IMG/VR virus record: IMGVR_UViG_3300028103_000009
Length of the DNA stretch: 64,000 nt
DNA from: a virus
Direction: 5' to 3' (one strand)
The notes under the pieces are model-generated. The model did not search any database. It worked only from the letters and a program-made list of their open reading frames with translations, and was not told where the DNA came from. Positions 1 to 64,000 of this stretch are shown here, in pieces; position 1 is the stretch's first letter, and every line of letters begins with the position of its first letter. The translations under genes were made by a program, and so were the position numbers.

Positions 1-1083
1 TCCGTTGGCTTCTAATGGTTCAACAAACCCACTGCTAAGACCAATAGCGAATACATTGTTTTTCCATACATTTCTCATCGCACCTGGTTGATATTTTAGA
101 TTTGCTATAACATCTATTTTTTTATTAAATCTTTTTTCAGCTTCTTGGTGAGCTTGTTCTTTGCTGATAAGATCCGGATCAAAAATGTATCCGTTGCCAG
201 ATCGATGCTTGAGATTTATATTCCAAGACCAGCCATATTCCATAGCTGTAGCATTAGTGGTTACACAATAACAGGGTTCGTCCCACCAACCAATCACTTC
301 TCTTTGAGGAAAAGTATCAGTCATATCCACTAATGGTTCTTTTAAAACTTTTCCTAATAATAATCTTGCAAATCCAGAACAATCGAAAAACCAATCACCA
401 GTTACTTCTCTATCTCCGTCGAGTTTTAACGAAACGATATTTCCTCTTTCATCTTGTGAAGCTGAAAGAAACTCTCCTTCTATGTGATTAACACCACGTG
501 ATAATGCTGTCTTTTTAAAATATGCAGCCGAATCTCGAGATTCAAAATGCCACATAGGTATGCAAGGCAAAGAAGTTAGATCACCGCCGAAAGGAACTTT
601 CTGCTGTCTAATAAACTCTCCTGCAAAAAACGCTTTCCATAACGGTGTATTGTTTCCTAAAAGTGTTTTTAGGTACATGTTCTTGGCGCTTTCTTGCTTC
701 ATTATGTCTGACAGTTTGCGCATAGTAAGAGCGTCTAGCGGATTTGAGCCGATGTGATCAGTCCAACCGTCGAGCCAAGGTGCAAAATCAGTCTGCATAG
801 CATGTATAAACTCTGTACCTACACCGTTCCAGTCAGTGAACTTACCGCCCATCTTGGGAGTAGCATTTACATTTTTAATAAAATCATCGTCATCTATTTG
901 CAAATGACGCAAGAATGTTCGATGTGTAGTGCTGCCACTTTCCCCTGCAATAATAGGAGGACGCTTAGGATCTTCTATCAACGATACGTCGCAACGTGGC
1001 CAGTTTCGTTTTATAAAAAGAGCTGTGAGCCAACCTGCGCTACCACCGCCTAAGATGATTATCTTAGAACTTGTATTGTACAT
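1..1083 (-). CDS. Tryptophan halogenase-family flavin-dependent halogenase (3'-partial; absent from ORF track)
   Basis: Manual translation from ATG 1083: MYNTSSKIIILGGGSAGW...IIAGESGST...NATPKMGGKF...YGWSWNIN...GNGY...GLSSGFVEPLEANG; AAAGGA RBS; runs off the left edge. Confidence 0.85.
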   Translation of the reverse strand, partial: MYNTSSKIIILGGGSAGWLTALFIKRNWPRCDVSLIEDPKRPPIIAGESGSTTHRTFLRHLQIDDDDFIKNVNATPKMGGKFTDWNGVGTEFIHAMQTDFAPWLDGWTDHIGSNPLDALTMRKLSDIMKQESAKNMYLKTLLGNNTPLWKAFFAGEFIRQQKVPFGGDLTSLPCIPMWHFESRDSAAYFKKTALSRGVNHIEGEFLSASQDERGNIVSLKLDGDREVTGDWFFDCSGFARLLLGKVLKEPLVDMTDTFPQREVIGWWDEPCYCVTTNATAMEYGWSWNINLKHRSGNGYIFDPDLISKEQAHQEAEKRFNKKIDVIANLKYQPGAMRNVWKNNVFAIGLSSGFVEPLEANG

Positions 1084-2572
1084 TATCATTCCTTTGTTTT
1101 ATCATTTCGATAGCTTCTCTATGAGTATAGAATGTAGCATTTTGATCGTGCCATTTATCACCTTCGAATAATTCCTTTTGAATAACAGTATCATATCTAT
1201 TTTTCATATGTTCAGACCATTTTTTATTCAAGGATTCAGTGTCAAACATACCAAGTCCGTGCATTACCTGCATAAAGTTTAAATGTCTAAACAGGAGCAT
1301 TTCACTTTGAAAATAGTGAGTATGTACACCATGCTTTTTAAAGAATGACATATTCTCCCGATTAAAATCAGTGTACTTGATATTGTTATTAACCCACTGC
1401 CAAAACTCACTGTCGTTTCTCTTTGTAAAATAATGTAGCTGTATGAAATCGACTATGTTTTCTGCTATTTCAGACATCTGCTTATTATAGATCTCTTCAG
1501 CATGTGTATCGCCTTTCACATAATAATATAAACTGGGCAAGAGTAGGAAAGTCTGTTGGATAGTGGTACCCATACTAGATGCTTCTAGTGGTTCTACAAA
1601 TATCCCACTAAGCCCAGTCATTACACAGTTTTTTATCCAAAACTTTTCGACATGACCTGCACCAAACTTTATCTTTTTTCCTATTTCTATGTTGTCTGAG
1701 ATTCCTAGTTGTTTATAGTGTTGGCTAACCTCATCATAGGCTTTAGTTTCGTCAATAAAACTATCACAGAAAACATAACCGTTGCCAAACCTATCCTGGG
1801 TAGGAATACGCCATACCCACCCACTGCTCAGTGCCGTAGATTCTGTATAAGAAGGAATATGTTCTTGGTATGCTGTAGGAAATGCCAGCGCAGAATTTAA
1901 TGGTAGCTGATCAGTCTTATCTAGCCATTTGGCATCTAACTTGCTACCAATAATTCTTCTAAATCCTGAGCAATCAATAAAAAAATCAGCAGAATGTCTT
2001 TGACCATCGTTGCCGACGAGTTCGCTGACATATCCTTGTTCGTCTAAAACTACATCGTCAATCTTAGTATCAACTAGTTCTATTCCGCGTTCAGCGCACA
2101 GATCATGGAAATATTTGTTTAGTTTAAATGTATCAAAATGATACTGAGCTAGACTGTCATGCAATGGTTCGGAATGCATACTGTTCATGCTTTTTTTATA
2201 AACAGTGTCTAAAGGATCAAAGTTTTCAGCGATTAGCTTTTCCAGAGTATACGGAATGCCATTGAATCTACTGTGGGTTCCAAACTGCTCTGCCAGACTA
2301 TGGAAATAATGCTTGCCATCTCCGTTCCAGTTTGTAAACTTGATACCTATTTTAAAAGTTGCACCGGTATTGCGCATCATATCAAACACAGATATGTCTG
2401 CCTGTTTCATGAATCTTTTCCAATGCTCGGTACTGCCTTCTCCAACGCCAATGATTCCTAGTGCAGATGATTCAATCATAGTGATTTTTAAATCAGGCCA
2501 ACCGCTCTTCAGCATCAGGGCACTAATAAGACCGCTGGTTCCACCGCCTAAAATTATTAAAGATTTTATCAT
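1064..2572 (-). CDS. Tryptophan halogenase-family flavin-dependent halogenase
   Basis: GGGTSG FAD motif, IGVGEGS, ATFKIGIKF (catalytic Lys position), FIDCSGF, WVWRIP, FVEPLEAS. Confidence 0.9.
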   Translation of the reverse strand: MIKSLIILGGGTSGLISALMLKSGWPDLKITMIESSALGIIGVGEGSTEHWKRFMKQADISVFDMMRNTGATFKIGIKFTNWNGDGKHYFHSLAEQFGTHSRFNGIPYTLEKLIAENFDPLDTVYKKSMNSMHSEPLHDSLAQYHFDTFKLNKYFHDLCAERGIELVDTKIDDVVLDEQGYVSELVGNDGQRHSADFFIDCSGFRRIIGSKLDAKWLDKTDQLPLNSALAFPTAYQEHIPSYTESTALSSGWVWRIPTQDRFGNGYVFCDSFIDETKAYDEVSQHYKQLGISDNIEIGKKIKFGAGHVEKFWIKNCVMTGLSGIFVEPLEASSMGTTIQQTFLLLPSLYYYVKGDTHAEEIYNKQMSEIAENIVDFIQLHYFTKRNDSEFWQWVNNNIKYTDFNRENMSFFKKHGVHTHYFQSEMLLFRHLNFMQVMHGLGMFDTESLNKKWSEHMKNRYDTVIQKELFEGDKWHDQNATFYTHREAIEMIKQRNDNVQYKF

Positions 2573-4068
2573 AGTTTATATTCCACCGTATTGCTGACCA
2601 TCGCTTTGACTTTATTTACAGCTTCTCTACAGGTCAGCCAACCTTCTGTAGGTGTATTCTCGAATCTAGATAGATATTCTTCGTCGTCTTTTCTCAGGTA
2701 TCCGTATCTTTTTTCGAATAGATTTTTTATACTAGCGGTGTCAAACATGCGTAGACCGTGCATGACCTGTATCCAGTTTAGGCAATCATAGATCCTAAAG
2801 TTACTCATAAGACCGTCTTCAGGTAACAGTATTTGATTAACAAAGTTTTTCTTAAAGTTTTCTAGATTTTCTTTGTGAAAATCAGTCATGGTCATTTCAT
2901 TTTTGCACCAGCGCCAGAACTCTGTGTCATTGCGTTCGGTGAAATAGTGCAGTTGTATAAAATCGAGTATGTTTGACATCATATCGTCGACTGTGTGATT
3001 ATATTCTTTTATGCTAGACTGATCTTCTCGGGTCCAGTTCCATAGTGCGCCTGATAATAGTTGCAGTTGTTTTATGGTCGTAGATATACTAGAAGCTTCT
3101 AACGGCTCTACAAAGTTGCTGCTAAGACCTATGCTCACGCAGTTTTTAATCCATGCACGATTGACCTTACCTGATTTAAAGTTAATCTTGCGGCCTATCT
3201 TGATGGTATCCTTGAAGTGTTTTTGTATTTCAGACACTGCTTGGTCTTCAGTAATAAAATGATCGCTGAAAACATAACCGTTACCAAAACGATCCTGCAC
3301 AGGACTACGCCAATGCCAACCGCTGTTCATGGCTTTAGCGAGGGTGTAGGGGGGAATCTTTTCTTCATAGGACGTCTGGAAAGCTATAGCAGAGTTCAAT
3401 GGCAGGTATTTGCTCCAGTCGATCCATTCTGCTCCTAGGTCAGATGCTATAACTCTGTTGAATCCACTGCTGTCTATGAAAAAATCAGCAGCATATCTAT
3501 TACCTTGATCGTCAATCACAGACTCAACAAAGCCTTGTTGATCTAATATCGGTCCTTTGATTTCTGCATCTATGACTTTTATTCCCGAGATAGCACAACG
3601 ATCTCGCAGATAGTTATTGAGTTTTTCACTGTCAAAGTGGAACTGATAATAATCTGTCAGAGGTTCTCTGACATATCCTTGCATGGGAAGATCCCAATGC
3701 AAGTTTTCGCTGGAAACTCCGTCGCCTATGAGTCTCATCATAGAGTAAGCAGCACCTGAGTATCTATTCATATTGATTAAGTACTCAGGTAGACTATGAT
3801 AATAGCTGGTACCGTCACCATGCCAGTTTTCAAACTTAATGCCTACTTTTATTGTAGCTCCGCAGTGTACCATTAGATCGCCTATGGTGATTCCCACAGC
3901 CTGAGCGAATCTAGTCCAGTGTTCAGTACTGCCTTCGCCGACGCCGATAGTACCTATCTTTTTAGACTTGATAACAGTGATATCCATCTCAGGAAATGAA
4001 CTCTTGAGATATAATGCCGACATGTATCCGGCGTTTCCGCCTCCTAGTACAATAATATCATTGATCAT
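2569..4068 (-). CDS. Tryptophan halogenase-family flavin-dependent halogenase
   Basis: GGGNAG, IGVGEGS, ATIKVGIKF, WHWRSP, FVEPLEAS; paralogue of 1064..2572. Confidence 0.9.
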   Translation of the reverse strand: MINDIIVLGGGNAGYMSALYLKSSFPEMDITVIKSKKIGTIGVGEGSTEHWTRFAQAVGITIGDLMVHCGATIKVGIKFENWHGDGTSYYHSLPEYLINMNRYSGAAYSMMRLIGDGVSSENLHWDLPMQGYVREPLTDYYQFHFDSEKLNNYLRDRCAISGIKVIDAEIKGPILDQQGFVESVIDDQGNRYAADFFIDSSGFNRVIASDLGAEWIDWSKYLPLNSAIAFQTSYEEKIPPYTLAKAMNSGWHWRSPVQDRFGNGYVFSDHFITEDQAVSEIQKHFKDTIKIGRKINFKSGKVNRAWIKNCVSIGLSSNFVEPLEASSISTTIKQLQLLSGALWNWTREDQSSIKEYNHTVDDMMSNILDFIQLHYFTERNDTEFWRWCKNEMTMTDFHKENLENFKKNFVNQILLPEDGLMSNFRIYDCLNWIQVMHGLRMFDTASIKNLFEKRYGYLRKDDEEYLSRFENTPTEGWLTCREAVNKVKAMVSNTVEYKL

Positions 4069-4671
4069 TATTTTATGTCCAAGGTGATTTTCGAATCAGT
4101 AGCAAGATTATGATTGATCCGACCACTAGGAAATGTGTTAAAACTTATAATATATCGATCGTTGCTCAGTATGTGAGGCTCGCTCATATGATACAGCCAG
4201 CTAGGAAAAACTATTAACTTTCCTGGAGTGGCCACAGACCTATACCAAGGACTAAAATCATGTCTTAGTACTTCAAGTTCTGATTCAGTCCTATGCACTT
4301 CAGGATCTTCAAAGATAGTTGCGCTGCCTTCGGTCATGTAATAGACCGCACTGAACATGCTCATAGAATGTTTATGATAGTTTTGATACATGTTGTAACC
4401 GCTGAGTGCGACGTTGAACCAACTGTTTGTTATCACTATCTTGTCAGTCAAATTTCTGTGCCACACGTATTTCTTCTAGGCATGCATCGAACCAATCAAA
4501 CAGTTCTTTGAAATCTGCTTCTTTACGTAGATCGTATAGGATACTAATCGTGGTGGTTCTTTTTATTTCAGTGCCATTAAGCACTTTCATCTTTTCGATA
4601 AGGGCCTGATTATCGATAGATTTGTTTTCAAAAACGAAAACTTCTGTAGGAAAAAGCTGTAGTGTCTGCAT
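4068..4671 (-). pseudogene. 2OG-Fe(II) oxygenase-like gene (TIGR02466-type) split by a frameshift at ~4446
   Basis: N-terminal ORF 4444..4671 (LFPTEVF) plus C-terminal frame 4068..4466 (SWFN, HKHSMSMFSAVYY, FPSWLYH, RYIISFN) together match the intact paralogue 5308..5901. Confidence 0.7.
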
Positions 4672-5262
4672 TTATAGTTCAATCCAACCAGTGAGTAGAT
4701 ATTTTTCGCCGCTCAATGGTGGATTGCCTCTGTGTGTATGGGTGAAAGCCGCTGGCCATATGACTAGATTTCCCTGTATGCTAGGTATCCTAATGCCTTG
4801 ATACAGCCATTCTGTTTCGCCACCTTGATCTACAGTGTTTAGATAGCACCCCCAGGCAGCTATTCTGCCGGCACGATCCATGTTATCAGATTCAAAATGC
4901 CATTGATGATACCCTTCTCCGGGAAGAGTTTTTTGTAGCTTTATCATGCGTATGTGAAAATGTCCAACGTCATCTAAGATACTGTAATGTGATACGTACT
5001 CGCTCCAACAGGCCCATAGTCTATCAACAAAATACTTGATATAACCTGTATTTGCTGTTAGTCTTAGACTGTTTTCCTCTAAAAGAAAACTAGCTTTATC
5101 TTTTTTCTTATGTGCTATTCCGTCTCGAAGATCTAACCTGCTGTAACTGAGATTAAGATCTGCCATTCGATTATAATGATCGATGAGAGTTTGGCATTCT
5201 TCAGCTGTCAGAACGCCCTCGAATGTAGCTATATCTTTTTCCAGTTTCATAGGTATTGTCAT
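4672..5262 (-). CDS. 2OG-Fe(II) oxygenase, prolyl-4-hydroxylase-like
   Basis: GYHQWHFE, YLNTVDQGGET, WPAAFTHTHRGNPP..KYLLTGW. Confidence 0.85.
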   Translation of the reverse strand: MTIPMKLEKDIATFEGVLTAEECQTLIDHYNRMADLNLSYSRLDLRDGIAHKKKDKASFLLEENSLRLTANTGYIKYFVDRLWACWSEYVSHYSILDDVGHFHIRMIKLQKTLPGEGYHQWHFESDNMDRAGRIAAWGCYLNTVDQGGETEWLYQGIRIPSIQGNLVIWPAAFTHTHRGNPPLSGEKYLLTGWIEL

Positions 5263-5307
5263 CGTACAGTACTATATATCTAAGCAGATTATTACAAGAG
5301 ACTTATA

Positions 5308-5901
5308 ATGAATGTAGAAAAATCAATATGGCCGCTGTTTTCAAAACCAGTTTTTAGGACCGGAGTAGATGTATCGGGTGTGGATTTAACCAGCATAGAA
5401 TGGTTGCCAAACTACAATAACTGGATCAGTAAAGATCAAAATGTACTAGAAAAACCCGAGTTTGAAAAACTAGCTCAAGGAGTATACGACGGAATCTGCG
5501 AATACTTTTATGGTGTTATGCGAGCCAATCAACGTATAGAGATCGCTATCACTGAAAGTTGGTTTAATAAAACAGAAAAAGGTCAAATACATCACAGACA
5601 TTATCATCCCAACAGTGTGTTTTCTACAGTGCTTTATCTGCAAACTGAAGGGGAATCGGGTCAGACTAAGTTTATAACCAGCGAATACCAGTTACTGGAG
5701 TATGACATTGACGAATCCAACATCTATAACTCAAAGAGTTGGAGCCTTACACCTAAAGTCGGAGAAATGTTGATATTTCCTAGCAGCATGGAACATATGG
5801 TCACTGAATATCAAGGAAACGTTCCTCGTATTAGTCTGGCTGTAAACACTTTTATCAAAGGGCAGATCAACACCATGCCCTTGACCAAACTACATCTTTA
5901 A
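5308..5901 (+). CDS. Putative 2OG-Fe(II) oxygenase (TIGR02466-type)
   Basis: ESWFN, HHRHYHPNSVFSTVLYL, FPSSMEHMV, RISLAVN. Confidence 0.8.
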   Translation: MNVEKSIWPLFSKPVFRTGVDVSGVDLTSIEWLPNYNNWISKDQNVLEKPEFEKLAQGVYDGICEYFYGVMRANQRIEIAITESWFNKTEKGQIHHRHYHPNSVFSTVLYLQTEGESGQTKFITSEYQLLEYDIDESNIYNSKSWSLTPKVGEMLIFPSSMEHMVTEYQGNVPRISLAVNTFIKGQINTMPLTKLHL

Positions 5902-6728
5902 ATCTTATTTTTAGGATATTTTTTACGGAAGAAACTAAACAGATCCGTAATCACACGCATCTTATTTCCTACACTGTCTGATCTAGGAAATCTACTGTGA
6001 TTAGAAAAAGTATAGGCATCTTCTATTTCTTCCTCGACTGGTCCTGCAACATCAACAATAAAATCTACACCGTTTTGTTCTACTAGTTTTCTGCTAATAG
6101 GGACATATTGTACCAATGGAGTTCCGGCGCGAATCAGTGTATCGCCTTCTAGCACATGCCAAAACAGTTGTACGCTTACGGCATGCATGTACCTAGGATC
6201 AACGATTCCTGTAGCTGCTGTAAATCTAGCTTCGTTGTCATAACTAACAGGAATCTGCAATAGTAAAATGTCATCGCTGGCCTTTACACGCCATGGAGTT
6301 TCTACTTTTACAGCACTGTGTAGATGGGGGCGATCTGTGTTAGGTATTTCTTTAGGTATTAATGGTTCTGTCTGTGCAGGACTATGCCAGCTTACATAAT
6401 AATCAGTGCCGCCGAATGTATATTTGTCACTGTGCCGCTTAAACAAGAAAGGAGTTTCCCAGCTTAGGTGTTCGATGCTAGGACCTGTTTTGATGACAAA
6501 ATCTGCTGGAGCCCTAAGAACATACCCAGTTCTAGTTAGCTGCTTGATAGCCGGGCAGTTTAACACCGTTTGACGCCCTTGTTCTGGGCGGTTTCTTTCG
6601 GTATTTCCTAGCCCATTCCAATCTCTGTCTACTAGTTTAGACTGTGTGACTGGGTAGATCGCAGCAACATTCTGATCTAGACTATAGAATCTTACCCAGC
6701 TTTTTTTCTTTTTAAACAGATTAAACAT
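5898..6728 (-). CDS. Hypothetical phage protein (CP...GY / GTPL..Y.P type)
   Basis: ORF; start revised to ATG 6728 (MFNLFKKK), 5 nt after TAAATA. Confidence 0.6.
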   Translation of the reverse strand: MFNLFKKKKSWVRFYSLDQNVAAIYPVTQSKLVDRDWNGLGNTERNRPEQGRQTVLNCPAIKQLTRTGYVLRAPADFVIKTGPSIEHLSWETPFLFKRHSDKYTFGGTDYYVSWHSPAQTEPLIPKEIPNTDRPHLHSAVKVETPWRVKASDDILLLQIPVSYDNEARFTAATGIVDPRYMHAVSVQLFWHVLEGDTLIRAGTPLVQYVPISRKLVEQNGVDFIVDVAGPVEEEIEDAYTFSNHSRFPRSDSVGNKMRVITDLFSFFRKKYPKNKI

Positions 6729-6816
6729 ATGGATATTTACGCTTAAAAGGAGCTGATAACGCAGGTTCTGAAAAATTTCAAACTGATAAATAATAGGACG
6801 AGGACCATGTATAGCT

Positions 6817-7638
6817 ATGTCTACCAACAACTTTAACAGCATCAGATTACTTCCTAACTATGATATAACTACCTTAAATCGCAAGGTAGCCAGCAAGGGC
6901 GAAGTGTTTTTTGACCCTTCGACTGTTAGTATCAGAGTATTTGACGGCTTTGTAACGGGCGGGCATCAAATACTAAGGGCAGATCTTTCAAATCTAGAAA
7001 CAACGATTCCATCTAGTGCGTTGACTGGAAATATACCCAACAGCAAACTAGCAAACAGCACCGTGACTATCGGTAGCAATACGATATCTTTGGGGGGTTC
7101 TCTAACTTCTCTTTCTGGGCTATCATCGATTTCTGCAACAACAATATCTGGAACTTTTACAGGTAATATAACAGGTAATGTTACGGGTAACGTCACTGGC
7201 GGTACTTCAGGTACACATACAGGACCAGTAGTTGGAAATGTGCAGGGCAATGTAACAGGTAATGTTACAGGTAGTTTAACTGGTAATGCTGACACGGCAA
7301 CCAAGCTGGCCACTGCTAGGACGATTAATAACCAGTTGTTTGATGGCACAGCCAACATAGAAATAAATTCAAATGCGCAGGGGTTGACTGGAACTTTTAT
7401 AGCCAGCAACGTAGTAGGCTCAAGTCTTACCAGTGTTGGATCATTGGTATCATTAGATGTCGCAGGAAATGTAACGATCGCAGGCACAGTGTCTGCCACA
7501 GGAAATACAACATTCGGTGGTAGTGTGTCAGTAAGTGGAAACGTAGTTGTACCCACCAACCCAACAATAAGAACACACGCTACTAATAAAAATTATGTAG
7601 ATAAAAGAGCTGTCGCTATGGCAGTGGCGTTAAGCTAA
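6817..7638 (+). CDS. Tail fibre-like structural protein
   Basis: G-N-V-T repeats, GNADTATKLATARTIN fibre motif, HATNKNYVD motif. Confidence 0.7.
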   Translation: MSTNNFNSIRLLPNYDITTLNRKVASKGEVFFDPSTVSIRVFDGFVTGGHQILRADLSNLETTIPSSALTGNIPNSKLANSTVTIGSNTISLGGSLTSLSGLSSISATTISGTFTGNITGNVTGNVTGGTSGTHTGPVVGNVQGNVTGNVTGSLTGNADTATKLATARTINNQLFDGTANIEINSNAQGLTGTFIASNVVGSSLTSVGSLVSLDVAGNVTIAGTVSATGNTTFGGSVSVSGNVVVPTNPTIRTHATNKNYVDKRAVAMAVALS

Positions 7639-7658
7639 TATCTGAGGAAAAATAGTAA

Positions 7659-10600
7659 ATGGCAAAGAAACAGATTTCATATTTTAAGTTTACACCAGGA
7701 GCGGTACCTCCTGCCTACGGTCAATATCCAAATACCGTAGCGTTGTTGACGGCTAACAAATCATTCCTGATAGAGGAAATGAATGCCTACATCACACAAC
7801 AGATAGCCGCCAGCCAAGCACCATTTACTGGATACAGTTACACAACTACACGCCAAGCTAAATGTCGCAGAGACACAGGATACATCATAGATTCTATCAT
7901 ATATGATTTGACCTACGGCGGCAACTCAGCTAGCTATCAGATAGCTTCTAGATTTTATCTTAACAGTGCTATACAGATTCTAACACCTAGTGTTGAAGTG
8001 GCGACATATCAATGGTTGCTAGGAAAGATCGCAACTAATATTCTAACTAATACACCCTATACTAGATTAAACAACGTTAGTGGTGCTACACAGGTAACTA
8101 TCGCAGGCAACCCCGCAGAAGCTCTTGGTATCCACGGCACCAATGTATTGTTTAACATAACTATCAATGCTATAAACATAGGCCTTAGCAGTTTACCAAC
8201 AGTTGTTGCTCCAAATCCACAGAATGGTGGATTGGCTCCTAACACCGTTAAGTTATTAGATGATAATAAGAGATTCATCCAAGAAGAAGTCATCGCTTAT
8301 ATCGCCTATAACGTTGCCAATAATATAGCACCGTTTGCTTATTATACCTACAATGCAGCCAAGTGTCGCAGAGACATCAGCTATATGGTTGATGCCTATA
8401 TACACGATATAGCCAGCGGTGGTAATAATAAAACTGTAAACTATGCTTCAAAGTATTTTGAAAACGGCATCCCACAGGTAGATGGTGATCGTCAACCAGA
8501 AGTCTATGCTCATACATTCTTAAGAGATCTTGTAGAAAACTATATCCTTTCGAATGTTGCTTTTGCTGCTAGACAGACAGCAGTACCGCAGGTTATAGAA
8601 CCATCAGTGCCCGCAGAAGTATTTGGTGCTACGTTGGTGTCAACATTGGCTAACGGGCTGATTGACGTGCTAGTCAACGGTCTCACTGCTTTACCTACAA
8701 AGATTTCAAATCGTGGTTATGTCAAGTTTCCAGGATTCTACAAACAAAAAGATATTTTATTGATCACTAACACATCACGAAATGTTATCATGTATAACTT
8801 TAGTGATCCTGACACTGCTGCTGAAGTTACCTATGACGGATTTTACGATTCAGATTTTCCAGCAGCACTCTACGGCAATGAAAAAATAACCACCGTAACC
8901 TTTGACATTGACACATCTGGAATGATGGTCACCGATCAAATACAGATTTTTGTCGAAGGAAAAGAACAGATAGTCCATATGAATAACTCGTCTTCGGACG
9001 CTATGGAACGTGTTAAAGTTGGTATACCGCAGTCAATGCTTGACGCTGACTTTGAGTACGGACTTCAGCCAACTAAGTGGCAGACTATCTCTATGATGCG
9101 TAACTATCCAAGTGTGTACGAAATACCTGGTAGCGATCTTCCAGTCAGTAGCGTGGTTACAGATGCATCAGCAGGCACAGGAAATATTGGCAGCAGCTTG
9201 ATCACAGTAACTACCGTGGCTAATCACGGTTTCGCAGTTAACGATGTCTTTACCATCAAGGCTCTTGCAGCGTCAGTTAAAGGTTTCAGCCGTGCAGAAG
9301 GAACTTTCTTAGTAGCTTCTGTTCCTAGCTCAACTACATTTACCTATTATGCCAAATCAAGAGTAGGAACATCTAACCCAACGACACTGAGCCAAACATA
9401 TACTCAGCTACGCAAGGCAGGATTCTATACTGGTGCCTCAGTAGGAACACCAAGTTTCAATGTATATTCAAACGGTCAAAGTGGGACCGTAACCACTAGT
9501 CTTATCACAGCAAGTGGAGCCAGTATCATTGGTTTCACAGGCAGTGCTCCTCCTGCTGGTGCACCTATTACAGGAACCGGTATTCCTACAGGATCACAGA
9601 TTAGTTCTGTTGTAGGCAACGGTGGAACTGTTACAGCTACTACTTTGATCACGACAGCAGAGATTGGTGATAACACTATACAGGTCACTAACACATCTGG
9701 CATTACTCCTGGTCTTGTTATAGATCGAGGCGATGGTACTTCGGTAGCTGTTACTGATATTACATCTAATACTATTTTGTTAAGTGGACTGCTAACTTCG
9801 CAGATTAAAGGCACCAACGAAACATATGCAAACATTGTACAGTCAGCTACTAGCGGCAGTGGTAGTGGCGCAACATTTACTGTTTCAAGATTAGGTGCTA
9901 CATATCAAGCAGTTATAGGTAATAACACAGGAAACAGTTATGTTGCTAATGATACGATAACACTTCCGGGAACCAGCCTAGGAGGCACTTCACCAACTAA
10001 CAATGCTACCGTAACAGTTGTTACTGCTAATGATCTAAATATTCCGCAGGTATTAGGTGCTGTAACACCAGGTAGTGGGGGATATGTTGATGATGTAAAT
10101 GTTGCCACAGCCGGAGGCACAGGAACTGGTCTAACTGTCGATATCACTACAGACCTAGGCGGACTAGTATTGACCGCAGTTATTAATACTGCAGGTAAGG
10201 ACTATACGGCAGGCGATATCGTTACTATAACCGGTGGCAACGGCGATGCTACAGTTCAGATTGACACAGTTTCCCCAGGAGGTGAAATCTTAACATTCAC
10301 TATCGCAGGAACACCGATCACTGCACCAAATGTAACATTTATCAGTGCATTCACGATTAATGATTTTACCAGCACATCAATAGCTGATGCATCAACATTA
10401 AACTATACATCAATCAGCACACTTGAAGTTACTTTCCAAACACCACACGGATTTATTCCAGGTGATTCACTCACTATACAGATAACTAGCTCGGGATCTA
10501 ATGCTCAACTAGCAGCAGGCTCGTACTATGTTGAGCAGGTTCCAACCCCGACCACACTACGCTACACAGCGAGATCTCAAGGCACTATCGCTAACACATT

Positions 10601-13600
10601 GACTGGTATTGTTTATGCTCGTCCAGACAGTTATTTCGTACATAGACCATACGACGGCGGAGTACAGTTAGGTACAGGCGGGCCGGCGCATGGTTCTACA
10701 GCCATACGTATGAGTAAAAAATATATCCGTTATCAATCTGGTAAGGGAGTTATGTACAATACTGGTGCTTTATTTGCTCCTAGCTATGACCTAAGAAGTC
10801 TGACAGCTACTAGCACCGCAGTAGGTGCTACAATCACGATGGCCACTGACGATACTGATCACGGTTGTCAAGTAGGTGCGCAGATCGTTATCACAGGAGT
10901 ACAGACTTCAGGATATAATGGAGTATACACTGTCACTAGTATCATCGATGAGCGTACACTACAGTTCATAGGATCACAAACTCTAGGAGCAACCACAGCT
11001 GTTCTAGGAAGCCCATGTCAAATGGCTATCTACAAATGGCATGGTTCTACAGTACGTTCGGGAACATTTGACGATCAAAACGGTATGTTCTGGCAATATG
11101 ATGGTCAAAGGATGGCTGTCGGTAAGCGCAGTTCGACATTCCAGTTGGCAGGAACTATCAACCTTGCTGCCAACTCTAATGCAGTAACAGGAACTAACAC
11201 AAGATTTACACAACAGCTAGCAGTTGGAGATCGTATCGTTATCAAAGGTATGAGCCATGTAGTTTCTGGTATAACCAGCGACACCGCACTAACTGTTACA
11301 CCAGACTATCGTGGGGTTACTAACGTAGTCGGCGGTCGAGCATGTAAGACCATAGACTTGATCATTCCACAAGAATCATGGAACCTAGACCCACTTGACG
11401 GTTCTGGACCATCTGGTTATAATATCGACGTCACTAAGATGCAGATGATTGGTATGCAATGGACCTGGTATGGTGCTGGCTTTGTAGACTTTATGCTGCG
11501 TGGTCCAACTGGTGACTATACATGGGCACATAGATTCCGTAACAGCAACGTAAACGCTGAAGCATACATGCGTACTGGTAACCAACCAGTTCGTTATGAA
11601 GTCATTAATGAAGGTGCTAAAGGAAGACTTTCTGCAGCGATGACTATCAGTCAAACTACAGTACCGATGAGCTCCGATGATTGTTATTGGTTTCCAACCT
11701 CAGGTATTGTTAGCATCGACGGAGAATTGATTAGATTTACTGGCAACAGCGGAACAGCTCTAACTGGTTGTACTCGTGCTGCAACAATGACTCAGTTTGT
11801 GGCTGGATCTAACAGGACATTCTCAGGTGGCGCAGCAGCCACACATAACTCAGGAGCAGGTGTTGTGCTGGTTTCAAGCACAGTTACCCCTATTATTAGC
11901 CACTGGGGCTCGGCATTCATGATCGACGGTCAGTTTGACAGTGACCGTGGTTATCTGTTTAACTATGTGGCTTCCGGTATCACAGTTTCTACAGCTAAGA
12001 CCACGGCATTCCTGATACGTCTAGCACCTAGTGTTTCAAACGCACAGACAGGTGACCTTGGTGAAAGAGAACTATTAAACCGTGCGCAGTTGTTACTACA
12101 GAATATTTCTATTACATCTGATTCAGGAACCACTGGCGGTCTAGTTATTGAAGGAGTTCTAAATCCACAGAACTATCCAACAGATCCTACAAAGATTACA
12201 TGGAACGGTCTAGCATCGAGTGCCGCTGGTGGCCAACCTAGCTTTGCACAAGTAGCTTCAGGCGGTTCTGTAACATGGGGCGGTAACTTCAGCCAGACAA
12301 CTTCTACAGTACAAGGTGCGTTTACCACAACGCTTACAGCCAAGAGCTTTGCGGCATCTACACAGACGTTAACAGCTACTGGTTTTGCTGCGGTTACTAG
12401 AACAGCACAGGCACAGTCATTTGGTACACTAGGACAAAGCGTAACAGCACTTGGTTTTGCCAACGGTCAGCCATATGGTAACAACACTTACGTCAGTGCT
12501 ATCAGTACAGCACGTAACGATTTCTTGATTACCAACACTCAGTACGATGCATTAACATTGGTGCCACAACCAGGTGATGCTGTCACTGGTGCCAACATCG
12601 CTGCTAACTCAGTTATTAGTAGTGTGACCAGAGCCTACAACGGTGGTTTATATACTCGTATCGTAATGGATCGAAACGGTTCGGGAACATCAACCGCTGG
12701 TTCAGGAAATAACGTTCCGGTGACTATCACTACAGCATATTCTTCAACGTATCGTAGCGCATTGAGTACAGCACGTAACGATTTCTTGATTAGCAATACC
12801 GATTATGATACGATACTGGCCAGCACACCGTTGGCTATCGGTGATCCAACCAGTGCTACTACTTATATCACTGGTGGACAAACGGTCACTGGATTTACAA
12901 GAAGTTATATCACTATCAACTCGGTAGCATACACCAGAGTAACTCTAAGTGGTGTGGCTACAGCAACATCACCTGTAGCAGCGACCAACGGTGCTCAAAA
13001 CGTCACAGTAACATTTACTAGCTCTGTGGCGGCTCTGTATAATAATGCTATCAGCAGCACTAGAGCAGACTTCTTGATTCCGCAGAGTCAATACAACGGT
13101 TTTGGTGGAAACTTAAAAGTCACTGACGTTCTAAGTGCTACAACCTATGTCACGGGTGGACAGACTGTTTCCAGTATAACTCAAAACTATACTACTATCA
13201 ATACTACAGTCTATGCACGTATCGTCATGACAGCCAACGGTAATGGTAACAGTCCTGCAGGTGCAAACCCAGTTACTGTTACATCAACATCGGCGTTGAC
13301 AGCAGCCTATGGTTCGGCATTGACAACTGGTCGAAGTGATTTCTTGGTAACAGATACAGAATGGAACGCCTCCGGAATCTTAGCAGGCGATACTCTTTCG
13401 GCTACTACATTTATCACGGGCGGTCAAACCGTTTTATCAGTGACTACCGGCTATGCTGTAATCAGTACAGTTTCATACACTCGAGTCGTAATGAGTGCTA
13501 ACGCTAATGCTAACTCAACCAGCGGTAGCGGTAATGATGTGACTGTGACTGTTACGGCAGCAGGCTCGAGAGCTAGCTACACCAATACTAACTATCTGTT

Positions 13601-14027
13601 CTTTGACAGCACTTCTTGGGCGTCAGGAGGAGCTACTATTGGTACATTCTTAGCGACAACAGTGACTAGCTTCCCAGCTGGTACAGCGGTCGGCGCTATC
13701 AGTACACGTACCTTTGGAGCGACTACGGTGTATCGTGTGTCGTTTACACAGTCATCAAACGCTACCATCAATGCTGCGGCAACGATTACATGGCAGTTTG
13801 GTGCCGCTTATGCGCTACCAGGTGAACAGGTATTCTCATTCATTAGCTTACCAGGCGGATCAGACAGCTTAGATCTATCAGGGTTGAAAGAACTCACATC
13901 AACAAGTATTGGTGGTCGTGGTACCTTTCCGAATGGTCCAGACGTGCTAGCGATCAACGTCTATAAGACATCTGGATCAAATACTACTTCTAACGTGATT
14001 ATCCGTTGGGGTGAGGCACAGGCTTAA
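7659..14027 (+). CDS. Giant (2122 aa) virion structural / fibre or baseplate-associated protein with internal repeats
   Basis: Thr/Gly/Ser-rich beta-type composition, two KCRRD..GGN repeats, four C-terminal ~90-100 aa repeats; GAGGA RBS; structural gene context. Confidence 0.7.
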   Translation: MAKKQISYFKFTPGAVPPAYGQYPNTVALLTANKSFLIEEMNAYITQQIAASQAPFTGYSYTTTRQAKCRRDTGYIIDSIIYDLTYGGNSASYQIASRFYLNSAIQILTPSVEVATYQWLLGKIATNILTNTPYTRLNNVSGATQVTIAGNPAEALGIHGTNVLFNITINAINIGLSSLPTVVAPNPQNGGLAPNTVKLLDDNKRFIQEEVIAYIAYNVANNIAPFAYYTYNAAKCRRDISYMVDAYIHDIASGGNNKTVNYASKYFENGIPQVDGDRQPEVYAHTFLRDLVENYILSNVAFAARQTAVPQVIEPSVPAEVFGATLVSTLANGLIDVLVNGLTALPTKISNRGYVKFPGFYKQKDILLITNTSRNVIMYNFSDPDTAAEVTYDGFYDSDFPAALYGNEKITTVTFDIDTSGMMVTDQIQIFVEGKEQIVHMNNSSSDAMERVKVGIPQSMLDADFEYGLQPTKWQTISMMRNYPSVYEIPGSDLPVSSVVTDASAGTGNIGSSLITVTTVANHGFAVNDVFTIKALAASVKGFSRAEGTFLVASVPSSTTFTYYAKSRVGTSNPTTLSQTYTQLRKAGFYTGASVGTPSFNVYSNGQSGTVTTSLITASGASIIGFTGSAPPAGAPITGTGIPTGSQISSVVGNGGTVTATTLITTAEIGDNTIQVTNTSGITPGLVIDRGDGTSVAVTDITSNTILLSGLLTSQIKGTNETYANIVQSATSGSGSGATFTVSRLGATYQAVIGNNTGNSYVANDTITLPGTSLGGTSPTNNATVTVVTANDLNIPQVLGAVTPGSGGYVDDVNVATAGGTGTGLTVDITTDLGGLVLTAVINTAGKDYTAGDIVTITGGNGDATVQIDTVSPGGEILTFTIAGTPITAPNVTFISAFTINDFTSTSIADASTLNYTSISTLEVTFQTPHGFIPGDSLTIQITSSGSNAQLAAGSYYVEQVPTPTTLRYTARSQGTIANTLTGIVYARPDSYFVHRPYDGGVQLGTGGPAHGSTAIRMSKKYIRYQSGKGVMYNTGALFAPSYDLRSLTATSTAVGATITMATDDTDHGCQVGAQIVITGVQTSGYNGVYTVTSIIDERTLQFIGSQTLGATTAVLGSPCQMAIYKWHGSTVRSGTFDDQNGMFWQYDGQRMAVGKRSSTFQLAGTINLAANSNAVTGTNTRFTQQLAVGDRIVIKGMSHVVSGITSDTALTVTPDYRGVTNVVGGRACKTIDLIIPQESWNLDPLDGSGPSGYNIDVTKMQMIGMQWTWYGAGFVDFMLRGPTGDYTWAHRFRNSNVNAEAYMRTGNQPVRYEVINEGAKGRLSAAMTISQTTVPMSSDDCYWFPTSGIVSIDGELIRFTGNSGTALTGCTRAATMTQFVAGSNRTFSGGAAATHNSGAGVVLVSSTVTPIISHWGSAFMIDGQFDSDRGYLFNYVASGITVSTAKTTAFLIRLAPSVSNAQTGDLGERELLNRAQLLLQNISITSDSGTTGGLVIEGVLNPQNYPTDPTKITWNGLASSAAGGQPSFAQVASGGSVTWGGNFSQTTSTVQGAFTTTLTAKSFAASTQTLTATGFAAVTRTAQAQSFGTLGQSVTALGFANGQPYGNNTYVSAISTARNDFLITNTQYDALTLVPQPGDAVTGANIAANSVISSVTRAYNGGLYTRIVMDRNGSGTSTAGSGNNVPVTITTAYSSTYRSALSTARNDFLISNTDYDTILASTPLAIGDPTSATTYITGGQTVTGFTRSYITINSVAYTRVTLSGVATATSPVAATNGAQNVTVTFTSSVAALYNNAISSTRADFLIPQSQYNGFGGNLKVTDVLSATTYVTGGQTVSSITQNYTTINTTVYARIVMTANGNGNSPAGANPVTVTSTSALTAAYGSALTTGRSDFLVTDTEWNASGILAGDTLSATTFITGGQTVLSVTTGYAVISTVSYTRVVMSANANANSTSGSGNDVTVTVTAAGSRASYTNTNYLFFDSTSWASGGATIGTFLATTVTSFPAGTAVGAISTRTFGATTVYRVSFTQSSNATINAAATITWQFGAAYALPGEQVFSFISLPGGSDSLDLSGLKELTSTSIGGRGTFPNGPDVLAINVYKTSGSNTTSNVIIRWGEAQA
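12495..13560 (+). repeat. Four tandem ~90-100 aa domain repeats within the 2122-aa protein
   Basis: SAISTARNDFLI / SALSTARNDFLI / NAISSTRADFLI / SALTTGRSDFLV; exact 27-bp duplicate agtacagcacgtaacgatttcttgatt at ~12504 and ~12765. Confidence 0.8.
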
Positions 14028-14293
14028 CTTTCACGCCAGACGCTTAGTTTTGTATCTATGCTCTGGCGTAAAGTTTTAATCTTTTCTCTAAGCTCTGTGA
14101 TGAGTTCGTGATTGTTGTTGCCAAACATTAGCTGTTCGTGGGCTTCGTCAATGGCCTGCACCGAAGTCCTTAGAGAAATTAATTCTTGATCTAGCTGAGC
14201 CCGAATCTGGTAATCATTGACTTTTGCTATTTCATTCTTGAATGTTTCGTACTCGTTAAGGAATCTTTCAGATTTAAGCAGAGGTGTAAACAT
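14024..14293 (-). CDS. Hypothetical coiled-coil protein
   Basis: ORF with GGAG RBS, overlapping the upstream gene. Confidence 0.6.
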   Translation of the reverse strand: MFTPLLKSERFLNEYETFKNEIAKVNDYQIRAQLDQELISLRTSVQAIDEAHEQLMFGNNNHELITELREKIKTLRQSIDTKLSVWRES

Positions 14294-14663
14294 CGGCCAT
14301 CTCCATAATAGTTTCTATTTTTGTTCTAATAAGTTGATTATTTAATGTGGACCTGAGTCCAGGATGCAACTGCTTGGGCAATAGATCAAAATCGCACCAA
14401 GCAATAGTTTTAGCTGCCAGTGTCAGGAACTCTTGATCTACAAGACATATGTATGTTCCGTATTCAAACCCTCGATCTTCGCTGAGATAAAGTTCGATAG
14501 GAACGATCTTTCCCTTACTGTAAGTGCTTAACAGATTTTCAGCATCACCTAACAGGCTGTTTTGCCGCGGGAAAGTCGGTACTGTCCATTTTTCATCTTC
14601 CAGTACCATCAATATACGTTTGGTATTTTTGGCTAAAAATAGTAGTCCGGCTCGTTGTTGCAT
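14274..14663 (-). CDS. Degenerate NUDIX-fold-like protein
   Basis: AGLLFLA..TKRIL, YICLVDQEF, AWC...LPKQLHPGL resemble phage NUDIX proteins, but no intact Nudix box. Confidence 0.45.
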   Translation of the reverse strand: MQQRAGLLFLAKNTKRILMVLEDEKWTVPTFPRQNSLLGDAENLLSTYSKGKIVPIELYLSEDRGFEYGTYICLVDQEFLTLAAKTIAWCDFDLLPKQLHPGLRSTLNNQLIRTKIETIMEMADVYTSA

Positions 14664-14670
14664 CAACTAC

Positions 14671-16191
14671 TTATTTAGGATCTAGGTAGAATCCCCAGAA
14701 GTTTGGTTGATATTCGCCTTCAAAGGCCTTGAGCCATTCTGTTCCAGTCCAGCGATATTTGATACCGGTTCTTAGATTCTGTATGATGATTGGAGGAGTA
14801 AAATCGTTAGGATCAAATACTTTAACCCAACGAGATCCATCCCATCTTATAACAGTATTTGCTTTAATCACTGGGTCACTGTCATTGGCATTTTTCCAAC
14901 CATCCGGACCATCATATGAATCGAGACTAGAATCTGTATGTATAGTGCCTCTATTGGGATCAATAAACCCACCTACATTTGCACTATTATTGACATCATC
15001 AAGCATGAGATATCTAAGTGTTGTAGGAATATTTTCAGGAGCCCCGTATACTTCTCTAGGATTAAACTTGTAGGGATCAATAATAGCATCTACTGTTCCT
15101 CTACCAGTTGGATCGATAACTCCGTCGTCGGTGATCAATGTGTTTGCAGGAATCGTATCTGGATCAAATGTGACTACTATGACACTAGGATCTACAGGAT
15201 TGATAGCAAATGGACCTACCATTGTATAACCGGTTGGTTGATCAAAATACATCAGACTACCAGGAGTATATCCTCCCTGCATTTCTAAGATACTGTTCCA
15301 ATCGATAGGTGCTCCAGTCTTTAGCATACGTTGATCTAAGCCCATGCTCAGTATGGCTTGTGTCGGATCAGCGATAGTGACATCATAGTCATAAGGCTGT
15401 CCGTTCTGTGATTTAAACAATAATACTCTATAGTTATTAGTAGTAGTTTGGAACTTGCCCTTGGCTCTATTATAGACCAGACCTTCTAGATTTACAACAT
15501 CGCCGTTTTCGGTAAAGGCATTGTTTATGATTGCCTTGACGATGCCCAATCTCTTAACCTTTGCAGGAGGTGTTAGGTATATGGGCATATCAAAATCTAG
15601 ACTACAGATGTCTATTTCTGTGTCTGCACCTTGTGGAATACTCCTAGAACTAAAAGATATGGCTCCTAGATTCATGACCGTGATGCTGGTCCAATCGACA
15701 TAGTTGTCTGTGGTTTGTATTTCGAGACTAGGATTAAACAACACTAATATTTGTTCTAGTAGTTGTAGTTTTTGATCAGTATTGCTGGTCCATATGTCAG
15801 CTTTCATAGTCAACTTATATGGAGTTGGCATCAACCTTTCGATGGTATAGTTGCCGCCTTGTATATTTTTATATTCAACTAGACCTGTTTCTGTGTCTTT
15901 GGTATAGGCTCGCTCACGTATGTTTACCTTGCTAACAAAAGTAGGGTCAGCTAATCGTTCCTTGTCTATTTCAAGCCCTGTGATGTAACAAGCGATTTTT
16001 GGAACTGTAGGCATTTTATTTTCGCTGTTTTCGCGGATTATGGAAGCTACCATGCGAGTAGGATCTCCATATGCCACTGGTACATATCGTTCTTCTGGAG
16101 TATCACCGCCAGCCTTATATTTGAAGCCCATGAATACTCTCATGAACTGTGTGATATAACGCCTTATCTGTCCGTCGTAGAAATAATCCAT
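14671..16191 (-). CDS. Tail completion / sheath stabiliser (T4 gp15-like) with C-terminal extension
   Basis: YFYDGQIRRYITQF, VPVAYG, MPTPYKL, QLLEQILVLFNPS; neck cluster context. Confidence 0.7.
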   Translation of the reverse strand: MDYFYDGQIRRYITQFMRVFMGFKYKAGGDTPEERYVPVAYGDPTRMVASIIRENSENKMPTVPKIACYITGLEIDKERLADPTFVSKVNIRERAYTKDTETGLVEYKNIQGGNYTIERLMPTPYKLTMKADIWTSNTDQKLQLLEQILVLFNPSLEIQTTDNYVDWTSITVMNLGAISFSSRSIPQGADTEIDICSLDFDMPIYLTPPAKVKRLGIVKAIINNAFTENGDVVNLEGLVYNRAKGKFQTTTNNYRVLLFKSQNGQPYDYDVTIADPTQAILSMGLDQRMLKTGAPIDWNSILEMQGGYTPGSLMYFDQPTGYTMVGPFAINPVDPSVIVVTFDPDTIPANTLITDDGVIDPTGRGTVDAIIDPYKFNPREVYGAPENIPTTLRYLMLDDVNNSANVGGFIDPNRGTIHTDSSLDSYDGPDGWKNANDSDPVIKANTVIRWDGSRWVKVFDPNDFTPPIIIQNLRTGIKYRWTGTEWLKAFEGEYQPNFWGFYLDPK

Positions 16192-17456
16192 TACTCGTCC
16201 GCCTGTGGTCTAAGAGCTTTTGACAAGCTCTGTTTTTCTTTAGTAACATGACCGTTGATCGTATCAGTTTTTGTGTTGTTAATGAAGCTGGTTTTCTGTG
16301 TCTGACGATTGTCTTTGCCTTCGTATCTATCGCCAGTTCCTACATCAGTAGCACCAAGATTGTCCATGGTCATTCTTACATTATCTTCAATCTTGATCCA
16401 ACGTGCTCCGTTGAATCTAAACAATCTATTAGGTAGATAATCTGTACGTAGAGCAAACTGCCCTTCTGTAGGATTTATAGGAAACGCTATGCCAGCAGAG
16501 AATGGAGCACCATTCGCCGGAATACCGTCTTCAAGTAGATATCCTGAATAATCACTATGATCAGCACTCTTGAATATAGTATCGGCAGTCACACTCATGT
16601 ATACTGGCTCACCTGTTTCATCGTAGATGGTATTGCCATTAGTATCGGTAGATGGTATTAACAGCTCACTGGTGCTGTCAACTGTAACTAACGCTGCCTT
16701 CTTAGTATCCGGATCGATCTGTATGGTATAGAACTTACTGGTGTCAAATCCACTCTTAGGTACATCAGCATCTGCCTGATCCATGACAGCTTTAGTGATC
16801 TGCATTTCTTTTTCATAGGTGCTGACAATGTCTCGAAGTGTAGTATTTGTAGGGTTACCAAAAGAATCTGTTTGGATCTGATCCAAGATATCTTTGTATT
16901 CTTGGCTATCAACTAGAGGTTTACATTTAGCACGATATAAATGTGGATACCAAGTAGGACTAAATCCTTCTGCTGCTCGGTTTACATCTTCTACAACATA
17001 GAATCGTTTTAATGCAAACTGTAGATCGTTTAGAGCATATTCATCTTTAAGATGAGGCAGCTCAATAACATCACCTGAGATAATCTTACGGCCAAGTTTT
17101 TCTACAGTATCATTGATATGGAATGTTATAAAAATAGTATCGTTTTGTAAGAAGAGTCCGAACTGACTTAGATTAAAGTCAATGTCTTGTAGATTATAAA
17201 CTCCTCGTAGGACATAAACGTCTGGATCATATTTTCTATCTCTATTTTCCAACAACAGCATGTCCTGTATATTCGTAGGACTTAGGGAGTCATACGTAGG
17301 TGCTGCAGGACTGGCTCCAGCGCCGCTGGTTCCAGAACCTAGATATTTGTGTACGAGTACGTCAGTTCCGCCCACCTGGAACATTTCCCAGATAGTTTTG
17401 TCAAAAAACTTATAATCGTTGCCCTTTTCTGGGCGGTAAAGTGAAAGTCTTGGCAT
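16191..17456 (-). CDS. Neck protein (T4 gp14-like)
   Basis: Start revised to MPRLSLYRPEKG (17456); LSQFGLFLQND, GDVIELPH; between gp13-like and gp15-like genes. Confidence 0.65.
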   Translation of the reverse strand: MPRLSLYRPEKGNDYKFFDKTIWEMFQVGGTDVLVHKYLGSGTSGAGASPAAPTYDSLSPTNIQDMLLLENRDRKYDPDVYVLRGVYNLQDIDFNLSQFGLFLQNDTIFITFHINDTVEKLGRKIISGDVIELPHLKDEYALNDLQFALKRFYVVEDVNRAAEGFSPTWYPHLYRAKCKPLVDSQEYKDILDQIQTDSFGNPTNTTLRDIVSTYEKEMQITKAVMDQADADVPKSGFDTSKFYTIQIDPDTKKAALVTVDSTSELLIPSTDTNGNTIYDETGEPVYMSVTADTIFKSADHSDYSGYLLEDGIPANGAPFSAGIAFPINPTEGQFALRTDYLPNRLFRFNGARWIKIEDNVRMTMDNLGATDVGTGDRYEGKDNRQTQKTSFINNTKTDTINGHVTKEKQSLSKALRPQADE

Positions 17457-17489
17457 AGTACTATATTTACCGCTACGATAAATAACAGT
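17457..17489. promoter_or_regulatory. Back-to-back late-type promoters (TAAATA on each strand)
   Basis: TAAATA at 17464-17469 (-) and 17479-17484 (+), 7 and 5 nt before the ATGs. Confidence 0.7.
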
Positions 17490-18248
17490 ATGAGCCAAAT
17501 CGATACCGCAAGACAATCAGTCTACAACTACTGCAAAACCATGCTAGGCGATGGTATGATAGATGTAGAACTAGATCCTAAACATTATGAAACTGCCCTT
17601 GATAGGGCTATCGCTGTTTTTAGACAAAGGAGCGATAACGCCGTAGAAGAAAGTTATATTTTCTTAGATCTGCTGCCGGATACCAACGAGTACATCTTAC
17701 CAAAAGAGGTACAACAGGTTCGCCAAGTGTTTCGTAGAAGCATCGGAAGCAGGACTGGCTCGGGCGTAGGTGGTACTGTTTTTGAGCCCTTTAACCTAGC
17801 CTATACAAATACCTATTTGTTAAGCTCGACTAATATGGGCGGTTTGCTAACCTACGAGTTATTTGCGCAATATCAAGAACTCGTAGGTAAAATGTTTGGA
17901 GCATTTATCAACTTTACATGGCATCCTCAAAGTCGAAAGTTAGTAATCCAACAGCGTCCTAGGGCTGAGGAGCAGGTGTTATTATGGTGCTACAACACAA
18001 GACCAGACTGGGCAATCATTGACGATGTCTATGCTAGCCAATGGATCAAAGATTATAGCCTAGCTAACTGCAAGCTCATGCTAGGACAAGCACGTGAAAA
18101 GTTTGGGCAGATCGCTGGACCACAAGGCGGAACTCAGCTAAACGGTGCTGCTCTTAAAACAGAAGCTCAAGCTGAAATCGATAAACTCACTGACGATTTG
18201 ATGAAATTGGTGCCCGGCGGTTCTGGTTATACCTGGATTATCGGTTGA
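17490..18248 (+). CDS. Neck protein (T4 gp13-like)
   Basis: LGDGMIDVELD, WIKDYSLA.CK.MLG.AR.KF, GGTQLNG. Confidence 0.8.
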   Translation: MSQIDTARQSVYNYCKTMLGDGMIDVELDPKHYETALDRAIAVFRQRSDNAVEESYIFLDLLPDTNEYILPKEVQQVRQVFRRSIGSRTGSGVGGTVFEPFNLAYTNTYLLSSTNMGGLLTYELFAQYQELVGKMFGAFINFTWHPQSRKLVIQQRPRAEEQVLLWCYNTRPDWAIIDDVYASQWIKDYSLANCKLMLGQAREKFGQIAGPQGGTQLNGAALKTEAQAEIDKLTDDLMKLVPGGSGYTWIIG

Positions 18249-18273
18249 CCTTAGGCTAATACTTGTTTATAAT
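18245..18273 (+). promoter_or_regulatory. sigma70-type promoter for dNMP kinase
   Basis: TTGACC-17-TATAAT. Confidence 0.8.
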
Positions 18274-18293
18274 ATTCTTTATTGGAGAATATT

Positions 18294-18983
18294 ATGATCA
18301 TTGGTATTTGCGGTTTTATCGGTAGCGGCAAAGACACAGTCGCTGACTATCTGGTTAACTTTCACGAGTTCCGTAGAGAAAGTTTTGCTAACACACTAAA
18401 AGATGCTTGTGCAGCCGTTTTTGGATGGGATCGCACACTCTTAGAAGGGCGCACTAAAGAAGCCCGTGAATGGCGAGAACAGGTAGATCCTTGGTGGGCT
18501 GAACGCCTAGATATGCCTACACTTACTCCCCGTTGGGTCCTGCAATACTGGGGAACAGAAGTATGCCGCAAAGGATTCCATGATGATATCTGGATCGCTA
18601 GTCTAGAAAACAAAATCCGTAACTCAAAAGATCACGTAGTTATTTCCGATTGTCGATTTCCTAATGAAATACAAAGCATACGCAACGCAGGTGGCAAGAT
18701 TATCTGGGTACAGCGTGGAGCTCTTCCTGACTGGTATGAAACTGCCGTAGAAGCCAATAAAGGTAGTAATATCGCTATCAATGATCTAAAAATGCGTAAG
18801 ATACATGCGTCAGAAACTGCTTGGGTTGGCACTGATTTTGATAGTATCATTGATAACAACGGATCGCTAGACGATCTTTACACACAGGTTAGAACTCTAG
18901 TAATCAGCGACGAGATCCCCTTGACGCCAAGTAATACCGTCCTTACTGAGTACCTGCGCACAGTTGGCACAGATTGTTTTTAA
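18294..18983 (+). CDS. Deoxynucleoside monophosphate kinase (T4 gp1-like)
   Basis: IIGICGFIGSGKDT P-loop, TPRWVLQYWGTE, ISDCRFPNE, HASE; GGAG RBS. Confidence 0.9.
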   Translation: MIIGICGFIGSGKDTVADYLVNFHEFRRESFANTLKDACAAVFGWDRTLLEGRTKEAREWREQVDPWWAERLDMPTLTPRWVLQYWGTEVCRKGFHDDIWIASLENKIRNSKDHVVISDCRFPNEIQSIRNAGGKIIWVQRGALPDWYETAVEANKGSNIAINDLKMRKIHASETAWVGTDFDSIIDNNGSLDDLYTQVRTLVISDEIPLTPSNTVLTEYLRTVGTDCF

Positions 18984-19232
18984 GTTGCTAGGGCGACAGT
19001 TATTCAGGTCTCCGTCTATATGGAAAACTGAAAAGACCTCTTTGTGTGGACTACGGAATCCGCATTTATCGCACTGTGATTTTTTACGATAACCAGCCCT
19101 ATACCATCTAGGGATTCCGTGGTTGAGCCCGTTAGCCATGCAAACTTCGCATAGGCTTCTATAATATGTACGGCCGTCTCTATGATAGTTGACGGCTCGA
19201 GGTCGTTGTCCGCATTTACAAAGAGGTCTCAC
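18897..19232 (-). CDS. Zn-finger / HNH-like protein
   Basis: CxxC pairs, HIDGDLNNC..NLKTICANC; TAAATA 4 nt before the GTG. Confidence 0.7.
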   Translation of the reverse strand: MRPLCKCGQRPRAVNYHRDGRTYYRSLCEVCMANGLNHGIPRWYRAGYRKKSQCDKCGFRSPHKEVFSVFHIDGDLNNCRPSNLKTICANCAQVLSKDGITWRQGDLVADY

Positions 19233-19335
19233 CCAATATTTAGCCCTTTATGACCCCTTTTTCTTTGGTTGTAACCTAGTGTTTTTCCAATATCCTGGTA
19301 AATACATTGAGCAACTATTACCAGGAGAATAGGGA

Positions 19336-22300
19336 ATGGCATCACTTACATCACCAGGCGTAGCCGTAACGGTAATCGACGAGAGTTTTTATACACCAGC
19401 TGAACCTGGTACGACTCCTTTGATTGTTGTGGCAACAGCCCAGAACAAGTTGAATGCTGCAGGAACAGCAACCGCAGCAGGAACATTACAAGCAAATGCA
19501 GGTAAAGCATTTAAGATCACTAGCCAGAAGGATTTGATTGATACCTTCGGCGTACCTTTCTTTGAAAAGACAGCTACAAATAATCCAATCCACGGTGGCG
19601 AACGCAACGAGTACGGTTTACTAGCAGCATACAGCTTGTTAGGCGTTACGAACTCAGTTTTTATCGTTCGTGCTAACATCGATCTAGACCAACTAGAACC
19701 CCAAACAACCGCCCCGGGAGCAGAAGCCAATAACGGTCAATGGTGGATGGACACCAAGGCAACAGCATGGGGTATCCAAGAATGGAACGGCATGGCAGCT
19801 TCAACAAAAGGCGGCCAAACATTTACAGCACAAGTTCCTTTAGTACTAACTGACGATGACGCCAGCAAGATCGATTCCGGAACAGGAGCACCTAAGGCAT
19901 CTGTAGGAGTCGACGGCAACTATGCTGTAGTATTCCAGTCAGGCAGCGCCAGTGTTGAAATGGCAACTATCTGGTACAAGCGTCCAGTAAGCCACCCAGC
20001 AGGAAGTGCATGGGTATTGGTAGGCAGCGAAGATTGGACTGCTTCACATCCAACAGTATACTCAGGCGCCAAGATTGACACCAGCATTGCAGCAGGTCAG
20101 ACATTTAAGATCAACGGCAATACTATCACTTTATCAGGTGCTAATAGAACAGCACTGCTAACAAACCTAGCAAATACTATCAATACTTTTAGTTCACAAG
20201 GCATTTCAGGTGCAGTAGTGAATGAAAAACTTTATCTTTACTTCTCCGGTAAGAATGAAGGCGACTCAAGTGTTAATGATGCTCTAAGCCTAGAAGACGG
20301 TACTGGTTCGTGGACAACTATCATGAAGATCAGCACAGGAGTACACTATGCTCCTAAGTTGGTACAAAGCCCACATACACAAGTTCCAGCATTTAAAGAA
20401 GATGATACAGCACCACGTCCAAGTGGTAGCGTATGGCTAAAGACCACAGAACCAAACAATGGTTCACGTTGGAGAATGAAGCGTTGGAGTACTGTAACTA
20501 AAGTATGGTCAGCTGTTGAAGCTTATCTATACGGCAGCACACACGAAGCTGACTATCAGCTCGATCGTGCAGGCGGTGGTAAGAATCTAACTGTCGATAC
20601 ACTATTCGTCCAGACAAACGCAGACGAGCTAACAGGTGCTAATCAAGCTCCAGGTACAGCAACTTTCCGTATCTGGCGCAGAGCTGTTAAGGGTGCTACT
20701 TCAGTAACATCGCCAGCTAAGACATCAGCATTTTCAGCAGGTGCAAAATCGATCACTATCAGCGAATCAGTGGTCGGTGCAATCGGTCTAAACTCTATGA
20801 CTGTTACAACCGCAGCCCTAACAGGCAGCGTTGGTTCAATCAGCGCAGACCTAGAAAAGATTGCAAAGGCCATCAACGACGCTGCTTATAACGAACTTAC
20901 AGACGTTGGTCTTAAGAATGTTAGTGCTACTGTTAACGAAGATAATAGTCTAACTATTACACACGCCGCAGGCGGCGAAATCCGTATTACAGATACTGAC
21001 GGTGTAGTTGGTTCACTATTTGGATCTACATACAATCCTTATACCAAATCAGGACTGGCAAACTTCTATGCATCACCAGAAGGTGTAGCAGTTAACGGTT
21101 ATGATTATCTAATCTCGAACTGGAGACCATTAGCTAGCGAAGGATTTATTCCAAGCAGCTCAGCTCCAACTAACGAGCCATCCGATGGTCAACTATGGTA
21201 CAACCCAACTGTTAGCGAAGTTGATATCCTAATACACAACGGTGTTACATGGAAAGGATACAGGAACGTATATTCAGGCACTTGGTCAGGTGGCCCTATT
21301 GTAAGTGCATCTAAGCCTACAGAGAATCCAGATGGCGGCGCACTAGCTAACAACGATCTATGGATTGATACTTCAGATGTTGAAATGTATCCAAGAATAT
21401 ATCGTTACAAGAATGCAGGTCTATCATCAGCAACATGGGTGTTGATTGACAGTGCAGATCAAACAACAGAAGAAGGCATTCTATTTGCTGATGCACGTTA
21501 CGGTGTATCAGGTGCAACTGGCAATATTGCAGGGGCTATTAAAGATCTTCTATCTTCAGACTATATCGACTTCGACGCTCCAGATCCAGCACTATATCCA
21601 AAGGGTATGTTGCTATGGAACACACGTAGAAGCGGTGGCAATGTTAAGCAGTATCATAACAGTTATGTTGACAAAGATGCAGATAACACACGTTATCTAG
21701 GTCAGGCACAGTCATTGTATGCAACCGGCAGCAATGATGCTAAAGTATTTGATCGTTGGGTAACAGCAAGTCCAAATAACGAAGACGGTTCAGGTTCATT
21801 CCTACGTCATGCTCAACGCAAAGTGGTTGTCAGCGCACTCAAGAGTGTTGTAGACACAAGTGCTGAGATCCGTGACGAAGAACGTCGTAACTTCAACATC
21901 ATTGCTGCTCCAGGGTATCCTGAACTAATGAGCAACTTGGTTAACTTGAATATCGACCGAGGATTGACAGCATTCGTTATCGGTGATACTCCATTACGCT
22001 TGCCAGCAGATGCTACAAGTCTAACAACATGGGGTACTAACGCTAATCTAGTTACAGACAACGGCGATGATGGTATCGTTACCTATGACAACTATCTATC
22101 AGTGTTCTATCCAAATGGATTTACCACAGACCTAGGTGGTTACAACGCAGTTGTTCCAGCATCACATATGATGCTAAAAACAATAACATTGAGCGACAAT
22201 GTAAGCTATCCTTGGTTTGCACCAGCAGGCACACGCCGTGGTGGTATTACTAACGCAACAGCAGTTGGTTATATCGATGCAGACACAGGTGAGTTCCAAA

Positions 22301-22737
22301 CCGTTGCTCTTAACAACGGACAGCGTGATACACTTTATGATCTAAAGATCAATCCAATCGCATTCTTTAATGGTGTTGGACTTGTTAACTATGGTCAAAA
22401 GACACGCGATCCTAACGCAAGCGCATTAGATCGTATTAACGTAGCTCGTCTAGTTGTTTACCTACGTAGCCAACTAAACAAACTTGCTCGTCCATACATT
22501 TTTGAACCTAATGACAAAATCACACGTGATGAGATTAAGCAGGCATGTGAAAGCCTATTGCTGGAGTTGGTAGGACTAAGGGCACTATACGACTTCGCAG
22601 TTGTTTGTGATGAATCTAACAACACACCAAGCAGAATTGATCGTAATGAGCTATGGGTAGACATTGCTATTAGTCCTGTCAAGGCAGTAGAGTTCATTTA
22701 CATCCCACTACGTGTTAAGAACACAGGAGAGATTTAA
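19336..22737 (+). CDS. gp18: Tail sheath protein (T4 gp18-like) with large insertion domains
   Basis: SPGVAVTVIDES, PWFAPAGTRRG, LDRINVARL, FEPND, VCDESNNTP, PVKAVEFIYI. Confidence 0.95.
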   Translation: MASLTSPGVAVTVIDESFYTPAEPGTTPLIVVATAQNKLNAAGTATAAGTLQANAGKAFKITSQKDLIDTFGVPFFEKTATNNPIHGGERNEYGLLAAYSLLGVTNSVFIVRANIDLDQLEPQTTAPGAEANNGQWWMDTKATAWGIQEWNGMAASTKGGQTFTAQVPLVLTDDDASKIDSGTGAPKASVGVDGNYAVVFQSGSASVEMATIWYKRPVSHPAGSAWVLVGSEDWTASHPTVYSGAKIDTSIAAGQTFKINGNTITLSGANRTALLTNLANTINTFSSQGISGAVVNEKLYLYFSGKNEGDSSVNDALSLEDGTGSWTTIMKISTGVHYAPKLVQSPHTQVPAFKEDDTAPRPSGSVWLKTTEPNNGSRWRMKRWSTVTKVWSAVEAYLYGSTHEADYQLDRAGGGKNLTVDTLFVQTNADELTGANQAPGTATFRIWRRAVKGATSVTSPAKTSAFSAGAKSITISESVVGAIGLNSMTVTTAALTGSVGSISADLEKIAKAINDAAYNELTDVGLKNVSATVNEDNSLTITHAAGGEIRITDTDGVVGSLFGSTYNPYTKSGLANFYASPEGVAVNGYDYLISNWRPLASEGFIPSSSAPTNEPSDGQLWYNPTVSEVDILIHNGVTWKGYRNVYSGTWSGGPIVSASKPTENPDGGALANNDLWIDTSDVEMYPRIYRYKNAGLSSATWVLIDSADQTTEEGILFADARYGVSGATGNIAGAIKDLLSSDYIDFDAPDPALYPKGMLLWNTRRSGGNVKQYHNSYVDKDADNTRYLGQAQSLYATGSNDAKVFDRWVTASPNNEDGSGSFLRHAQRKVVVSALKSVVDTSAEIRDEERRNFNIIAAPGYPELMSNLVNLNIDRGLTAFVIGDTPLRLPADATSLTTWGTNANLVTDNGDDGIVTYDNYLSVFYPNGFTTDLGGYNAVVPASHMMLKTITLSDNVSYPWFAPAGTRRGGITNATAVGYIDADTGEFQTVALNNGQRDTLYDLKINPIAFFNGVGLVNYGQKTRDPNASALDRINVARLVVYLRSQLNKLARPYIFEPNDKITRDEIKQACESLLLELVGLRALYDFAVVCDESNNTPSRIDRNELWVDIAISPVKAVEFIYIPLRVKNTGEI

Positions 22738-22739
22738 AA

Positions 22740-23390
22740 ATGCCTATCACATCATTAAACAACTTAACAGTTCCAACTAATGGCTCAGTCAGCACTCAAG
22801 TGCTGCTGATGCCTAAACTAAAGTATCGCTTTAGAGTGACACTATTAGGATTTGGCGTTGCAGCAGCTACTGAACTAACAAAGCAGGTAGCAGACGTAAC
22901 TCGTCCTAAAGTAGCATTCGAAGAGATTCCGTTGGATGTCTACAACAGCAAGGTATACCTAGCTGGTAAGTACACATTTGAAACTATCACGCTCACACTA
23001 CGTGACGATGCTAGCGGTCAAGTGCAGGCACTAGTAGGACAACAGATACAGAAGCAATACGATTTCATGGAACAAGCTTCAGCACGTTCTGGTATCGATT
23101 ACAAGTTTACTACACGTATCGAAGTACTAGACGGCGGAAACGGTGCTCTAACACCAAACGTTCTAGAAACTATCAACCTATATGGTTGCTTTGTACAGAA
23201 CGCAGACTATGGTGATCTAAACTATGGTACCAACGAAGCAGCAACAGTAGCATTAACCATCCGCTTTGATAACATGGAGCAATGGGCAGCTGGTCAAACT
23301 GCAACAAGTATCGTTGGTGGTATTGGTGCAGCAGTTGGCCGTCAGATCGCTACAGAAGCAACAACTGGAGCATTGGGCGCACAAGGTTAA
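22740..23390 (+). CDS. gp19: Tail tube protein (T4 gp19-like)
   Basis: Follows sheath; PKLKYRFRV, YLAGK..FETITLTLRDD, LTIRFDN. Confidence 0.85.
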   Translation: MPITSLNNLTVPTNGSVSTQVLLMPKLKYRFRVTLLGFGVAAATELTKQVADVTRPKVAFEEIPLDVYNSKVYLAGKYTFETITLTLRDDASGQVQALVGQQIQKQYDFMEQASARSGIDYKFTTRIEVLDGGNGALTPNVLETINLYGCFVQNADYGDLNYGTNEAATVALTIRFDNMEQWAAGQTATSIVGGIGAAVGRQIATEATTGALGAQG

Positions 23391-23410
23391 TAGTTATATT
23401 AACTCAGAAG

Positions 23411-23436
23411 AACCCGAGTTTATCTCGGGTTTTTTT
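23411..23436 (+). terminator. Rho-independent terminator
   Basis: aacccgag-tttat-ctcgggtt followed by T-tract. Confidence 0.85.
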
Positions 23437-23453
23437 GTGGCATAAATATTAGT

Positions 23454-24542
23454 ATGGCAAACTTCTTCACTCGATTTCTTAATGGCGTAGGTGCAGGACT
23501 TTTAACACCTAAAGGTATTAACAGTAACTGGCAGCATGCCACACGACTATTCATAGATGATACATTTAGACTCAGTCCAAGAACTAAGTTCTTATTCTAT
23601 GCTAGATTTGAAGTTGATAAAACAGCTCTAAGAAGCCCTGCATTTACCAATCGACATGCTGACGAGTTTGGTTTATTAATCAAAGGTGCAGACCTTCCTA
23701 AGTTTAGTTTTGACTCGATGGTCAAAAATCAATACAATAGAAAGAAGATAGTTTACAAAGCAATAAACTACGAGCCCGTTAATATAACTATGCACGATGA
23801 CAATGCCGGTATCGTTAATGCTTTATGGGCCTTGTACTACGGATACTATATCGCTGATCGTACACAGCCAAATGCAGCGTGGACTGCAACGCATCTAAGA
23901 CCAACAAAGACACCTAAAGATAATTTCCGTTATGGTCTTGATAATGAAATCAGCACTCCTTTCTTTAAAAGTATTACTATCTATACTATGAGCCGTAGGA
24001 GATTCCAGAGTTACACATTAGTAAACCCACGTATTAAAACTTGGAATCACGGCAACGTTGATTACAGTGAAGGTGGCACACTAGAAAGCCAAATGACTGT
24101 AGAATATGAAGCAGTGCAATACGGTGGCGGCACCGTAAGATCTAACAGTCCCAAAGGTTTTGCTACATTACATTATGATCTGTTACCAAGTCCTTTGAGT
24201 GTAGCCGGTGGCGGAGTTGCTACTCTTACAGGAGAAGGCGGCGTACTCGATGGCCTAGAACAAGTATTCGGTGACTTATCTAACGGCACAACTTTTGATA
24301 GTTTTGGAGGATTCCTTGGTACAGCTATCAAAGGAATCAACACCTATAAAAATCTAAGAGGATTGACCAAAGAAGGACTGGCCGGTGAGGCTGTCAACAT
24401 CTTAAGCAATCCAGGAAACATTGCTACAGCGGTATCTACAGTCGGAGGAGTCATAGGTGCTGTGTTTCCAAAGAATACATCGACCACTACTAACACACAA
24501 GCAACGCAGCGATCTATCATCGCACCTCCAGATCAAGGATAA
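23454..24542 (+). CDS. Tail tube-like / baseplate tube initiator protein
   Basis: ADLPKF, YEPVNITMHDD, MTVEYE resemble gp19/gp54-like folds; TAAATA 5 nt upstream. Confidence 0.55.
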   Translation: MANFFTRFLNGVGAGLLTPKGINSNWQHATRLFIDDTFRLSPRTKFLFYARFEVDKTALRSPAFTNRHADEFGLLIKGADLPKFSFDSMVKNQYNRKKIVYKAINYEPVNITMHDDNAGIVNALWALYYGYYIADRTQPNAAWTATHLRPTKTPKDNFRYGLDNEISTPFFKSITIYTMSRRRFQSYTLVNPRIKTWNHGNVDYSEGGTLESQMTVEYEAVQYGGGTVRSNSPKGFATLHYDLLPSPLSVAGGGVATLTGEGGVLDGLEQVFGDLSNGTTFDSFGGFLGTAIKGINTYKNLRGLTKEGLAGEAVNILSNPGNIATAVSTVGGVIGAVFPKNTSTTTNTQATQRSIIAPPDQG

Positions 24543-24545
24543 TAA

Positions 24546-24914
24546 ATGGCAACTAACTTACCTATCAGTACCCCTTCTGACAGTTCAGCAGGCACACGCC
24601 TATTCTTTGATACATATGGTCAAGAACCTTTGCAGTTTAACGCTTCAGAAGTTGATGCCACAGTTTCTTTTTTTAAAGGCAAAGGATTTGATGACGACGC
24701 CGCAGCAGTAGTGTCATCGACATTGCTAAAGCAGGCAAAACTAGACGGGACACCTATCTTTAGTATCTTGGATACATTAAAAGGGTTTAATGAACTAGAC
24801 CTAAGTTCTCTTGTCGGAGAAGTCTTAAACAATAATAGAACCTCTACGTCAACTCTAGGATTCAGGACTACACCTGTAGTAAACACAACCCATACTAGGA
24901 ATATCTTACCGTAA
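24546..24914 (+). CDS. Hypothetical (probable structural) protein
   Basis: ORF in late operon with AAGGA RBS. Confidence 0.6.
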   Translation: MATNLPISTPSDSSAGTRLFFDTYGQEPLQFNASEVDATVSFFKGKGFDDDAAAVVSSTLLKQAKLDGTPIFSILDTLKGFNELDLSSLVGEVLNNNRTSTSTLGFRTTPVVNTTHTRNILP

Positions 24915-25354
24915 TGCCCAAGTTTGCCCAAGGTTTTTTTGAAATGAAAAATCCTAGCAAATATGTAGGATTAAAGAAGCCATTAGCTAGAAGTAGTTGG
25001 GAGTTTGTATTCATGCGTATGCTTGACGAACACCCAGGAGTCGAAAACTGGGCTAGCGAGAGCGTACAGATACCTTATAGAGATCCCCTGACAGGACGCC
25101 AAACAATATATGTTCCGGATTTCTTTATTGTGTATATAGATAAAAACAAAAAGAAACATGCCGAACTAGTTGAAGTAAAGCCAGCAAGTCAGACGTTAAG
25201 AGAAAAAGTAGGAAAGAGTGCTTATAATCAACAGCAGTATATTAAAAATCTAGCCAAATGGGAAGCTGCAAGTAAGTGGTGCAAGCAGCAGAATATAAGG
25301 TTTAGGGTCGTAAATGAGAATGAGATTTTCCATCAGGGCGGCAATCGTAGATAA
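24914..25354 (+). CDS. Head completion protein (T4 gp4-like, TnsA endonuclease fold)
   Basis: KNPSKY.G, RSSWE, WASE.VQIPY, YVPDF, EVKP, KWEAA. Confidence 0.85.
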   Translation: MPKFAQGFFEMKNPSKYVGLKKPLARSSWEFVFMRMLDEHPGVENWASESVQIPYRDPLTGRQTIYVPDFFIVYIDKNKKKHAELVEVKPASQTLREKVGKSAYNQQQYIKNLAKWEAASKWCKQQNIRFRVVNENEIFHQGGNRR

Positions 25355-25361
25355 GTAAAGT

Positions 25362-25835
25362 ATGACCAAAAAACTTGAAGAATTATTCAACTTAGACCAG
25401 GCAAAAGAAGAAGAGCCAGCACCCGCGCCTCCTACACATCAGCAGGTACAAAGCCTTGATGACAGTTATAAAGCAGTAGCTGAGTTAACTAGAGGATTGC
25501 CGCAGATTGCCGAGTTAGATAACATTGATGATAAAGAGCTAGATGCTCTAGCTAGCAAAGCAGAAAAAGCCTATGATGATCTAATGGATTTGGGCATGAA
25601 TGTAGAAGTGCGTTACAGTGGGCGCATCTTTGAAGTAGCTGGTACTATGATGAAAAATGCCATAGACGCCAAAACAGCTAAAATAGACAAAAAGTTAAAA
25701 GCAGTAGATCTACAGCTAAAGAAGCTTAAAATCGATCAAGATACTAAATCTCCAGAAGGAGAAGTATTAAATGGTCAGGGTTACATAATCACTGACCGCA
25801 ACGAGCTATTGAAAAAATTGAGCCAAAAGGGCTAA
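25362..25835 (+). CDS. Probable terminase small subunit (gp16-like)
   Basis: Helical; GRIFEVAGTMM and C-terminal DRNELLKKL resemble gp16 motifs; near TerL. Confidence 0.5.
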   Translation: MTKKLEELFNLDQAKEEEPAPAPPTHQQVQSLDDSYKAVAELTRGLPQIAELDNIDDKELDALASKAEKAYDDLMDLGMNVEVRYSGRIFEVAGTMMKNAIDAKTAKIDKKLKAVDLQLKKLKIDQDTKSPEGEVLNGQGYIITDRNELLKKLSQKG

Positions 25836-25843
25836 ATATTAAT

Positions 25844-26452
25844 ATGAAAACATTTAAAGAATATCTGACAGAAAGCAAAAAAGTCTATAGCTTCAAGATC
25901 AAGGTAGCGGGCGAAGTTCCTGAAAAGTTTGAGGAAAACCTAAAATCCAGACTTGGACGCTGTAACGTTTTGACCCTGGAAAAACTAAACACCACACCTA
26001 TCCAGCAGCTTCCTATCGATTTTCCAGATCTTAAGAACTGCGAAGTTTCTATATATGAGATGGTTACAGAATATCCAACCATCACTACCGAGATTAAGAA
26101 TGAGCTAATGGCAATGGAAATGTGCCCAACTCACTTCCGTGTCAAGAACTCAGCAGATCCTACAGAAGAATACAATCAGCAAGGTACAGATCTACAATCT
26201 AAAGATGCCCTACTTACTGATGACAAGTACAAAGAAGCAGGCAAAGTAAAACAAAAAGATTACTTTGGTCCTGATTATAACAAAGGTTTTCTACAAGACT
26301 TAGCAAAAGCATCTAAGGCTCGTAAAAAAGAACTAGGACAAAAAGATATCAAATCAGAAGCATCAGCTTCGGGCCCAGACTATGGCAGCGATGGGGCTAA
26401 GAGTCCAGTTGGTTCACACCAGAACAAGATTCCAGACCCATACAAAGGATAA
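25844..26452 (+). CDS. Putative internal head protein
   Basis: N-terminus MKTFKEYLTE resembles the T4 capsid-targeting sequence; late promoter. Confidence 0.55.
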   Translation: MKTFKEYLTESKKVYSFKIKVAGEVPEKFEENLKSRLGRCNVLTLEKLNTTPIQQLPIDFPDLKNCEVSIYEMVTEYPTITTEIKNELMAMEMCPTHFRVKNSADPTEEYNQQGTDLQSKDALLTDDKYKEAGKVKQKDYFGPDYNKGFLQDLAKASKARKKELGQKDIKSEASASGPDYGSDGAKSPVGSHQNKIPDPYKG

Positions 26453-26455
26453 GAA

Positions 26456-27076
26456 ATGAATATACATGATCTATACAAAAAGATTGTCGCCTTAGATCAG
26501 CCAGTTGCTGAAGCTAAGATTGACGAGTGCGGAGAACCAATGGGCATGGGACAAGGTCCTATGTCTAGTCCTCCTCCTGCGCCACCAAGCCTAAGTGTTA
26601 ATCTAAATGCACAAGGCATGGACAACATTGAACAACTAATGCAACTGATCACAAAAGTGAACCCAGATGCAGCACCCAAGGCATTGTCCCCAATGGGTGG
26701 TAATGAGCCATCAATCGAAATCGAACCAATGGACAAGCCAGCAGGCGGTCTTCCTCCACTAAAGATGTTACCATTGGATCTAGACAAAGAAGAACCAGAA
26801 CACGATCAAGATGGCGGCGACATTGATCCTGAAGGTGAAGATGAACCAGAGGATGAAGCATTTGCTAACACTCCAGACGGTGTAGAAGGCGAGCCATTTA
26901 CTAAAGATACAGAATACATGACCAAGACTCTAGCAGGTGGTATGAACCGTGAAAAGGGTCAATATAAGCACAGCTACAAAGCAGGCGATAACCCAATGGC
27001 AATGCCAGAAAGCGATCTACGTGCTATGATCAAAGCTGAACTAGCACAACGTCTAGCAGAAGCCAAAGCTAGATAA
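26456..27076 (+). CDS. Acidic Pro-rich hypothetical protein (possible head/scaffold-associated)
   Basis: ORF with AAGGA RBS; low complexity. Confidence 0.55.
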   Translation: MNIHDLYKKIVALDQPVAEAKIDECGEPMGMGQGPMSSPPPAPPSLSVNLNAQGMDNIEQLMQLITKVNPDAAPKALSPMGGNEPSIEIEPMDKPAGGLPPLKMLPLDLDKEEPEHDQDGGDIDPEGEDEPEDEAFANTPDGVEGEPFTKDTEYMTKTLAGGMNREKGQYKHSYKAGDNPMAMPESDLRAMIKAELAQRLAEAKAR

Positions 27077-27094
27077 GCATAACAGCAAAGTCAG

Positions 27095-27120
27095 ATAGGC
27101 TCTTCGGAGCCTATTTTTTT
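27095..27120 (+). terminator. Rho-independent terminator
   Basis: ataggctc-ttcg-gagcctat followed by T-tract. Confidence 0.9.
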
Positions 27121-27134
27121 CTGTAAATAAATGT

Positions 27135-28724
27135 ATGGCAAAATCACTTGACGGCGTCTTAATCAAAAAAGCGCACAAACAAGATAGGTATACATTAGAA
27201 GAAGTACAGCACCTTGAGAAGTGTATGGATCCCGTTACAGGTCCATTATACTTCATGCGTAACTTTCTTAAGATCCAACATCCTGTACGTGGTGCTATTG
27301 ATTTTGAACCCTACGATTATCAGGTAAGACTTATAGAAGCATATCACAATCACAAAGATGTGATCGCTATGTTACCGCGACAGATGGGTAAAACAACCTG
27401 CGCCTGCGGATATCTTCTATGGTTTACTATGTTTGTTCCTGAAGCACAGGTTCTTATCGCTGCTCACAAATATGAGGGTGCGCAGGATATCATGAACCGC
27501 TATCGTTACGGATATGAAAACTTGCCCGACTTCATCCGAGCAGGTGTTATCAGCTACAACAGAAATACTATTGAATACGATAACGGTGCTCGTATACAAG
27601 CAACGACAACTACAGAAAATACTGGTCGTGGTAAATCTCTTTCTTTGATTTACTGTGACGAGTTTGCATTTGTGCAACCGCCTGAAAAAGCTAGAGAGTT
27701 CTGGACTGCTCTAAGTCCTACACTATCAACAGGTGGTCGTGCTATCATTACCTCAACACCAAACTCAGACGAAGATCAGTTTGCGCAGATCTGGACTGAA
27801 GCTAATAAAAAGTTTGACGAGTTTGGCAATGAGCAAGAGCTGGGTGTAAACGGATTCTTCCCATATTTTGCTACCTGGGACGAGCATCCGGATCGTGATG
27901 ATAAATGGGCTGCTACAGAACGTGCTAAGATCGGTGAGGAACGTTTCCGTCGTGAGTTTGACTGTGAGTTCTTGATCTTTGATGAAACACTGATCAACTC
28001 AGTTAGACTCTCTGAACTCGAAGGTGCAGATCCTAAGATGACCATGGGTCAATGCCGCTGGTACAAAGACATCAACCCCAAGGCTACTTACCTAGTAAGT
28101 CTAGATCCTAGTTTAGGTACAGGTGGCGACTATGGTGCTATACAGGTATTTGAAATGCCTGATATGATACAGGTAGCAGAGTGGCATCACAACACCACTC
28201 CGGTACAGCAACAAGTTAAAACTATGCGTGAGATACTGAAATACATCCACGATAGAGGTATGGAAAAGGGTGGTTCTGCTCCACAGATATATTATAGTGT
28301 AGAAAACAATAATATAGGTGAGGCAGCACTTATAGTTATAAACGATATAGGTGAAGAAAACTTCTACGGACTTTTCTTGAGCGAACCTATACGCAAAGGG
28401 CATGTGAGAAAGTTCCGTAAAGGATTTAACACTACACATAGAACTAAAATATCTACTTGTTCTATACTCAAGAACATGATAGAAACCAAGAAAATGACCA
28501 TACACAGCAAACCGCTGATTTCTGAGCTGAAATCGTTTGTAGCTAGCGGGCTAGGATTTAGTGCTAAAACCGGAGAGCACGACGACTTAGTGACGTCTAC
28601 ACTGCTGATTTTACGTATGGCCAGCGTACTAGCTGACTGGGATCCTAAGATCTACGACAAAATGACGGAAAAAGTCTCAGAAGAGAACATGCCGTTGCCT
28701 ATCTTTATTAGCACAGGGTTTTGA
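27135..28724 (+). CDS. terL: Terminase large subunit (T4 gp17-like)
   Basis: PRQMGKTT Walker A, IYCDEFAF Walker B, TSTP, LDPSLG nuclease, HDDLV. Confidence 0.95.
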   Translation: MAKSLDGVLIKKAHKQDRYTLEEVQHLEKCMDPVTGPLYFMRNFLKIQHPVRGAIDFEPYDYQVRLIEAYHNHKDVIAMLPRQMGKTTCACGYLLWFTMFVPEAQVLIAAHKYEGAQDIMNRYRYGYENLPDFIRAGVISYNRNTIEYDNGARIQATTTTENTGRGKSLSLIYCDEFAFVQPPEKAREFWTALSPTLSTGGRAIITSTPNSDEDQFAQIWTEANKKFDEFGNEQELGVNGFFPYFATWDEHPDRDDKWAATERAKIGEERFRREFDCEFLIFDETLINSVRLSELEGADPKMTMGQCRWYKDINPKATYLVSLDPSLGTGGDYGAIQVFEMPDMIQVAEWHHNTTPVQQQVKTMREILKYIHDRGMEKGGSAPQIYYSVENNNIGEAALIVINDIGEENFYGLFLSEPIRKGHVRKFRKGFNTTHRTKISTCSILKNMIETKKMTIHSKPLISELKSFVASGLGFSAKTGEHDDLVTSTLLILRMASVLADWDPKIYDKMTEKVSEENMPLPIFISTGF

Positions 28725-28735
28725 TAAATATTACT

Positions 28736-30610
28736 ATGGATGCAAGAAACAATATAGCCACTGATTTATTCTATAAAATTAGAAGCCGTTTTACTGGGCT
28801 AAAATTAGGTTCTGAAACAGGCCAAATAACCATTAATCCTGAAGAGGCACGCTTCTTTGATTTTGATTACATGGAGGGTGAAAAGCCCATAGGGCATGTG
28901 AGCATTAGTTTGGCAGAGCCAAACAGCATGAAGGTTTACTTTAGCCATGGGATTACTGAATCCATGGATGACGGACAGAAAAACAACTGGTACGGGTTTT
29001 TGAAAGAACTTAGAATGTTCGCAAAAAGACGTTTATTGAGTTTTGACACACGAGATATCGCTAAGGACAACTTGGATCGAAGAGATTATGAATTCTTGAG
29101 TCAATACAATAAGCCCAAGCCAACTACTAACGATACAGTGACCCAACCGGTCGGAGAAAGTGTTATGAACGAAAGCAGCTTATACGGTTCTCGAACTATG
29201 AGCTATCAAAAGCTCGAAGATACGAGACTCATCATTAAACATAGTCGAGCTATTACTGACGACTTTGCACCCGGTGCAAGATCAAGAAATATTTCAGCAT
29301 TGTTTGTTGAAAATGCCGACGGTGAAAGATTCAAATATCCTTTCATCCATCTAGCAGGTGCTCGAGCTATGCAACGCCACGTCGCTAATGGCGGTTTACC
29401 ATATGATGAAATCGGTAAGTCTATTGTTAGCATGAGTGAAGAAATAGCCCAACTCAAGAGTTTCCAAAACTATGTGGTCCGTAACGATCTAATGAATAGC
29501 GAGACTAACTCAGTAGTAGAAAGAAGCACACAGGCTTTAGAAAGACTACGTGAACAAATCAAAAATCTAGGCAAGCAGAGCCACTATGAAGCATATAGAG
29601 AATCATTCCAAGCACAGCAACCCTTAGAAGTACCACAAGAGGTAGTAGAAGACTTTACAGAAATGTTTACTGTAAGGAATTTTAAAGAAGATATCGCAAG
29701 CGTATTTCCTGTATTATATAGGCTAATGAAAGAAAATGGAGTAGGCTACAGCGACATAGTCGGTATGACAACAAACGAAATAGAAGAAAACGAAGACTTA
29801 GATATTATAGCCAACGAAGATCCATTTGAAAAGTTTGAATCTTGGGTAATGGCATTGGGCGAAGAGTCAGCTATTACTAGTCAAGATCCTGAAGAACAAC
29901 AGGCAGCAGTGCAACAACTTCAAGAACTAGTCGGTGAACATTTCCCAGCAGGTGTTGATGGTAGTAATGCTATCGAAAGCCTAAAAGGCATAATCGAAGA
30001 TCCAGAACTATTCAAGAGAATCAAAGAACTTGCGGCCAATGACCCAGATGCATGTTGCAGAGGTTTAGTGAAAGATTGGTTAGAACTAAATGCTCCAGAA
30101 GTATTAGAGCAACTAGACTTCGGTGACTACACTGAAGAACCAGCAGCAGGTGAAGAACCAGCAGCAGCTGAGCCAGCAGCAGCTGAGCCAGCGGCGGCAG
30201 CACCAGAAGAAGTACCTGCCGAAGGAAGTGATCCTAATCATCCAGAATATGATAAGAAAGATGACTATGATCTTCCACCTTCAGCACGTGGCAAAGGCAC
30301 AGGCGACTACAAGCTACCAGATTATAAGAAACACGATGACCGTCATGCTAGAGATTTCCGTAAGCGCAGCGGCAATGAATCTATTGATGTAAAAGAAATA
30401 GCAGAGTTCGTACACAGCTTTTATGATCGAAATACAGGCACATTCCCTAAAGGGCCAGAAGGTGTAGCAGTTATGGTAGGCAAGAAGTTCGGTGAACAGG
30501 CAGAACAGGTAGCTCGTAAATTTGTAGAAAGAATGGCTCCAAACCAAACAACAGAGCAGAATCCAGAACTACAAGAACTAGCAAGAATCAGAGAACTAGC
30601 AGGCATGTAA
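28736..30610 (+). CDS. Large acidic hypothetical virion-associated protein
   Basis: ATG 5 nt after TAAATA; EPAA repeats; C-terminal ELARIRELAGM. Confidence 0.6.
   Translation: MDARNNIATDLFYKIRSRFTGLKLGSETGQITINPEEARFFDFDYMEGEKPIGHVSISLAEPNSMKVYFSHGITESMDDGQKNNWYGFLKELRMFAKRRLLSFDTRDIAKDNLDRRDYEFLSQYNKPKPTTNDTVTQPVGESVMNESSLYGSRTMSYQKLEDTRLIIKHSRAITDDFAPGARSRNISALFVENADGERFKYPFIHLAGARAMQRHVANGGLPYDEIGKSIVSMSEEIAQLKSFQNYVVRNDLMNSETNSVVERSTQALERLREQIKNLGKQSHYEAYRESFQAQQPLEVPQEVVEDFTEMFTVRNFKEDIASVFPVLYRLMKENGVGYSDIVGMTTNEIEENEDLDIIANEDPFEKFESWVMALGEESAITSQDPEEQQAAVQQLQELVGEHFPAGVDGSNAIESLKGIIEDPELFKRIKELAANDPDACCRGLVKDWLELNAPEVLEQLDFGDYTEEPAAGEEPAAAEPAAAEPAAAAPEEVPAEGSDPNHPEYDKKDDYDLPPSARGKGTGDYKLPDYKKHDDRHARDFRKRSGNESIDVKEIAEFVHSFYDRNTGTFPKGPEGVAVMVGKKFGEQAEQVARKFVERMAPNQTTEQNPELQELARIRELAGM
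30134..30210 (+). repeat. Coding tandem repeat (EEPAAG/AEPAAA linker)
   Basis: gaagaaccagcagcag and gctgagccagc units. Confidence 0.7.
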
Positions 30611-30633
30611 AGATTGTTCGTAGCAGTTAGATC

Positions 30634-30658
30634 GGGCACTTCGGTGCCCTTTCTTTTT
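30634..30658 (+). terminator. Rho-independent terminator
   Basis: gggcac-ttcg-gtgccc followed by tttcttttt. Confidence 0.9.
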
Positions 30659-30671
30659 GGCTATCTTTATC

Positions 30672-30718
30672 TAAACTATCTTGTCAACTTAGAGTCATAC
30701 TAGTGCGTTAAATTAATA
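30672..30718 (+). promoter_or_regulatory. Putative ECF-sigma-type promoter
   Basis: TGTCAACT-N15-GCGTTA; recurs with identical spacing at 30989-31017. Confidence 0.5.
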
Positions 30719-30758
30719 CACAGAGGAAATCTGTGATAACCTTAAAAAGGAAAATACT

Positions 30759-30932
30759 ATGAAACTAGTTGCAACTTTAATCGCATCTCTATTTGCTGTA
30801 TCAGCATTTGCCGCAGATGCACCGAAGAAAGATGAAAAGAAAGCAGCCGCAGAAGCTCCAAAGGCCGCAGCATCAGCTGCTAAAGATGCTAAGGCTGCTC
30901 CAGCACCTGCCAAGCCAGCTGAAAAGAAGTAA
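30759..30932 (+). CDS. Small secreted Ala/Lys-rich protein (57 aa; absent from ORF track)
   Basis: MKLVATLIASLFAVSAFA|ADAPKKDEKKAAAEAPKAAASAAKDAKAAPAPAKPAEKK; signal peptide, AAGGA RBS, own terminator. Confidence 0.8.
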   Translation: MKLVATLIASLFAVSAFAADAPKKDEKKAAAEAPKAAASAAKDAKAAPAPAKPAEKK

Positions 30933-30949
30933 TCGGCTAAATACCGAAC

Positions 30950-30977
30950 AAAGGGCTCACCTGAGCCCTTTCTTTTT
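30950..30977 (+). terminator. Rho-independent terminator
   Basis: aaagggctc-acct-gagcccttt followed by cttttt. Confidence 0.8.
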
Positions 30978-30979
30978 GG

Positions 30980-31025
30980 TAAACTTTTTGTCTACTAAAA
31001 TCACGCCTAAGGCGTTATATTAATA
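30980..31025 (+). promoter_or_regulatory. Putative ECF-sigma-type promoter (second copy)
   Basis: TGTCTACT-N15-GCGTTATATTAATA. Confidence 0.5.
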
Positions 31026-31040
31026 TGAAGGAGAACAAAG

Positions 31041-31340
31041 ATGAAAAAGTTCTTATTCGCTACATTGATAACATTAACTGCTTTTAGCTCACAGGCACAA
31101 GCAGACGGTTGGAGACATCGAGGTGGTCATCACCACGGTGGCGGCTATGGATGGGTAGCACCATTAGTTATTGGTGGTGCTGTAGGTTATGCACTTTCGC
31201 AGCCAAGATATGTAAGCCCGCCTCCGAGCGTGGTATACGTAACTCCTCCGCCTACATATAATCCACCGTATGGTTATCATTGGGAGAGTGTTCTAGACGG
31301 CAACTGTAACTGTTACAGAAACGTTCTAGTTCCAAACTAA
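31041..31340 (+). CDS. Small secreted Gly/His/Pro-rich protein
   Basis: Signal peptide ending AQA, GGHHHGGG, glycine-zipper-like stretch; AAGGAG RBS. Confidence 0.75.
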   Translation: MKKFLFATLITLTAFSSQAQADGWRHRGGHHHGGGYGWVAPLVIGGAVGYALSQPRYVSPPPSVVYVTPPPTYNPPYGYHWESVLDGNCNCYRNVLVPN

Positions 31341-31360
31341 TATGTTAATGAGGACACGGA

Positions 31361-31771
31361 ATGAAAGGATTGACAATCGCTCTTGCGATGATGATAGGTA
31401 TTGGGACAAGCCAGGCAAGTACGACACTTACTGGGAACGTGAATCCGAATCCCGTATCTACGTCATCACTAGCAAAGATTGCGACCAAAAAAGATCCGGT
31501 CCTTGCAAAATCGACCAGGATACCTAAACCTAAGCTGTTTAGGTCAAATCCTCACAGAGCGACCCACTTTAGTGTCGCAGAAGATCCCGATGATGATATT
31601 TTTGTGCAAGACGAAGATATATTTGTCGGTTATCGTCGAGAAGATATTAGCAAACCAAAGGCACCATCTACCCCCGATGATCCGGAAGGTATCATCACTG
31701 AAGACATCCGTTGGCGGCTGTTCTTGGCTCGTACAGCAGCCATGATCCGCTATCACCAAATACACGGATAG
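31361..31771 (+). CDS. Hypothetical secreted protein
   Basis: N-terminal signal peptide (..TSQA); GAGGA RBS. Confidence 0.55.
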   Translation: MKGLTIALAMMIGIGTSQASTTLTGNVNPNPVSTSSLAKIATKKDPVLAKSTRIPKPKLFRSNPHRATHFSVAEDPDDDIFVQDEDIFVGYRREDISKPKAPSTPDDPEGIITEDIRWRLFLARTAAMIRYHQIHG

Positions 31772-31797
31772 TTTGGTGAAAAAATCTAAAAAAACTA

Positions 31798-31879
31798 TTG
31801 ACCTTGCTAAATAAAGTACGCATAATACAAATATGCGTAAGGCATACATTTTAAGGCAAAACATAGGAGGCATATTAAA
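31798..31879 (+). promoter_or_regulatory. gp32 control region: stacked sigma70 and late promoters, 8-bp palindrome, AGGCA repeats
   Basis: TTGACC-17-CATAAT with TAAATA inside the spacer; tacgcata-N7-tatgcgta; AGGCA three times. Confidence 0.65.
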
Positions 31880-32854
31880 ATGGCTACACTAGCAGAAATC
31901 CGTGCGAAACTTCAAGAAGCACAATCAAAGTCCACAGGACAATCATCAGGCGGCGACAACGCCATTTACCCACACTGGAACATGCAAGAAGGAAAGGAAG
32001 CAGTAATCCGTTTCCTACCAGATGGCAATCCCAACAACACGTTTTTCTGGGTAGAACGTGCAATGATCAAACTACCTTTCGCTGGCGTTAAAGGCGAAAC
32101 AGATTCCAAACAAGTACAGGTGCAGGTACCCTGCGTTGAAATGTACAATGACGGTTCTGTTTGCCCGATTCTCAGCGAAGTGCGTGGTTGGTTCAAAGAC
32201 AAGAGCCTAGAGGAAATGGGTCGTAAGTATTGGAAGAAGCGTTCATACATCTTCCAAGGGTTTATTGTCGAAGATCCTCTTAAAGAAGAAAAGACACCAG
32301 AAAATCCAATCCGTAGATTTATCATTGGTCCTCAAATCTATCAAATCATCCGTAGTGCTTTGATGGATCCAGAGTTGGATGAGTTGCCAACTGATTATCT
32401 CAAGGGTCTAGATTTCCGTATCGCCAAGACATCAAAAGGTGGGTTCGCAGACTACTCTACATCAAAGTGGAGCCGTCGTGAGCGTTCACTGACTGAAGTT
32501 GAAGCGGCAGCGATCGAAGCACATGGATTGTTCAATCTTTCCGACTTCCTACCTAAGAAGCCAACCGATGTTGAGCTCAAGGTAATGAAGGAAATGTTTG
32601 AAGCATCTGTCGATGGTGAGCCATATGATATGGACCGTTGGGGTCAATACTTCAAACCAGCAGGTATGGGAGCAGCCACTGGCGATCCTAACAAGCCTGC
32701 AGCCAGCGCACCTGTAGATGATGCAGATGATGAACCAGCACCAGTAGCAAAGGCAGCTCCTGCTCCAAAGGCAGAAGCACCAGCATCAAATGGTGATGGT
32801 AATAGTCGTGCCCAAGATATCTTGGCCATGATTCGCAATCGTCAAAAGCAGTAA
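31880..32854 (+). CDS. gp32: Single-stranded DNA-binding protein (T4 gp32-like)
   Basis: AVIRFLP, CPIL, YWKKRSY, GLDFRIAK, ADYSTSKW; precedes UvsX. Confidence 0.85.
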   Translation: MATLAEIRAKLQEAQSKSTGQSSGGDNAIYPHWNMQEGKEAVIRFLPDGNPNNTFFWVERAMIKLPFAGVKGETDSKQVQVQVPCVEMYNDGSVCPILSEVRGWFKDKSLEEMGRKYWKKRSYIFQGFIVEDPLKEEKTPENPIRRFIIGPQIYQIIRSALMDPELDELPTDYLKGLDFRIAKTSKGGFADYSTSKWSRRERSLTEVEAAAIEAHGLFNLSDFLPKKPTDVELKVMKEMFEASVDGEPYDMDRWGQYFKPAGMGAATGDPNKPAASAPVDDADDEPAPVAKAAPAPKAEAPASNGDGNSRAQDILAMIRNRQKQ

Positions 32855-32910
32855 GACTTATATAGAGTGTGAGGTACCTCCTCACACTCTCTTCATTACA
32901 GGGAAATAAA

Positions 32911-33102
32911 ATGGCAAAACTAGATAAACTATCAAAAGTAAATGAATCAATCACGCTCAATCGTTATGACAACGGTTGGATGGTCGAAATCGGCGGTCGC
33001 GATAAGAAAGAAGATTGGAAGACCACTAAGACTATGTGTAACACTGAAGATGAACTAATCTCAGTCATTAAAGAGTGGAACACTAAAGATTTGGATAACT
33101 GA
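32911..33102 (+). CDS. Small hypothetical protein
   Basis: ATG 32911 (MAKLDKLSKV..) with AGGGA RBS. Confidence 0.6.
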   Translation: MAKLDKLSKVNESITLNRYDNGWMVEIGGRDKKEDWKTTKTMCNTEDELISVIKEWNTKDLDN

Positions 33103-33104
33103 TT

Positions 33105-34184
33105 ATGGCAACTAAACCGTTCGATATAAGCAAGTTTAGAAAATCTATTACAAAGAATATTGAAGGTCTTAGTATAGGTTTTAACGATCCTACAGATTGG
33201 GTTGGCACAGGTAACTATGCATTAAACTATCTAATCAGTGGCGATTTCCACAAAGGAGTTCCGCTAGGCAAAGTTACAGTATTTGCAGGCGAGTCTGGAG
33301 CAGGTAAATCATATATCTGTTCAGGTAACTTGATCAAAGCGGCACAAGCACAAGGCATTTATGTTATCTTGGTTGATACAGAAAATGCTCTAGACGAAGA
33401 TTGGCTAAAGGCACTAGGTGTCGACACTAGCGATGAAAAGTTGTTGAAACTTAATATGGCTATGATCGACGATGTAGCAAAGACTATCACAGAGTTTGTT
33501 GCAGAATATAAAGCTATGCCTGAAGACAGTCGTCCTAAGGTACTTTTTGTGCTTGACTCATTAGGTATGTTGTTGACTCCAACGGATGTTAACCAGTTCG
33601 AAGCAGGTGATTTGAAAGGTGATATGGGTCGTAAGCCCAAGGCATTGACAGCACTTGTGCGAAACTGTGTTAATATGTTTGGTAGTCTAAACATTGGCCT
33701 AGTAGCTACAAACCATACCTATGCAAGCCAAGATATGTTTGATCCAGACGATAAGATTAGTGGTGGCCAAGGTTTTATCTATGCATCAAGTATCGTTGTT
33801 GCTATGAAAAAACTCAAACTAAAAGAAGATGACGATGGCAATAAGATCTCAGAAGTACGTGGTATCCGTGCTGCCTGCAAGATCATGAAAACTCGTTATG
33901 CAAAGCCTTTTGAAAGTGTACAAGTAAAGATTCCTTATGAGACAGGTATGAATCCATATAGTGGACTGGTCGACTTGTTTGAAGCTAAAGGGATGCTTAA
34001 GAAAGAAGGAAATAGTCTTGTATATGTAACTGCTGATGGTGAGATCATCAAACAGTTTCGTAAGGCATGGGAACGCAACGAAAACAATGGACTAGATAGG
34101 ATGATGGAAGACATTTCAAAACATGGCGAAAAATCCGATTCAGAGATAACTACTACAGTTGAACCTGAAACGGAGGCCAGTTAA
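33105..34184 (+). CDS. uvsX: UvsX/RecA-like recombinase
   Basis: AGESGAGKS, VDTENA, LDSLG, DMGRK, SGGQGFIYASS. Confidence 0.95.
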   Translation: MATKPFDISKFRKSITKNIEGLSIGFNDPTDWVGTGNYALNYLISGDFHKGVPLGKVTVFAGESGAGKSYICSGNLIKAAQAQGIYVILVDTENALDEDWLKALGVDTSDEKLLKLNMAMIDDVAKTITEFVAEYKAMPEDSRPKVLFVLDSLGMLLTPTDVNQFEAGDLKGDMGRKPKALTALVRNCVNMFGSLNIGLVATNHTYASQDMFDPDDKISGGQGFIYASSIVVAMKKLKLKEDDDGNKISEVRGIRAACKIMKTRYAKPFESVQVKIPYETGMNPYSGLVDLFEAKGMLKKEGNSLVYVTADGEIIKQFRKAWERNENNGLDRMMEDISKHGEKSDSEITTTVEPETEAS

Positions 34185-34423
34185 TGAAGGAAGACCTAAT
34201 CGCCGATCTGTGGAGCGTCATTGTTGACCACATTCCCGATAAGCAGAAAAAAACCGTAGCTGAAGACTTTGTTAGTACACTAGTCGATCATGGCATTAAA
34301 GAAAGCGTTCTAGATCGGTTGATGGGTATTGACCCATACCTCGACGATGCTATCGAATATGCCACTGACGGTGAACAATATCACGAAGAAGACGACTACG
34401 ATAGATACGAAGACGAGGATTAA
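34184..34423 (+). CDS. Acidic hypothetical protein
   Basis: ORF coupled to uvsX; GGAGG RBS. Confidence 0.65.
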   Translation: MKEDLIADLWSVIVDHIPDKQKKTVAEDFVSTLVDHGIKESVLDRLMGIDPYLDDAIEYATDGEQYHEEDDYDRYEDED

Positions 34424-34878
34424 TGAACTGGTACGATCGAGTTTCAAAAGATATTTCTAATATTCCAGACGCCGTGGCATATTATGAAGCCGAGTTATTG
34501 GCAGCAAAGACTGACGCTCGCATAGCGGGAAACCTTGAACGAGCTGCTGCTAATATGCCTGGTATTGTGGAAAATCGTTTCAATCAACTACAAGAGATCG
34601 AAGCGATTTTAGAATATCTAAACATTGAACTACGTCGTTTACGCAGTCAGCATTTCCGTAAATATCTTGAAAACTATCAACGCAGCCTATCCTCTAGAGA
34701 CTGTGAAAAGTTTGTAGAGGGTGAGTCTGATGTCGTTGACTTTGAAAAAATCATCAATGATTTCGCCTTGCTAAGAAACAAATGGCTGGGCGTTATCAAA
34801 GCCTTAGATATCAAGCAGTGGCAGATATCTAACATCGTGAAGCTACGTACTGCTGGACTTGAAGATGCAACACTATGA
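34423..34878 (+). CDS. uvsY: UvsY-like recombination mediator
   Basis: Helical ~150 aa, KALDIKQWQISNIVKLR.AG C-terminus; uvsX operon. Confidence 0.7.
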   Translation: MNWYDRVSKDISNIPDAVAYYEAELLAAKTDARIAGNLERAAANMPGIVENRFNQLQEIEAILEYLNIELRRLRSQHFRKYLENYQRSLSSRDCEKFVEGESDVVDFEKIINDFALLRNKWLGVIKALDIKQWQISNIVKLRTAGLEDATL

Positions 34879-35558
34879 AAATAGTATTAACTGGGCATCT
34901 TGGCTTTGTTGGCGGTAATCTTAAGCCCTATTTAGAACAAAAAGGACATACTGTCATTGGCCTCGATATCAAAGAAGGCCAAGACATCCTTACTTGTGAT
35001 CTTCCTGAGTGTGACGCAGTTATTCATCTAGCTGCAAAAACAGGCGTTCGGGCTAGTCTAGACTCGCCACACGAGTACTGGAAAGTAAATGTAGACGGTA
35101 CTAGACGAGTTTTACTGCACTACAGCAATAAGAGGGTCTTAGTTGCAAGCTCTAGCAGCCAATATGAACCTCATTTGAATCCCTATGCTGCTACTAAGCA
35201 TGTCATGGAAAAGATTCCACACGATAATGTTTGCTGGATGAGATTCCATACCGTCTACGGTGCAGACACTGGGCGAGATATGTTTTTTGATAGACTTAGA
35301 AATGGAACACTAGAGTATGTCACGGATCATGAACGTGACTTTGTACACGTTGACGATGTCTGTGAAGCTGTCAATATTTTATTAAACAATGATTTTACAG
35401 GACCAGTTGATATAGGTACTGGCATTTCCATAAAGATCTCTGATATATGTACTACACTACCAGTTAGAACATATAATCCACACGAAAGAAAACGTACCTG
35501 TGCAGATATGCACATTATGAATAGTTTTGGTTTTAGACCGAGATTTTTTCTTTTGTGA
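34875..35558 (+). CDS. NAD-dependent epimerase/dehydratase (short)
   Basis: TGHLGFVG, HLAA, YAATK, RDFVHVDD. Confidence 0.9.
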   Translation: MKIVLTGHLGFVGGNLKPYLEQKGHTVIGLDIKEGQDILTCDLPECDAVIHLAAKTGVRASLDSPHEYWKVNVDGTRRVLLHYSNKRVLVASSSSQYEPHLNPYAATKHVMEKIPHDNVCWMRFHTVYGADTGRDMFFDRLRNGTLEYVTDHERDFVHVDDVCEAVNILLNNDFTGPVDIGTGISIKISDICTTLPVRTYNPHERKRTCADMHIMNSFGFRPRFFLL

Positions 35559-36207
35559 CACCCACATGGTGCAGTAAGTATGGCTCTACCTCTGTATCGT
35601 AAAAATCTACATGAGCCTTTCCTTTAATAACTTTTCCTAAGAATAAGTTTCTGTACTGATACTTTTTGTTTAGTATCTCTAGTATATGAGCATCACCGGG
35701 ATGTTTCGATTCTAGTATCATGTCATTATACCAAGCATCTGAATATTCTCGAACAAACTGTTTGTAATCTGCATGTTTGGTATTAAAGCAAACGAATCCA
35801 GAATCAAGTCCTTCTGGTTTATAAATCGTCGATAGTAGTTCTGTTCTAGGTAAGAACTTTTCTATATCCATAGGTTGCAAGACTTCTACATCAGCGTCTA
35901 ACCAAATGAGGTAGTCAGCAGTTACATTTTCCAACATGTAAGAAGTGACTCTGGACTTTAGATACCATTTGATAGGTTTTCTTTTAGTTCCATATACTTC
36001 AAAATATTTTTCTGGCTGTTTAGTATTTTTTAAACAAACATCTGTAGGATGTGTTTCAAAATCAGATAAAAAGTTTTCTATAGGTTCATCTAAGAAACAA
36101 AGTTTTTTGCCAGGAAGGTTTTTCCATGTTGGGAGATATTCGTGTGCGTATTGTTTATAGATTTTTTGGTTTATAGATGTAACCCAAATGATATTATTCT
36201 GGTGCAT
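35533..36207 (-). CDS. GT-A glycosyltransferase-like protein
   Basis: YLIWLDADV DxD motif, DSGFVCFN. Confidence 0.65.
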   Translation of the reverse strand: MHQNNIIWVTSINQKIYKQYAHEYLPTWKNLPGKKLCFLDEPIENFLSDFETHPTDVCLKNTKQPEKYFEVYGTKRKPIKWYLKSRVTSYMLENVTADYLIWLDADVEVLQPMDIEKFLPRTELLSTIYKPEGLDSGFVCFNTKHADYKQFVREYSDAWYNDMILESKHPGDAHILEILNKKYQYRNLFLGKVIKGKAHVDFYDTEVEPYLLHHVGVTKEKISV

Positions 36208-36844
36208 AAACAGTATCGTGTTCCCACTTATCAATAATTTTATATTTCAGTTCGCTGACTATCCATTGTTCCATTTCAACAACTGTATACCCGTGCATTT
36301 CACAATAGTCGTTGGTTTCTAACACAATCAACGGTCTATACTTGTTGATTAAGTTTACAGCACCTTTAAGAGCAAACCATTCGAATCCTTCTAGATCTAA
36401 ATGTAATAAATCACAACCCTCTATATCTAAACTATCTAAAGAAATAAGTTTTATATTACCCTTTCCAGAAACAGTGTAGCCGCCGGTATTGTTTTTCTTT
36501 TTAGTAAGAGGTTCACCCAGGCTTATCATTGACTCTTTTTCGCCTAGAGCAAGATTATTTTTAACAACGTTATCTTGTTGTATGTTTTGATCTAAACAAT
36601 AAAAGTTTTCAGGGTGAGGTTCGAATGTATAGACTTTTTTAAACAAACTAGCATATTTGTTTGGATATAGTCCACAGTGCCCTCCGGCCTGTACAACTAT
36701 ATTGCGATTTTTTACTAGATTAGAAACATTTATAGGAAGATTATAATGATCTTCTCTAGTTAGATACCTCCATGCAACGATATCTCTTTCGGGCCAAACC
36801 CAATCTTTGTTGTCAAAGTTTCTTATGGAAGTTTTATAGTTCAT
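36194..36844 (-). CDS. FkbM-family SAM methyltransferase
   Basis: VVQAGGHCG, TFEP, LDLEGFE, PLIVLE; start revised to ATG 36844, 4 nt after TAAATA. Confidence 0.85.
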   Translation of the reverse strand: MNYKTSIRNFDNKDWVWPERDIVAWRYLTREDHYNLPINVSNLVKNRNIVVQAGGHCGLYPNKYASLFKKVYTFEPHPENFYCLDQNIQQDNVVKNNLALGEKESMISLGEPLTKKKNNTGGYTVSGKGNIKLISLDSLDIEGCDLLHLDLEGFEWFALKGAVNLINKYRPLIVLETNDYCEMHGYTVVEMEQWIVSELKYKIIDKWEHDTVYAPE

Positions 36845-36883
36845 ATGATATTTAGCACATAATCTACGCACATAAATATCTGT
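36845..36883. promoter_or_regulatory. Back-to-back late-type promoters
   Basis: TAAATA at 36849-36854 (-) and 36873-36878 (+), 4 and 5 nt from the ATGs. Confidence 0.7.
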
Positions 36884-37645
36884 ATGAAAAAGATTGTACT
36901 TATTACTGGTGGCTTCGATCCGCTCCACTCTGGCCACCTTTCATATATTAAAGAAGCCAAGAAGCTTGGAGATATTCTAGTCGTCGGTGTTAACAGCGAT
37001 GACTGGTTAACACGCAAAAAGGGCCGAGCTTTTATGCCTTACATGGAACGAGCCAACGTCGTACGAAATATTGTTGGAGTAGATTTCGTCATTGATTTTG
37101 ACGACAGTGATAACACAGCCAAACATGCAATACATATGGTTAGACAAAGTTATCCTAGTGATCAAATCATTTTTGCCAATGGCGGAGATAGAACTGATAA
37201 GAATATTCCAGAAATGGATTTCGCTGATGATAATCTATCATTTGTGTTTGGCACTGGCGGTTTTAACAAATCAAACTCAAGTAGCTGGATCTTAGAAGAA
37301 TGGAAAGCACCTAAGACCAAACGTCCGTGGGGGTACTATAGAGTTCTTCACGATGTGCCAGGAATGAAAGTCAAAGAGTTGACTGTTGAGCCGGGGCATA
37401 GCCTTAGTATGCAAAGACATAAGCATAGATCAGAATACTGGATCGTTAGCCAAGGTGCGTGTGTAGTAAACTCAAAAATGGCAGGCGGTTATGCTCTTCC
37501 TCCTACTTTGTTAAAAGAACATCTAGAATATAAAGTACCAGCAGGTGAATGGCATCAACTAACCAATCCTTACGAAGTTCCTTGTAAAATAGTAGAAATA
37601 CAATACGGCGAAAAATGCCAAGAAGAGGACATTGAAAGACAATGA
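36884..37645 (+). CDS. Cytidylyltransferase-like domain fused to a mannose-6-P-isomerase-type cupin
   Basis: TGGFDPLHSGH, VGVNSD, FANGGDR; RPWG, LSMQRHKHRSEYW, EIQYG. Confidence 0.85.
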   Translation: MKKIVLITGGFDPLHSGHLSYIKEAKKLGDILVVGVNSDDWLTRKKGRAFMPYMERANVVRNIVGVDFVIDFDDSDNTAKHAIHMVRQSYPSDQIIFANGGDRTDKNIPEMDFADDNLSFVFGTGGFNKSNSSSWILEEWKAPKTKRPWGYYRVLHDVPGMKVKELTVEPGHSLSMQRHKHRSEYWIVSQGACVVNSKMAGGYALPPTLLKEHLEYKVPAGEWHQLTNPYEVPCKIVEIQYGEKCQEEDIERQ

Positions 37646-38334
37646 CTGATATCATCCCGGTCTTTATAGGTTATGATCCTAGAGAGGCTATTGCATATCA
37701 TACCTGTGTAAACAGTATTATTAGAAACTCTAGTAAACCAGTTTCTATTATTCCTGTAGCGTTGAATCTATTCAAAGATTATACAGAAACACACACTGAT
37801 GGTAGCAATACATTCATATACTCGAGATTTTTAGTACCTTATCTAATGCGTTGGCAAGGATGGGCTATTTTTATTGACGGTGATATGATCGTAAGGGCTG
37901 ATATTAACGAGTTGTGGGAACTGCGACAAATGGATAAAGATGTCATGGTTGTAAAACATGACTATAAGACTAAATCTGATAAAAAATATCTAGGAAGCAA
38001 GAATGAAGACTATCCAAGAAAAAACTGGTCTAGTGTCATCCTATGGAACTGTTCTACTTTCCCTAATAGAAAACTTACTCCAGAGTTTGTACAGAATTCG
38101 CCAGGATCTGTCCTTCATAGATTTTCGTGGATAAATGATGAGAGGATCGGAGAGCTACCTAAAGAGTGGAACTGGTTACCGGACGAGTATGGTCCTAACC
38201 CAAACGCTAAACTCTTACACTATACATTAGGTACTCCTAGTTTTTATCAATATGCCGATACTCCGATGGGCAGCGATTGGCACCGAGAACGTATACTCAC
38301 AGAATATTGTCAGCAATATGATCTTCCTAAGTAA
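37642..38334 (+). CDS. Glycosyltransferase (GT8-like)
   Basis: FIGYDPRE, SRFLVP, FIDGDM, RKNWSS, HYTLGTP. Confidence 0.85.
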   Translation: MTDIIPVFIGYDPREAIAYHTCVNSIIRNSSKPVSIIPVALNLFKDYTETHTDGSNTFIYSRFLVPYLMRWQGWAIFIDGDMIVRADINELWELRQMDKDVMVVKHDYKTKSDKKYLGSKNEDYPRKNWSSVILWNCSTFPNRKLTPEFVQNSPGSVLHRFSWINDERIGELPKEWNWLPDEYGPNPNAKLLHYTLGTPSFYQYADTPMGSDWHRERILTEYCQQYDLPK

Positions 38335-39085
38335 AGACGGCCAAGACGAATATGTCAATATGCTTGCACATGGATCCGGTAGTACTCCTACTGATACCGC
38401 CTCTTTTGCTTACAGTGATAGCACTGATCCTATTGTTATACGTGGAATTCTCAAGTATAAAATAATGCGTCGTTGTTGGGAAGATGGCAGAGATTTTTAC
38501 TATGTTGACACAGGTTATTTCGGAAACCGTAGATGGAAAGAATGGCATAGGATAGTCAAGAACGATCTACAACACAATGATCTTATACCAAGACCCGACG
38601 ATAGATTTAAAATATTCAATAAAGAAATTTCACCGTGGAAGAAGACAGGTCGAAAAATATTAGTGGCTTTGCCTGATGAAAAACCCTGTAGGTTTTACGA
38701 CACAGATTTAGATACATGGACTAAAGAGACAATCGAACAAATAAAAAAATATACAGACAGACCGATAGAGATAAGAAAAAGAGCTCCAAGGAGAGAAGAC
38801 AGAGTATTATCTAATACATTGCAACAGGCATTAGATGATGATGTGTTTGCACTAGTAACATTTAACAGTAATGCTGCTACTGAAGCTGTCTTTTATGGAA
38901 TACCTAGTTTCGTACTTGCGCCTACGCATGCCGCTAGTCCTGTCTGTTTAAAAGATCTTTCGATGATAGAAACTCCGTTGTATGCAGAAAATAGATATGA
39001 ATGGGCTTGTCATTTAGCTTATGGTCAGTTTCATATCAGAGAAATGAAAGACGGAACAGCCATGAGGATGGTGACTAATGAGTAA
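38318..39085 (+). CDS. Capsule-synthesis-like (KpsS/KpsC-type) glycosyltransferase
   Basis: YVDTGYF, LVTFNSNAATEAVFYGIP, LAYGQF. Confidence 0.55.
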   Translation: MIFLSKDGQDEYVNMLAHGSGSTPTDTASFAYSDSTDPIVIRGILKYKIMRRCWEDGRDFYYVDTGYFGNRRWKEWHRIVKNDLQHNDLIPRPDDRFKIFNKEISPWKKTGRKILVALPDEKPCRFYDTDLDTWTKETIEQIKKYTDRPIEIRKRAPRREDRVLSNTLQQALDDDVFALVTFNSNAATEAVFYGIPSFVLAPTHAASPVCLKDLSMIETPLYAENRYEWACHLAYGQFHIREMKDGTAMRMVTNE

Positions 39086-39998
39086 AACTGTAGCTGTATA
39101 TTACGCAGGTATTCCTAGAAATAATACCAAATCAGAAAAAACAGAAGTATTACGTTTATTTGCTGAAGGTGTAAGAAAAAGTAAAGATGCTGTTATAGAA
39201 GTATGGGAACCTAAACACCTAGTCACTGACCTTGGAGTCATACAAGGATGGGTGCATGAAGGAAGTCAAGGTACACCGCATCTAGCATTTAGAAAACATG
39301 TTATAGAAAAACAACAACAGCATGGTAAACATACTTTAGCTGTAGATAGTAATCTTTTTCTTTATAGAGATATTGAAAATGCTAATCAATATTTGAGATT
39401 CAGTCTCGATGGTGTTTTTCCAACTACTGGATGTTATTTTAATAAACATGTTACAGATATACAATGGAATAAGATCAAGAGAGATTTGAAGATCGATCTA
39501 AGACCGTGGAGACAACAAGGTCAACATATATTAATATGTCTACAGAGAGACGGTGGGTGGTCAATGCGTGGGCTAAATGTCATGCAATGGTTACATCAAA
39601 CTATTGATGAAATACAAAAACGCAGCAAACGTCTTATTATCGTGAGAGCGCATCCTGGAGATAGAAGAAGTAAAGATTATTTGAAGCTAAATCGCCCAGG
39701 AGTCATGATTAGCAGAAATAGTTTATTTCTAGATGACCTTCATAATGCTTGGGCGGTGATCACATACAATAGCAGTCCTGGTGTTGCTGCCGTTATCGAA
39801 GGAGTTCCTGTATTTGTCACGGATCCCACTCCAGAAAATAGTCAAGCATTTGAAGTTGCCAACACAACATTAGAAAATATCGAAGATCCTTGGATGCCAG
39901 ATAGAGAACATTGGATAAGAAAAACCAGTATGAGCCATTTCAGCTTCCGAGATCTCGAATCTGGTGAAGCTTGGCAAGTAATAAGAGAGTACCTATGA
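39078..39998 (+). CDS. Capsule-synthesis-like glycosyltransferase
   Basis: ILICLQ, VRAHPGD, VITYNSSPGVAAVIEGVP. Confidence 0.6.
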   Translation: MSKTVAVYYAGIPRNNTKSEKTEVLRLFAEGVRKSKDAVIEVWEPKHLVTDLGVIQGWVHEGSQGTPHLAFRKHVIEKQQQHGKHTLAVDSNLFLYRDIENANQYLRFSLDGVFPTTGCYFNKHVTDIQWNKIKRDLKIDLRPWRQQGQHILICLQRDGGWSMRGLNVMQWLHQTIDEIQKRSKRLIIVRAHPGDRRSKDYLKLNRPGVMISRNSLFLDDLHNAWAVITYNSSPGVAAVIEGVPVFVTDPTPENSQAFEVANTTLENIEDPWMPDREHWIRKTSMSHFSFRDLESGEAWQVIREYL

Positions 39999-40807
39999 CA
40001 AAATATGCGGTAGTTACAACATTTAATGATGCTGGCCGAGCAAAGTATGGCCAACGTATGATAGACAGCTTTGACAAAACTTGGCCAAAAGAAGTTAAGC
40101 TTCATTTATATCCAGAACTTTGTAACTGTATTGTTCATGACCATCAACAAACAACATTGAAACGTCTAGAAGAAATACCAGAGCTAATGGCATTCAAGGA
40201 AAAATGGAAAAATGTTCCAAAAGCCAACGGAGATGTCAGCAATGACCCAGTTCGTAGCAAGAGAAAAGATGCCGGCAAGGGGTTTAAATGGGATGCTGTG
40301 CGATTTGCACACAAAGTTTATGCGATTTTTCATTGTGCCAGGGAAACTGATGCAGATATCTTAATTTGGATGGATGCTGACACATATTGTCACAGTAAAA
40401 TCACCATGGAAACAATACAGCGTCTTATACCTGCCGATAAAGACCTTTGTTTTCTTGGAAGACAGAGAAAATTCAGCGAATGTGGACTGTACTCTTTGAA
40501 TCTAAGGTCCCCGGCGATCAAAGTTTTTCTAGAAAAGTTTCAATGGATGTACGATTGCGCAGAATTAGGTATTTTTACCTTAGAAGAATGGCATGATAGT
40601 TTTGTTTTTGATGCTGTTCGAAGAAACGTAGTATTAAATGAGTTAGATTGGTCTAGCAATATCGTAACTGGAGAGGGACATCCACTTATTAACACAGAAT
40701 GGGGAGCATATCTTGATCATTTGAAAGGTGCAAGGAAAGATCTTGGAAGATCTCATTCAAAAGATCTATTAGTAAACAGAACAGAACCATATTGGATGAA
40801 TATATGA
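39995..40807 (+). CDS. GT-A glycosyltransferase-like protein
   Basis: AVRFAHKVYA, IWMDAD, EWHDSFVFD, DHLKG. Confidence 0.65.
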   Translation: MTKYAVVTTFNDAGRAKYGQRMIDSFDKTWPKEVKLHLYPELCNCIVHDHQQTTLKRLEEIPELMAFKEKWKNVPKANGDVSNDPVRSKRKDAGKGFKWDAVRFAHKVYAIFHCARETDADILIWMDADTYCHSKITMETIQRLIPADKDLCFLGRQRKFSECGLYSLNLRSPAIKVFLEKFQWMYDCAELGIFTLEEWHDSFVFDAVRRNVVLNELDWSSNIVTGEGHPLINTEWGAYLDHLKGARKDLGRSHSKDLLVNRTEPYWMNI

Positions 40808-41568
40808 CACATTATGCCGTTATCACTTCACTAAATCAAGAATATTTTGACCATTGTGGTCGAGCTTGCCTAGAAACATTTTCTAGATTCTGGCCCGACG
40901 ACATCACACTACATGTTTTCAATGAAGACATGGTTAAGCCTCAAAAATATAAGAAAGTAAACTATATAAACTGGAAAGTTTTAGGTGCAGAATACACAGA
41001 TTTTGTCTCAAGGACAGAAAACTCCAAGGTCATACAGTTTAGCAAAAAGGCTTTTCCGATCATATGGGCATTTGACAACATCCCTTGCGATCGATTGATA
41101 TGGTTAGACGCTGATGTAGCAACAAAAAGAGACATGAGTGTACAACTACTAGATTTACTCAGTAATCCAGAAACACTTAGTACACATTACGGAGTAAAAC
41201 ACCCATGGCCCAGCGAAGAAAATCCTGACAGGGTTAGCTTCAGCTGTGAAACAGGATTTTTTATCTTAAACAAAACACATAGAATGTTTCCAGAGTTTGC
41301 TAAAATCTATAAAAAATACTATACCAAGGATTTGGGATATAATCTTAGGAGATTTTATGATGGCGAGGTCTATGGAGCCGTTGTGGCCGAACTAGAAGAG
41401 AAGGGAGCAGCGATGTTTGAGTTGAACCCTGGTCAAAAACATAAGACCCCTATACCAAGAAGTGTCATGGCTCCTTACATACAACACTACAAAGCAGGAG
41501 CCAAGGACGGTATTAATAACGAAACCATACTCAATAGCATAGAAGAGGAAGAATCTTATGAAGATTAA
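40804..41568 (+). CDS. GT-A glycosyltransferase-like protein
   Basis: FSKKAF, IWLDAD, CETGF, HYKAG; paralogue of the preceding gene. Confidence 0.65.
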   Translation: MTHYAVITSLNQEYFDHCGRACLETFSRFWPDDITLHVFNEDMVKPQKYKKVNYINWKVLGAEYTDFVSRTENSKVIQFSKKAFPIIWAFDNIPCDRLIWLDADVATKRDMSVQLLDLLSNPETLSTHYGVKHPWPSEENPDRVSFSCETGFFILNKTHRMFPEFAKIYKKYYTKDLGYNLRRFYDGEVYGAVVAELEEKGAAMFELNPGQKHKTPIPRSVMAPYIQHYKAGAKDGINNETILNSIEEEESYED

Positions 41569-42394
41569 GTTGTACCGCGAACACGGTGCTCTTAACAGCA
41601 AGGATATTTTTGATGCTTTTGAAGAAGGTGTTAAAAAAATCGGTCATGAAGTGGTTGATCATAACGAGGATGTTTCTGTTATATGGTCTGTGCTTTGGAA
41701 TGGACGTATGCAGGCCAATAAAACAGTCTATGAGGAGTGTCGTAGGATACAAAGACCGGTAATCATTATCGAAGTAGGTTCGTTGATACGCAACAAAACA
41801 TGGAAGATCGGTCTGAATCACATCAACGCCTATGGCATCTTCGGTCATACTGAAGACCTAGATCAGGATAGACCAAAAAAACTGGGTATCGACCTTAAAC
41901 CCCTTCAAAATTTCAGAAGAAACGAGATTTTAATAGCCTGTCAACATGACCGCAGCCTCCAATGGGAAACCAATCCTCCGATGAACGTGTGGGTCAATGA
42001 AACTGTAAATGAAATAAAAAGATACACTGATCGTCATGTAGTAGTAAGACCACATCCCAGGTCACAGTCTATAACACCAAACCAGAATTTTACCCTGATT
42101 CCACCAAAAAAACTGGTCGGCACATATGATGATTTTGATTTTGATTTCAACTATCATTGCATCGTCAACTTCTGTAGCGGACCCTCCATACAGGCAGTCA
42201 TCAATGGTGTCCCGGTAATCTGTGACCGATCAAGTCTGGCTGCAGACATGAGTGGAAATTTCGAAAAAATTGAGGAAATTTCACTGCCTGACCGGTCAAC
42301 ATGGTTTACGAAGATTTGCCATACAGAGTATCTAGTCGAAGAACTCAGAGAAGGTCTTCCATTAAAAAGGTTAGAAAAATATATTAGGTCTTGA
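41558..42394 (+). CDS. Capsule-synthesis-like glycosyltransferase
   Basis: ILIACQ, VRPHPR, VNFCSGPSIQAVINGVP. Confidence 0.6.
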   Translation: MKIKLYREHGALNSKDIFDAFEEGVKKIGHEVVDHNEDVSVIWSVLWNGRMQANKTVYEECRRIQRPVIIIEVGSLIRNKTWKIGLNHINAYGIFGHTEDLDQDRPKKLGIDLKPLQNFRRNEILIACQHDRSLQWETNPPMNVWVNETVNEIKRYTDRHVVVRPHPRSQSITPNQNFTLIPPKKLVGTYDDFDFDFNYHCIVNFCSGPSIQAVINGVPVICDRSSLAADMSGNFEKIEEISLPDRSTWFTKICHTEYLVEELREGLPLKRLEKYIRS

Positions 42395-42419
42395 CTTTCA
42401 GATTTTATTACGCTATACT
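42391..42419 (+). promoter_or_regulatory. sigma70-type promoter (leaderless to ATG 42426)
   Basis: TTGACT-17-TATACT. Confidence 0.75.
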
Positions 42420-42425
42420 TAAAAA

Positions 42426-43628
42426 ATGCTAAAATCTGATTTCATCGAAGACGTTTTCTTAGAATTTTTCGATACCTTTTCTAGGAAGAGTGTTGCCATC
42501 GCGTCTCAGGACCAGTCGGCCTGCCACAGTTTTTATAATGCTATCTATGGCGGTAAAGGACTGACTCAGGCCCAAGCCAACTACATCATAAAAATCCTAG
42601 AAAAACACAAAAATTTGTCGGCCAACGTGGGTTTTGATTATCGACCGATATTGACACAACCCCACAAATGGAAAAATGCATTCCGAGTCATCGACTACTC
42701 TAAAAGAGTCTATGTTGAAAAAAATGATCAAGGTCGCATCGATGTATGCCTGAAGTTTCCGTACCAACTCAAGAAGGAATTTGAGGAAGAATTTGAAGGA
42801 AAAAATGCCGAAACTACTAGTAGCCAATGGGACCATGATGCCAAGGTAAGACGTGTTCCTTTATACGACACAAACCTTATACACATTTTTGATTTTGTTT
42901 CAAAGCATGGTTTTGAAATAGATGAAACTTTCATGATAGCCATGGGAGAAGTCGAAGAAATATGGCAAAATCAAGACGATGTTGTTCCTTACTGTTATTG
43001 GGATGGTGGACATATTAGATTGAAAAATGTCTCTGATGACGCATCCAATCATTTTGTCAATCTTCGAACAGATAGATTACCTTCTGATTTAATGCTGGCG
43101 AAATCTATGGGTATTCCTTATAAACCTGGCAATCGTATTGCTTCAGATAATCTTTTATACAAGATCGCCAGCTCAGAAGAAAATCATTTTTGGATTAAAA
43201 ATGTGCAGGAGTTTATAGATCTCTGCTATCATATCGACGATCGTGTCGCTATTCTTTTGGATCCTAATAGTAATGAAATAGAATGGGTCAAAGATTTTGT
43301 TAAAACGGTCAATGACATGGGGCATGACATCACCAAGGTACGTGTTTGTTTTAGGCAAGATAAAACTATCGATGACGGATTCAATCAATGGATCAAAGAT
43401 GCCAATGTAGGCGGACCCGTTGAAGGTGGAAACATTTTAATCTTCAAAGGAAAGCCGGCAAAGTGGTTGTTTAAAGAAACAAAACATGTTACACTATTAG
43501 CTAGTAATGGTTTGTATCCTTCACCTGGACCCATCACACGAGACTGGATTGATTCTCATCCTTGTGTGATTTATGTGGGCGATATAAAACCTACTAGATC
43601 GAGGAATAAGAAAATTGTCGAACTGTAA
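42426..43628 (+). CDS. Hypothetical protein
   Basis: 400-aa ORF upstream of uvsW. Confidence 0.7.
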   Translation: MLKSDFIEDVFLEFFDTFSRKSVAIASQDQSACHSFYNAIYGGKGLTQAQANYIIKILEKHKNLSANVGFDYRPILTQPHKWKNAFRVIDYSKRVYVEKNDQGRIDVCLKFPYQLKKEFEEEFEGKNAETTSSQWDHDAKVRRVPLYDTNLIHIFDFVSKHGFEIDETFMIAMGEVEEIWQNQDDVVPYCYWDGGHIRLKNVSDDASNHFVNLRTDRLPSDLMLAKSMGIPYKPGNRIASDNLLYKIASSEENHFWIKNVQEFIDLCYHIDDRVAILLDPNSNEIEWVKDFVKTVNDMGHDITKVRVCFRQDKTIDDGFNQWIKDANVGGPVEGGNILIFKGKPAKWLFKETKHVTLLASNGLYPSPGPITRDWIDSHPCVIYVGDIKPTRSRNKKIVEL

Positions 43629-45069
43629 ACTAATAATAAAAGACGAAGTTAATATTAAGTTTGAAGGTCTGGCTGTTGAGACACGGCGAAAGATTGTAAA
43701 CAAGTTAAAGTTCGACCTACCATACGCTCGACACATGCCCGCCTATAAGTTAGGTCGCTGGGATGGAACAAAAACATTTTTTGGTATCGGTGGAAACGGA
43801 TATCTAGCGCATCTTGATGTAATACTTCCTATAATCGAGGATTCGGGTTACGATATAGAAGTAGAAGACCAACGTGTATCACACGATTTTAAGTTTGATC
43901 TTATCGGTGATGATTATTGGTCAAAGCAAGGCAAAACATGGCCAGAAGGTCATCAGTTTGCCGGAGAACCTATTGTACTTCGTGATTATCAATATGACGT
44001 AGTCAATAAGTTTTTAGAGAACCCGCAATCACTACAGGAGGTAGCTACAGGTGCAGGCAAAACGATTACTACTGCGACGTTATCGCATCTTTGTGAGGTA
44101 TATGGTCGTACGATGGTTATTGTTCCGAACAAATCGCTTGTTGAACAAACTGAAGCGGACTACAAAAATCTCGGCTTAGATGTCGGTGTTTATTTCGGCG
44201 ATAGGAAAGAACTCAATAGGACACACACAGTATGCACATGGCAAAGTCTCAATGTGCTAGATAAGAAAAGCTATGACGAAGAAAGCCTAACACTAGCAGA
44301 GTTCTGCGAAGGAGTCGTGGCTGTCATAGTCGACGAGGTACATCAGGCTAAGGCAGATGTGCTGACAAAACTGTTAACTCAGAACTTCCGTAACTGCGGA
44401 ATACGTTGGGGGTTAACAGGAACCATTCCTAAAGAAAAGTGGGAGTTTCAAAGTGTTTTGGCCAGTATAGGTCCAGTAATCAATCAAGTCACAGCACACG
44501 ATCTCCAGCAAAAAGATGTTCTAGCAAAACTAGATATACAAATATTACAGACATCTGATGTGCAGGTATTTAGGAACTATCAAGAAGAATATACTTGGTT
44601 AGTAACTGACAGCAAAAGATTAGACTGGATCGCCGACAAAATAAAAAGTTTTAGGTCTACTGGAAATACTCTTGTATTAGTGAATCGCATTGATACAGGA
44701 GAAAAACTCATTGATAGGATTCCTGATGCTGTCTTTATCAGCGGTGCTGTTAAACTAGACGAACGCAAGGAAGAATATGATGAAGTTAAAACAAGTGATG
44801 ACAAGGTTATTGTGGCGACTTACGGTGTGGCCGCTGTTGGCATTAATATTCCAAGGATTTTTAATCTGGTTCTTATTGAGCCCGGAAAGAGCTTTGTCCG
44901 CGTTATACAAAGCATTGGGCGAGGCATTAGAAAAGCAGAAGACAAAGACTTCGTACAGATCTGGGACATCACCAGCACCTGTAAGTATGCCAAGCGACAT
45001 CTCACCGAACGCAAAAAATATTATAAGGAAGCAAAGTATCCGTTCACGGTTACAAAGGTAAACACATGA
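43615..45069 (+). CDS. uvsW: UvsW-like SF2 DNA helicase
   Basis: LRDYQ, ATGAGKT, DEVH, GLTGT, QSIGRG.R. Confidence 0.9.
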   Translation: MSNCKLIIKDEVNIKFEGLAVETRRKIVNKLKFDLPYARHMPAYKLGRWDGTKTFFGIGGNGYLAHLDVILPIIEDSGYDIEVEDQRVSHDFKFDLIGDDYWSKQGKTWPEGHQFAGEPIVLRDYQYDVVNKFLENPQSLQEVATGAGKTITTATLSHLCEVYGRTMVIVPNKSLVEQTEADYKNLGLDVGVYFGDRKELNRTHTVCTWQSLNVLDKKSYDEESLTLAEFCEGVVAVIVDEVHQAKADVLTKLLTQNFRNCGIRWGLTGTIPKEKWEFQSVLASIGPVINQVTAHDLQQKDVLAKLDIQILQTSDVQVFRNYQEEYTWLVTDSKRLDWIADKIKSFRSTGNTLVLVNRIDTGEKLIDRIPDAVFISGAVKLDERKEEYDEVKTSDDKVIVATYGVAAVGINIPRIFNLVLIEPGKSFVRVIQSIGRGIRKAEDKDFVQIWDITSTCKYAKRHLTERKKYYKEAKYPFTVTKVNT

Positions 45070-45572
45070 GAATATTAACATTAAACAACACATCATTCGA
45101 TTTGAATGAACTACCAGACGAAGTAGATGAAGATACTAGATTCAGTGTGCTAGATAACAGTAATCCCAACGAACCGGATTTCTTTTTTATGCCGCTGATT
45201 TTTCTTGAATCTTTTAATAGTCCTGCTATATTACTAAACATAGGCGGATATGAAGTACAGATGCCTTTAGATTGGTGCATGGTAGTTGGTGACAAGGAAT
45301 GCGGCTTAGATCCAGAAGTCCTTCCACTAACTAGCATCAACGAAAGAGGGTTTGATGCATTGATCTTCAATCCTATAAAAGGTTTTAAGGCAGAGTTTTA
45401 TCCGATTGAGATAGTAAATATTTTTCAAGATGTTAAATGGTATTTTCCAAAGATGAAAAACGGACAACTGCTAACAGTACCATTGCATGATGGAGAAAAT
45501 CCTCCATGTGCATATTTTGTCAAAGAAGTTAGCAGACAGAGTGAAGTATTGCAGTTGGAAAAAATACTATGA
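45066..45572 (+). CDS. Hypothetical beta-rich protein
   Basis: ORF coupled to uvsW (ATGA overlap). Confidence 0.65.
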   Translation: MRILTLNNTSFDLNELPDEVDEDTRFSVLDNSNPNEPDFFFMPLIFLESFNSPAILLNIGGYEVQMPLDWCMVVGDKECGLDPEVLPLTSINERGFDALIFNPIKGFKAEFYPIEIVNIFQDVKWYFPKMKNGQLLTVPLHDGENPPCAYFVKEVSRQSEVLQLEKIL

Positions 45573-45829
45573 TACCAGGCACAGATACAAGTAGGAGATA
45601 TTGGGGTGAAAACTACGATGGGTTCGAACGTACTGCTGCATGGAAAAAAGAGTTTTGTTGGCTTCCAAAGAAATGTCATATCACGAAAAAAATTCTATGG
45701 TTCGTGCCTGCATACCATGGCGTGGCCCTATACCCAGGACCGACTGAAGCGGTAGTAGAGTTTCGTTGCTATTCCAAGGAAACTTTTATGACCAAAGCTC
45801 TTAAAGGAGAACTGAGATGGGATCGTTAA
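45569..45829 (+). CDS. Hypothetical protein
   Basis: ATGA-coupled ORF. Confidence 0.55.
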   Translation: MIPGTDTSRRYWGENYDGFERTAAWKKEFCWLPKKCHITKKILWFVPAYHGVALYPGPTEAVVEFRCYSKETFMTKALKGELRWDR

Positions 45830-46101
45830 AACCGGGCGCAACTTATATCTACGAAAGACAAGGTGGTACGGTCTATGCCAGAGAGATGGGGTCTGATCCT
45901 AGCAGTCGCATCGTGATAGGTTATGACTGGCAACTTGAAGATAATCCTGCAAGAGTTCGAGGTACCGCGAGAGAAACTGTATTAGAAAATCAACTGTGGC
46001 ACGAGATACGATTGGCGGCAAAAACCAACAAAAACTTGCAAGACGCATTAGATCGTGCTAAAATAATATATGAGCTGAGTAAGAAAGATGGGCAAGAATA
46101 A
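45817..46101 (+). CDS. Hypothetical protein
   Basis: AAGGAG RBS. Confidence 0.65.
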   Translation: MGSLKPGATYIYERQGGTVYAREMGSDPSSRIVIGYDWQLEDNPARVRGTARETVLENQLWHEIRLAAKTNKNLQDALDRAKIIYELSKKDGQE

Positions 46102-46567
46102 ACACGTAGACCTATTCAAAGATATGATACCTGCTGTTGATATGGGTATCAAAGAGCTTTGGGATGCCGCCACTGATGAAGGTCGCAAAGAAATCAAAGG
46201 CGACCTCTTCAATCTTAATAGATATATCAGCAGTGTTAAAACCAGCAACTCTGAACTACAAGAGCATTATCTCCTAACAGTTAATGAATACTACAACAAG
46301 AACTGGAATGAGATCAGCGCACACCCAAAGCTACAATGGCTTACTCTAGTGGCATGTAGTCATGAATCTAAGAAAGCACATTTTCACGAATGGATTCCTT
46401 TAAAGAAAGTTAAGAATCGCAAAGAAGAAGTTTTATCGGAACTGTTTCCCAATATGAAACTTGATGATATTTCTGCATTGGCCGCTATCACTACAGATAA
46501 AGAGATAAAGGAATACTGTGAGACACTTGGTTGGGATAAAAAAGAAATCAATGGACTTAAACTATAA
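46088..46567 (+). CDS. Possible clamp-loader small subunit (T4 gp62-like)
   Basis: Size and HPKLQWL...FHEWI.LKK pattern; replication cluster. Confidence 0.45.
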   Translation: MGKNKHVDLFKDMIPAVDMGIKELWDAATDEGRKEIKGDLFNLNRYISSVKTSNSELQEHYLLTVNEYYNKNWNEISAHPKLQWLTLVACSHESKKAHFHEWIPLKKVKNRKEEVLSELFPNMKLDDISALAAITTDKEIKEYCETLGWDKKEINGLKL

Positions 46568-47234
46568 GTGTGAACACTGCGGTAAGTTATTCGCTAAAGA
46601 AAAAACTTTAGTAGTTCACCTTTGTGAGCAGAAGCGTAGATACATCAGCCGTAATGAACGGCATGTACAAGCAGGTCTTCTCACGTTTCAAAAGTTCTAT
46701 GAAGTCGCACAAAAGAATAAAACTCCTAAGACATTTGATGAGTTTGAAGCCAGTCCTTATTACACGGCATTCGTTAAGTTTGGCAGCTTTCTGATCAATA
46801 CCTCGCCTATATATCCTGAACAGTTTATTGATTTTGTTGTAAAGAGTGGAGTGAAACTAGATCACTGGTGTCGAGACGAACTCTATGAACAATACCTTAG
46901 CGAACTAGTAAAAAAAGAGCCTGCAGACGGTGCTATACAGCGATCTATTAAAACTATGATGGATTGGGGTGATGCTAACAATGCACCGTGGGAGCATTAT
47001 TTTCAATACGTCAATCTAAACAGAGCCACACACGATATCCGAGAAGGATTGGTAAGTCCTTGGTTAGTGTTAAATACCAAATCGGGGAAAGAGATGTTGT
47101 CTAGGATGAACGATGAGCAGTTAGAAATAATAGGCCCGATTATAGATCCACAGTTCTGGATTCGAAGGTTTAAAGCACTGCCTGCTGATATCGAACTCAT
47201 CAAAGACGTTGTTAAAGAAGCGAAAATTTTATAA
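46551..47234 (+). CDS. Zn-finger (CxxC...HxC) hypothetical protein
   Basis: YKCEHCGKLF..EKTL..HLC. Confidence 0.65.
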   Translation: MDLNYKCEHCGKLFAKEKTLVVHLCEQKRRYISRNERHVQAGLLTFQKFYEVAQKNKTPKTFDEFEASPYYTAFVKFGSFLINTSPIYPEQFIDFVVKSGVKLDHWCRDELYEQYLSELVKKEPADGAIQRSIKTMMDWGDANNAPWEHYFQYVNLNRATHDIREGLVSPWLVLNTKSGKEMLSRMNDEQLEIIGPIIDPQFWIRRFKALPADIELIKDVVKEAKIL

Positions 47235-47458
47235 TGCCTAAAAGACCTAAAGAAGAAGTAGTAGAAGAAGAACTGGCTGATAACGAAGAGTTTATTTCCA
47301 GAGACGATCTAGACATCGAAGTAGTCGTTGGCAATGAATCACCTGATGTATATGTTAAGTTTAGTGGCTTCGAAGACGAAGAAGATGCTGAAGAGTATGC
47401 ACAGTTTTTAGCTGACACGTTACCTCTACTATTATTCGAAACGACGAGATTGCAGTAA
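47234..47458 (+). CDS. Small acidic hypothetical protein
   Basis: ORF, very Glu/Asp-rich. Confidence 0.55.
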   Translation: MPKRPKEEVVEEELADNEEFISRDDLDIEVVVGNESPDVYVKFSGFEDEEDAEEYAQFLADTLPLLLFETTRLQ

Positions 47459-47649
47459 TGAAAACCAGAAAGTTACAAGATGGTTCTGAAGTTCAAGAAC
47501 TTGAGGAACCAAAAATCCTTACCGTTAAAACGAAATGTCCAGAAAAATGGTTATTGGTTGACTTAGAGACTGGAGAGCGTTATACTGGATACATTACTGA
47601 TGGAAATCAAAGTTGGAAAAAAGTTAATACATGCCGGACATTGACATAG
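47458..47649 (+). CDS. Small hypothetical protein
   Basis: TAATG-coupled ORF. Confidence 0.55.
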   Translation: MKTRKLQDGSEVQELEEPKILTVKTKCPEKWLLVDLETGERYTGYITDGNQSWKKVNTCRTLT

Positions 47650-48209
47650 ATTTCGTTGATAGAGACCAAGCACTAAAGTTGTTCAAACATATACGTGCTA
47701 GTCGAATCGAAGATGGTTCTCTTGTAAAACATAATACAGGAGTATACTTTCACGAAGTACCTATGAATGCAGAAAACGGTATGTGTGCAGTACCGTATGA
47801 AGAAGCAGAGGAACGTGGTTATTTTAAAATAGATTTTTTAAATGTAAGTATCTACAAAGGCATCCGAGATGAAGAGCATCTCAAGAAACTGATGGAGACT
47901 GAACCACTATGGGATCTACTGGAACAAGAAGAATTCACGGACTTACTGTTTCACGTAAATGGGCACAGTTCATTGATGAAACAGATGAAACCCCGAAGTA
48001 TCGAAGAGTTGGCAATGTGCTTGTCTTTGATACGCCCGGGCAAACGGCACCTACAAGGGAAGACCTGGAGCGAGATTGGTGCGGAGATATGGAAGAAGCC
48101 GACGAACGGTGACTACTATTTCAAGAAGAGCCACGCTGTAGCGTATGCCACTGCTGTAGCAGTACAGATGAATCTAATCTGCGAGCAGATCAGTTATGGA
48201 TATAGTTAA
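47631..48209 (+). CDS. dnaE: Miniature DNA polymerase III alpha (family C) catalytic-domain protein
   Basis: PDIDID, KHNTGV, GYFKIDFL, SLIRPG, YYFKKSHAVAY in DnaE order. Confidence 0.8.
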   Translation: MPDIDIDFVDRDQALKLFKHIRASRIEDGSLVKHNTGVYFHEVPMNAENGMCAVPYEEAEERGYFKIDFLNVSIYKGIRDEEHLKKLMETEPLWDLLEQEEFTDLLFHVNGHSSLMKQMKPRSIEELAMCLSLIRPGKRHLQGKTWSEIGAEIWKKPTNGDYYFKKSHAVAYATAVAVQMNLICEQISYGYS

Positions 48210-48577
48210 GGTGCTTTTCGCACCAAAGTAATCGATTTACGTTTAATACGTTTAACGATTATATCATTAAGGCTAGTACATGGCCCTAGTACTACCTTTA
48301 CATCTTTGGTAGCAAAGTTCCTAATAACGTACCTAAACTGTATTATTTCTTTGTTTAGGAAAATATTGATAGGTATTTGTCTATTAGACTCCCACCACCA
48401 AGCTTCTCCTAGCTCTAAGAACTTGGCTTTTTCAGCTTCTGTGCGAATAGATGAATAATCGTAGATGCTGGTAACTTGAGCATCCTGATTGATTATTATC
48501 CCCACGTATTCCTGATTTACGTGGGTTAGGATACTTATGAATGGAAAGTTTTCTTGTAAGTTTTCTGTTATTCTCAT
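48206..48577 (-). CDS. Hypothetical protein
   Basis: 123-aa ORF; WWWESNRQIPINIFL. Confidence 0.65.
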   Translation of the reverse strand: MRITENLQENFPFISILTHVNQEYVGIIINQDAQVTSIYDYSSIRTEAEKAKFLELGEAWWWESNRQIPINIFLNKEIIQFRYVIRNFATKDVKVVLGPCTSLNDIIVKRIKRKSITLVRKAP

Positions 48578-48606
48578 CGATAAATACTATAAAGGTCCGC
48601 TAATGT

Positions 48607-49716
48607 ATGCAACTTAACCCAGTTTATTTATATCCAAATAAAATAGATGTTTTTACCAATGCGTTAGCTTCCTGGAAAACAGAGAGGTATCGTAGAGTGT
48701 ACAACCGCAACCTAAAAGTATATCGAGGTGTCGACAATCGCATCGATCTGCAGGTCCGTAACAGCGACGAAAAAGCCGCCGATATTACTGGATCTGTTTT
48801 GGTATTTAACATCGTAGGAAGAGAGACCAGAGATTTAGTGGTCCAGAAAGACTGCATGACTGTAGCAAACAGTTCAGGCAAGGTATATGTCACCTTAGGT
48901 GAAAGCGATCTAGCCACACTAGACCCAGGAATGTACAACTACAGTGTCATTCAAGAAATAAGACAAGTAGAAGGCGACGGCTACAGAGTTAGCAGTAGAA
49001 CACCATTGTACACTGATGCACAGTATGGTGCCAGCGGAACTTTAGAAATATCAAATGATGTTGCTGGTGAAATACATGACAGTCTCGAGATAACAAAGTT
49101 TAACTATATCAATCCATGGGTCACTGGATATGATAATCCTGCATATAGTGTCAGCAGTATAATCGACACACGACATTATCTAGAGACTCCGCAGAGTCTA
49201 CATACCCTAGCAATCTACTCAACAAACTACAGCGGTAAAGTATTGATACAAGGAAGCCTAGACGAGAGTGCAGTTCCGGGAGAATCATCATGGGTTAATA
49301 TTCCAGATAGTTCTATTAGCCCTGGCGGCAATAACTTTGAAATACTAAACACACCACTAGTTTATAAAAATGTTACAGGAAAGTGGGTTTGGTTAAGATT
49401 ATATTTTGGATCAAACAAAGGTTTCTATGCATCATTTACCGTGCAACAAACAACTCTTGGAAACTATATCGTAGACATCGATAACGGAGGCCAAGGTTAT
49501 TCTACTGGAGATCAAATCGTTATTAACGGTCGTTCTTTAGGCGGCACATCTCCTACCAATGATCTTTTCTTAACGGTAACATCGACCACCGGTATTGGCG
49601 GAATCGCTCAAGTAAATTGGACTGGCGTTTCTCCGATTGGATATCGAACTTACTTTGTAACACCAGCAATGTTACCAACTACAGGCGGACGTATTGACAA
49701 ACTATTATACAGATAA
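48607..49716 (+). CDS. Structural (baseplate/fibre-associated) protein
   Basis: TAAATA at 48581; shares the LGGTSPTN module with the 2122-aa protein. Confidence 0.55.
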   Translation: MQLNPVYLYPNKIDVFTNALASWKTERYRRVYNRNLKVYRGVDNRIDLQVRNSDEKAADITGSVLVFNIVGRETRDLVVQKDCMTVANSSGKVYVTLGESDLATLDPGMYNYSVIQEIRQVEGDGYRVSSRTPLYTDAQYGASGTLEISNDVAGEIHDSLEITKFNYINPWVTGYDNPAYSVSSIIDTRHYLETPQSLHTLAIYSTNYSGKVLIQGSLDESAVPGESSWVNIPDSSISPGGNNFEILNTPLVYKNVTGKWVWLRLYFGSNKGFYASFTVQQTTLGNYIVDIDNGGQGYSTGDQIVINGRSLGGTSPTNDLFLTVTSTTGIGGIAQVNWTGVSPIGYRTYFVTPAMLPTTGGRIDKLLYR

Positions 49717-49722
49717 TACAAT
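49694..49722 (+). promoter_or_regulatory. sigma70-type promoter (leaderless to primase ATG)
   Basis: TTGACA-17-TACAAT, ATG 5 nt downstream. Confidence 0.75.
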
Positions 49723-49727
49723 AAAGT

Positions 49728-50732
49728 ATGACTCTGGTAATAGATACATTCCGTAAACTACTCCCACCCCGTGCTAAGGCAACTCCCTCTGGGTGGACTA
49801 GTTTCAATGCCCCATGTTGCGGTCATCGTGGCCATAGTCCAGATACTCGAAAACGTGGTGGAGTAAGGTTTGACCAAGGAATAGTATTCAACTGTTTCAA
49901 CTGCAAGTTTAGTGCAAGTTGGCAACCGGGTCGCCCAATATCAGAAAAACTAAAAGCTCTATGTCGTTGGCTCGGTGCCACTGAAGATGATATCAAGACG
50001 TTAGTCTTTGAAGCATTAAAAACAGAAGCGCCAGACTATGTACACGAAGTCAAAGAAGCAGTTAGCTTCACTCCTAAAAAACTACCCGAAGGAAGTGCTC
50101 CACTAACAGAGTGGGCTGAACATCCTTGTTTGCCTGAAGAGTACGGCATTAAGATAGCAGAAGTTGTAGAATATCTAACTAATAGAGGACTAGATCCAAC
50201 TGATCCTTTGTATCATTGGAGTCCTGAAGCAGGGTATGAGAATCGTGTGATCATTCCATTCTTTTATAATGGTGTCGTTGTTGGTAACACAGCACGTAAG
50301 GTCACTGAAGGAAAACCAAAGTATCTTTCTGATCAACATCCACATTTTGTCTTTAATATCGATTCTCAAGAAGAGGATCAAAAATATCTCTTTGTATGTG
50401 AAGGCCCGTTTGATGCTATATCAGTAGGAGGTGTAGCTTTGCTAACCAATGATATAGCAGATCAGCAGGCACGTATCATAAACAGCCTGGGTGCAGAAGT
50501 TATCGTTATTCCGGATCAAGATGAAGCAGGGCTAAATCTAATAAAGAAAGCCATAGATTATGATTGGTCTGTGGCGTTTCCTAACTGGGATATTGATGTC
50601 AAAGATCCTGCAGATGCTGTGCTTAAATATGGAAAACTATTTGTCATAGTTGACGCTATCAAAACAGCTCAAAAAGGCAAGATAAAAATAACGATGGCTA
50701 TGAATAAATTTAAAAACAATCTAGAGAAATAA
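49728..50732 (+). CDS. DNA primase (T4 gp61-like)
   Basis: Zn-binding CC..FNCFNC, RVIIPF, TOPRIM VCEGPFDA, PDQD, KDPAD. Confidence 0.9.
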   Translation: MTLVIDTFRKLLPPRAKATPSGWTSFNAPCCGHRGHSPDTRKRGGVRFDQGIVFNCFNCKFSASWQPGRPISEKLKALCRWLGATEDDIKTLVFEALKTEAPDYVHEVKEAVSFTPKKLPEGSAPLTEWAEHPCLPEEYGIKIAEVVEYLTNRGLDPTDPLYHWSPEAGYENRVIIPFFYNGVVVGNTARKVTEGKPKYLSDQHPHFVFNIDSQEEDQKYLFVCEGPFDAISVGGVALLTNDIADQQARIINSLGAEVIVIPDQDEAGLNLIKKAIDYDWSVAFPNWDIDVKDPADAVLKYGKLFVIVDAIKTAQKGKIKITMAMNKFKNNLEK

Positions 50733-50837
50733 ATGATTAAAAAATGGTTAAAGTGGTTTCGTGAATGGAGAGAACTGAGAGCTTTTAGAAAGAAAGTAGC
50801 CAGACTAAAAGATAAGGATCCGTTCATTTACAAATGA
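50733..50837 (+). CDS. 34-aa basic peptide coupled to the carbamoyltransferase
   Basis: MIKKWLKWFREWRELRAFRKKVARLKDKDPFIYK; fills the gap exactly; ATGA overlap. Confidence 0.55.
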   Translation: MIKKWLKWFREWRELRAFRKKVARLKDKDPFIYK

Positions 50838-52297
50838 TTACTTGGGGTATTTCAGCAAACAGTCATGATGCTGCTCTAGCAGTATTCTGTGACGAGAAAC
50901 TAGCATTCGCTAGCCAAAGCGAAAGATTTAGTGGTGTCAAGAATGATCCGCATCTGGATTATTCTATGATCGCATACGCAGAACAACGATGGGGTAAACC
51001 AGGACGCATCTATTGGTATGAGAACCCGCTAAAGAAAAGTATACGACAGCTATTTGCAGGACAGATTGAAAATATAAAAGAAAATAATATCAAGAGGTAC
51101 CTTAGTACATATAATATCAATGCACCTATTCGTTACACTGATCATCATCGTAGTCACGCCGCTGCTGGTTATTTTACTAGTCCATTTGATCGCGCTTGTG
51201 TTCTCGTGATTGATGCTATCGGTGAGTTTGAAACACTAACGATATGGAAAGCTGACGGATTAGAACTTAAGAAGGTATACAGCCAAAGATATCCTAACTC
51301 TATAGGCCTATGGTACAGTGCTATGACGCAACGTGTGGGACTAAAGCCCAATGAAGAAGAATATATCCTAATGGGCATGTCAGCGTATGGCGATGATAGC
51401 CTGACTAACAAAGTATACGATGACTTTATTAGGAATGCTGATCGTTTTGAGTTTAAAGATAATCTGCATAGAGGCTGTAAGACTTGGGCTCCTGAACTCT
51501 TAGAAGACGCTAACTTTGATATAGCTTCTGCCACGCAGAAAGTATATGAAACATTATTCATGACTGCGCTAAAGAAAGCAAGAGAGTTAGTAGATTGTGA
51601 AAATCTCGTTCTCATGGGCGGCTGTGCCTTAAACTGTGTGGCCAATAGATTAGTATATCGATATTTTGATAAACTATGGATCTATCCTAGTCCTGGCGAC
51701 AGTGGATCAGCTATCGGCGCAGTATTGGCACATCATCCTGTTTGGCGGTTTGGTACCTATTGGGATGAACCATTCTTGGGCTACGATATGGGATATCACA
51801 CTACTGAAGAACATATCGTCGATTATCTTATAGAACATAAGATTTGTGGACTAGCTAGGGGTCGTGCAGAGTTTGGACCTAGAGCACTAGGCAATAGAAG
51901 TCTTATTGCAGATCCCAGAGGTAATGATATAAAGGAAAGAGTAAATGATATTAAACGAAGACAAAAATTTAGACCCTTTGCCCCTGCAGTTTTGGCTGAG
52001 TTATCTAATGATTATTTTGATATCCCTGGTGGCCGCAGTCCTTATATGCAAATGGTCGCTAAGTGCAGGAATCCTGAGCTTTATCCTGCTATCGTTCACG
52101 TTGACGGGACTTCTCGTGTACAGACAGTTGAAAAAGACGGATCTCCATTTAGACGACTCTTAGAGATATGGTATGCACGTACAGGCTGTCCAATGCTGTT
52201 AAACACCAGTCTTAATATCAAGGGAGAGCCTATGGTAAACGACATAGAAGATTCTGAGCGTTGGAGTCAAAAATATGGTTTACCTGTGTTTAACTAG
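50834..52297 (+). CDS. Carbamoyltransferase (NodU/CmcH/TobZ family)
   Basis: HDAA, HHRSHAA, DAIGE, GGCALNC, EFGPRALGNRS, FRPFAP, LNTSLN. Confidence 0.95.
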   Translation: MITWGISANSHDAALAVFCDEKLAFASQSERFSGVKNDPHLDYSMIAYAEQRWGKPGRIYWYENPLKKSIRQLFAGQIENIKENNIKRYLSTYNINAPIRYTDHHRSHAAAGYFTSPFDRACVLVIDAIGEFETLTIWKADGLELKKVYSQRYPNSIGLWYSAMTQRVGLKPNEEEYILMGMSAYGDDSLTNKVYDDFIRNADRFEFKDNLHRGCKTWAPELLEDANFDIASATQKVYETLFMTALKKARELVDCENLVLMGGCALNCVANRLVYRYFDKLWIYPSPGDSGSAIGAVLAHHPVWRFGTYWDEPFLGYDMGYHTTEEHIVDYLIEHKICGLARGRAEFGPRALGNRSLIADPRGNDIKERVNDIKRRQKFRPFAPAVLAELSNDYFDIPGGRSPYMQMVAKCRNPELYPAIVHVDGTSRVQTVEKDGSPFRRLLEIWYARTGCPMLLNTSLNIKGEPMVNDIEDSERWSQKYGLPVFN

Positions 52298-52314
52298 AGT
52301 ATATAATAATAACT

Positions 52315-53730
52315 ATGATTAAAGATTACGGATACGAAGTACAAAAACTATACCTAGAACTGATGCTAGCAGATGCAGAGGTTTTCGTCAGATGCCAAGG
52401 CATCTTTGACCACACATTGTTTGATCGGAAACTACAAGATGCCGCAGAGTTTGTCAACGAATATGCCAAGCAATATAGTGTGTTGCCAGACTATGCAATG
52501 GTCAATGCTACCTGCAATGTTTCATTAGAAAAACCCGAAGACGTCAAAGATGGCCACATGGATTGGCTCATGGATGAGTTCGAGCAGTTCACTAGGCACA
52601 AGGCACTTGAACGTGCGATCATTAACTCTGCAGACCTATTAGAAAAACATGACTATGGTCAGGTAGAAGTCATGATCAAAGAGGCAGTACAGATAGGTCT
52701 AGCCAAGGACATGGGCACAGACTATTTTGCTGATCCTAGAAGTCGACTCATGCGTATCAAGGATAAGAATGGTCAGATATCTACAGGTTGGCCGACGTTA
52801 GATAAGAGATTGTTTGGTGGTATGAACCGTGGAGAGTTGAATATCTTTGCGGGTGGATCTGGTGCAGGTAAGAGCTTATTCTTAGCGAACCTAGGTGTGA
52901 ACTGGGCACTACAGGGTTTAAATGTAGTGTACCTGACACTAGAACTTTCAGAAGAACTTGTTAGTATGCGTATCGATGCCATGCTCACAGGCATACCAAC
53001 TAAAGAGATTTTCCGTGATCTAGATGACGTAGAAATGAAAGTCAAGATCATCGGCAAGAAGTCTGGCGCTATGCAGATCAAGTATATGCCCAGTGGAAAG
53101 ACTGCTAATGATCTAAGAGCATATCTCAAAGAGTTTGAAATCAAAACAGGACGTAAAGTAGATGTACTGCTAGTAGACTATCTAGACTTATTGATGCCTG
53201 TTAGCAAGAAGATTAGCCCAGCAGACCTGTTTATCAAAGACAAGTACGTTTCAGAAGAACTTAGAAATTTGGCTGTAGAAAAGAACTGCATACTAGTAAC
53301 TGCCGCACAGTTAAATCGTGGTGCTGTAGAAGAAGTAGAGTTTGATCATAGTCATATTTCGGGCGGTCTGTCAAAGATCCAGACAGCAGATAATGTGTTT
53401 GGTATCTTTACAAGTCGTGCTATGCGTGAGCGTGGACGCTATCAGATACAGTTGATGAAAACACGTAGCAGTAGTGGTGTAGGTATGAAAGTAGATCTAG
53501 AGTTTAATCTAGAGAGCTTGAAGATTTCAGATCTGCCAGAAGAAGAACAAGAACACTCAGGCGCCACAAGCAGAGGCGCAAGCAGCATCATTGATTCCAT
53601 TAAACGTAAGACGGAAGTACAACCTAGAGAAGAACCCGATCAGGGTTCTAGTCTAGGCAAAGTTCGTGCCAATGTAGAATCCACGAAGCTGCGTGAGATT
53701 CTAAGTAGCATGAACTCAGATGAAGAATAA
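52315..53730 (+). CDS. Replicative DnaB-like helicase (T4 gp41-like)
   Basis: GGSGAGKS, LELSE, VDYLDL, TAAQLNR, MKTR. Confidence 0.95.
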   Translation: MIKDYGYEVQKLYLELMLADAEVFVRCQGIFDHTLFDRKLQDAAEFVNEYAKQYSVLPDYAMVNATCNVSLEKPEDVKDGHMDWLMDEFEQFTRHKALERAIINSADLLEKHDYGQVEVMIKEAVQIGLAKDMGTDYFADPRSRLMRIKDKNGQISTGWPTLDKRLFGGMNRGELNIFAGGSGAGKSLFLANLGVNWALQGLNVVYLTLELSEELVSMRIDAMLTGIPTKEIFRDLDDVEMKVKIIGKKSGAMQIKYMPSGKTANDLRAYLKEFEIKTGRKVDVLLVDYLDLLMPVSKKISPADLFIKDKYVSEELRNLAVEKNCILVTAAQLNRGAVEEVEFDHSHISGGLSKIQTADNVFGIFTSRAMRERGRYQIQLMKTRSSSGVGMKVDLEFNLESLKISDLPEEEQEHSGATSRGASSIIDSIKRKTEVQPREEPDQGSSLGKVRANVESTKLREILSSMNSDEE

Positions 53731-53956
53731 GAGAATCAATCTTTATAACTGGGAAAACAGGGTAACAGATCTAATAGACATACCCTGGCCTAAAGTACAC
53801 GCAGAAATAGGCACTGATCAGGTAAACTGGCTTCTAAAACAGCCCCCAGAACGCTGCCAGCTAGTAGTAGATAAACTCAACGAAAGACTCACGCTAGTAG
53901 CTGAGTTTTATCGTGATGATGCCCTTACAGACTATTATTTGCGATGGGCTAAATAG
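53720..53956 (+). CDS. Hypothetical protein
   Basis: ORF overlapping the helicase end. Confidence 0.55.
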   Translation: MKNKRINLYNWENRVTDLIDIPWPKVHAEIGTDQVNWLLKQPPERCQLVVDKLNERLTLVAEFYRDDALTDYYLRWAK

Positions 53957-53960
53957 TAAT

Positions 53961-54347
53961 ATGAGAATCAAAGACGTTATCAGCGAAGGAAAAGTCACGG
54001 GCGATGTACCCAAAGATCTCGTTGACAAAGGACACGGCGGCGTTCAGCTAACTCGTGACGTGGGTGGGTATGACCGTGTTTATCACTTAAATCGTATGAT
54101 GATGGCTATGGCTATGGCTGACGGTAAAAGTAAAAAACCTGTTGACATGGATGCAGCTAGCTGGTACGAAAAATACAATATCGCATTCCCATACAGCGAC
54201 TTAGAAGCGATGATGGTTAACCAAGCGATCGCTACGATTCCAACAGATCATAAAGGTCTTATTGCTCGCGGCAAAAGCGAAGAGAACAAAGGCACTAATA
54301 AGACCAGTCCTGTGGCCAAGCCAAAACGTAACAAATACGGAGTTTAA
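53961..54347 (+). CDS. Putative internal head protein
   Basis: ATG 5 nt after TAAATA; N-terminus MRIKDVISE. Confidence 0.55.
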   Translation: MRIKDVISEGKVTGDVPKDLVDKGHGGVQLTRDVGGYDRVYHLNRMMMAMAMADGKSKKPVDMDAASWYEKYNIAFPYSDLEAMMVNQAIATIPTDHKGLIARGKSEENKGTNKTSPVAKPKRNKYGV

Positions 54348-55052
54348 ATGAGGCTTTCTGAGTTCAAGGCTGGACATTTTGTAACTGTCAACTCTAAACT
54401 AAATCCCAAGATTTGGTCGGGCAGTGATCTACTTCCTGAAGTATCACACAAGTTGATCAAGATAGCAGAAAAGTTCGAAGAGTTTATCGGTGTAGATCTA
54501 CCCGTAGTTGACTATACTGTAACTGGATCAAACGCTAACTATTCGTGGACCAAGTTTAGCGATCTAGATCTACACTTGATCGTCCGCGGTGATGTCAGTG
54601 AAGCTATGCGTGAGTTATTTTCTGCAAAGAAGGCACTGTGGGGAGAACATCACAATATCAGCATACGTGGTATTCCCGTAGAATGTTATGTGCAGGGCGA
54701 AAATGAAGCACATCACAGCACCGGAGTCTATAGCGTAGCACATGGTCAGTGGATCAAAGAACCCAGCAAGACACAGCCACCAACTGATGACAGTGCTGTA
54801 GAGCGTAAACTAGAATCTATAGTACATGATGTAGATGCTGCTATAAGTTCTGGCAGTTTGGACAAGATCGAGTCCATGAAAGAACGTATAACCAATATGC
54901 GCAAGGCAGGATTGGAACGTGCCGGTGAATGGAGCACAGAAAATCTAGTGTTCAAGAAACTGCGCAATCTGGGAGTCATCGACAAGCTCACAGACAAGAT
55001 ACGTGAGTTGGAAGACCAAGAACTGAGCCTAGAAAGCAAAAATTTGACATAG
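54348..55052 (+). CDS. Pol-beta superfamily nucleotidyltransferase
   Basis: TGSNANY..TKFSDLDLHL (GS..DxD), PVECYVQ; GGAG RBS. Confidence 0.75.
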   Translation: MRLSEFKAGHFVTVNSKLNPKIWSGSDLLPEVSHKLIKIAEKFEEFIGVDLPVVDYTVTGSNANYSWTKFSDLDLHLIVRGDVSEAMRELFSAKKALWGEHHNISIRGIPVECYVQGENEAHHSTGVYSVAHGQWIKEPSKTQPPTDDSAVERKLESIVHDVDAAISSGSLDKIESMKERITNMRKAGLERAGEWSTENLVFKKLRNLGVIDKLTDKIRELEDQELSLESKNLT

Positions 55053-55093
55053 TCAATAAATACCTATATAATAATTATATATGGGGCACGACT

Positions 55094-55528
55094 ATGTTAC
55101 ACATCATCACTGATCTACAAGACAATCTATTAAGTTTAATCAAAGACGATCCGGTAAGACCGGAGATTCCTGCTGAGCAGCGAGTCAACGAAAACAGCCG
55201 TATCTTTGTATTAAAAGATGATGATGGTCACCCGCTAGCAGTGACCTGTGTCAAGTTCTTAGCTGATATTCCTGCGACTGTAGAAGATCTAGCTGACAAA
55301 GTGGTCAATACCAATACCGCAGTGTTCTATACTATTTGGTCATATGCTGCAGGTGCTGGACGCCAGTTGATCGAAGAAGCGCAGGCTAAAATCAAGCAAG
55401 AACAGCCCGAAGTAAAAACCTACGTGACACTAAGTCCTAAGACTGAAATGGCACGTAAGTTTCATCACAAGAACGGCGCTAAGACCTATCGCGAAAACAC
55501 CGATACGGTCAACTATCTCTACGAGTAA
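55094..55528 (+). CDS. GNAT-fold protein resembling the malonyl-CoA decarboxylase C-domain
   Basis: AVFYTIWSY..GAGRQLI...VKTYVTLSP. Confidence 0.55.
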   Translation: MLHIITDLQDNLLSLIKDDPVRPEIPAEQRVNENSRIFVLKDDDGHPLAVTCVKFLADIPATVEDLADKVVNTNTAVFYTIWSYAAGAGRQLIEEAQAKIKQEQPEVKTYVTLSPKTEMARKFHHKNGAKTYRENTDTVNYLYE

Positions 55529-55727
55529 GACCCCAGCGTATCTTTAACCAGATACGCTCGTGTATGTAGTAGTCTATGCTGAGCAGGATGTGCAGTGCTG
55601 TGGCAAATCCTGTGGCTGAGCCAATATCTCCAGTAAACAACCAAGTCCAAAAGATCGTAAATAACCAAGCGGTTATCCTATAAGTAACCATCCTTGTGAT
55701 GGTACGTTGGCGTGTTTCTTCTATCAT
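55509..55727 (-). CDS. DUF2061-like small membrane protein
   Basis: ETRQRTITR..TYR ... YYIHERIW..I.WG. Confidence 0.75.
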   Translation of the reverse strand: MIEETRQRTITRMVTYRITAWLFTIFWTWLFTGDIGSATGFATALHILLSIDYYIHERIWLKIRWGLTRRDS

Positions 55728-55728
55728 G

Positions 55729-56085
55729 TTATTTTACCAAATGTTGTGCTAGTACCATGCAGCTGAGCCAGGCCCACATGGTGTTAAAACTAACCAACGT
55801 GGGCAACAGTTTCTTGTTTGAAGCCCAGATCAATGTTAGGCTAGTAAACAGAGTAAGGAAATACAACCACCAAATCTGTATGCCGAAAATCAAACCTGGA
55901 ATGATGATTATGGCCTTGCAGAACCAACTGGCAAACTCTACTTTGTTGTAGAGAGGTTGCCAATATTCACGAGTTAAAAACATGCTAAAGCAGTCACGGA
56001 TTTCTCGGAAGCCAGTGAGCCTATATGTGATCACAGTTAATGCTAGCCAAACGGTCGTGGCCCAAACTATCTGTTCTAGAGTCAT
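55729..56085 (-). CDS. Membrane protein
   Basis: Several hydrophobic segments; AAGGGA RBS. Confidence 0.6.
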   Translation of the reverse strand: MTLEQIVWATTVWLALTVITYRLTGFREIRDCFSMFLTREYWQPLYNKVEFASWFCKAIIIIPGLIFGIQIWWLYFLTLFTSLTLIWASNKKLLPTLVSFNTMWAWLSCMVLAQHLVK

Positions 56086-56184
56086 AATATTCCCTTGTTA
56101 AAGTTGTATATAGATACTTAGCTTAATCTGATCAGTTAATGGCTCAGAGCTGGCTGAGCTAAATACTAGACAACGGAGCAGAAC

Positions 56185-56388
56185 ATGGAATATGCGATCT
56201 TGGCCTACAGCCTCAAAGAAAACCAACTACAGCGAGAACTCAATCTGGAAAAAAATCCTCCAGTCACAGATCCTGCATATGCACAAAAGATCGCTGATGC
56301 TTTCGCATATCGTCTAAATCTCAACAAGTTCCTAAACACACAGGACTGGGTGGGACGCATCGAGCTGATCAACAACCCCGTGGTATAA
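56185..56388 (+). CDS. Hypothetical protein
   Basis: TAAATA at 56160, GGAG RBS. Confidence 0.6.
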   Translation: MEYAILAYSLKENQLQRELNLEKNPPVTDPAYAQKIADAFAYRLNLNKFLNTQDWVGRIELINNPVV

Positions 56389-56390
56389 AC

Positions 56391-56717
56391 GTGATTAGGT
56401 TCACAGAACGAGCCCGAACTAAAATACAAGAACTACTCAAACAGCGTGGCCGTGGTGTGGGCATACGCATAGGCACCAACACACGTGGCTGCTCAGGACT
56501 GAGCTATGTGTTAGAATACGTAGACACCTACACAGCAGAAGAGGGAGTGACCAACTTCGCACAGCCCGAGTTCGTGGTCTTGGTGTCATTCCGAGATCAG
56601 GTTTATCTCTCAGGGCTAGAAGTAGATTGGGTCAAGAAGGGTCTAAACGAAGGCTTCGAATTTACCAACCCAAACGAAACCGCACGTTGTGGCTGCGGTG
56701 AAAGCTTCAAGGTCTGA
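56391..56717 (+). CDS. iscA: Iron-sulfur cluster assembly A-type carrier (IscA/HesB)
   Basis: RGCSGLSY, GFEFTNPN, RCGCGESF. Confidence 0.95.
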   Translation: MIRFTERARTKIQELLKQRGRGVGIRIGTNTRGCSGLSYVLEYVDTYTAEEGVTNFAQPEFVVLVSFRDQVYLSGLEVDWVKKGLNEGFEFTNPNETARCGCGESFKV

Positions 56718-57012
56718 GATAGTCCGCTAGCCAAAAGGCCGCAAACATTAGTCCAATAGTCAAGGCAGTGATCACACTGATCCAACGCACATCCTGTTCA
56801 TCGGGCAGCTTGTACCAAAACTCATAGGCCGCATCATAGACCCAGCCTTCAGGCGGATCTAGGGGATCATATAAGTGTGGGTGGCTAGCGGGCGTGGGCT
56901 GGACACTGTATCTCCGACGATAGGCTTCACGATGCTCTTCAGCGGTCATAGGGGGTAGCAGTTCCTGTGCGAGGTCTGCGTTTAACTTATCAAGTGCTGT
57001 TTTCGGGTCCAT
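56707..57012 (-). CDS. Hypothetical protein with C-terminal TM helix
   Basis: AGGAGG RBS. Confidence 0.6.
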   Translation of the reverse strand: MDPKTALDKLNADLAQELLPPMTAEEHREAYRRRYSVQPTPASHPHLYDPLDPPEGWVYDAAYEFWYKLPDEQDVRWISVITALTIGLMFAAFWLADYLRP

Positions 57013-57235
57013 GTCGTCCTCCTGCCCATCTCATAGCTAGTAGTAGCTGATCTGATCTAGAGCCGCCACGCACTTCTATGGGTTCTGTGCCCCAGACATG
57101 TGTGTTACGGCTGATCCAAAAGTTTCCAGGATGCGATTGGCACCACTGTATAAACTCATGCCGTTCTAGACTGTTAGCAGGCCAACAGTAGCAGAGCCAA
57201 CGATGCTCACCCAGATCCTTTACTCGTATTTTCAT
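56990..57235 (-). CDS. Hypothetical protein (leaderless)
   Basis: Start revised to MKIRVKDL, 6 nt after TATACT. Confidence 0.55.
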   Translation of the reverse strand: MKIRVKDLGEHRWLCYCWPANSLERHEFIQWCQSHPGNFWISRNTHVWGTEPIEVRGGSRSDQLLLAMRWAGGRHGPENST

Positions 57236-57241
57236 AGTCTT

Positions 57242-57270
57242 AGTATACACGATGCTGACTTGTTTGTCAA
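57242..57270 (-). promoter_or_regulatory. sigma70-type promoter
   Basis: TTGACA-17-TATACT (extended TG). Confidence 0.8.
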
Positions 57271-57344
57271 GGCGCAGCCGCGCGATTTTTTTTTCGGCGA
57301 AGCAGCGCAAAAATTTAGCGCGAAGCGCACAGCGGTAAGATTTT

Positions 57345-57545
57345 TTAGCTTCTAGTAAGACCAAAGTATTCCATAGCTAGCCAGCATACAACACAGACCG
57401 CCCCAATCTTGGCCATGAACATGGCGAATGCATTTAGATCGTTGTCCAGCTTATCGGGCATGGGATACCAAGTATCTTCCTCCCTACTGTAGTAGTACTT
57501 ACGACCTCTTATTTCCTCTATATCCATAATATTCTTCTCGTTCAA
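57345..57545 (-). CDS. Small membrane protein
   Basis: ORF with C-terminal hydrophobic helix. Confidence 0.5.
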   Translation of the reverse strand: MNEKNIMDIEEIRGRKYYYSREEDTWYPMPDKLDNDLNAFAMFMAKIGAVCVVCWLAMEYFGLTRS

Positions 57546-57723
57546 TGACGGCTACTGCTCCCTCGCACTCTAGCAAAAACTGTGTTTCTAAGGTGTTGCG
57601 CGGCACTAGTATGCGTGTCCTATTTAGATGCACTTCGTAGTGTAGACCATACCTCTCTGCGAAGCGTAGAGCACGCTCTAGACTGGGATCCGAAGTGTAG
57701 ACAGCATATTCTCTATAGGGCAT
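57499..57723 (-). CDS. Hypothetical protein
   Basis: Start revised to MPYREYAVY. Confidence 0.5.
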   Translation of the reverse strand: MPYREYAVYTSDPSLERALRFAERYGLHYEVHLNRTRILVPRNTLETQFLLECEGAVAVIEREEYYGYRGNKRS

Positions 57724-57761
57724 GATTGTATATAGCTTAAATAACCTAATGGAGGCAAAAA

Positions 57762-57941
57762 ATGACAGAAACACACAAGAGAACCATAGCTAGAGCTGTG
57801 ATATGGAGAGTGATAGCTACCTGTGTAACAGCCATATGGGCAGGATGGTCAGGAGCGATCTGGGCCAACATAGTGCTGACAGCGTTACATTATGTGCATG
57901 AAAGACTATGGCTAAGAGTCAGCTGGGGAAGGCAGATCTAG
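57762..57941 (+). CDS. Second DUF2061-like membrane protein (59 aa; absent from ORF track)
   Basis: MTETHKRTIARAVIWRVIAT...HYVHERLWLRVSWG; GGAGG RBS; TAAATA at 57738. Confidence 0.75.
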   Translation: MTETHKRTIARAVIWRVIATCVTAIWAGWSGAIWANIVLTALHYVHERLWLRVSWGRQI

Positions 57942-57944
57942 AGA

Positions 57945-58031
57945 TCACTGCAGGATCATGACCGCGATGATGACTAGGAACACTAGCAGCCACAGTGTAT
58001 AAGATATTAGGAAATGGATGTCTATGCGCAT
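57945..58031 (-). CDS. 28-aa hydrophobic peptide
   Basis: MRIDIHFLISYTLWLLVFLVIIAVMILQ; TAAGTA 4 nt upstream. Confidence 0.35.
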   Translation of the reverse strand: MRIDIHFLISYTLWLLVFLVIIAVMILQ

Positions 58032-58082
58032 CTGTTACTTATCGAGTTGACAACCTAGACCATAAGATAGTATCATATAACT

Positions 58083-58469
58083 ATGCGACAACAAACTAAA
58101 ACTTGTGCGATGTGTCTAGTGGAAAAGCCAGAATCGGCTTTTGGCAGAGACGGCGGTCGACATGGGTATCTACGCTATGAATGCAGAGAATGCGCTAGAC
58201 AGCAGAGTCGAACTCTAAGAGCTATTAAAAGGTCAGCAAAGCCGCCCGAGAAAGATCATCGCTGTGCTATCTGTCTAAGAAACTATGATGAAATGCAGGG
58301 TCACAGTCTGCGTAGAAAAAACTGGGTCTGCGATCATGATCACGAAACAGGCCTATTTAGAGGTTGGCTATGCCATAAATGCAACATGGGCTTGGGAAAT
58401 CTAGCAGACGATGTAGAACGGTTACAGCGAGCTATCAAGTATATAGAACAGAGTAGAAAAGGGTCCTAG
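58083..58469 (+). CDS. Endonuclease VII-like (His-Me finger) nuclease
   Basis: CAIC, DHDHETGLFRGWLCHKCNMGLG; sigma70-like promoter just upstream. Confidence 0.85.
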   Translation: MRQQTKTCAMCLVEKPESAFGRDGGRHGYLRYECRECARQQSRTLRAIKRSAKPPEKDHRCAICLRNYDEMQGHSLRRKNWVCDHDHETGLFRGWLCHKCNMGLGNLADDVERLQRAIKYIEQSRKGS

Positions 58470-58615
58470 CGGGATAAAATTTTGGCCGCGCAAAAAATTT
58501 GGGTGGAGTACTTTTCTTTTCAGGGTGGTGATTTGCTACCCCTGTTGCAAAAATACAACACTGTACGCACTATAGCCCCCCACCCCCATCGGCCGAACCT
58601 TCACCGACCGAGACC

Positions 58616-58828
58616 TCAACACCGATCCGTCATGCCGGGTCTCTTCTGGTCGTCTCTGAGGTGCCCTGAACAGATCCTTTCTGCTGCGCCCGACCAAGCA
58701 GGGATCTGATCCGTCAACTGATAAGGCGGTCTCGGGTCCCAGGGCGCATCTCTACGATCCCTAACAGCGCAGCCCGCAGCACAGCTAGCGGCTAGCGTTA
58801 CGGATAGCAGTCTTAGCAGCATCTGCAT
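58616..58828 (-). CDS. Putative lipoprotein
   Basis: Signal peptide with AAGC lipobox-like site. Confidence 0.5.
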   Translation of the reverse strand: MQMLLRLLSVTLAASCAAGCAVRDRRDAPWDPRPPYQLTDQIPAWSGAAERICSGHLRDDQKRPGMTDRC

Positions 58829-59015
58829 ATGTGTCTAGCCCCTGTTCTTGTTCTGTGCATTCCCACGCAGCGATCTGCAGCAGGCTACGGCCATCGCAGC
58901 CGTCCTTATAGGGCAGTGCTGCCAGCACAGCTTCAGCTTGTCCTAGGCTTTGGCAGTTCCATAGTATGTCTATGATCTCGCGCTGCCTATGTGTGAGTCC
59001 TGTGATCTGTATCAT
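58785..59015 (-). CDS. Hypothetical protein (leaderless)
   Basis: Start revised to MIQITGL, 6 nt after TATACT of a TTGACT-17-TATACT promoter (59022-59050). Confidence 0.6.
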   Translation of the reverse strand: MIQITGLTHRQREIIDILWNCQSLGQAEAVLAALPYKDGCDGRSLLQIAAWECTEQEQGLDTYADAAKTAIRNASR

Positions 59016-59227
59016 AGTCTTAGTATAGCTCCAATAGCATAGATAGTCAATAGTCCCGCGTTCACAGCTACCAAGTTCCAATCGCGTACGGTTAGACTCC
59101 AGTATAGGTACAGGACGCTGCCTAGGTTCAGCAGCAGGATGTTCAAGGGATCCTGTCCCAGTGCAGTTGCCGCAGCACCCGCTAGGGTACATATGAGCGC
59201 CAAGTGTTTGGCCGCAGCAGCGATCAT
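59012..59227 (-). CDS. Small membrane protein
   Basis: MIAAAAKHL...; ATGA-coupled to the upstream peptide. Confidence 0.55.
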   Translation of the reverse strand: MIAAAAKHLALICTLAGAAATALGQDPLNILLLNLGSVLYLYWSLTVRDWNLVAVNAGLLTIYAIGAILRL

Positions 59228-59295
59228 AGCAAGAGTGTGGCTGCGAATACCACGGGGGGCGCAAAGATCATCGCAACGGCTAAGAGTGTCTGCAT
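59224..59295 (-). CDS. 23-aa hydrophobic peptide
   Basis: MQTLLAVAMIFAPPVVFAATLLL; AAGGA RBS; downstream of promoter 59321-59349. Confidence 0.45.
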   Translation of the reverse strand: MQTLLAVAMIFAPPVVFAATLLL

Positions 59296-59354
59296 GAGTA
59301 GTCCTTGTTGTCATGTCCATATTATATGCTCGTAGACCCAAACTGTCAACCACG

Positions 59355-59528
59355 TTATGCTGCCGCGAACAGAGCGCGGAACTGGCTCATCACGTTGTGG
59401 AAACTACGCAGCTCTGAGATGGTGAACTCTTCAGTGTTGTTCTCGATGTAGATCAGGGTTTCCAGCACGGGCAGCTGACCCAAGCGTTCCTGTATGCCTG
59501 CTATGACTTTGAGATCTTGATTGATCAT
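59355..59528 (-). CDS. Small early protein (57 aa; absent from ORF track)
   Basis: MINQDLKVIAGIQERLG...FAAA; own promoter and AAGGAGCGAA RBS. Confidence 0.65.
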   Translation of the reverse strand: MINQDLKVIAGIQERLGQLPVLETLIYIENNTEEFTISELRSFHNVMSQFRALFAAA

Positions 59529-59580
59529 CATTCGCTCCTTTGTTAATATGTGTGTAGTATACTACCGTTCGCCCAAACTG

Positions 59581-59838
59581 TCAACCAGTCGGGCTGTTGC
59601 AGAATTGCCACATCTTGAACTGATCCCCGCGCAGCCCCATCAAGATTCCTTCGTAGTCCCTGTAAGAGCAGCAGGCCCAAATCTCGCGAGGTTCGTAGCG
59701 GTATGTGCCGTAGCCTTGACCCCAATCGTATTCACGTGGAGTGTTGTGCTGTGTGACTATCCTACGGGCCGTGCTGGCTCGCTTGTAGTACTTTTCCATA
59801 CGGCCCGAGCGGACCTCGTAGACGATCCAACCTGACAT
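59581..59838 (-). CDS. Hypothetical early protein
   Basis: TGATG-coupled ORF; GAGGA RBS. Confidence 0.6.
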   Translation of the reverse strand: MSGWIVYEVRSGRMEKYYKRASTARRIVTQHNTPREYDWGQGYGTYRYEPREIWACCSYRDYEGILMGLRGDQFKMWQFCNSPTG

Positions 59839-60110
59839 CAGTCCTCGACCCTAGACAGCATGTTTGCGGGAACCCTGTAGCGACCAAAGGCTGTGTTAAC
59901 GATACAGTTCTTGATCGCGACCTTTTCCACGGTGCCCACCATCAAACGTCCGGTGCGGCTGCTGGTGAATGAGATCTTGTCCCCGGCCATGAGGTTGATG
60001 GTAGCCATCTTTGACAGCTTGGTGCGCCGCTGTTTGATCAGATCGATCATTTCAGAGGTATCCTCGAGTGTGGCGTCCCTGAGGATGAAATCACGGATGT
60101 CTGTGCGCAT
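59838..60110 (-). CDS. Hypothetical early protein (SH3/KOW-like C-terminus)
   Basis: Start revised to MRTDIRD; AAGGAG RBS; own promoter. Confidence 0.65.
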   Translation of the reverse strand: MRTDIRDFILRDATLEDTSEMIDLIKQRRTKLSKMATINLMAGDKISFTSSRTGRLMVGTVEKVAIKNCIVNTAFGRYRVPANMLSRVED

Positions 60111-60172
60111 AGTTGCTCCTTTGTGTGTCAGTATGTGTATTGTACTGCCAAACTGCGAAAAGGTCAACCGAT

Positions 60173-60565
60173 TTAGGTGTTGTTTTTTTGCAACAGTAGA
60201 TCGCCACCCTCGGCCCGATCAACGATGAATTTAACCGTGTCCTTGAAGCGGCTGCGGATCTCTCGCTGTAGTCCCTCAGCTGTAGAGCTCTGTCCTACGA
60301 ACTGCTCTGTGTCCTTGCGATAGGCATAGAGCTGGCCTTGATGCTGCTCGATACGGATCTGGATCAGCTCGGGTTCGGCACTCTCATCGCTGTCCTCGGT
60401 GATCTCCCGCTCTAATTTCTCGCGTAATTTACGAAGGTCTGCGGGCTTGATGCCTAGATCCTTGAGCACTTCGCCGAGGATCATACGGAAGAACACACGC
60501 TCTACGAAGCGGCCCAGAAGGAATCCCAGGATGAATACCGTGAATAGAATTAAGATCAGTTCCAT
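60173..60565 (-). CDS. Membrane-anchored hypothetical protein
   Basis: N-terminal TM helix; AGGAG RBS. Confidence 0.65.
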   Translation of the reverse strand: MELILILFTVFILGFLLGRFVERVFFRMILGEVLKDLGIKPADLRKLREKLEREITEDSDESAEPELIQIRIEQHQGQLYAYRKDTEQFVGQSSTAEGLQREIRSRFKDTVKFIVDRAEGGDLLLQKNNT

Positions 60566-60589
60566 GAATTATTTACTCCTAAGAGAGAT

Positions 60590-60623
60590 AAAAAAAGGGC
60601 GGATGCATCGAGTACACCCGCCC
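60590..60623 (-). terminator. Rho-independent terminator
   Basis: GGGCGGGUGUA-CUCGA-UGCAUCCGCCC followed by U7. Confidence 0.85.
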
Positions 60624-60650
60624 TGTGCCTATTACCGGGAGCGAATCGGA
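60590..60650 (-). ncRNA. Candidate 3'UTR-derived antisense sRNA (seed GAUUCGCUCC)
   Basis: Seed at 60638-60647 is the reverse complement of the GGAGCGAA(UC) RBS of neighbouring genes; followed by terminator. Confidence 0.4.
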
Positions 60651-60956
60651 TTAGGCAGTAACAGCTTCACGTGTCTCGACCTTAGCTGCAGGCGCAGCAA
60701 GGGTGACGCCGTTCTTCTTGGCTACGTAAGCGATGGCAGCTTCCACTGCAGGCTTACCTGTGCCATAACCTGTAGAGTACAGGTGCTGAGCGATCTCAGC
60801 CTTGGTCATCTCGTTAGGAAGGTTGATCAAGTCAACGTCCTTGTGACCATTCTTTGCGAGGATCTTGATTCGCATCGAGTCATTTGCGAAACGGATCTTA
60901 GTCTTACCATTCAGCGTCGAAACGCCAGCTACGGAGAACTTCTTTTCAGTTGCCAT
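60651..60956 (-). CDS. Basic hypothetical protein, probably highly expressed
   Basis: Own promoter, 5' hairpin, terminator; Ala/Lys-rich tail. Confidence 0.75.
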   Translation of the reverse strand: MATEKKFSVAGVSTLNGKTKIRFANDSMRIKILAKNGHKDVDLINLPNEMTKAEIAQHLYSTGYGTGKPAVEAAIAYVAKKNGVTLAAPAAKVETREAVTA

Positions 60957-61039
60957 TTTAATGTGCCTTTCTGTGTGTGTTTAAAAGTATACCAACCCTA
61001 TTTGGTATGCTACTAATATAGCATAGCCAATCCATACTG

Positions 61040-61240
61040 TCAACCATTCGGTTTACCAAAATCTCCTAGTTTGGTGACCCGAATAGTCACAGCTTCCTTC
61101 TCATCTAGAGCAGCGATGAACTCGTCGTCATAGATAAGATCCTGCATGGCCAGATCGATCATCTGCTCGACCCTAGCCTCGTCCGCTGTGCCCTCTCCGG
61201 CACAAAGGACTTCAAACTTGAACTCAAAGGTTCGCTTCAT
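61040..61240 (-). CDS. Hypothetical early protein
   Basis: ORF in early operon. Confidence 0.6.
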   Translation of the reverse strand: MKRTFEFKFEVLCAGEGTADEARVEQMIDLAMQDLIYDDEFIAALDEKEAVTIRVTKLGDFGKPNG

Positions 61241-61532
61241 TTTCCCAAAACTCCTTGCGTAGCATGAACATCGTGTATGCTTCTTTGTTTAGGTATATAC
61301 TCGACTTTTCTGCATCCCAAGCCCAAACCGGCTGTGTGCCGTCGAAGTATTCTGGGCGAGCGCAGAACAGTTCTCCGCTGGCGCCAAACTGTTGCCAAAG
61401 CCAGTTGCGGGCGCGGACCCATTGCTTGACACGGATCACACGCCCTTGCCCTGTGTAGCCAGTGAACTCGACCCTGTGACTAAAGCGTTCATGCCCGTCA
61501 TAGCGTCGGTCCAACTTGACCACATTCATCAC
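61224..61532 (-). CDS. Hypothetical early protein
   Basis: GGAG RBS; coupled to the upstream gene. Confidence 0.6.
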   Translation of the reverse strand: MMNVVKLDRRYDGHERFSHRVEFTGYTGQGRVIRVKQWVRARNWLWQQFGASGELFCARPEYFDGTQPVWAWDAEKSSIYLNKEAYTMFMLRKEFWENEANL

Positions 61533-62152
61533 AGCGGCTGCTCCTTGGCTTCGGCACCCTCACGGATCCACTGTGTGAGCTCTTCCTCATTCTCACGCTC
61601 ATACTCTTCCATGCACTCGCTGATGCCAAAGCACTCATCCAAGTCCTCAGGAATCTCATCGCGGACCTGTTTGCTGGACATCTCGCTCAGGTCATAGTTG
61701 TCTTCACAGCCATCTTCAAAGACGCCAGCGAAGCACATGCCGGGCTCATAATACATGGCTCGCACTTCATAGCCCTGCTCGGTCAGTTCTTGGTAAACGC
61801 CCACTGGAGGAGCCCAAGCACTGTCAAAGCCCACGCTCATGCTAGTGCCATCCTCGCTGACGTCTGCAGGGTTGCAGTCATCGCCACCCACATCCCACTT
61901 GGTGCCCCAACGGCTGGTCTGGAAACTATACCAATCAGCATGTCCATACTTCTCAAGGTTGGACTTCTGCTGTGCTTCGTGGGCCTCACGCTTGTCCTCG
62001 CCCATGAAGCCTGACACTGTGTCAGTGAGCTCTTTAGGAGTAGGAATCACATGCTGGCAAAACTCTCCACGATTGAATGCGTCTGCGAGAGCACGGATTT
62101 TCTCAGGGTCCTTGTGGCTGATTTCCACATAGTTGTTGCACCAGTTTGGCAT
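61529..62152 (-). CDS. YubB/DUF1281-like ferredoxin-fold protein
   Basis: MPNWCNN, WY.....WGTKWD, FDSAWAPP, YYEPG..FAG. Confidence 0.75.
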   Translation of the reverse strand: MPNWCNNYVEISHKDPEKIRALADAFNRGEFCQHVIPTPKELTDTVSGFMGEDKREAHEAQQKSNLEKYGHADWYSFQTSRWGTKWDVGGDDCNPADVSEDGTSMSVGFDSAWAPPVGVYQELTEQGYEVRAMYYEPGMCFAGVFEDGCEDNYDLSEMSSKQVRDEIPEDLDECFGISECMEEYERENEEELTQWIREGAEAKEQPL

Positions 62153-62193
62153 AGGTTCGCTCCTTAAGTTAAGTTAGTATTATACATCCAAAA

Positions 62194-62379
62194 TCAGTCA
62201 AAGTCAACTGAACTCACTTCAACACCGTCTTCGATCTCTGTGTATAGATCGTAGATCTTACTCTGGATGATCTTCTTCTGGCCGGCTCTGATCGGGAGGG
62301 CCATGGCCAGTTCCTCGATCTGATCCAAGAGTCCATCAATCGCTTGTAGATCATGACCAACTGCATTAAAATCTCTCAT
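62194..62379 (-). CDS. Small acidic early protein
   Basis: Own promoter and AGGAGAGCGA RBS. Confidence 0.6.
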   Translation of the reverse strand: MRDFNAVGHDLQAIDGLLDQIEELAMALPIRAGQKKIIQSKIYDLYTEIEDGVEVSSVDFD

Positions 62380-62411
62380 ATCGCTCTCCTAAGTGTATGT
62401 GTATTATACAC

Positions 62412-62618
62412 TCAGCGTTTCAAAATGTCAACCAAATGTTGATTGGCCAAGTTCTGGTCTACCCGATCCACGAACCTCTGCTCGATCTCACGTGAGGCTC
62501 GATCGGCGATCTGGCTCACGGTCCTTAGGATCTTAGCCTGGGCCATCGCGGTCGTTTCCGGGGCACTCAGGGCATCCAGAGCGCGGCGTAGATAGTCCAG
62601 TTCCTCGGGCTTGATCAC
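62412..62618 (-). CDS. Hypothetical early protein
   Basis: GTGA-coupled ORF; GAGG RBS. Confidence 0.55.
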   Translation of the reverse strand: MIKPEELDYLRRALDALSAPETTAMAQAKILRTVSQIADRASREIEQRFVDRVDQNLANQHLVDILKR

Positions 62619-62812
62619 TTGTAGGCCTCTGCATTCTGGATCATCATCGCGCCACAGCCCATGATCATCAATCCCACGGTAGAAACCAAGGCACCCAGCA
62701 AAAGACCGGAGTTGTCCAAGCTCTGCTCAATGCCGCCCACACCGAAGATCGTTACGAGCAGTCCTACGATAAAGCAGAACATTCCGGATTTTTCCATTGA
62801 TGACTGTGTCAT
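62615..62812 (-). CDS. Two-TM membrane protein
   Basis: Start revised to MTQSSMEK; AGGAGCGAATC RBS; own promoter. Confidence 0.65.
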   Translation of the reverse strand: MTQSSMEKSGMFCFIVGLLVTIFGVGGIEQSLDNSGLLLGALVSTVGLMIMGCGAMMIQNAEAYK

Positions 62813-62875
62813 TGATTCGCTCCTAAGTTGTTTAGTATGTGTATTATACGACCAAAATACCAATCTGTCAACCGA

Positions 62876-63133
62876 TCAGCGCCAATCTTTTTTGTCGCCG
62901 TAGCGTTCGTTGTAGTCGTAGCCAGCCATGTATTCGGCCACGCTCTCAGGATCCGTAACCTCAACGCGGGGACCTGACTCGCCGCCAACTCCACCGTAGT
63001 GCGGCCGACGAGCCCGGCCGTAGTAAGAGTCTGCTGAGCCACGATCGTAGAGGCAACCGTGTTCTGAGCGCAGGAACTGCCAGCCCTTGAGGGCACGGAC
63101 CACACGCTCTTGTTCTGAAATCTCTGGATACAT
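62876..63133 (-). CDS. Hypothetical early protein
   Basis: HG.LYDRGSADSYYGR ... EY.AGY; own promoter and RBS. Confidence 0.7.
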   Translation of the reverse strand: MYPEISEQERVVRALKGWQFLRSEHGCLYDRGSADSYYGRARRPHYGGVGGESGPRVEVTDPESVAEYMAGYDYNERYGDKKDWR

Positions 63134-63202
63134 TCTTCGCTCCTTTTATCTAACTATGATGCTAGTATAGCACCAAACGTCCAAACTGTCAACCAAAATC
63201 CT

Positions 63203-63421
63203 TTAGCAGTCAGGGTCAAAATCGTGCCACTCCTGCATCTCGTCGGGTTGACCGTCGTAATCCGCATCAGAATCGCTGCTTAGGATTCGTTGGACTTCTT
63301 CTGGGGATACACCTAGCGTTTCGCTGATGGTTAGGATCGTGCCTTCGTCCTGGCCAAAATCATCACCCATATCGTGGGCCATGCTCATCACTTCCAGTTC
63401 CAGATTTGCAAAGTATCCCAT
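63203..63421 (-). CDS. Acidic early protein
   Basis: C-terminal YDGQPDEMQEWHDFDPDC; own promoter. Confidence 0.7.
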   Translation of the reverse strand: MGYFANLELEVMSMAHDMGDDFGQDEGTILTISETLGVSPEEVQRILSSDSDADYDGQPDEMQEWHDFDPDC

Positions 63422-63508
63422 AACTCGCTCTCCTTAGTATGCCTACAGTATAGCACCAAAAATCCAAACTGTCAACCAAAATCTGCAGAAAAGAAAAAGG
63501 TGTGGCTT

Positions 63509-63751
63509 TTATGCCACACCCGCCAGTTCCATAGCGTAGCGTTCCCAGTAATCGTCGCTGTCCTCAAACTCTTCTACGAGATCGTCGTATTCATCGATGA
63601 TCTGCACGTATTCACCGCGCAGCTGGTAACGATACACATGATCGCCGTTTACGACCACGTCCCCTGATCTACGGCCCCCTACGAACTCGATCTGCTCACC
63701 ATCGATGCTGTAGATCGTGCTGTTGTCGGTATACTTGAGATGGATATACAT
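63509..63751 (-). CDS. Acidic early protein
   Basis: Own promoter and AAGGAG RBS. Confidence 0.6.
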   Translation of the reverse strand: MYIHLKYTDNSTIYSIDGEQIEFVGGRRSGDVVVNGDHVYRYQLRGEYVQIIDEYDDLVEEFEDSDDYWERYAMELAGVA

Positions 63752-63871
63752 GGGCTTGCTCCTTTGTTTACCCGTGTAATGTAGCAGCTATAGCCCGAGC
63801 TGTCAACCAATCTTTTTGCAGGGCTGGTATGCTGTACACGCATAGCTAGCCCCGGTCAATTCGCTGCAGAA

Positions 63872-64000
63872 TTACCTTCGGGGTTTAAGAAGAGCCTGGC
63901 TCTCCTTGCGCAGCCTGCCCGCTTCCTTGTACATACGGTCAGCATCCTCAGCTAGGGCCTTAGATCGTTCCTGTGATAGTTTGCTGCCCCCAAACTCACG
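63872..64000 (-). CDS. Hypothetical protein (5'-partial)
   Basis: Open frame REFGGSK...LLKPRR* entering from the right edge. Confidence 0.45.
   Translation of the reverse strand, partial: REFGGSKLSQERSKALAEDADRMYKEAGRLRKESQALLKPRR

Follow-up and report, generated by a model that had tools for sequence, protein, structure and literature searches.

A conserved 3'UTR hairpin of an uncultured jumbo phage and its very probable pairing with tagged early ribosome binding sites

Does the 3'UTR of one early phage gene carry an RNA element that pairs with a sequence shared by the ribosome binding sites (RBSs) of other early genes? The question is raised by a window of 64,000 nucleotides (the whole stretch of DNA analysed, IMG/VR record IMGVR_UViG_3300028103_000009) from an uncultured jumbo phage. 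In this window the RBSs of six minus-strand early genes contain GGAGCGA or GGAGAGCGA, and the 3'UTR of a 101-aa gene starts with UCCGAUUCGCUCCCGG and holds GAUUCGCUCC at 60638-60647 (minus strand). The motifs and their 3'UTR complement lie where a preliminary description of the locus had placed them. Because loop and tag change jointly across related phages, it is very probable that the 3'UTR element and the early RBS tags pair with each other, and the outcome of the pairing is most likely that early-gene translation is switched off. The 101-aa gene and its 3' end are organised as follows.

61015..61043, minus strand: sigma-70-type early promoter of the 101-aa gene (TTGACA, 17-nt spacer, TATATT)
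60957..61014, minus strand: 5'UTR of the 101-aa gene, 58 nt, with a 5' hairpin (60987-61010) and the CA-rich leader ACACACAGAAAGG
60651..60956, minus strand: 101-aa early protein with no assigned function; the 5' arm of the lower stem is made up of its final codons
60626..60657, minus strand: two-tier stem-loop across the stop codon, from the minimum-free-energy fold
60652-60657 with 60626-60631, minus strand: lower stem UGCCUA/UAGGCA, final codons with downstream sequence
60647-60649 with 60635-60637, minus strand: upper stem CCG/CGG, from the minimum-free-energy fold
60638..60646, minus strand: apical 9-nt loop AUUCGCUCC, the anti-RBS seed with the core UCGCUCC, complement of the RBS motif
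60590..60624, minus strand: Rho-independent terminator, a 12-bp GC-rich stem (60596-60624) followed by U7

The promoter of the 101-aa gene belongs to the same class as those of the other early cassettes, and no consensus promoter was found within the coding sequence towards its 3' end. The leader layout, a hairpin plus ACACACACAGAAAGAGG, is kept in homologues. GGAGCGA is absent from the 5'UTR (60957..61014), and the gene's own RBS, GAAAGGCAC, lacks the motif, as had been noted before. This was also considered as self-avoidance; the RBS is equally motif-less in lineages with the seed elsewhere, and it is therefore not self-avoidance. A downstream 130-aa gene is without a separate promoter in the window and needs read-through. 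The 101-aa protein (20 homologues aligned, mean column identity 69%) had no match in Pfam (E<=0.01), PHROG or PDB and no recognisable RNA-binding family or fold. The suggestion that it might be the partner of the RNA is weakened, since the same seed lies behind other genes in other lineages.

The complementary sequence had been proposed as a seed at the start of the 3'UTR. The sequence is indeed there, but instead of a linear 5' seed it forms the apical loop of the two-tier stem-loop. The seed is accessible, with a probability of being unpaired of 0.99 in this phage and a median of 0.93 across 41 distinct sequences, and the predicted terminator hairpin and U7 follow it. Terminator and U-tail are shared with the parent mRNA. 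The upper stem covaries: five of six pairs are compensated, with none of 500 shuffles as good, and the changes include CCG/CGG to UUGG/CCAA and UCAG/CUGA. For the lower stem, cognate arms gave -11.0 kcal/mol versus -7.4 for non-cognate arms (0 of 2000 permutations). Conservation of the seed beside homologues of the 101-aa gene had been set beforehand as a test. About 60 related uncultured phages carry the same loop immediately 3' of the homologue's stop codon; the seed is invariant at virtually every homologue with ~60% identity or more, whereas the neighbouring terminators diverge freely. TCGCT is invariant in the aligned seed loops of homologues, and the C-to-U seed variants observed (UCGCUCU, UGCCCUU) still permit G·U pairing. 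None of the cultured relatives carries the element.

On the target side, GGAGCGA lies on the minus strand at 59532-59538, 62157-62163, 62817-62823 and 63137-63143, and GGAGAGCGA at 62381-62389 and 63425-63433. The predicted target translation initiation regions (TIRs) are the following, with duplex energies in kcal/mol.

63419..63433, minus strand: GGAGAGCGAGUUAUG, 72-aa gene; duplex -11.2, net cofold gain ddG -7.1
63131..63143, minus strand: GGAGCGAAGAAUG, 85-aa gene; duplex -13.3, cofold gain
62810..62823, minus strand: GGAGCGAAUCAAUG, 65-aa membrane protein; 10 contiguous pairs, duplex -13.7, ddG -8.7
62377..62389, minus strand: GGAGAGCGAUAUG, 61-aa gene; duplex -9.9, cofold gain
62150..62163, minus strand: GGAGCGAACCUAUG, 207-aa gene (weak DUF1281_C/Api92-like match); duplex -13.1
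59529..59538, minus strand: GGAGCGAAUG(AUG), 57/58-aa gene; duplex -14.3, cofold gain

The pairing lengths given previously, 8-10 nt for four targets and 6-8 nt for the two variants, proved right. Loop-TIR duplexes of -10 kcal/mol or stronger were obtained for 5 of 16 early TIRs in the window (the sixth reached -9.9) versus 0 of 39 non-early ones, and cofolding with the loop brought an energy gain only for TIRs bearing the motif. A whole early-gene class had been proposed as the target; a shared tag in early RBSs is present, but it occurs in only 6 of the about 14 early TIRs of the window and its status is gene-specific. With 10 copies of GGAGCGA on the two strands together, where 3.9 are expected, and five minus-strand copies of TCGCTCC, the coincidence of seed and RBS judged from the window alone is only moderately unlikely; its significance comes from comparative data and not from window counts.

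In related phages GGAGCGA is the commonest early RBS. Among ~150 promoter-proximal GGAG RBSs of 21 phages, 76 read GGAGCGA and 17 GGAGAGC, and in a 280-kb contig 8 of 11 plus-strand GGAGCGA copies fall inside a 12-kb early region. The motif is thus early-specific and lineage-wide, and no artefact of local duplication. It is kept gene by gene in orthologue leaders (p85 18/21, p207 27/46, p130 3/42; none among the leaders of 101-aa homologues listed), persisting per orthologue over 35-80% protein identity in leaders that otherwise differ. Its position is fixed relative to the start codon by Shine-Dalgarno (SD) spacing, not relative to the promoter. One relative (L001) keeps the loop, yet has only 1-2 motif RBSs in its 12 kb.

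Seed and tag also move and change together. More distant lineages in which GGAGCGA is likewise in use have the same loop behind other genes, where it forms the loop of a 3'UTR hairpin or terminator; alternative hosts in related lineages are an nrdC.10-like ATPase, a 96-aa gene and a 90-aa ORF. Tandem seeds occur only in related lineages, the window holding one seed hairpin. Where early RBSs read GAGGGCA(A), the orthologous ATPase 3'UTR carries GCCCUC loops and no UCGCUCC, and in lineage B the orthologue of the 207-aa gene has its tag switched to GGAGGGCAAU. L070 has two seeds and 13 GGAGCGA RBSs; in L069, which is 90% identical to it, seed 2 is lost and the RBSs read AGCGAGG, matched by the kept seed CCCUCGCU. 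Three seed/tag pairs are thereby represented (UCGCUCC/GGAGCGA, GCCCUC/GAGGGCA and CCUCGCU/AGCGAGG), and loop and tag have switched jointly at least twice, with L070/L069 as the second, independent case. In ATPase-hosted versions the tag is on the RBS of the host mRNA itself, and pairing in cis (5'-3') is therefore an alternative there. Seed conservation, seed accessibility and duplication without covariation had been named beforehand as points on which the proposal could fail at the sequence level, and it failed on none of them.

To account for these observations we propose that the 101-aa early mRNA ends with a conserved module, in which a stem-loop at the stop codon presents AUUCGCUCC ahead of a strong intrinsic terminator. 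Over 7-10 nt this loop would pair in trans with the extended SD GGAGCGA(A) or GAGAGCGA, a private tag borne by a particular, conserved set of early mRNAs with sigma-70 promoters. Pairing would mask the SD, block 30S binding and perhaps accelerate decay. Because the early promoter makes the RNA and its ends would stabilise it, the RNA would accumulate and translation of the tagged early genes would be shut off progressively, so that the RNA might be a counterpart of T4 RegA/RegB. The active species may be the mRNA as a whole or a 3' fragment processed from it. We infer pairing in vivo and its repressive effect, and consider the whole model (a 3'UTR-embedded RNA acting in trans, its loop reading a subset of early extended SDs on the linear strand, with repression as the result) moderately probable. 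Several points weigh against it. The stoichiometry is unfavourable, with one RNA facing six tagged early mRNAs in the window and ~10 per early region, driven by promoters similar to the element's own. At 7-10 bp, the pairing with a hairpin loop of 7-9 nt is short; where the loop has only 7 nt, its closing pair would have to open for the first G of GGAG to be reached; and while the mRNA is translated, ribosomes terminating there would sit on the seed.

The same pairing could have an outcome other than repression, which we consider rather unlikely. One possibility is that tagged early mRNAs are protected or stabilised by the loop, for instance because it keeps a host nuclease or one of RegB type away from GGAG. 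Another is that the tagged leaders jointly titrate or regulate the 101-aa mRNA, through its stability or through terminator read-through into the 130-aa gene. Complementarity and co-switching fit any result of pairing, and in the window the promoterless 130-aa gene depends on read-through. Nevertheless, nearly every characterised RNA pairing over an SD represses translation, to our knowledge, and activation by unfolding is not needed, since early leaders are short and lack structure. If instead the complementarity were incidental, the hairpin might act in cis or bind protein (by stabilising the 3' end, by signalling termination or translation termination, or by serving a phage RNA-binding protein as its operator), with the RBS extension selected separately for translation efficiency. 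The conserved place at the stop codon beside the terminator and the overlap of the lower stem with coding sequence suit such a role, but we judge it quite improbable: an incidental exact 7-mer complement is not expected to persist over ~60 phages, to arise anew in unrelated stems and host genes, or to switch twice with the RBS tag.

Lineage-level co-switching would also result if a protein of the phage or its host that binds or modifies DNA read GGAGCGA/TCGCTCC as a double-stranded site in either orientation, the sites co-evolving. Such a DNA motif is very improbable, as target copies are locked to the start codon and not to the promoter, inverted copies always lie in transcribed-strand RNA hairpin loops with covarying stems, often within terminators, and the C-to-U seed variants keep RNA wobble but not DNA identity. 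Hardly any credence is left for a chance match combined with duplication of a promoter-RBS cassette. The five minus-strand TCGCTCC copies and the clearly paralogous promoter parts of the cassettes speak for it, but it is contradicted by the comparative data: leaders are unlike outside the motif, which is maintained per orthologue, and the seed is conserved, lies in a structure and switches together with the tag. Recent recombinant copies do not explain this either, as related loci have diverged (60-84% amino-acid identity) and carry different terminators.

A broader reading for freshwater jumbo phages, possible rather than probable as a joint claim, is that a broad group possesses a private translational control channel, in which selected early genes would have a lineage-specific 3-4-nt 'barcode' joined to the SD and at least one portable 3'UTR hairpin module would show the anti-barcode, the pair co-evolving and sometimes swapping wholesale. 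This would be an RNA-only equivalent of T4 RegA/RegB, setting the time of early-translation shut-off, and translation termination at the neighbouring stop codon may gate exposure of the seed. Early shut-off in large lytic phages relying on host RNA polymerase is known mainly from T4 proteins. If true, an RNA reaching a set of mRNAs via a private SD extension would be a new design principle of viral timing, and early regulons of uncultured phages would be predictable from sequence only. Since the tag-and-seed pair has already swapped in nature at least twice, the system would be orthogonal by nature, open to re-programming and usable as a translational switch in synthetic biology. With compensatory pairs already present in nature, reporters can put the hypothesis to a direct test.

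How does the element compare with known systems? Covariation of seed and target across relatives argues for a trans-acting anti-SD base-pairing RNA, and in kind it would be an anti-SD-loop, 3'UTR-derived sRNA, as are cuckoo/CcsR and P1 c4. Hfq-dependent 3'UTR-derived sRNAs of enterobacteria (CpxQ, SroC, DapZ) use the terminator and U-tail of the parent mRNA together with a conserved 3'UTR seed. The architecture previously assigned to the element is of this type, and the shared terminator and U-tail and the conserved, accessible seed agree with it; the seed, however, lies in an apical loop overlapping the stop-codon stem, so the fit is only loose and the element appears closer to loop-displayed antisense RNAs. 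Among these, the Cuckoo RNAs (CcsR1-4) of Alphaproteobacteria, found with the small protein CcaF1, have hairpin loops with a conserved motif (PMC4615179, PMC8034643). The likeness lies in hairpins showing a conserved motif in the loop; unlike Cuckoo, the element is phage-encoded, would be directed at the phage's own early genes, and has a seed that hops between host genes. The Cuckoo motif CCUCCUCCC can be read as a generic anti-SD, whereas the loop motif here (AUUCGCUCC or GCCCUC) is private to a lineage. The element was inspected for this CcsR/ar14 motif and has AUUCGCUCC in its loop; in place of 2-4 adjacent hairpins after a DUF1127 gene, it has one hairpin after a gene with no Pfam match (E<=0.01).

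The P1/P7 c4 antisense RNA is a trans-acting phage RNA whose loop sequences pair around an RBS and block translation (PMC12197685). Phage-encoded trans action and loop-displayed pairing at the RBS are predicted here as well, but c4 serves one operon (icd-ant) in the lysogenic immunity of temperate phages, with neither a 3'UTR origin nor a class of targets sharing a tag. A search with the covariance models of Rfam 15, including P1/P7 c4, gave no match beyond two at chance level, far under the gathering score, and no paper describing the element was found in the literature. In virulent Pseudomonas phages, 3'UTR-derived ncRNAs (PAK_P3 ncRNA1/2, phiKZ 3'UTR_PHIKZ298) were detected experimentally (PMC10914365). 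These share with the element, which is predicted from sequence, a 3'UTR origin in lytic or jumbo phages; they are abundant, but have no known targets or seed and are unrelated in sequence. In T4, RegA is a translational repressor and RegB an endoribonuclease cutting GGAG in early SDs (PMC3014915). Both are proteins, not RNA, and the likeness is functional only: in T4, early mRNAs are shut off post-transcriptionally and class-wide at their TIRs, with early genes told apart by their SD, and the element is proposed to act in a similar way on the tagged subset.

The 3′UTR of the minus-strand 101-aa early gene contains a seed with the core UCGCUCC, complementary to an extended Shine-Dalgarno (SD) motif, GGAGCGA (the tag), in early ribosome binding sites (RBSs), and downstream of it a 12-bp terminator with a U7 tail. 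The coordinates given in the preliminary description all agreed with the window sequence. When the end of the coding sequence was included in the fold, the stop codon fell within a two-tier stem-loop whose 9-nt apical loop is the seed, with the terminator directly 3′ of this structure.

Anti-RBS hairpin in the window
60651–60956, minus strand: 101-aa gene
60638–60647, minus strand: GAUUCGCUCC in its 3′UTR
60626–60657: two-tier stem-loop

As the proposed silencing role implies, the seed is predicted to be exposed: its accessibility was 0.99 in the window, and over 41 distinct sequences the core was unpaired with a median probability of 0.93. In the upper stem, five of the six pairs were compensated (UUGG/CCAA, UCAG/CUGA, UACGG/CCGUA), and the observed score was reached in 0 of 500 shuffles. 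The lower stem, in which the last codons pair with sequence 3′ of the hairpin, differs widely in sequence among phages. RNAalifold on a MAFFT alignment recovered the upper stem alone, as the alignment does not keep the lower stems in register, and the lower stem was assessed instead by comparing cognate with non-cognate arms. Cognate arms had a mean of −11.0 kcal/mol versus −7.4 kcal/mol for non-cognate arms, a value as low being obtained in 0 of 2000 permutations. Conservation, the compensated upper stem, the cognate lower arms and seed accessibility together mark the element as a conserved RNA structure and not a DNA word.

At least 247 relatives of the 101-aa protein were present in IMG/VR, and 100 loci were examined. 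As anticipated, the seed was conserved beside the gene: (C)CG(A/G)(U/C)UCGCUCCCGG lay 1–6 nt past the stop codon in essentially all homologues with at least about 60% identity, with TCGCT invariant, while the terminators downstream were wholly different between homologues. A sole close relative, L004 (= L023), carries a post-stop hairpin CUAG-AUUCG-CUAG (6301–6320) that has lost CUCC, and GGAGCGA occurs in 1 of its 19 early RBSs; its near relative L001 has kept the loop and has few tagged RBSs. These two may represent a lineage with a decaying circuit. In the distant lineage L089, a tRNA-like sequence (5298 onward) lies directly 3′ of the 101-aa homologue, in the hairpin’s place.

More distant homologue-bearing lineages have no hairpin behind the 101-aa gene. 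In those using GGAGCGA, the same AUUCGCUCC loop is found at other sense-strand positions.

Other positions of the loop in related uncultured phages
L079, L080, L090: tandem pair of hairpins in the 3′UTR of an nrdC.10-like AAA ATPase gene, with the second hairpin nested inside the terminator
L070: loop on a 14-bp terminator stem
L075: loop behind a 96-aa gene
L005, L007: extra loop copy behind a 90-aa ORF

Tandem seeds in the 3′UTR of this T4 nrdC.10-related AAA ATPase (~340 aa) were seen in L074, L078, L081, L089, L090, L094, L098, L069 and L070. The RBS of the seed-hosting ATPase genes itself bears the tag that matches their 3′UTR seeds, and for this reason intramolecular 5′–3′ pairing or autoregulation of the ATPase mRNA is possible. 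No nrdC.10-like gene was found within reach of the loci of the window’s clade. A 400-aa ORF just beyond the window, considered as a candidate, proved to be a DUF2201/VWA protein adjoining a MoxR-like AAA ATPase. No second seed hairpin was present in window-equivalent 64001–67753, read through L102, a metagenome contig that matches the window at every one of the 500 overlapping bases compared.

The window belongs to an uncultured jumbo myophage and contains genes for terminase, UvsX, a DnaB-like helicase and a tail sheath of 1133 aa. Among isolates, Pseudomonas phage PA5oct has the closest terminase (53% identity); its nrdC.10-like ATPase has no 3′UTR, and PA5oct is therefore uninformative on the element. 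Neither a megablast search of 50,697 phage records with the region as query, which revealed no close DNA relative, nor tblastn with the 101-aa protein gave a match, leaving no cultured relative for comparison. The minus-strand early region (56–64 kb) has a base composition of its own, with a GC content of ~50% versus ~40% elsewhere (1–56000). Its units are one-gene cassettes consisting of GGTTGACA, a 17-nt spacer, TATAAT, a 20–30-nt leader and the RBS.

Further genes in and next to the window
1064–4068, minus strand: two neighbouring tryptophan-halogenase-like genes (PHROG 2928, E 1e-102 and 1e-108)
7659–14027, plus strand: 2122-aa ORF with no Pfam match
50834–52297: Nol-like carbamoyltransferase
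58083–58469, plus strand: endonuclease VII gene (Pfam E 1e-15) inside the early region, oriented opposite to the early genes, with a TTGACA/TATCAT promoter of its own
L102 1601–3998 (window-equivalent 64663–67060), minus strand: MoxR-like AAA ATPase (360 aa) and DUF2201 metallopeptidase/VWA protein (400 aa), early region just past the window

Six early translation-initiation regions (TIRs) in the window contain GGAGCGA or GGAGAGCGA; within the window alone, the match between tag and seed is only mildly improbable. The claim that early RBSs share this extension also held in relatives, where GGAGCGA was the commonest extension among the promoter-proximal GGAG RBSs of 21 phages (76 of ~150, with GGAGAGC in 17 of ~150). 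In a 280-kb contig, 8 of 11 plus-strand copies were located inside the 12-kb early region, and the lone nearby antisense copy was the hairpin. Tag status was conserved per orthologous gene while the leader flanks varied: the tag was kept in 18/21 leaders of the 85-aa gene and 27/46 of the 207-aa gene, and occurred in only 3/42 of the 130-aa gene and in none of the leaders shown for 101-aa homologues. Duplexes of loop and TIR reached −10 kcal/mol or lower for 5 of 16 early TIRs in the window (a sixth at −9.9) versus 0 of 39 non-early TIRs, and cofolding with the loop gave an energy gain limited to the six tagged TIRs. Pairing with 16S rRNA was rejected as an explanation, since the CGA extension does not match the canonical 16S 3′ tail.

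The covariation of seed and tag envisaged in the preliminary description was observed in two switches. Lineages with the tag GAGGGCA(A) (L074, L078, L081, L089, L094, L098) lack UCGCUCC; the 3′UTR of their orthologous ATPase gene instead has two to three copies of a (U)GCCCUC seed, located in loops or immediately past the stop codon. Intergenic TCGCTCY was found in 52/53 GGAGCGA-type and 0/6 GAGGGCA-type loci, and intergenic TGCCCTY in 19/53 and 6/6, respectively. The 207-aa target has an orthologue in L089 that reads GGAGGGCAAU. The difference between L070 and L069, whose ATPases are 90% identical, is a second, independent switch: L070 has the seeds UACCCUCGCUC and AUUCGCUCC with 13 GGAGCGA and 2 AGCGAGG-type RBSs, whereas L069 has lost the second seed and most of its early RBSs read AGCGAGG(UA), a match to the first seed, which it retains (−12 to −13 kcal/mol). 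Portability and co-switching are, in our reading of these sequences, the decisive evidence for loop–tag pairing.

A complementarity that is conserved, displayed by structure, portable between 3′UTRs and twice switched together with its targets is hard to explain without RNA–RNA pairing between the loop and tagged RBSs. In the proposed mechanism, the loop would pair with tagged early RBSs and cover the SD, and the outcome is therefore most likely translational repression. The early-type promoter, 5′ hairpin and strong terminator all fit an accumulating RNA, a candidate for early shut-off. The seed begins 5–8 nt past the stop codon, itself part of the stem; a terminating ribosome would thus mask the seed, which suggests that seed activity might be coupled to translation.

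The leader of the 101-aa gene (60957–61014, minus strand) and those of L001–L020 share a conserved layout in which a 5′ hairpin, variable in sequence, precedes ACACACACAGAAAGAGG; this suggests an mRNA that is stabilised, strongly translated and exempt from the tag. Avoidance of self-targeting was rejected as the reason for the motif-less RBS, as the seed-hosting ATPase mRNAs do carry the tag. The AlphaFold model of the 101-aa protein was of good confidence (pLDDT 82). The protein had no PHROGs or Pfam match, Foldseek against the PDB gave nothing at E ≤ 0.001, a wide VIA-align search gave no fold match (best Z 3.3), and the ESM Atlas gave no usable match. Because no family or fold was matched and the linkage of gene and seed is not universal among lineages, a role of the protein as partner of the RNA is speculative; CcaF1–CcsR is a precedent for such a small-protein/RNA arrangement (PMC8034643).

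No Rfam family matched the element, and in our literature search no account turned up of a phage RNA directed at an RBS tag common to that phage’s early genes. Cuckoo/CcsR RNAs (PMC4615179, PMC8034643) and the P1/P7 c4 RNA (PMC12197685) are the known systems that come closest, while T4 RegA/RegB (PMC3014915) is close in function; the element differs from all of these in the features that define them.
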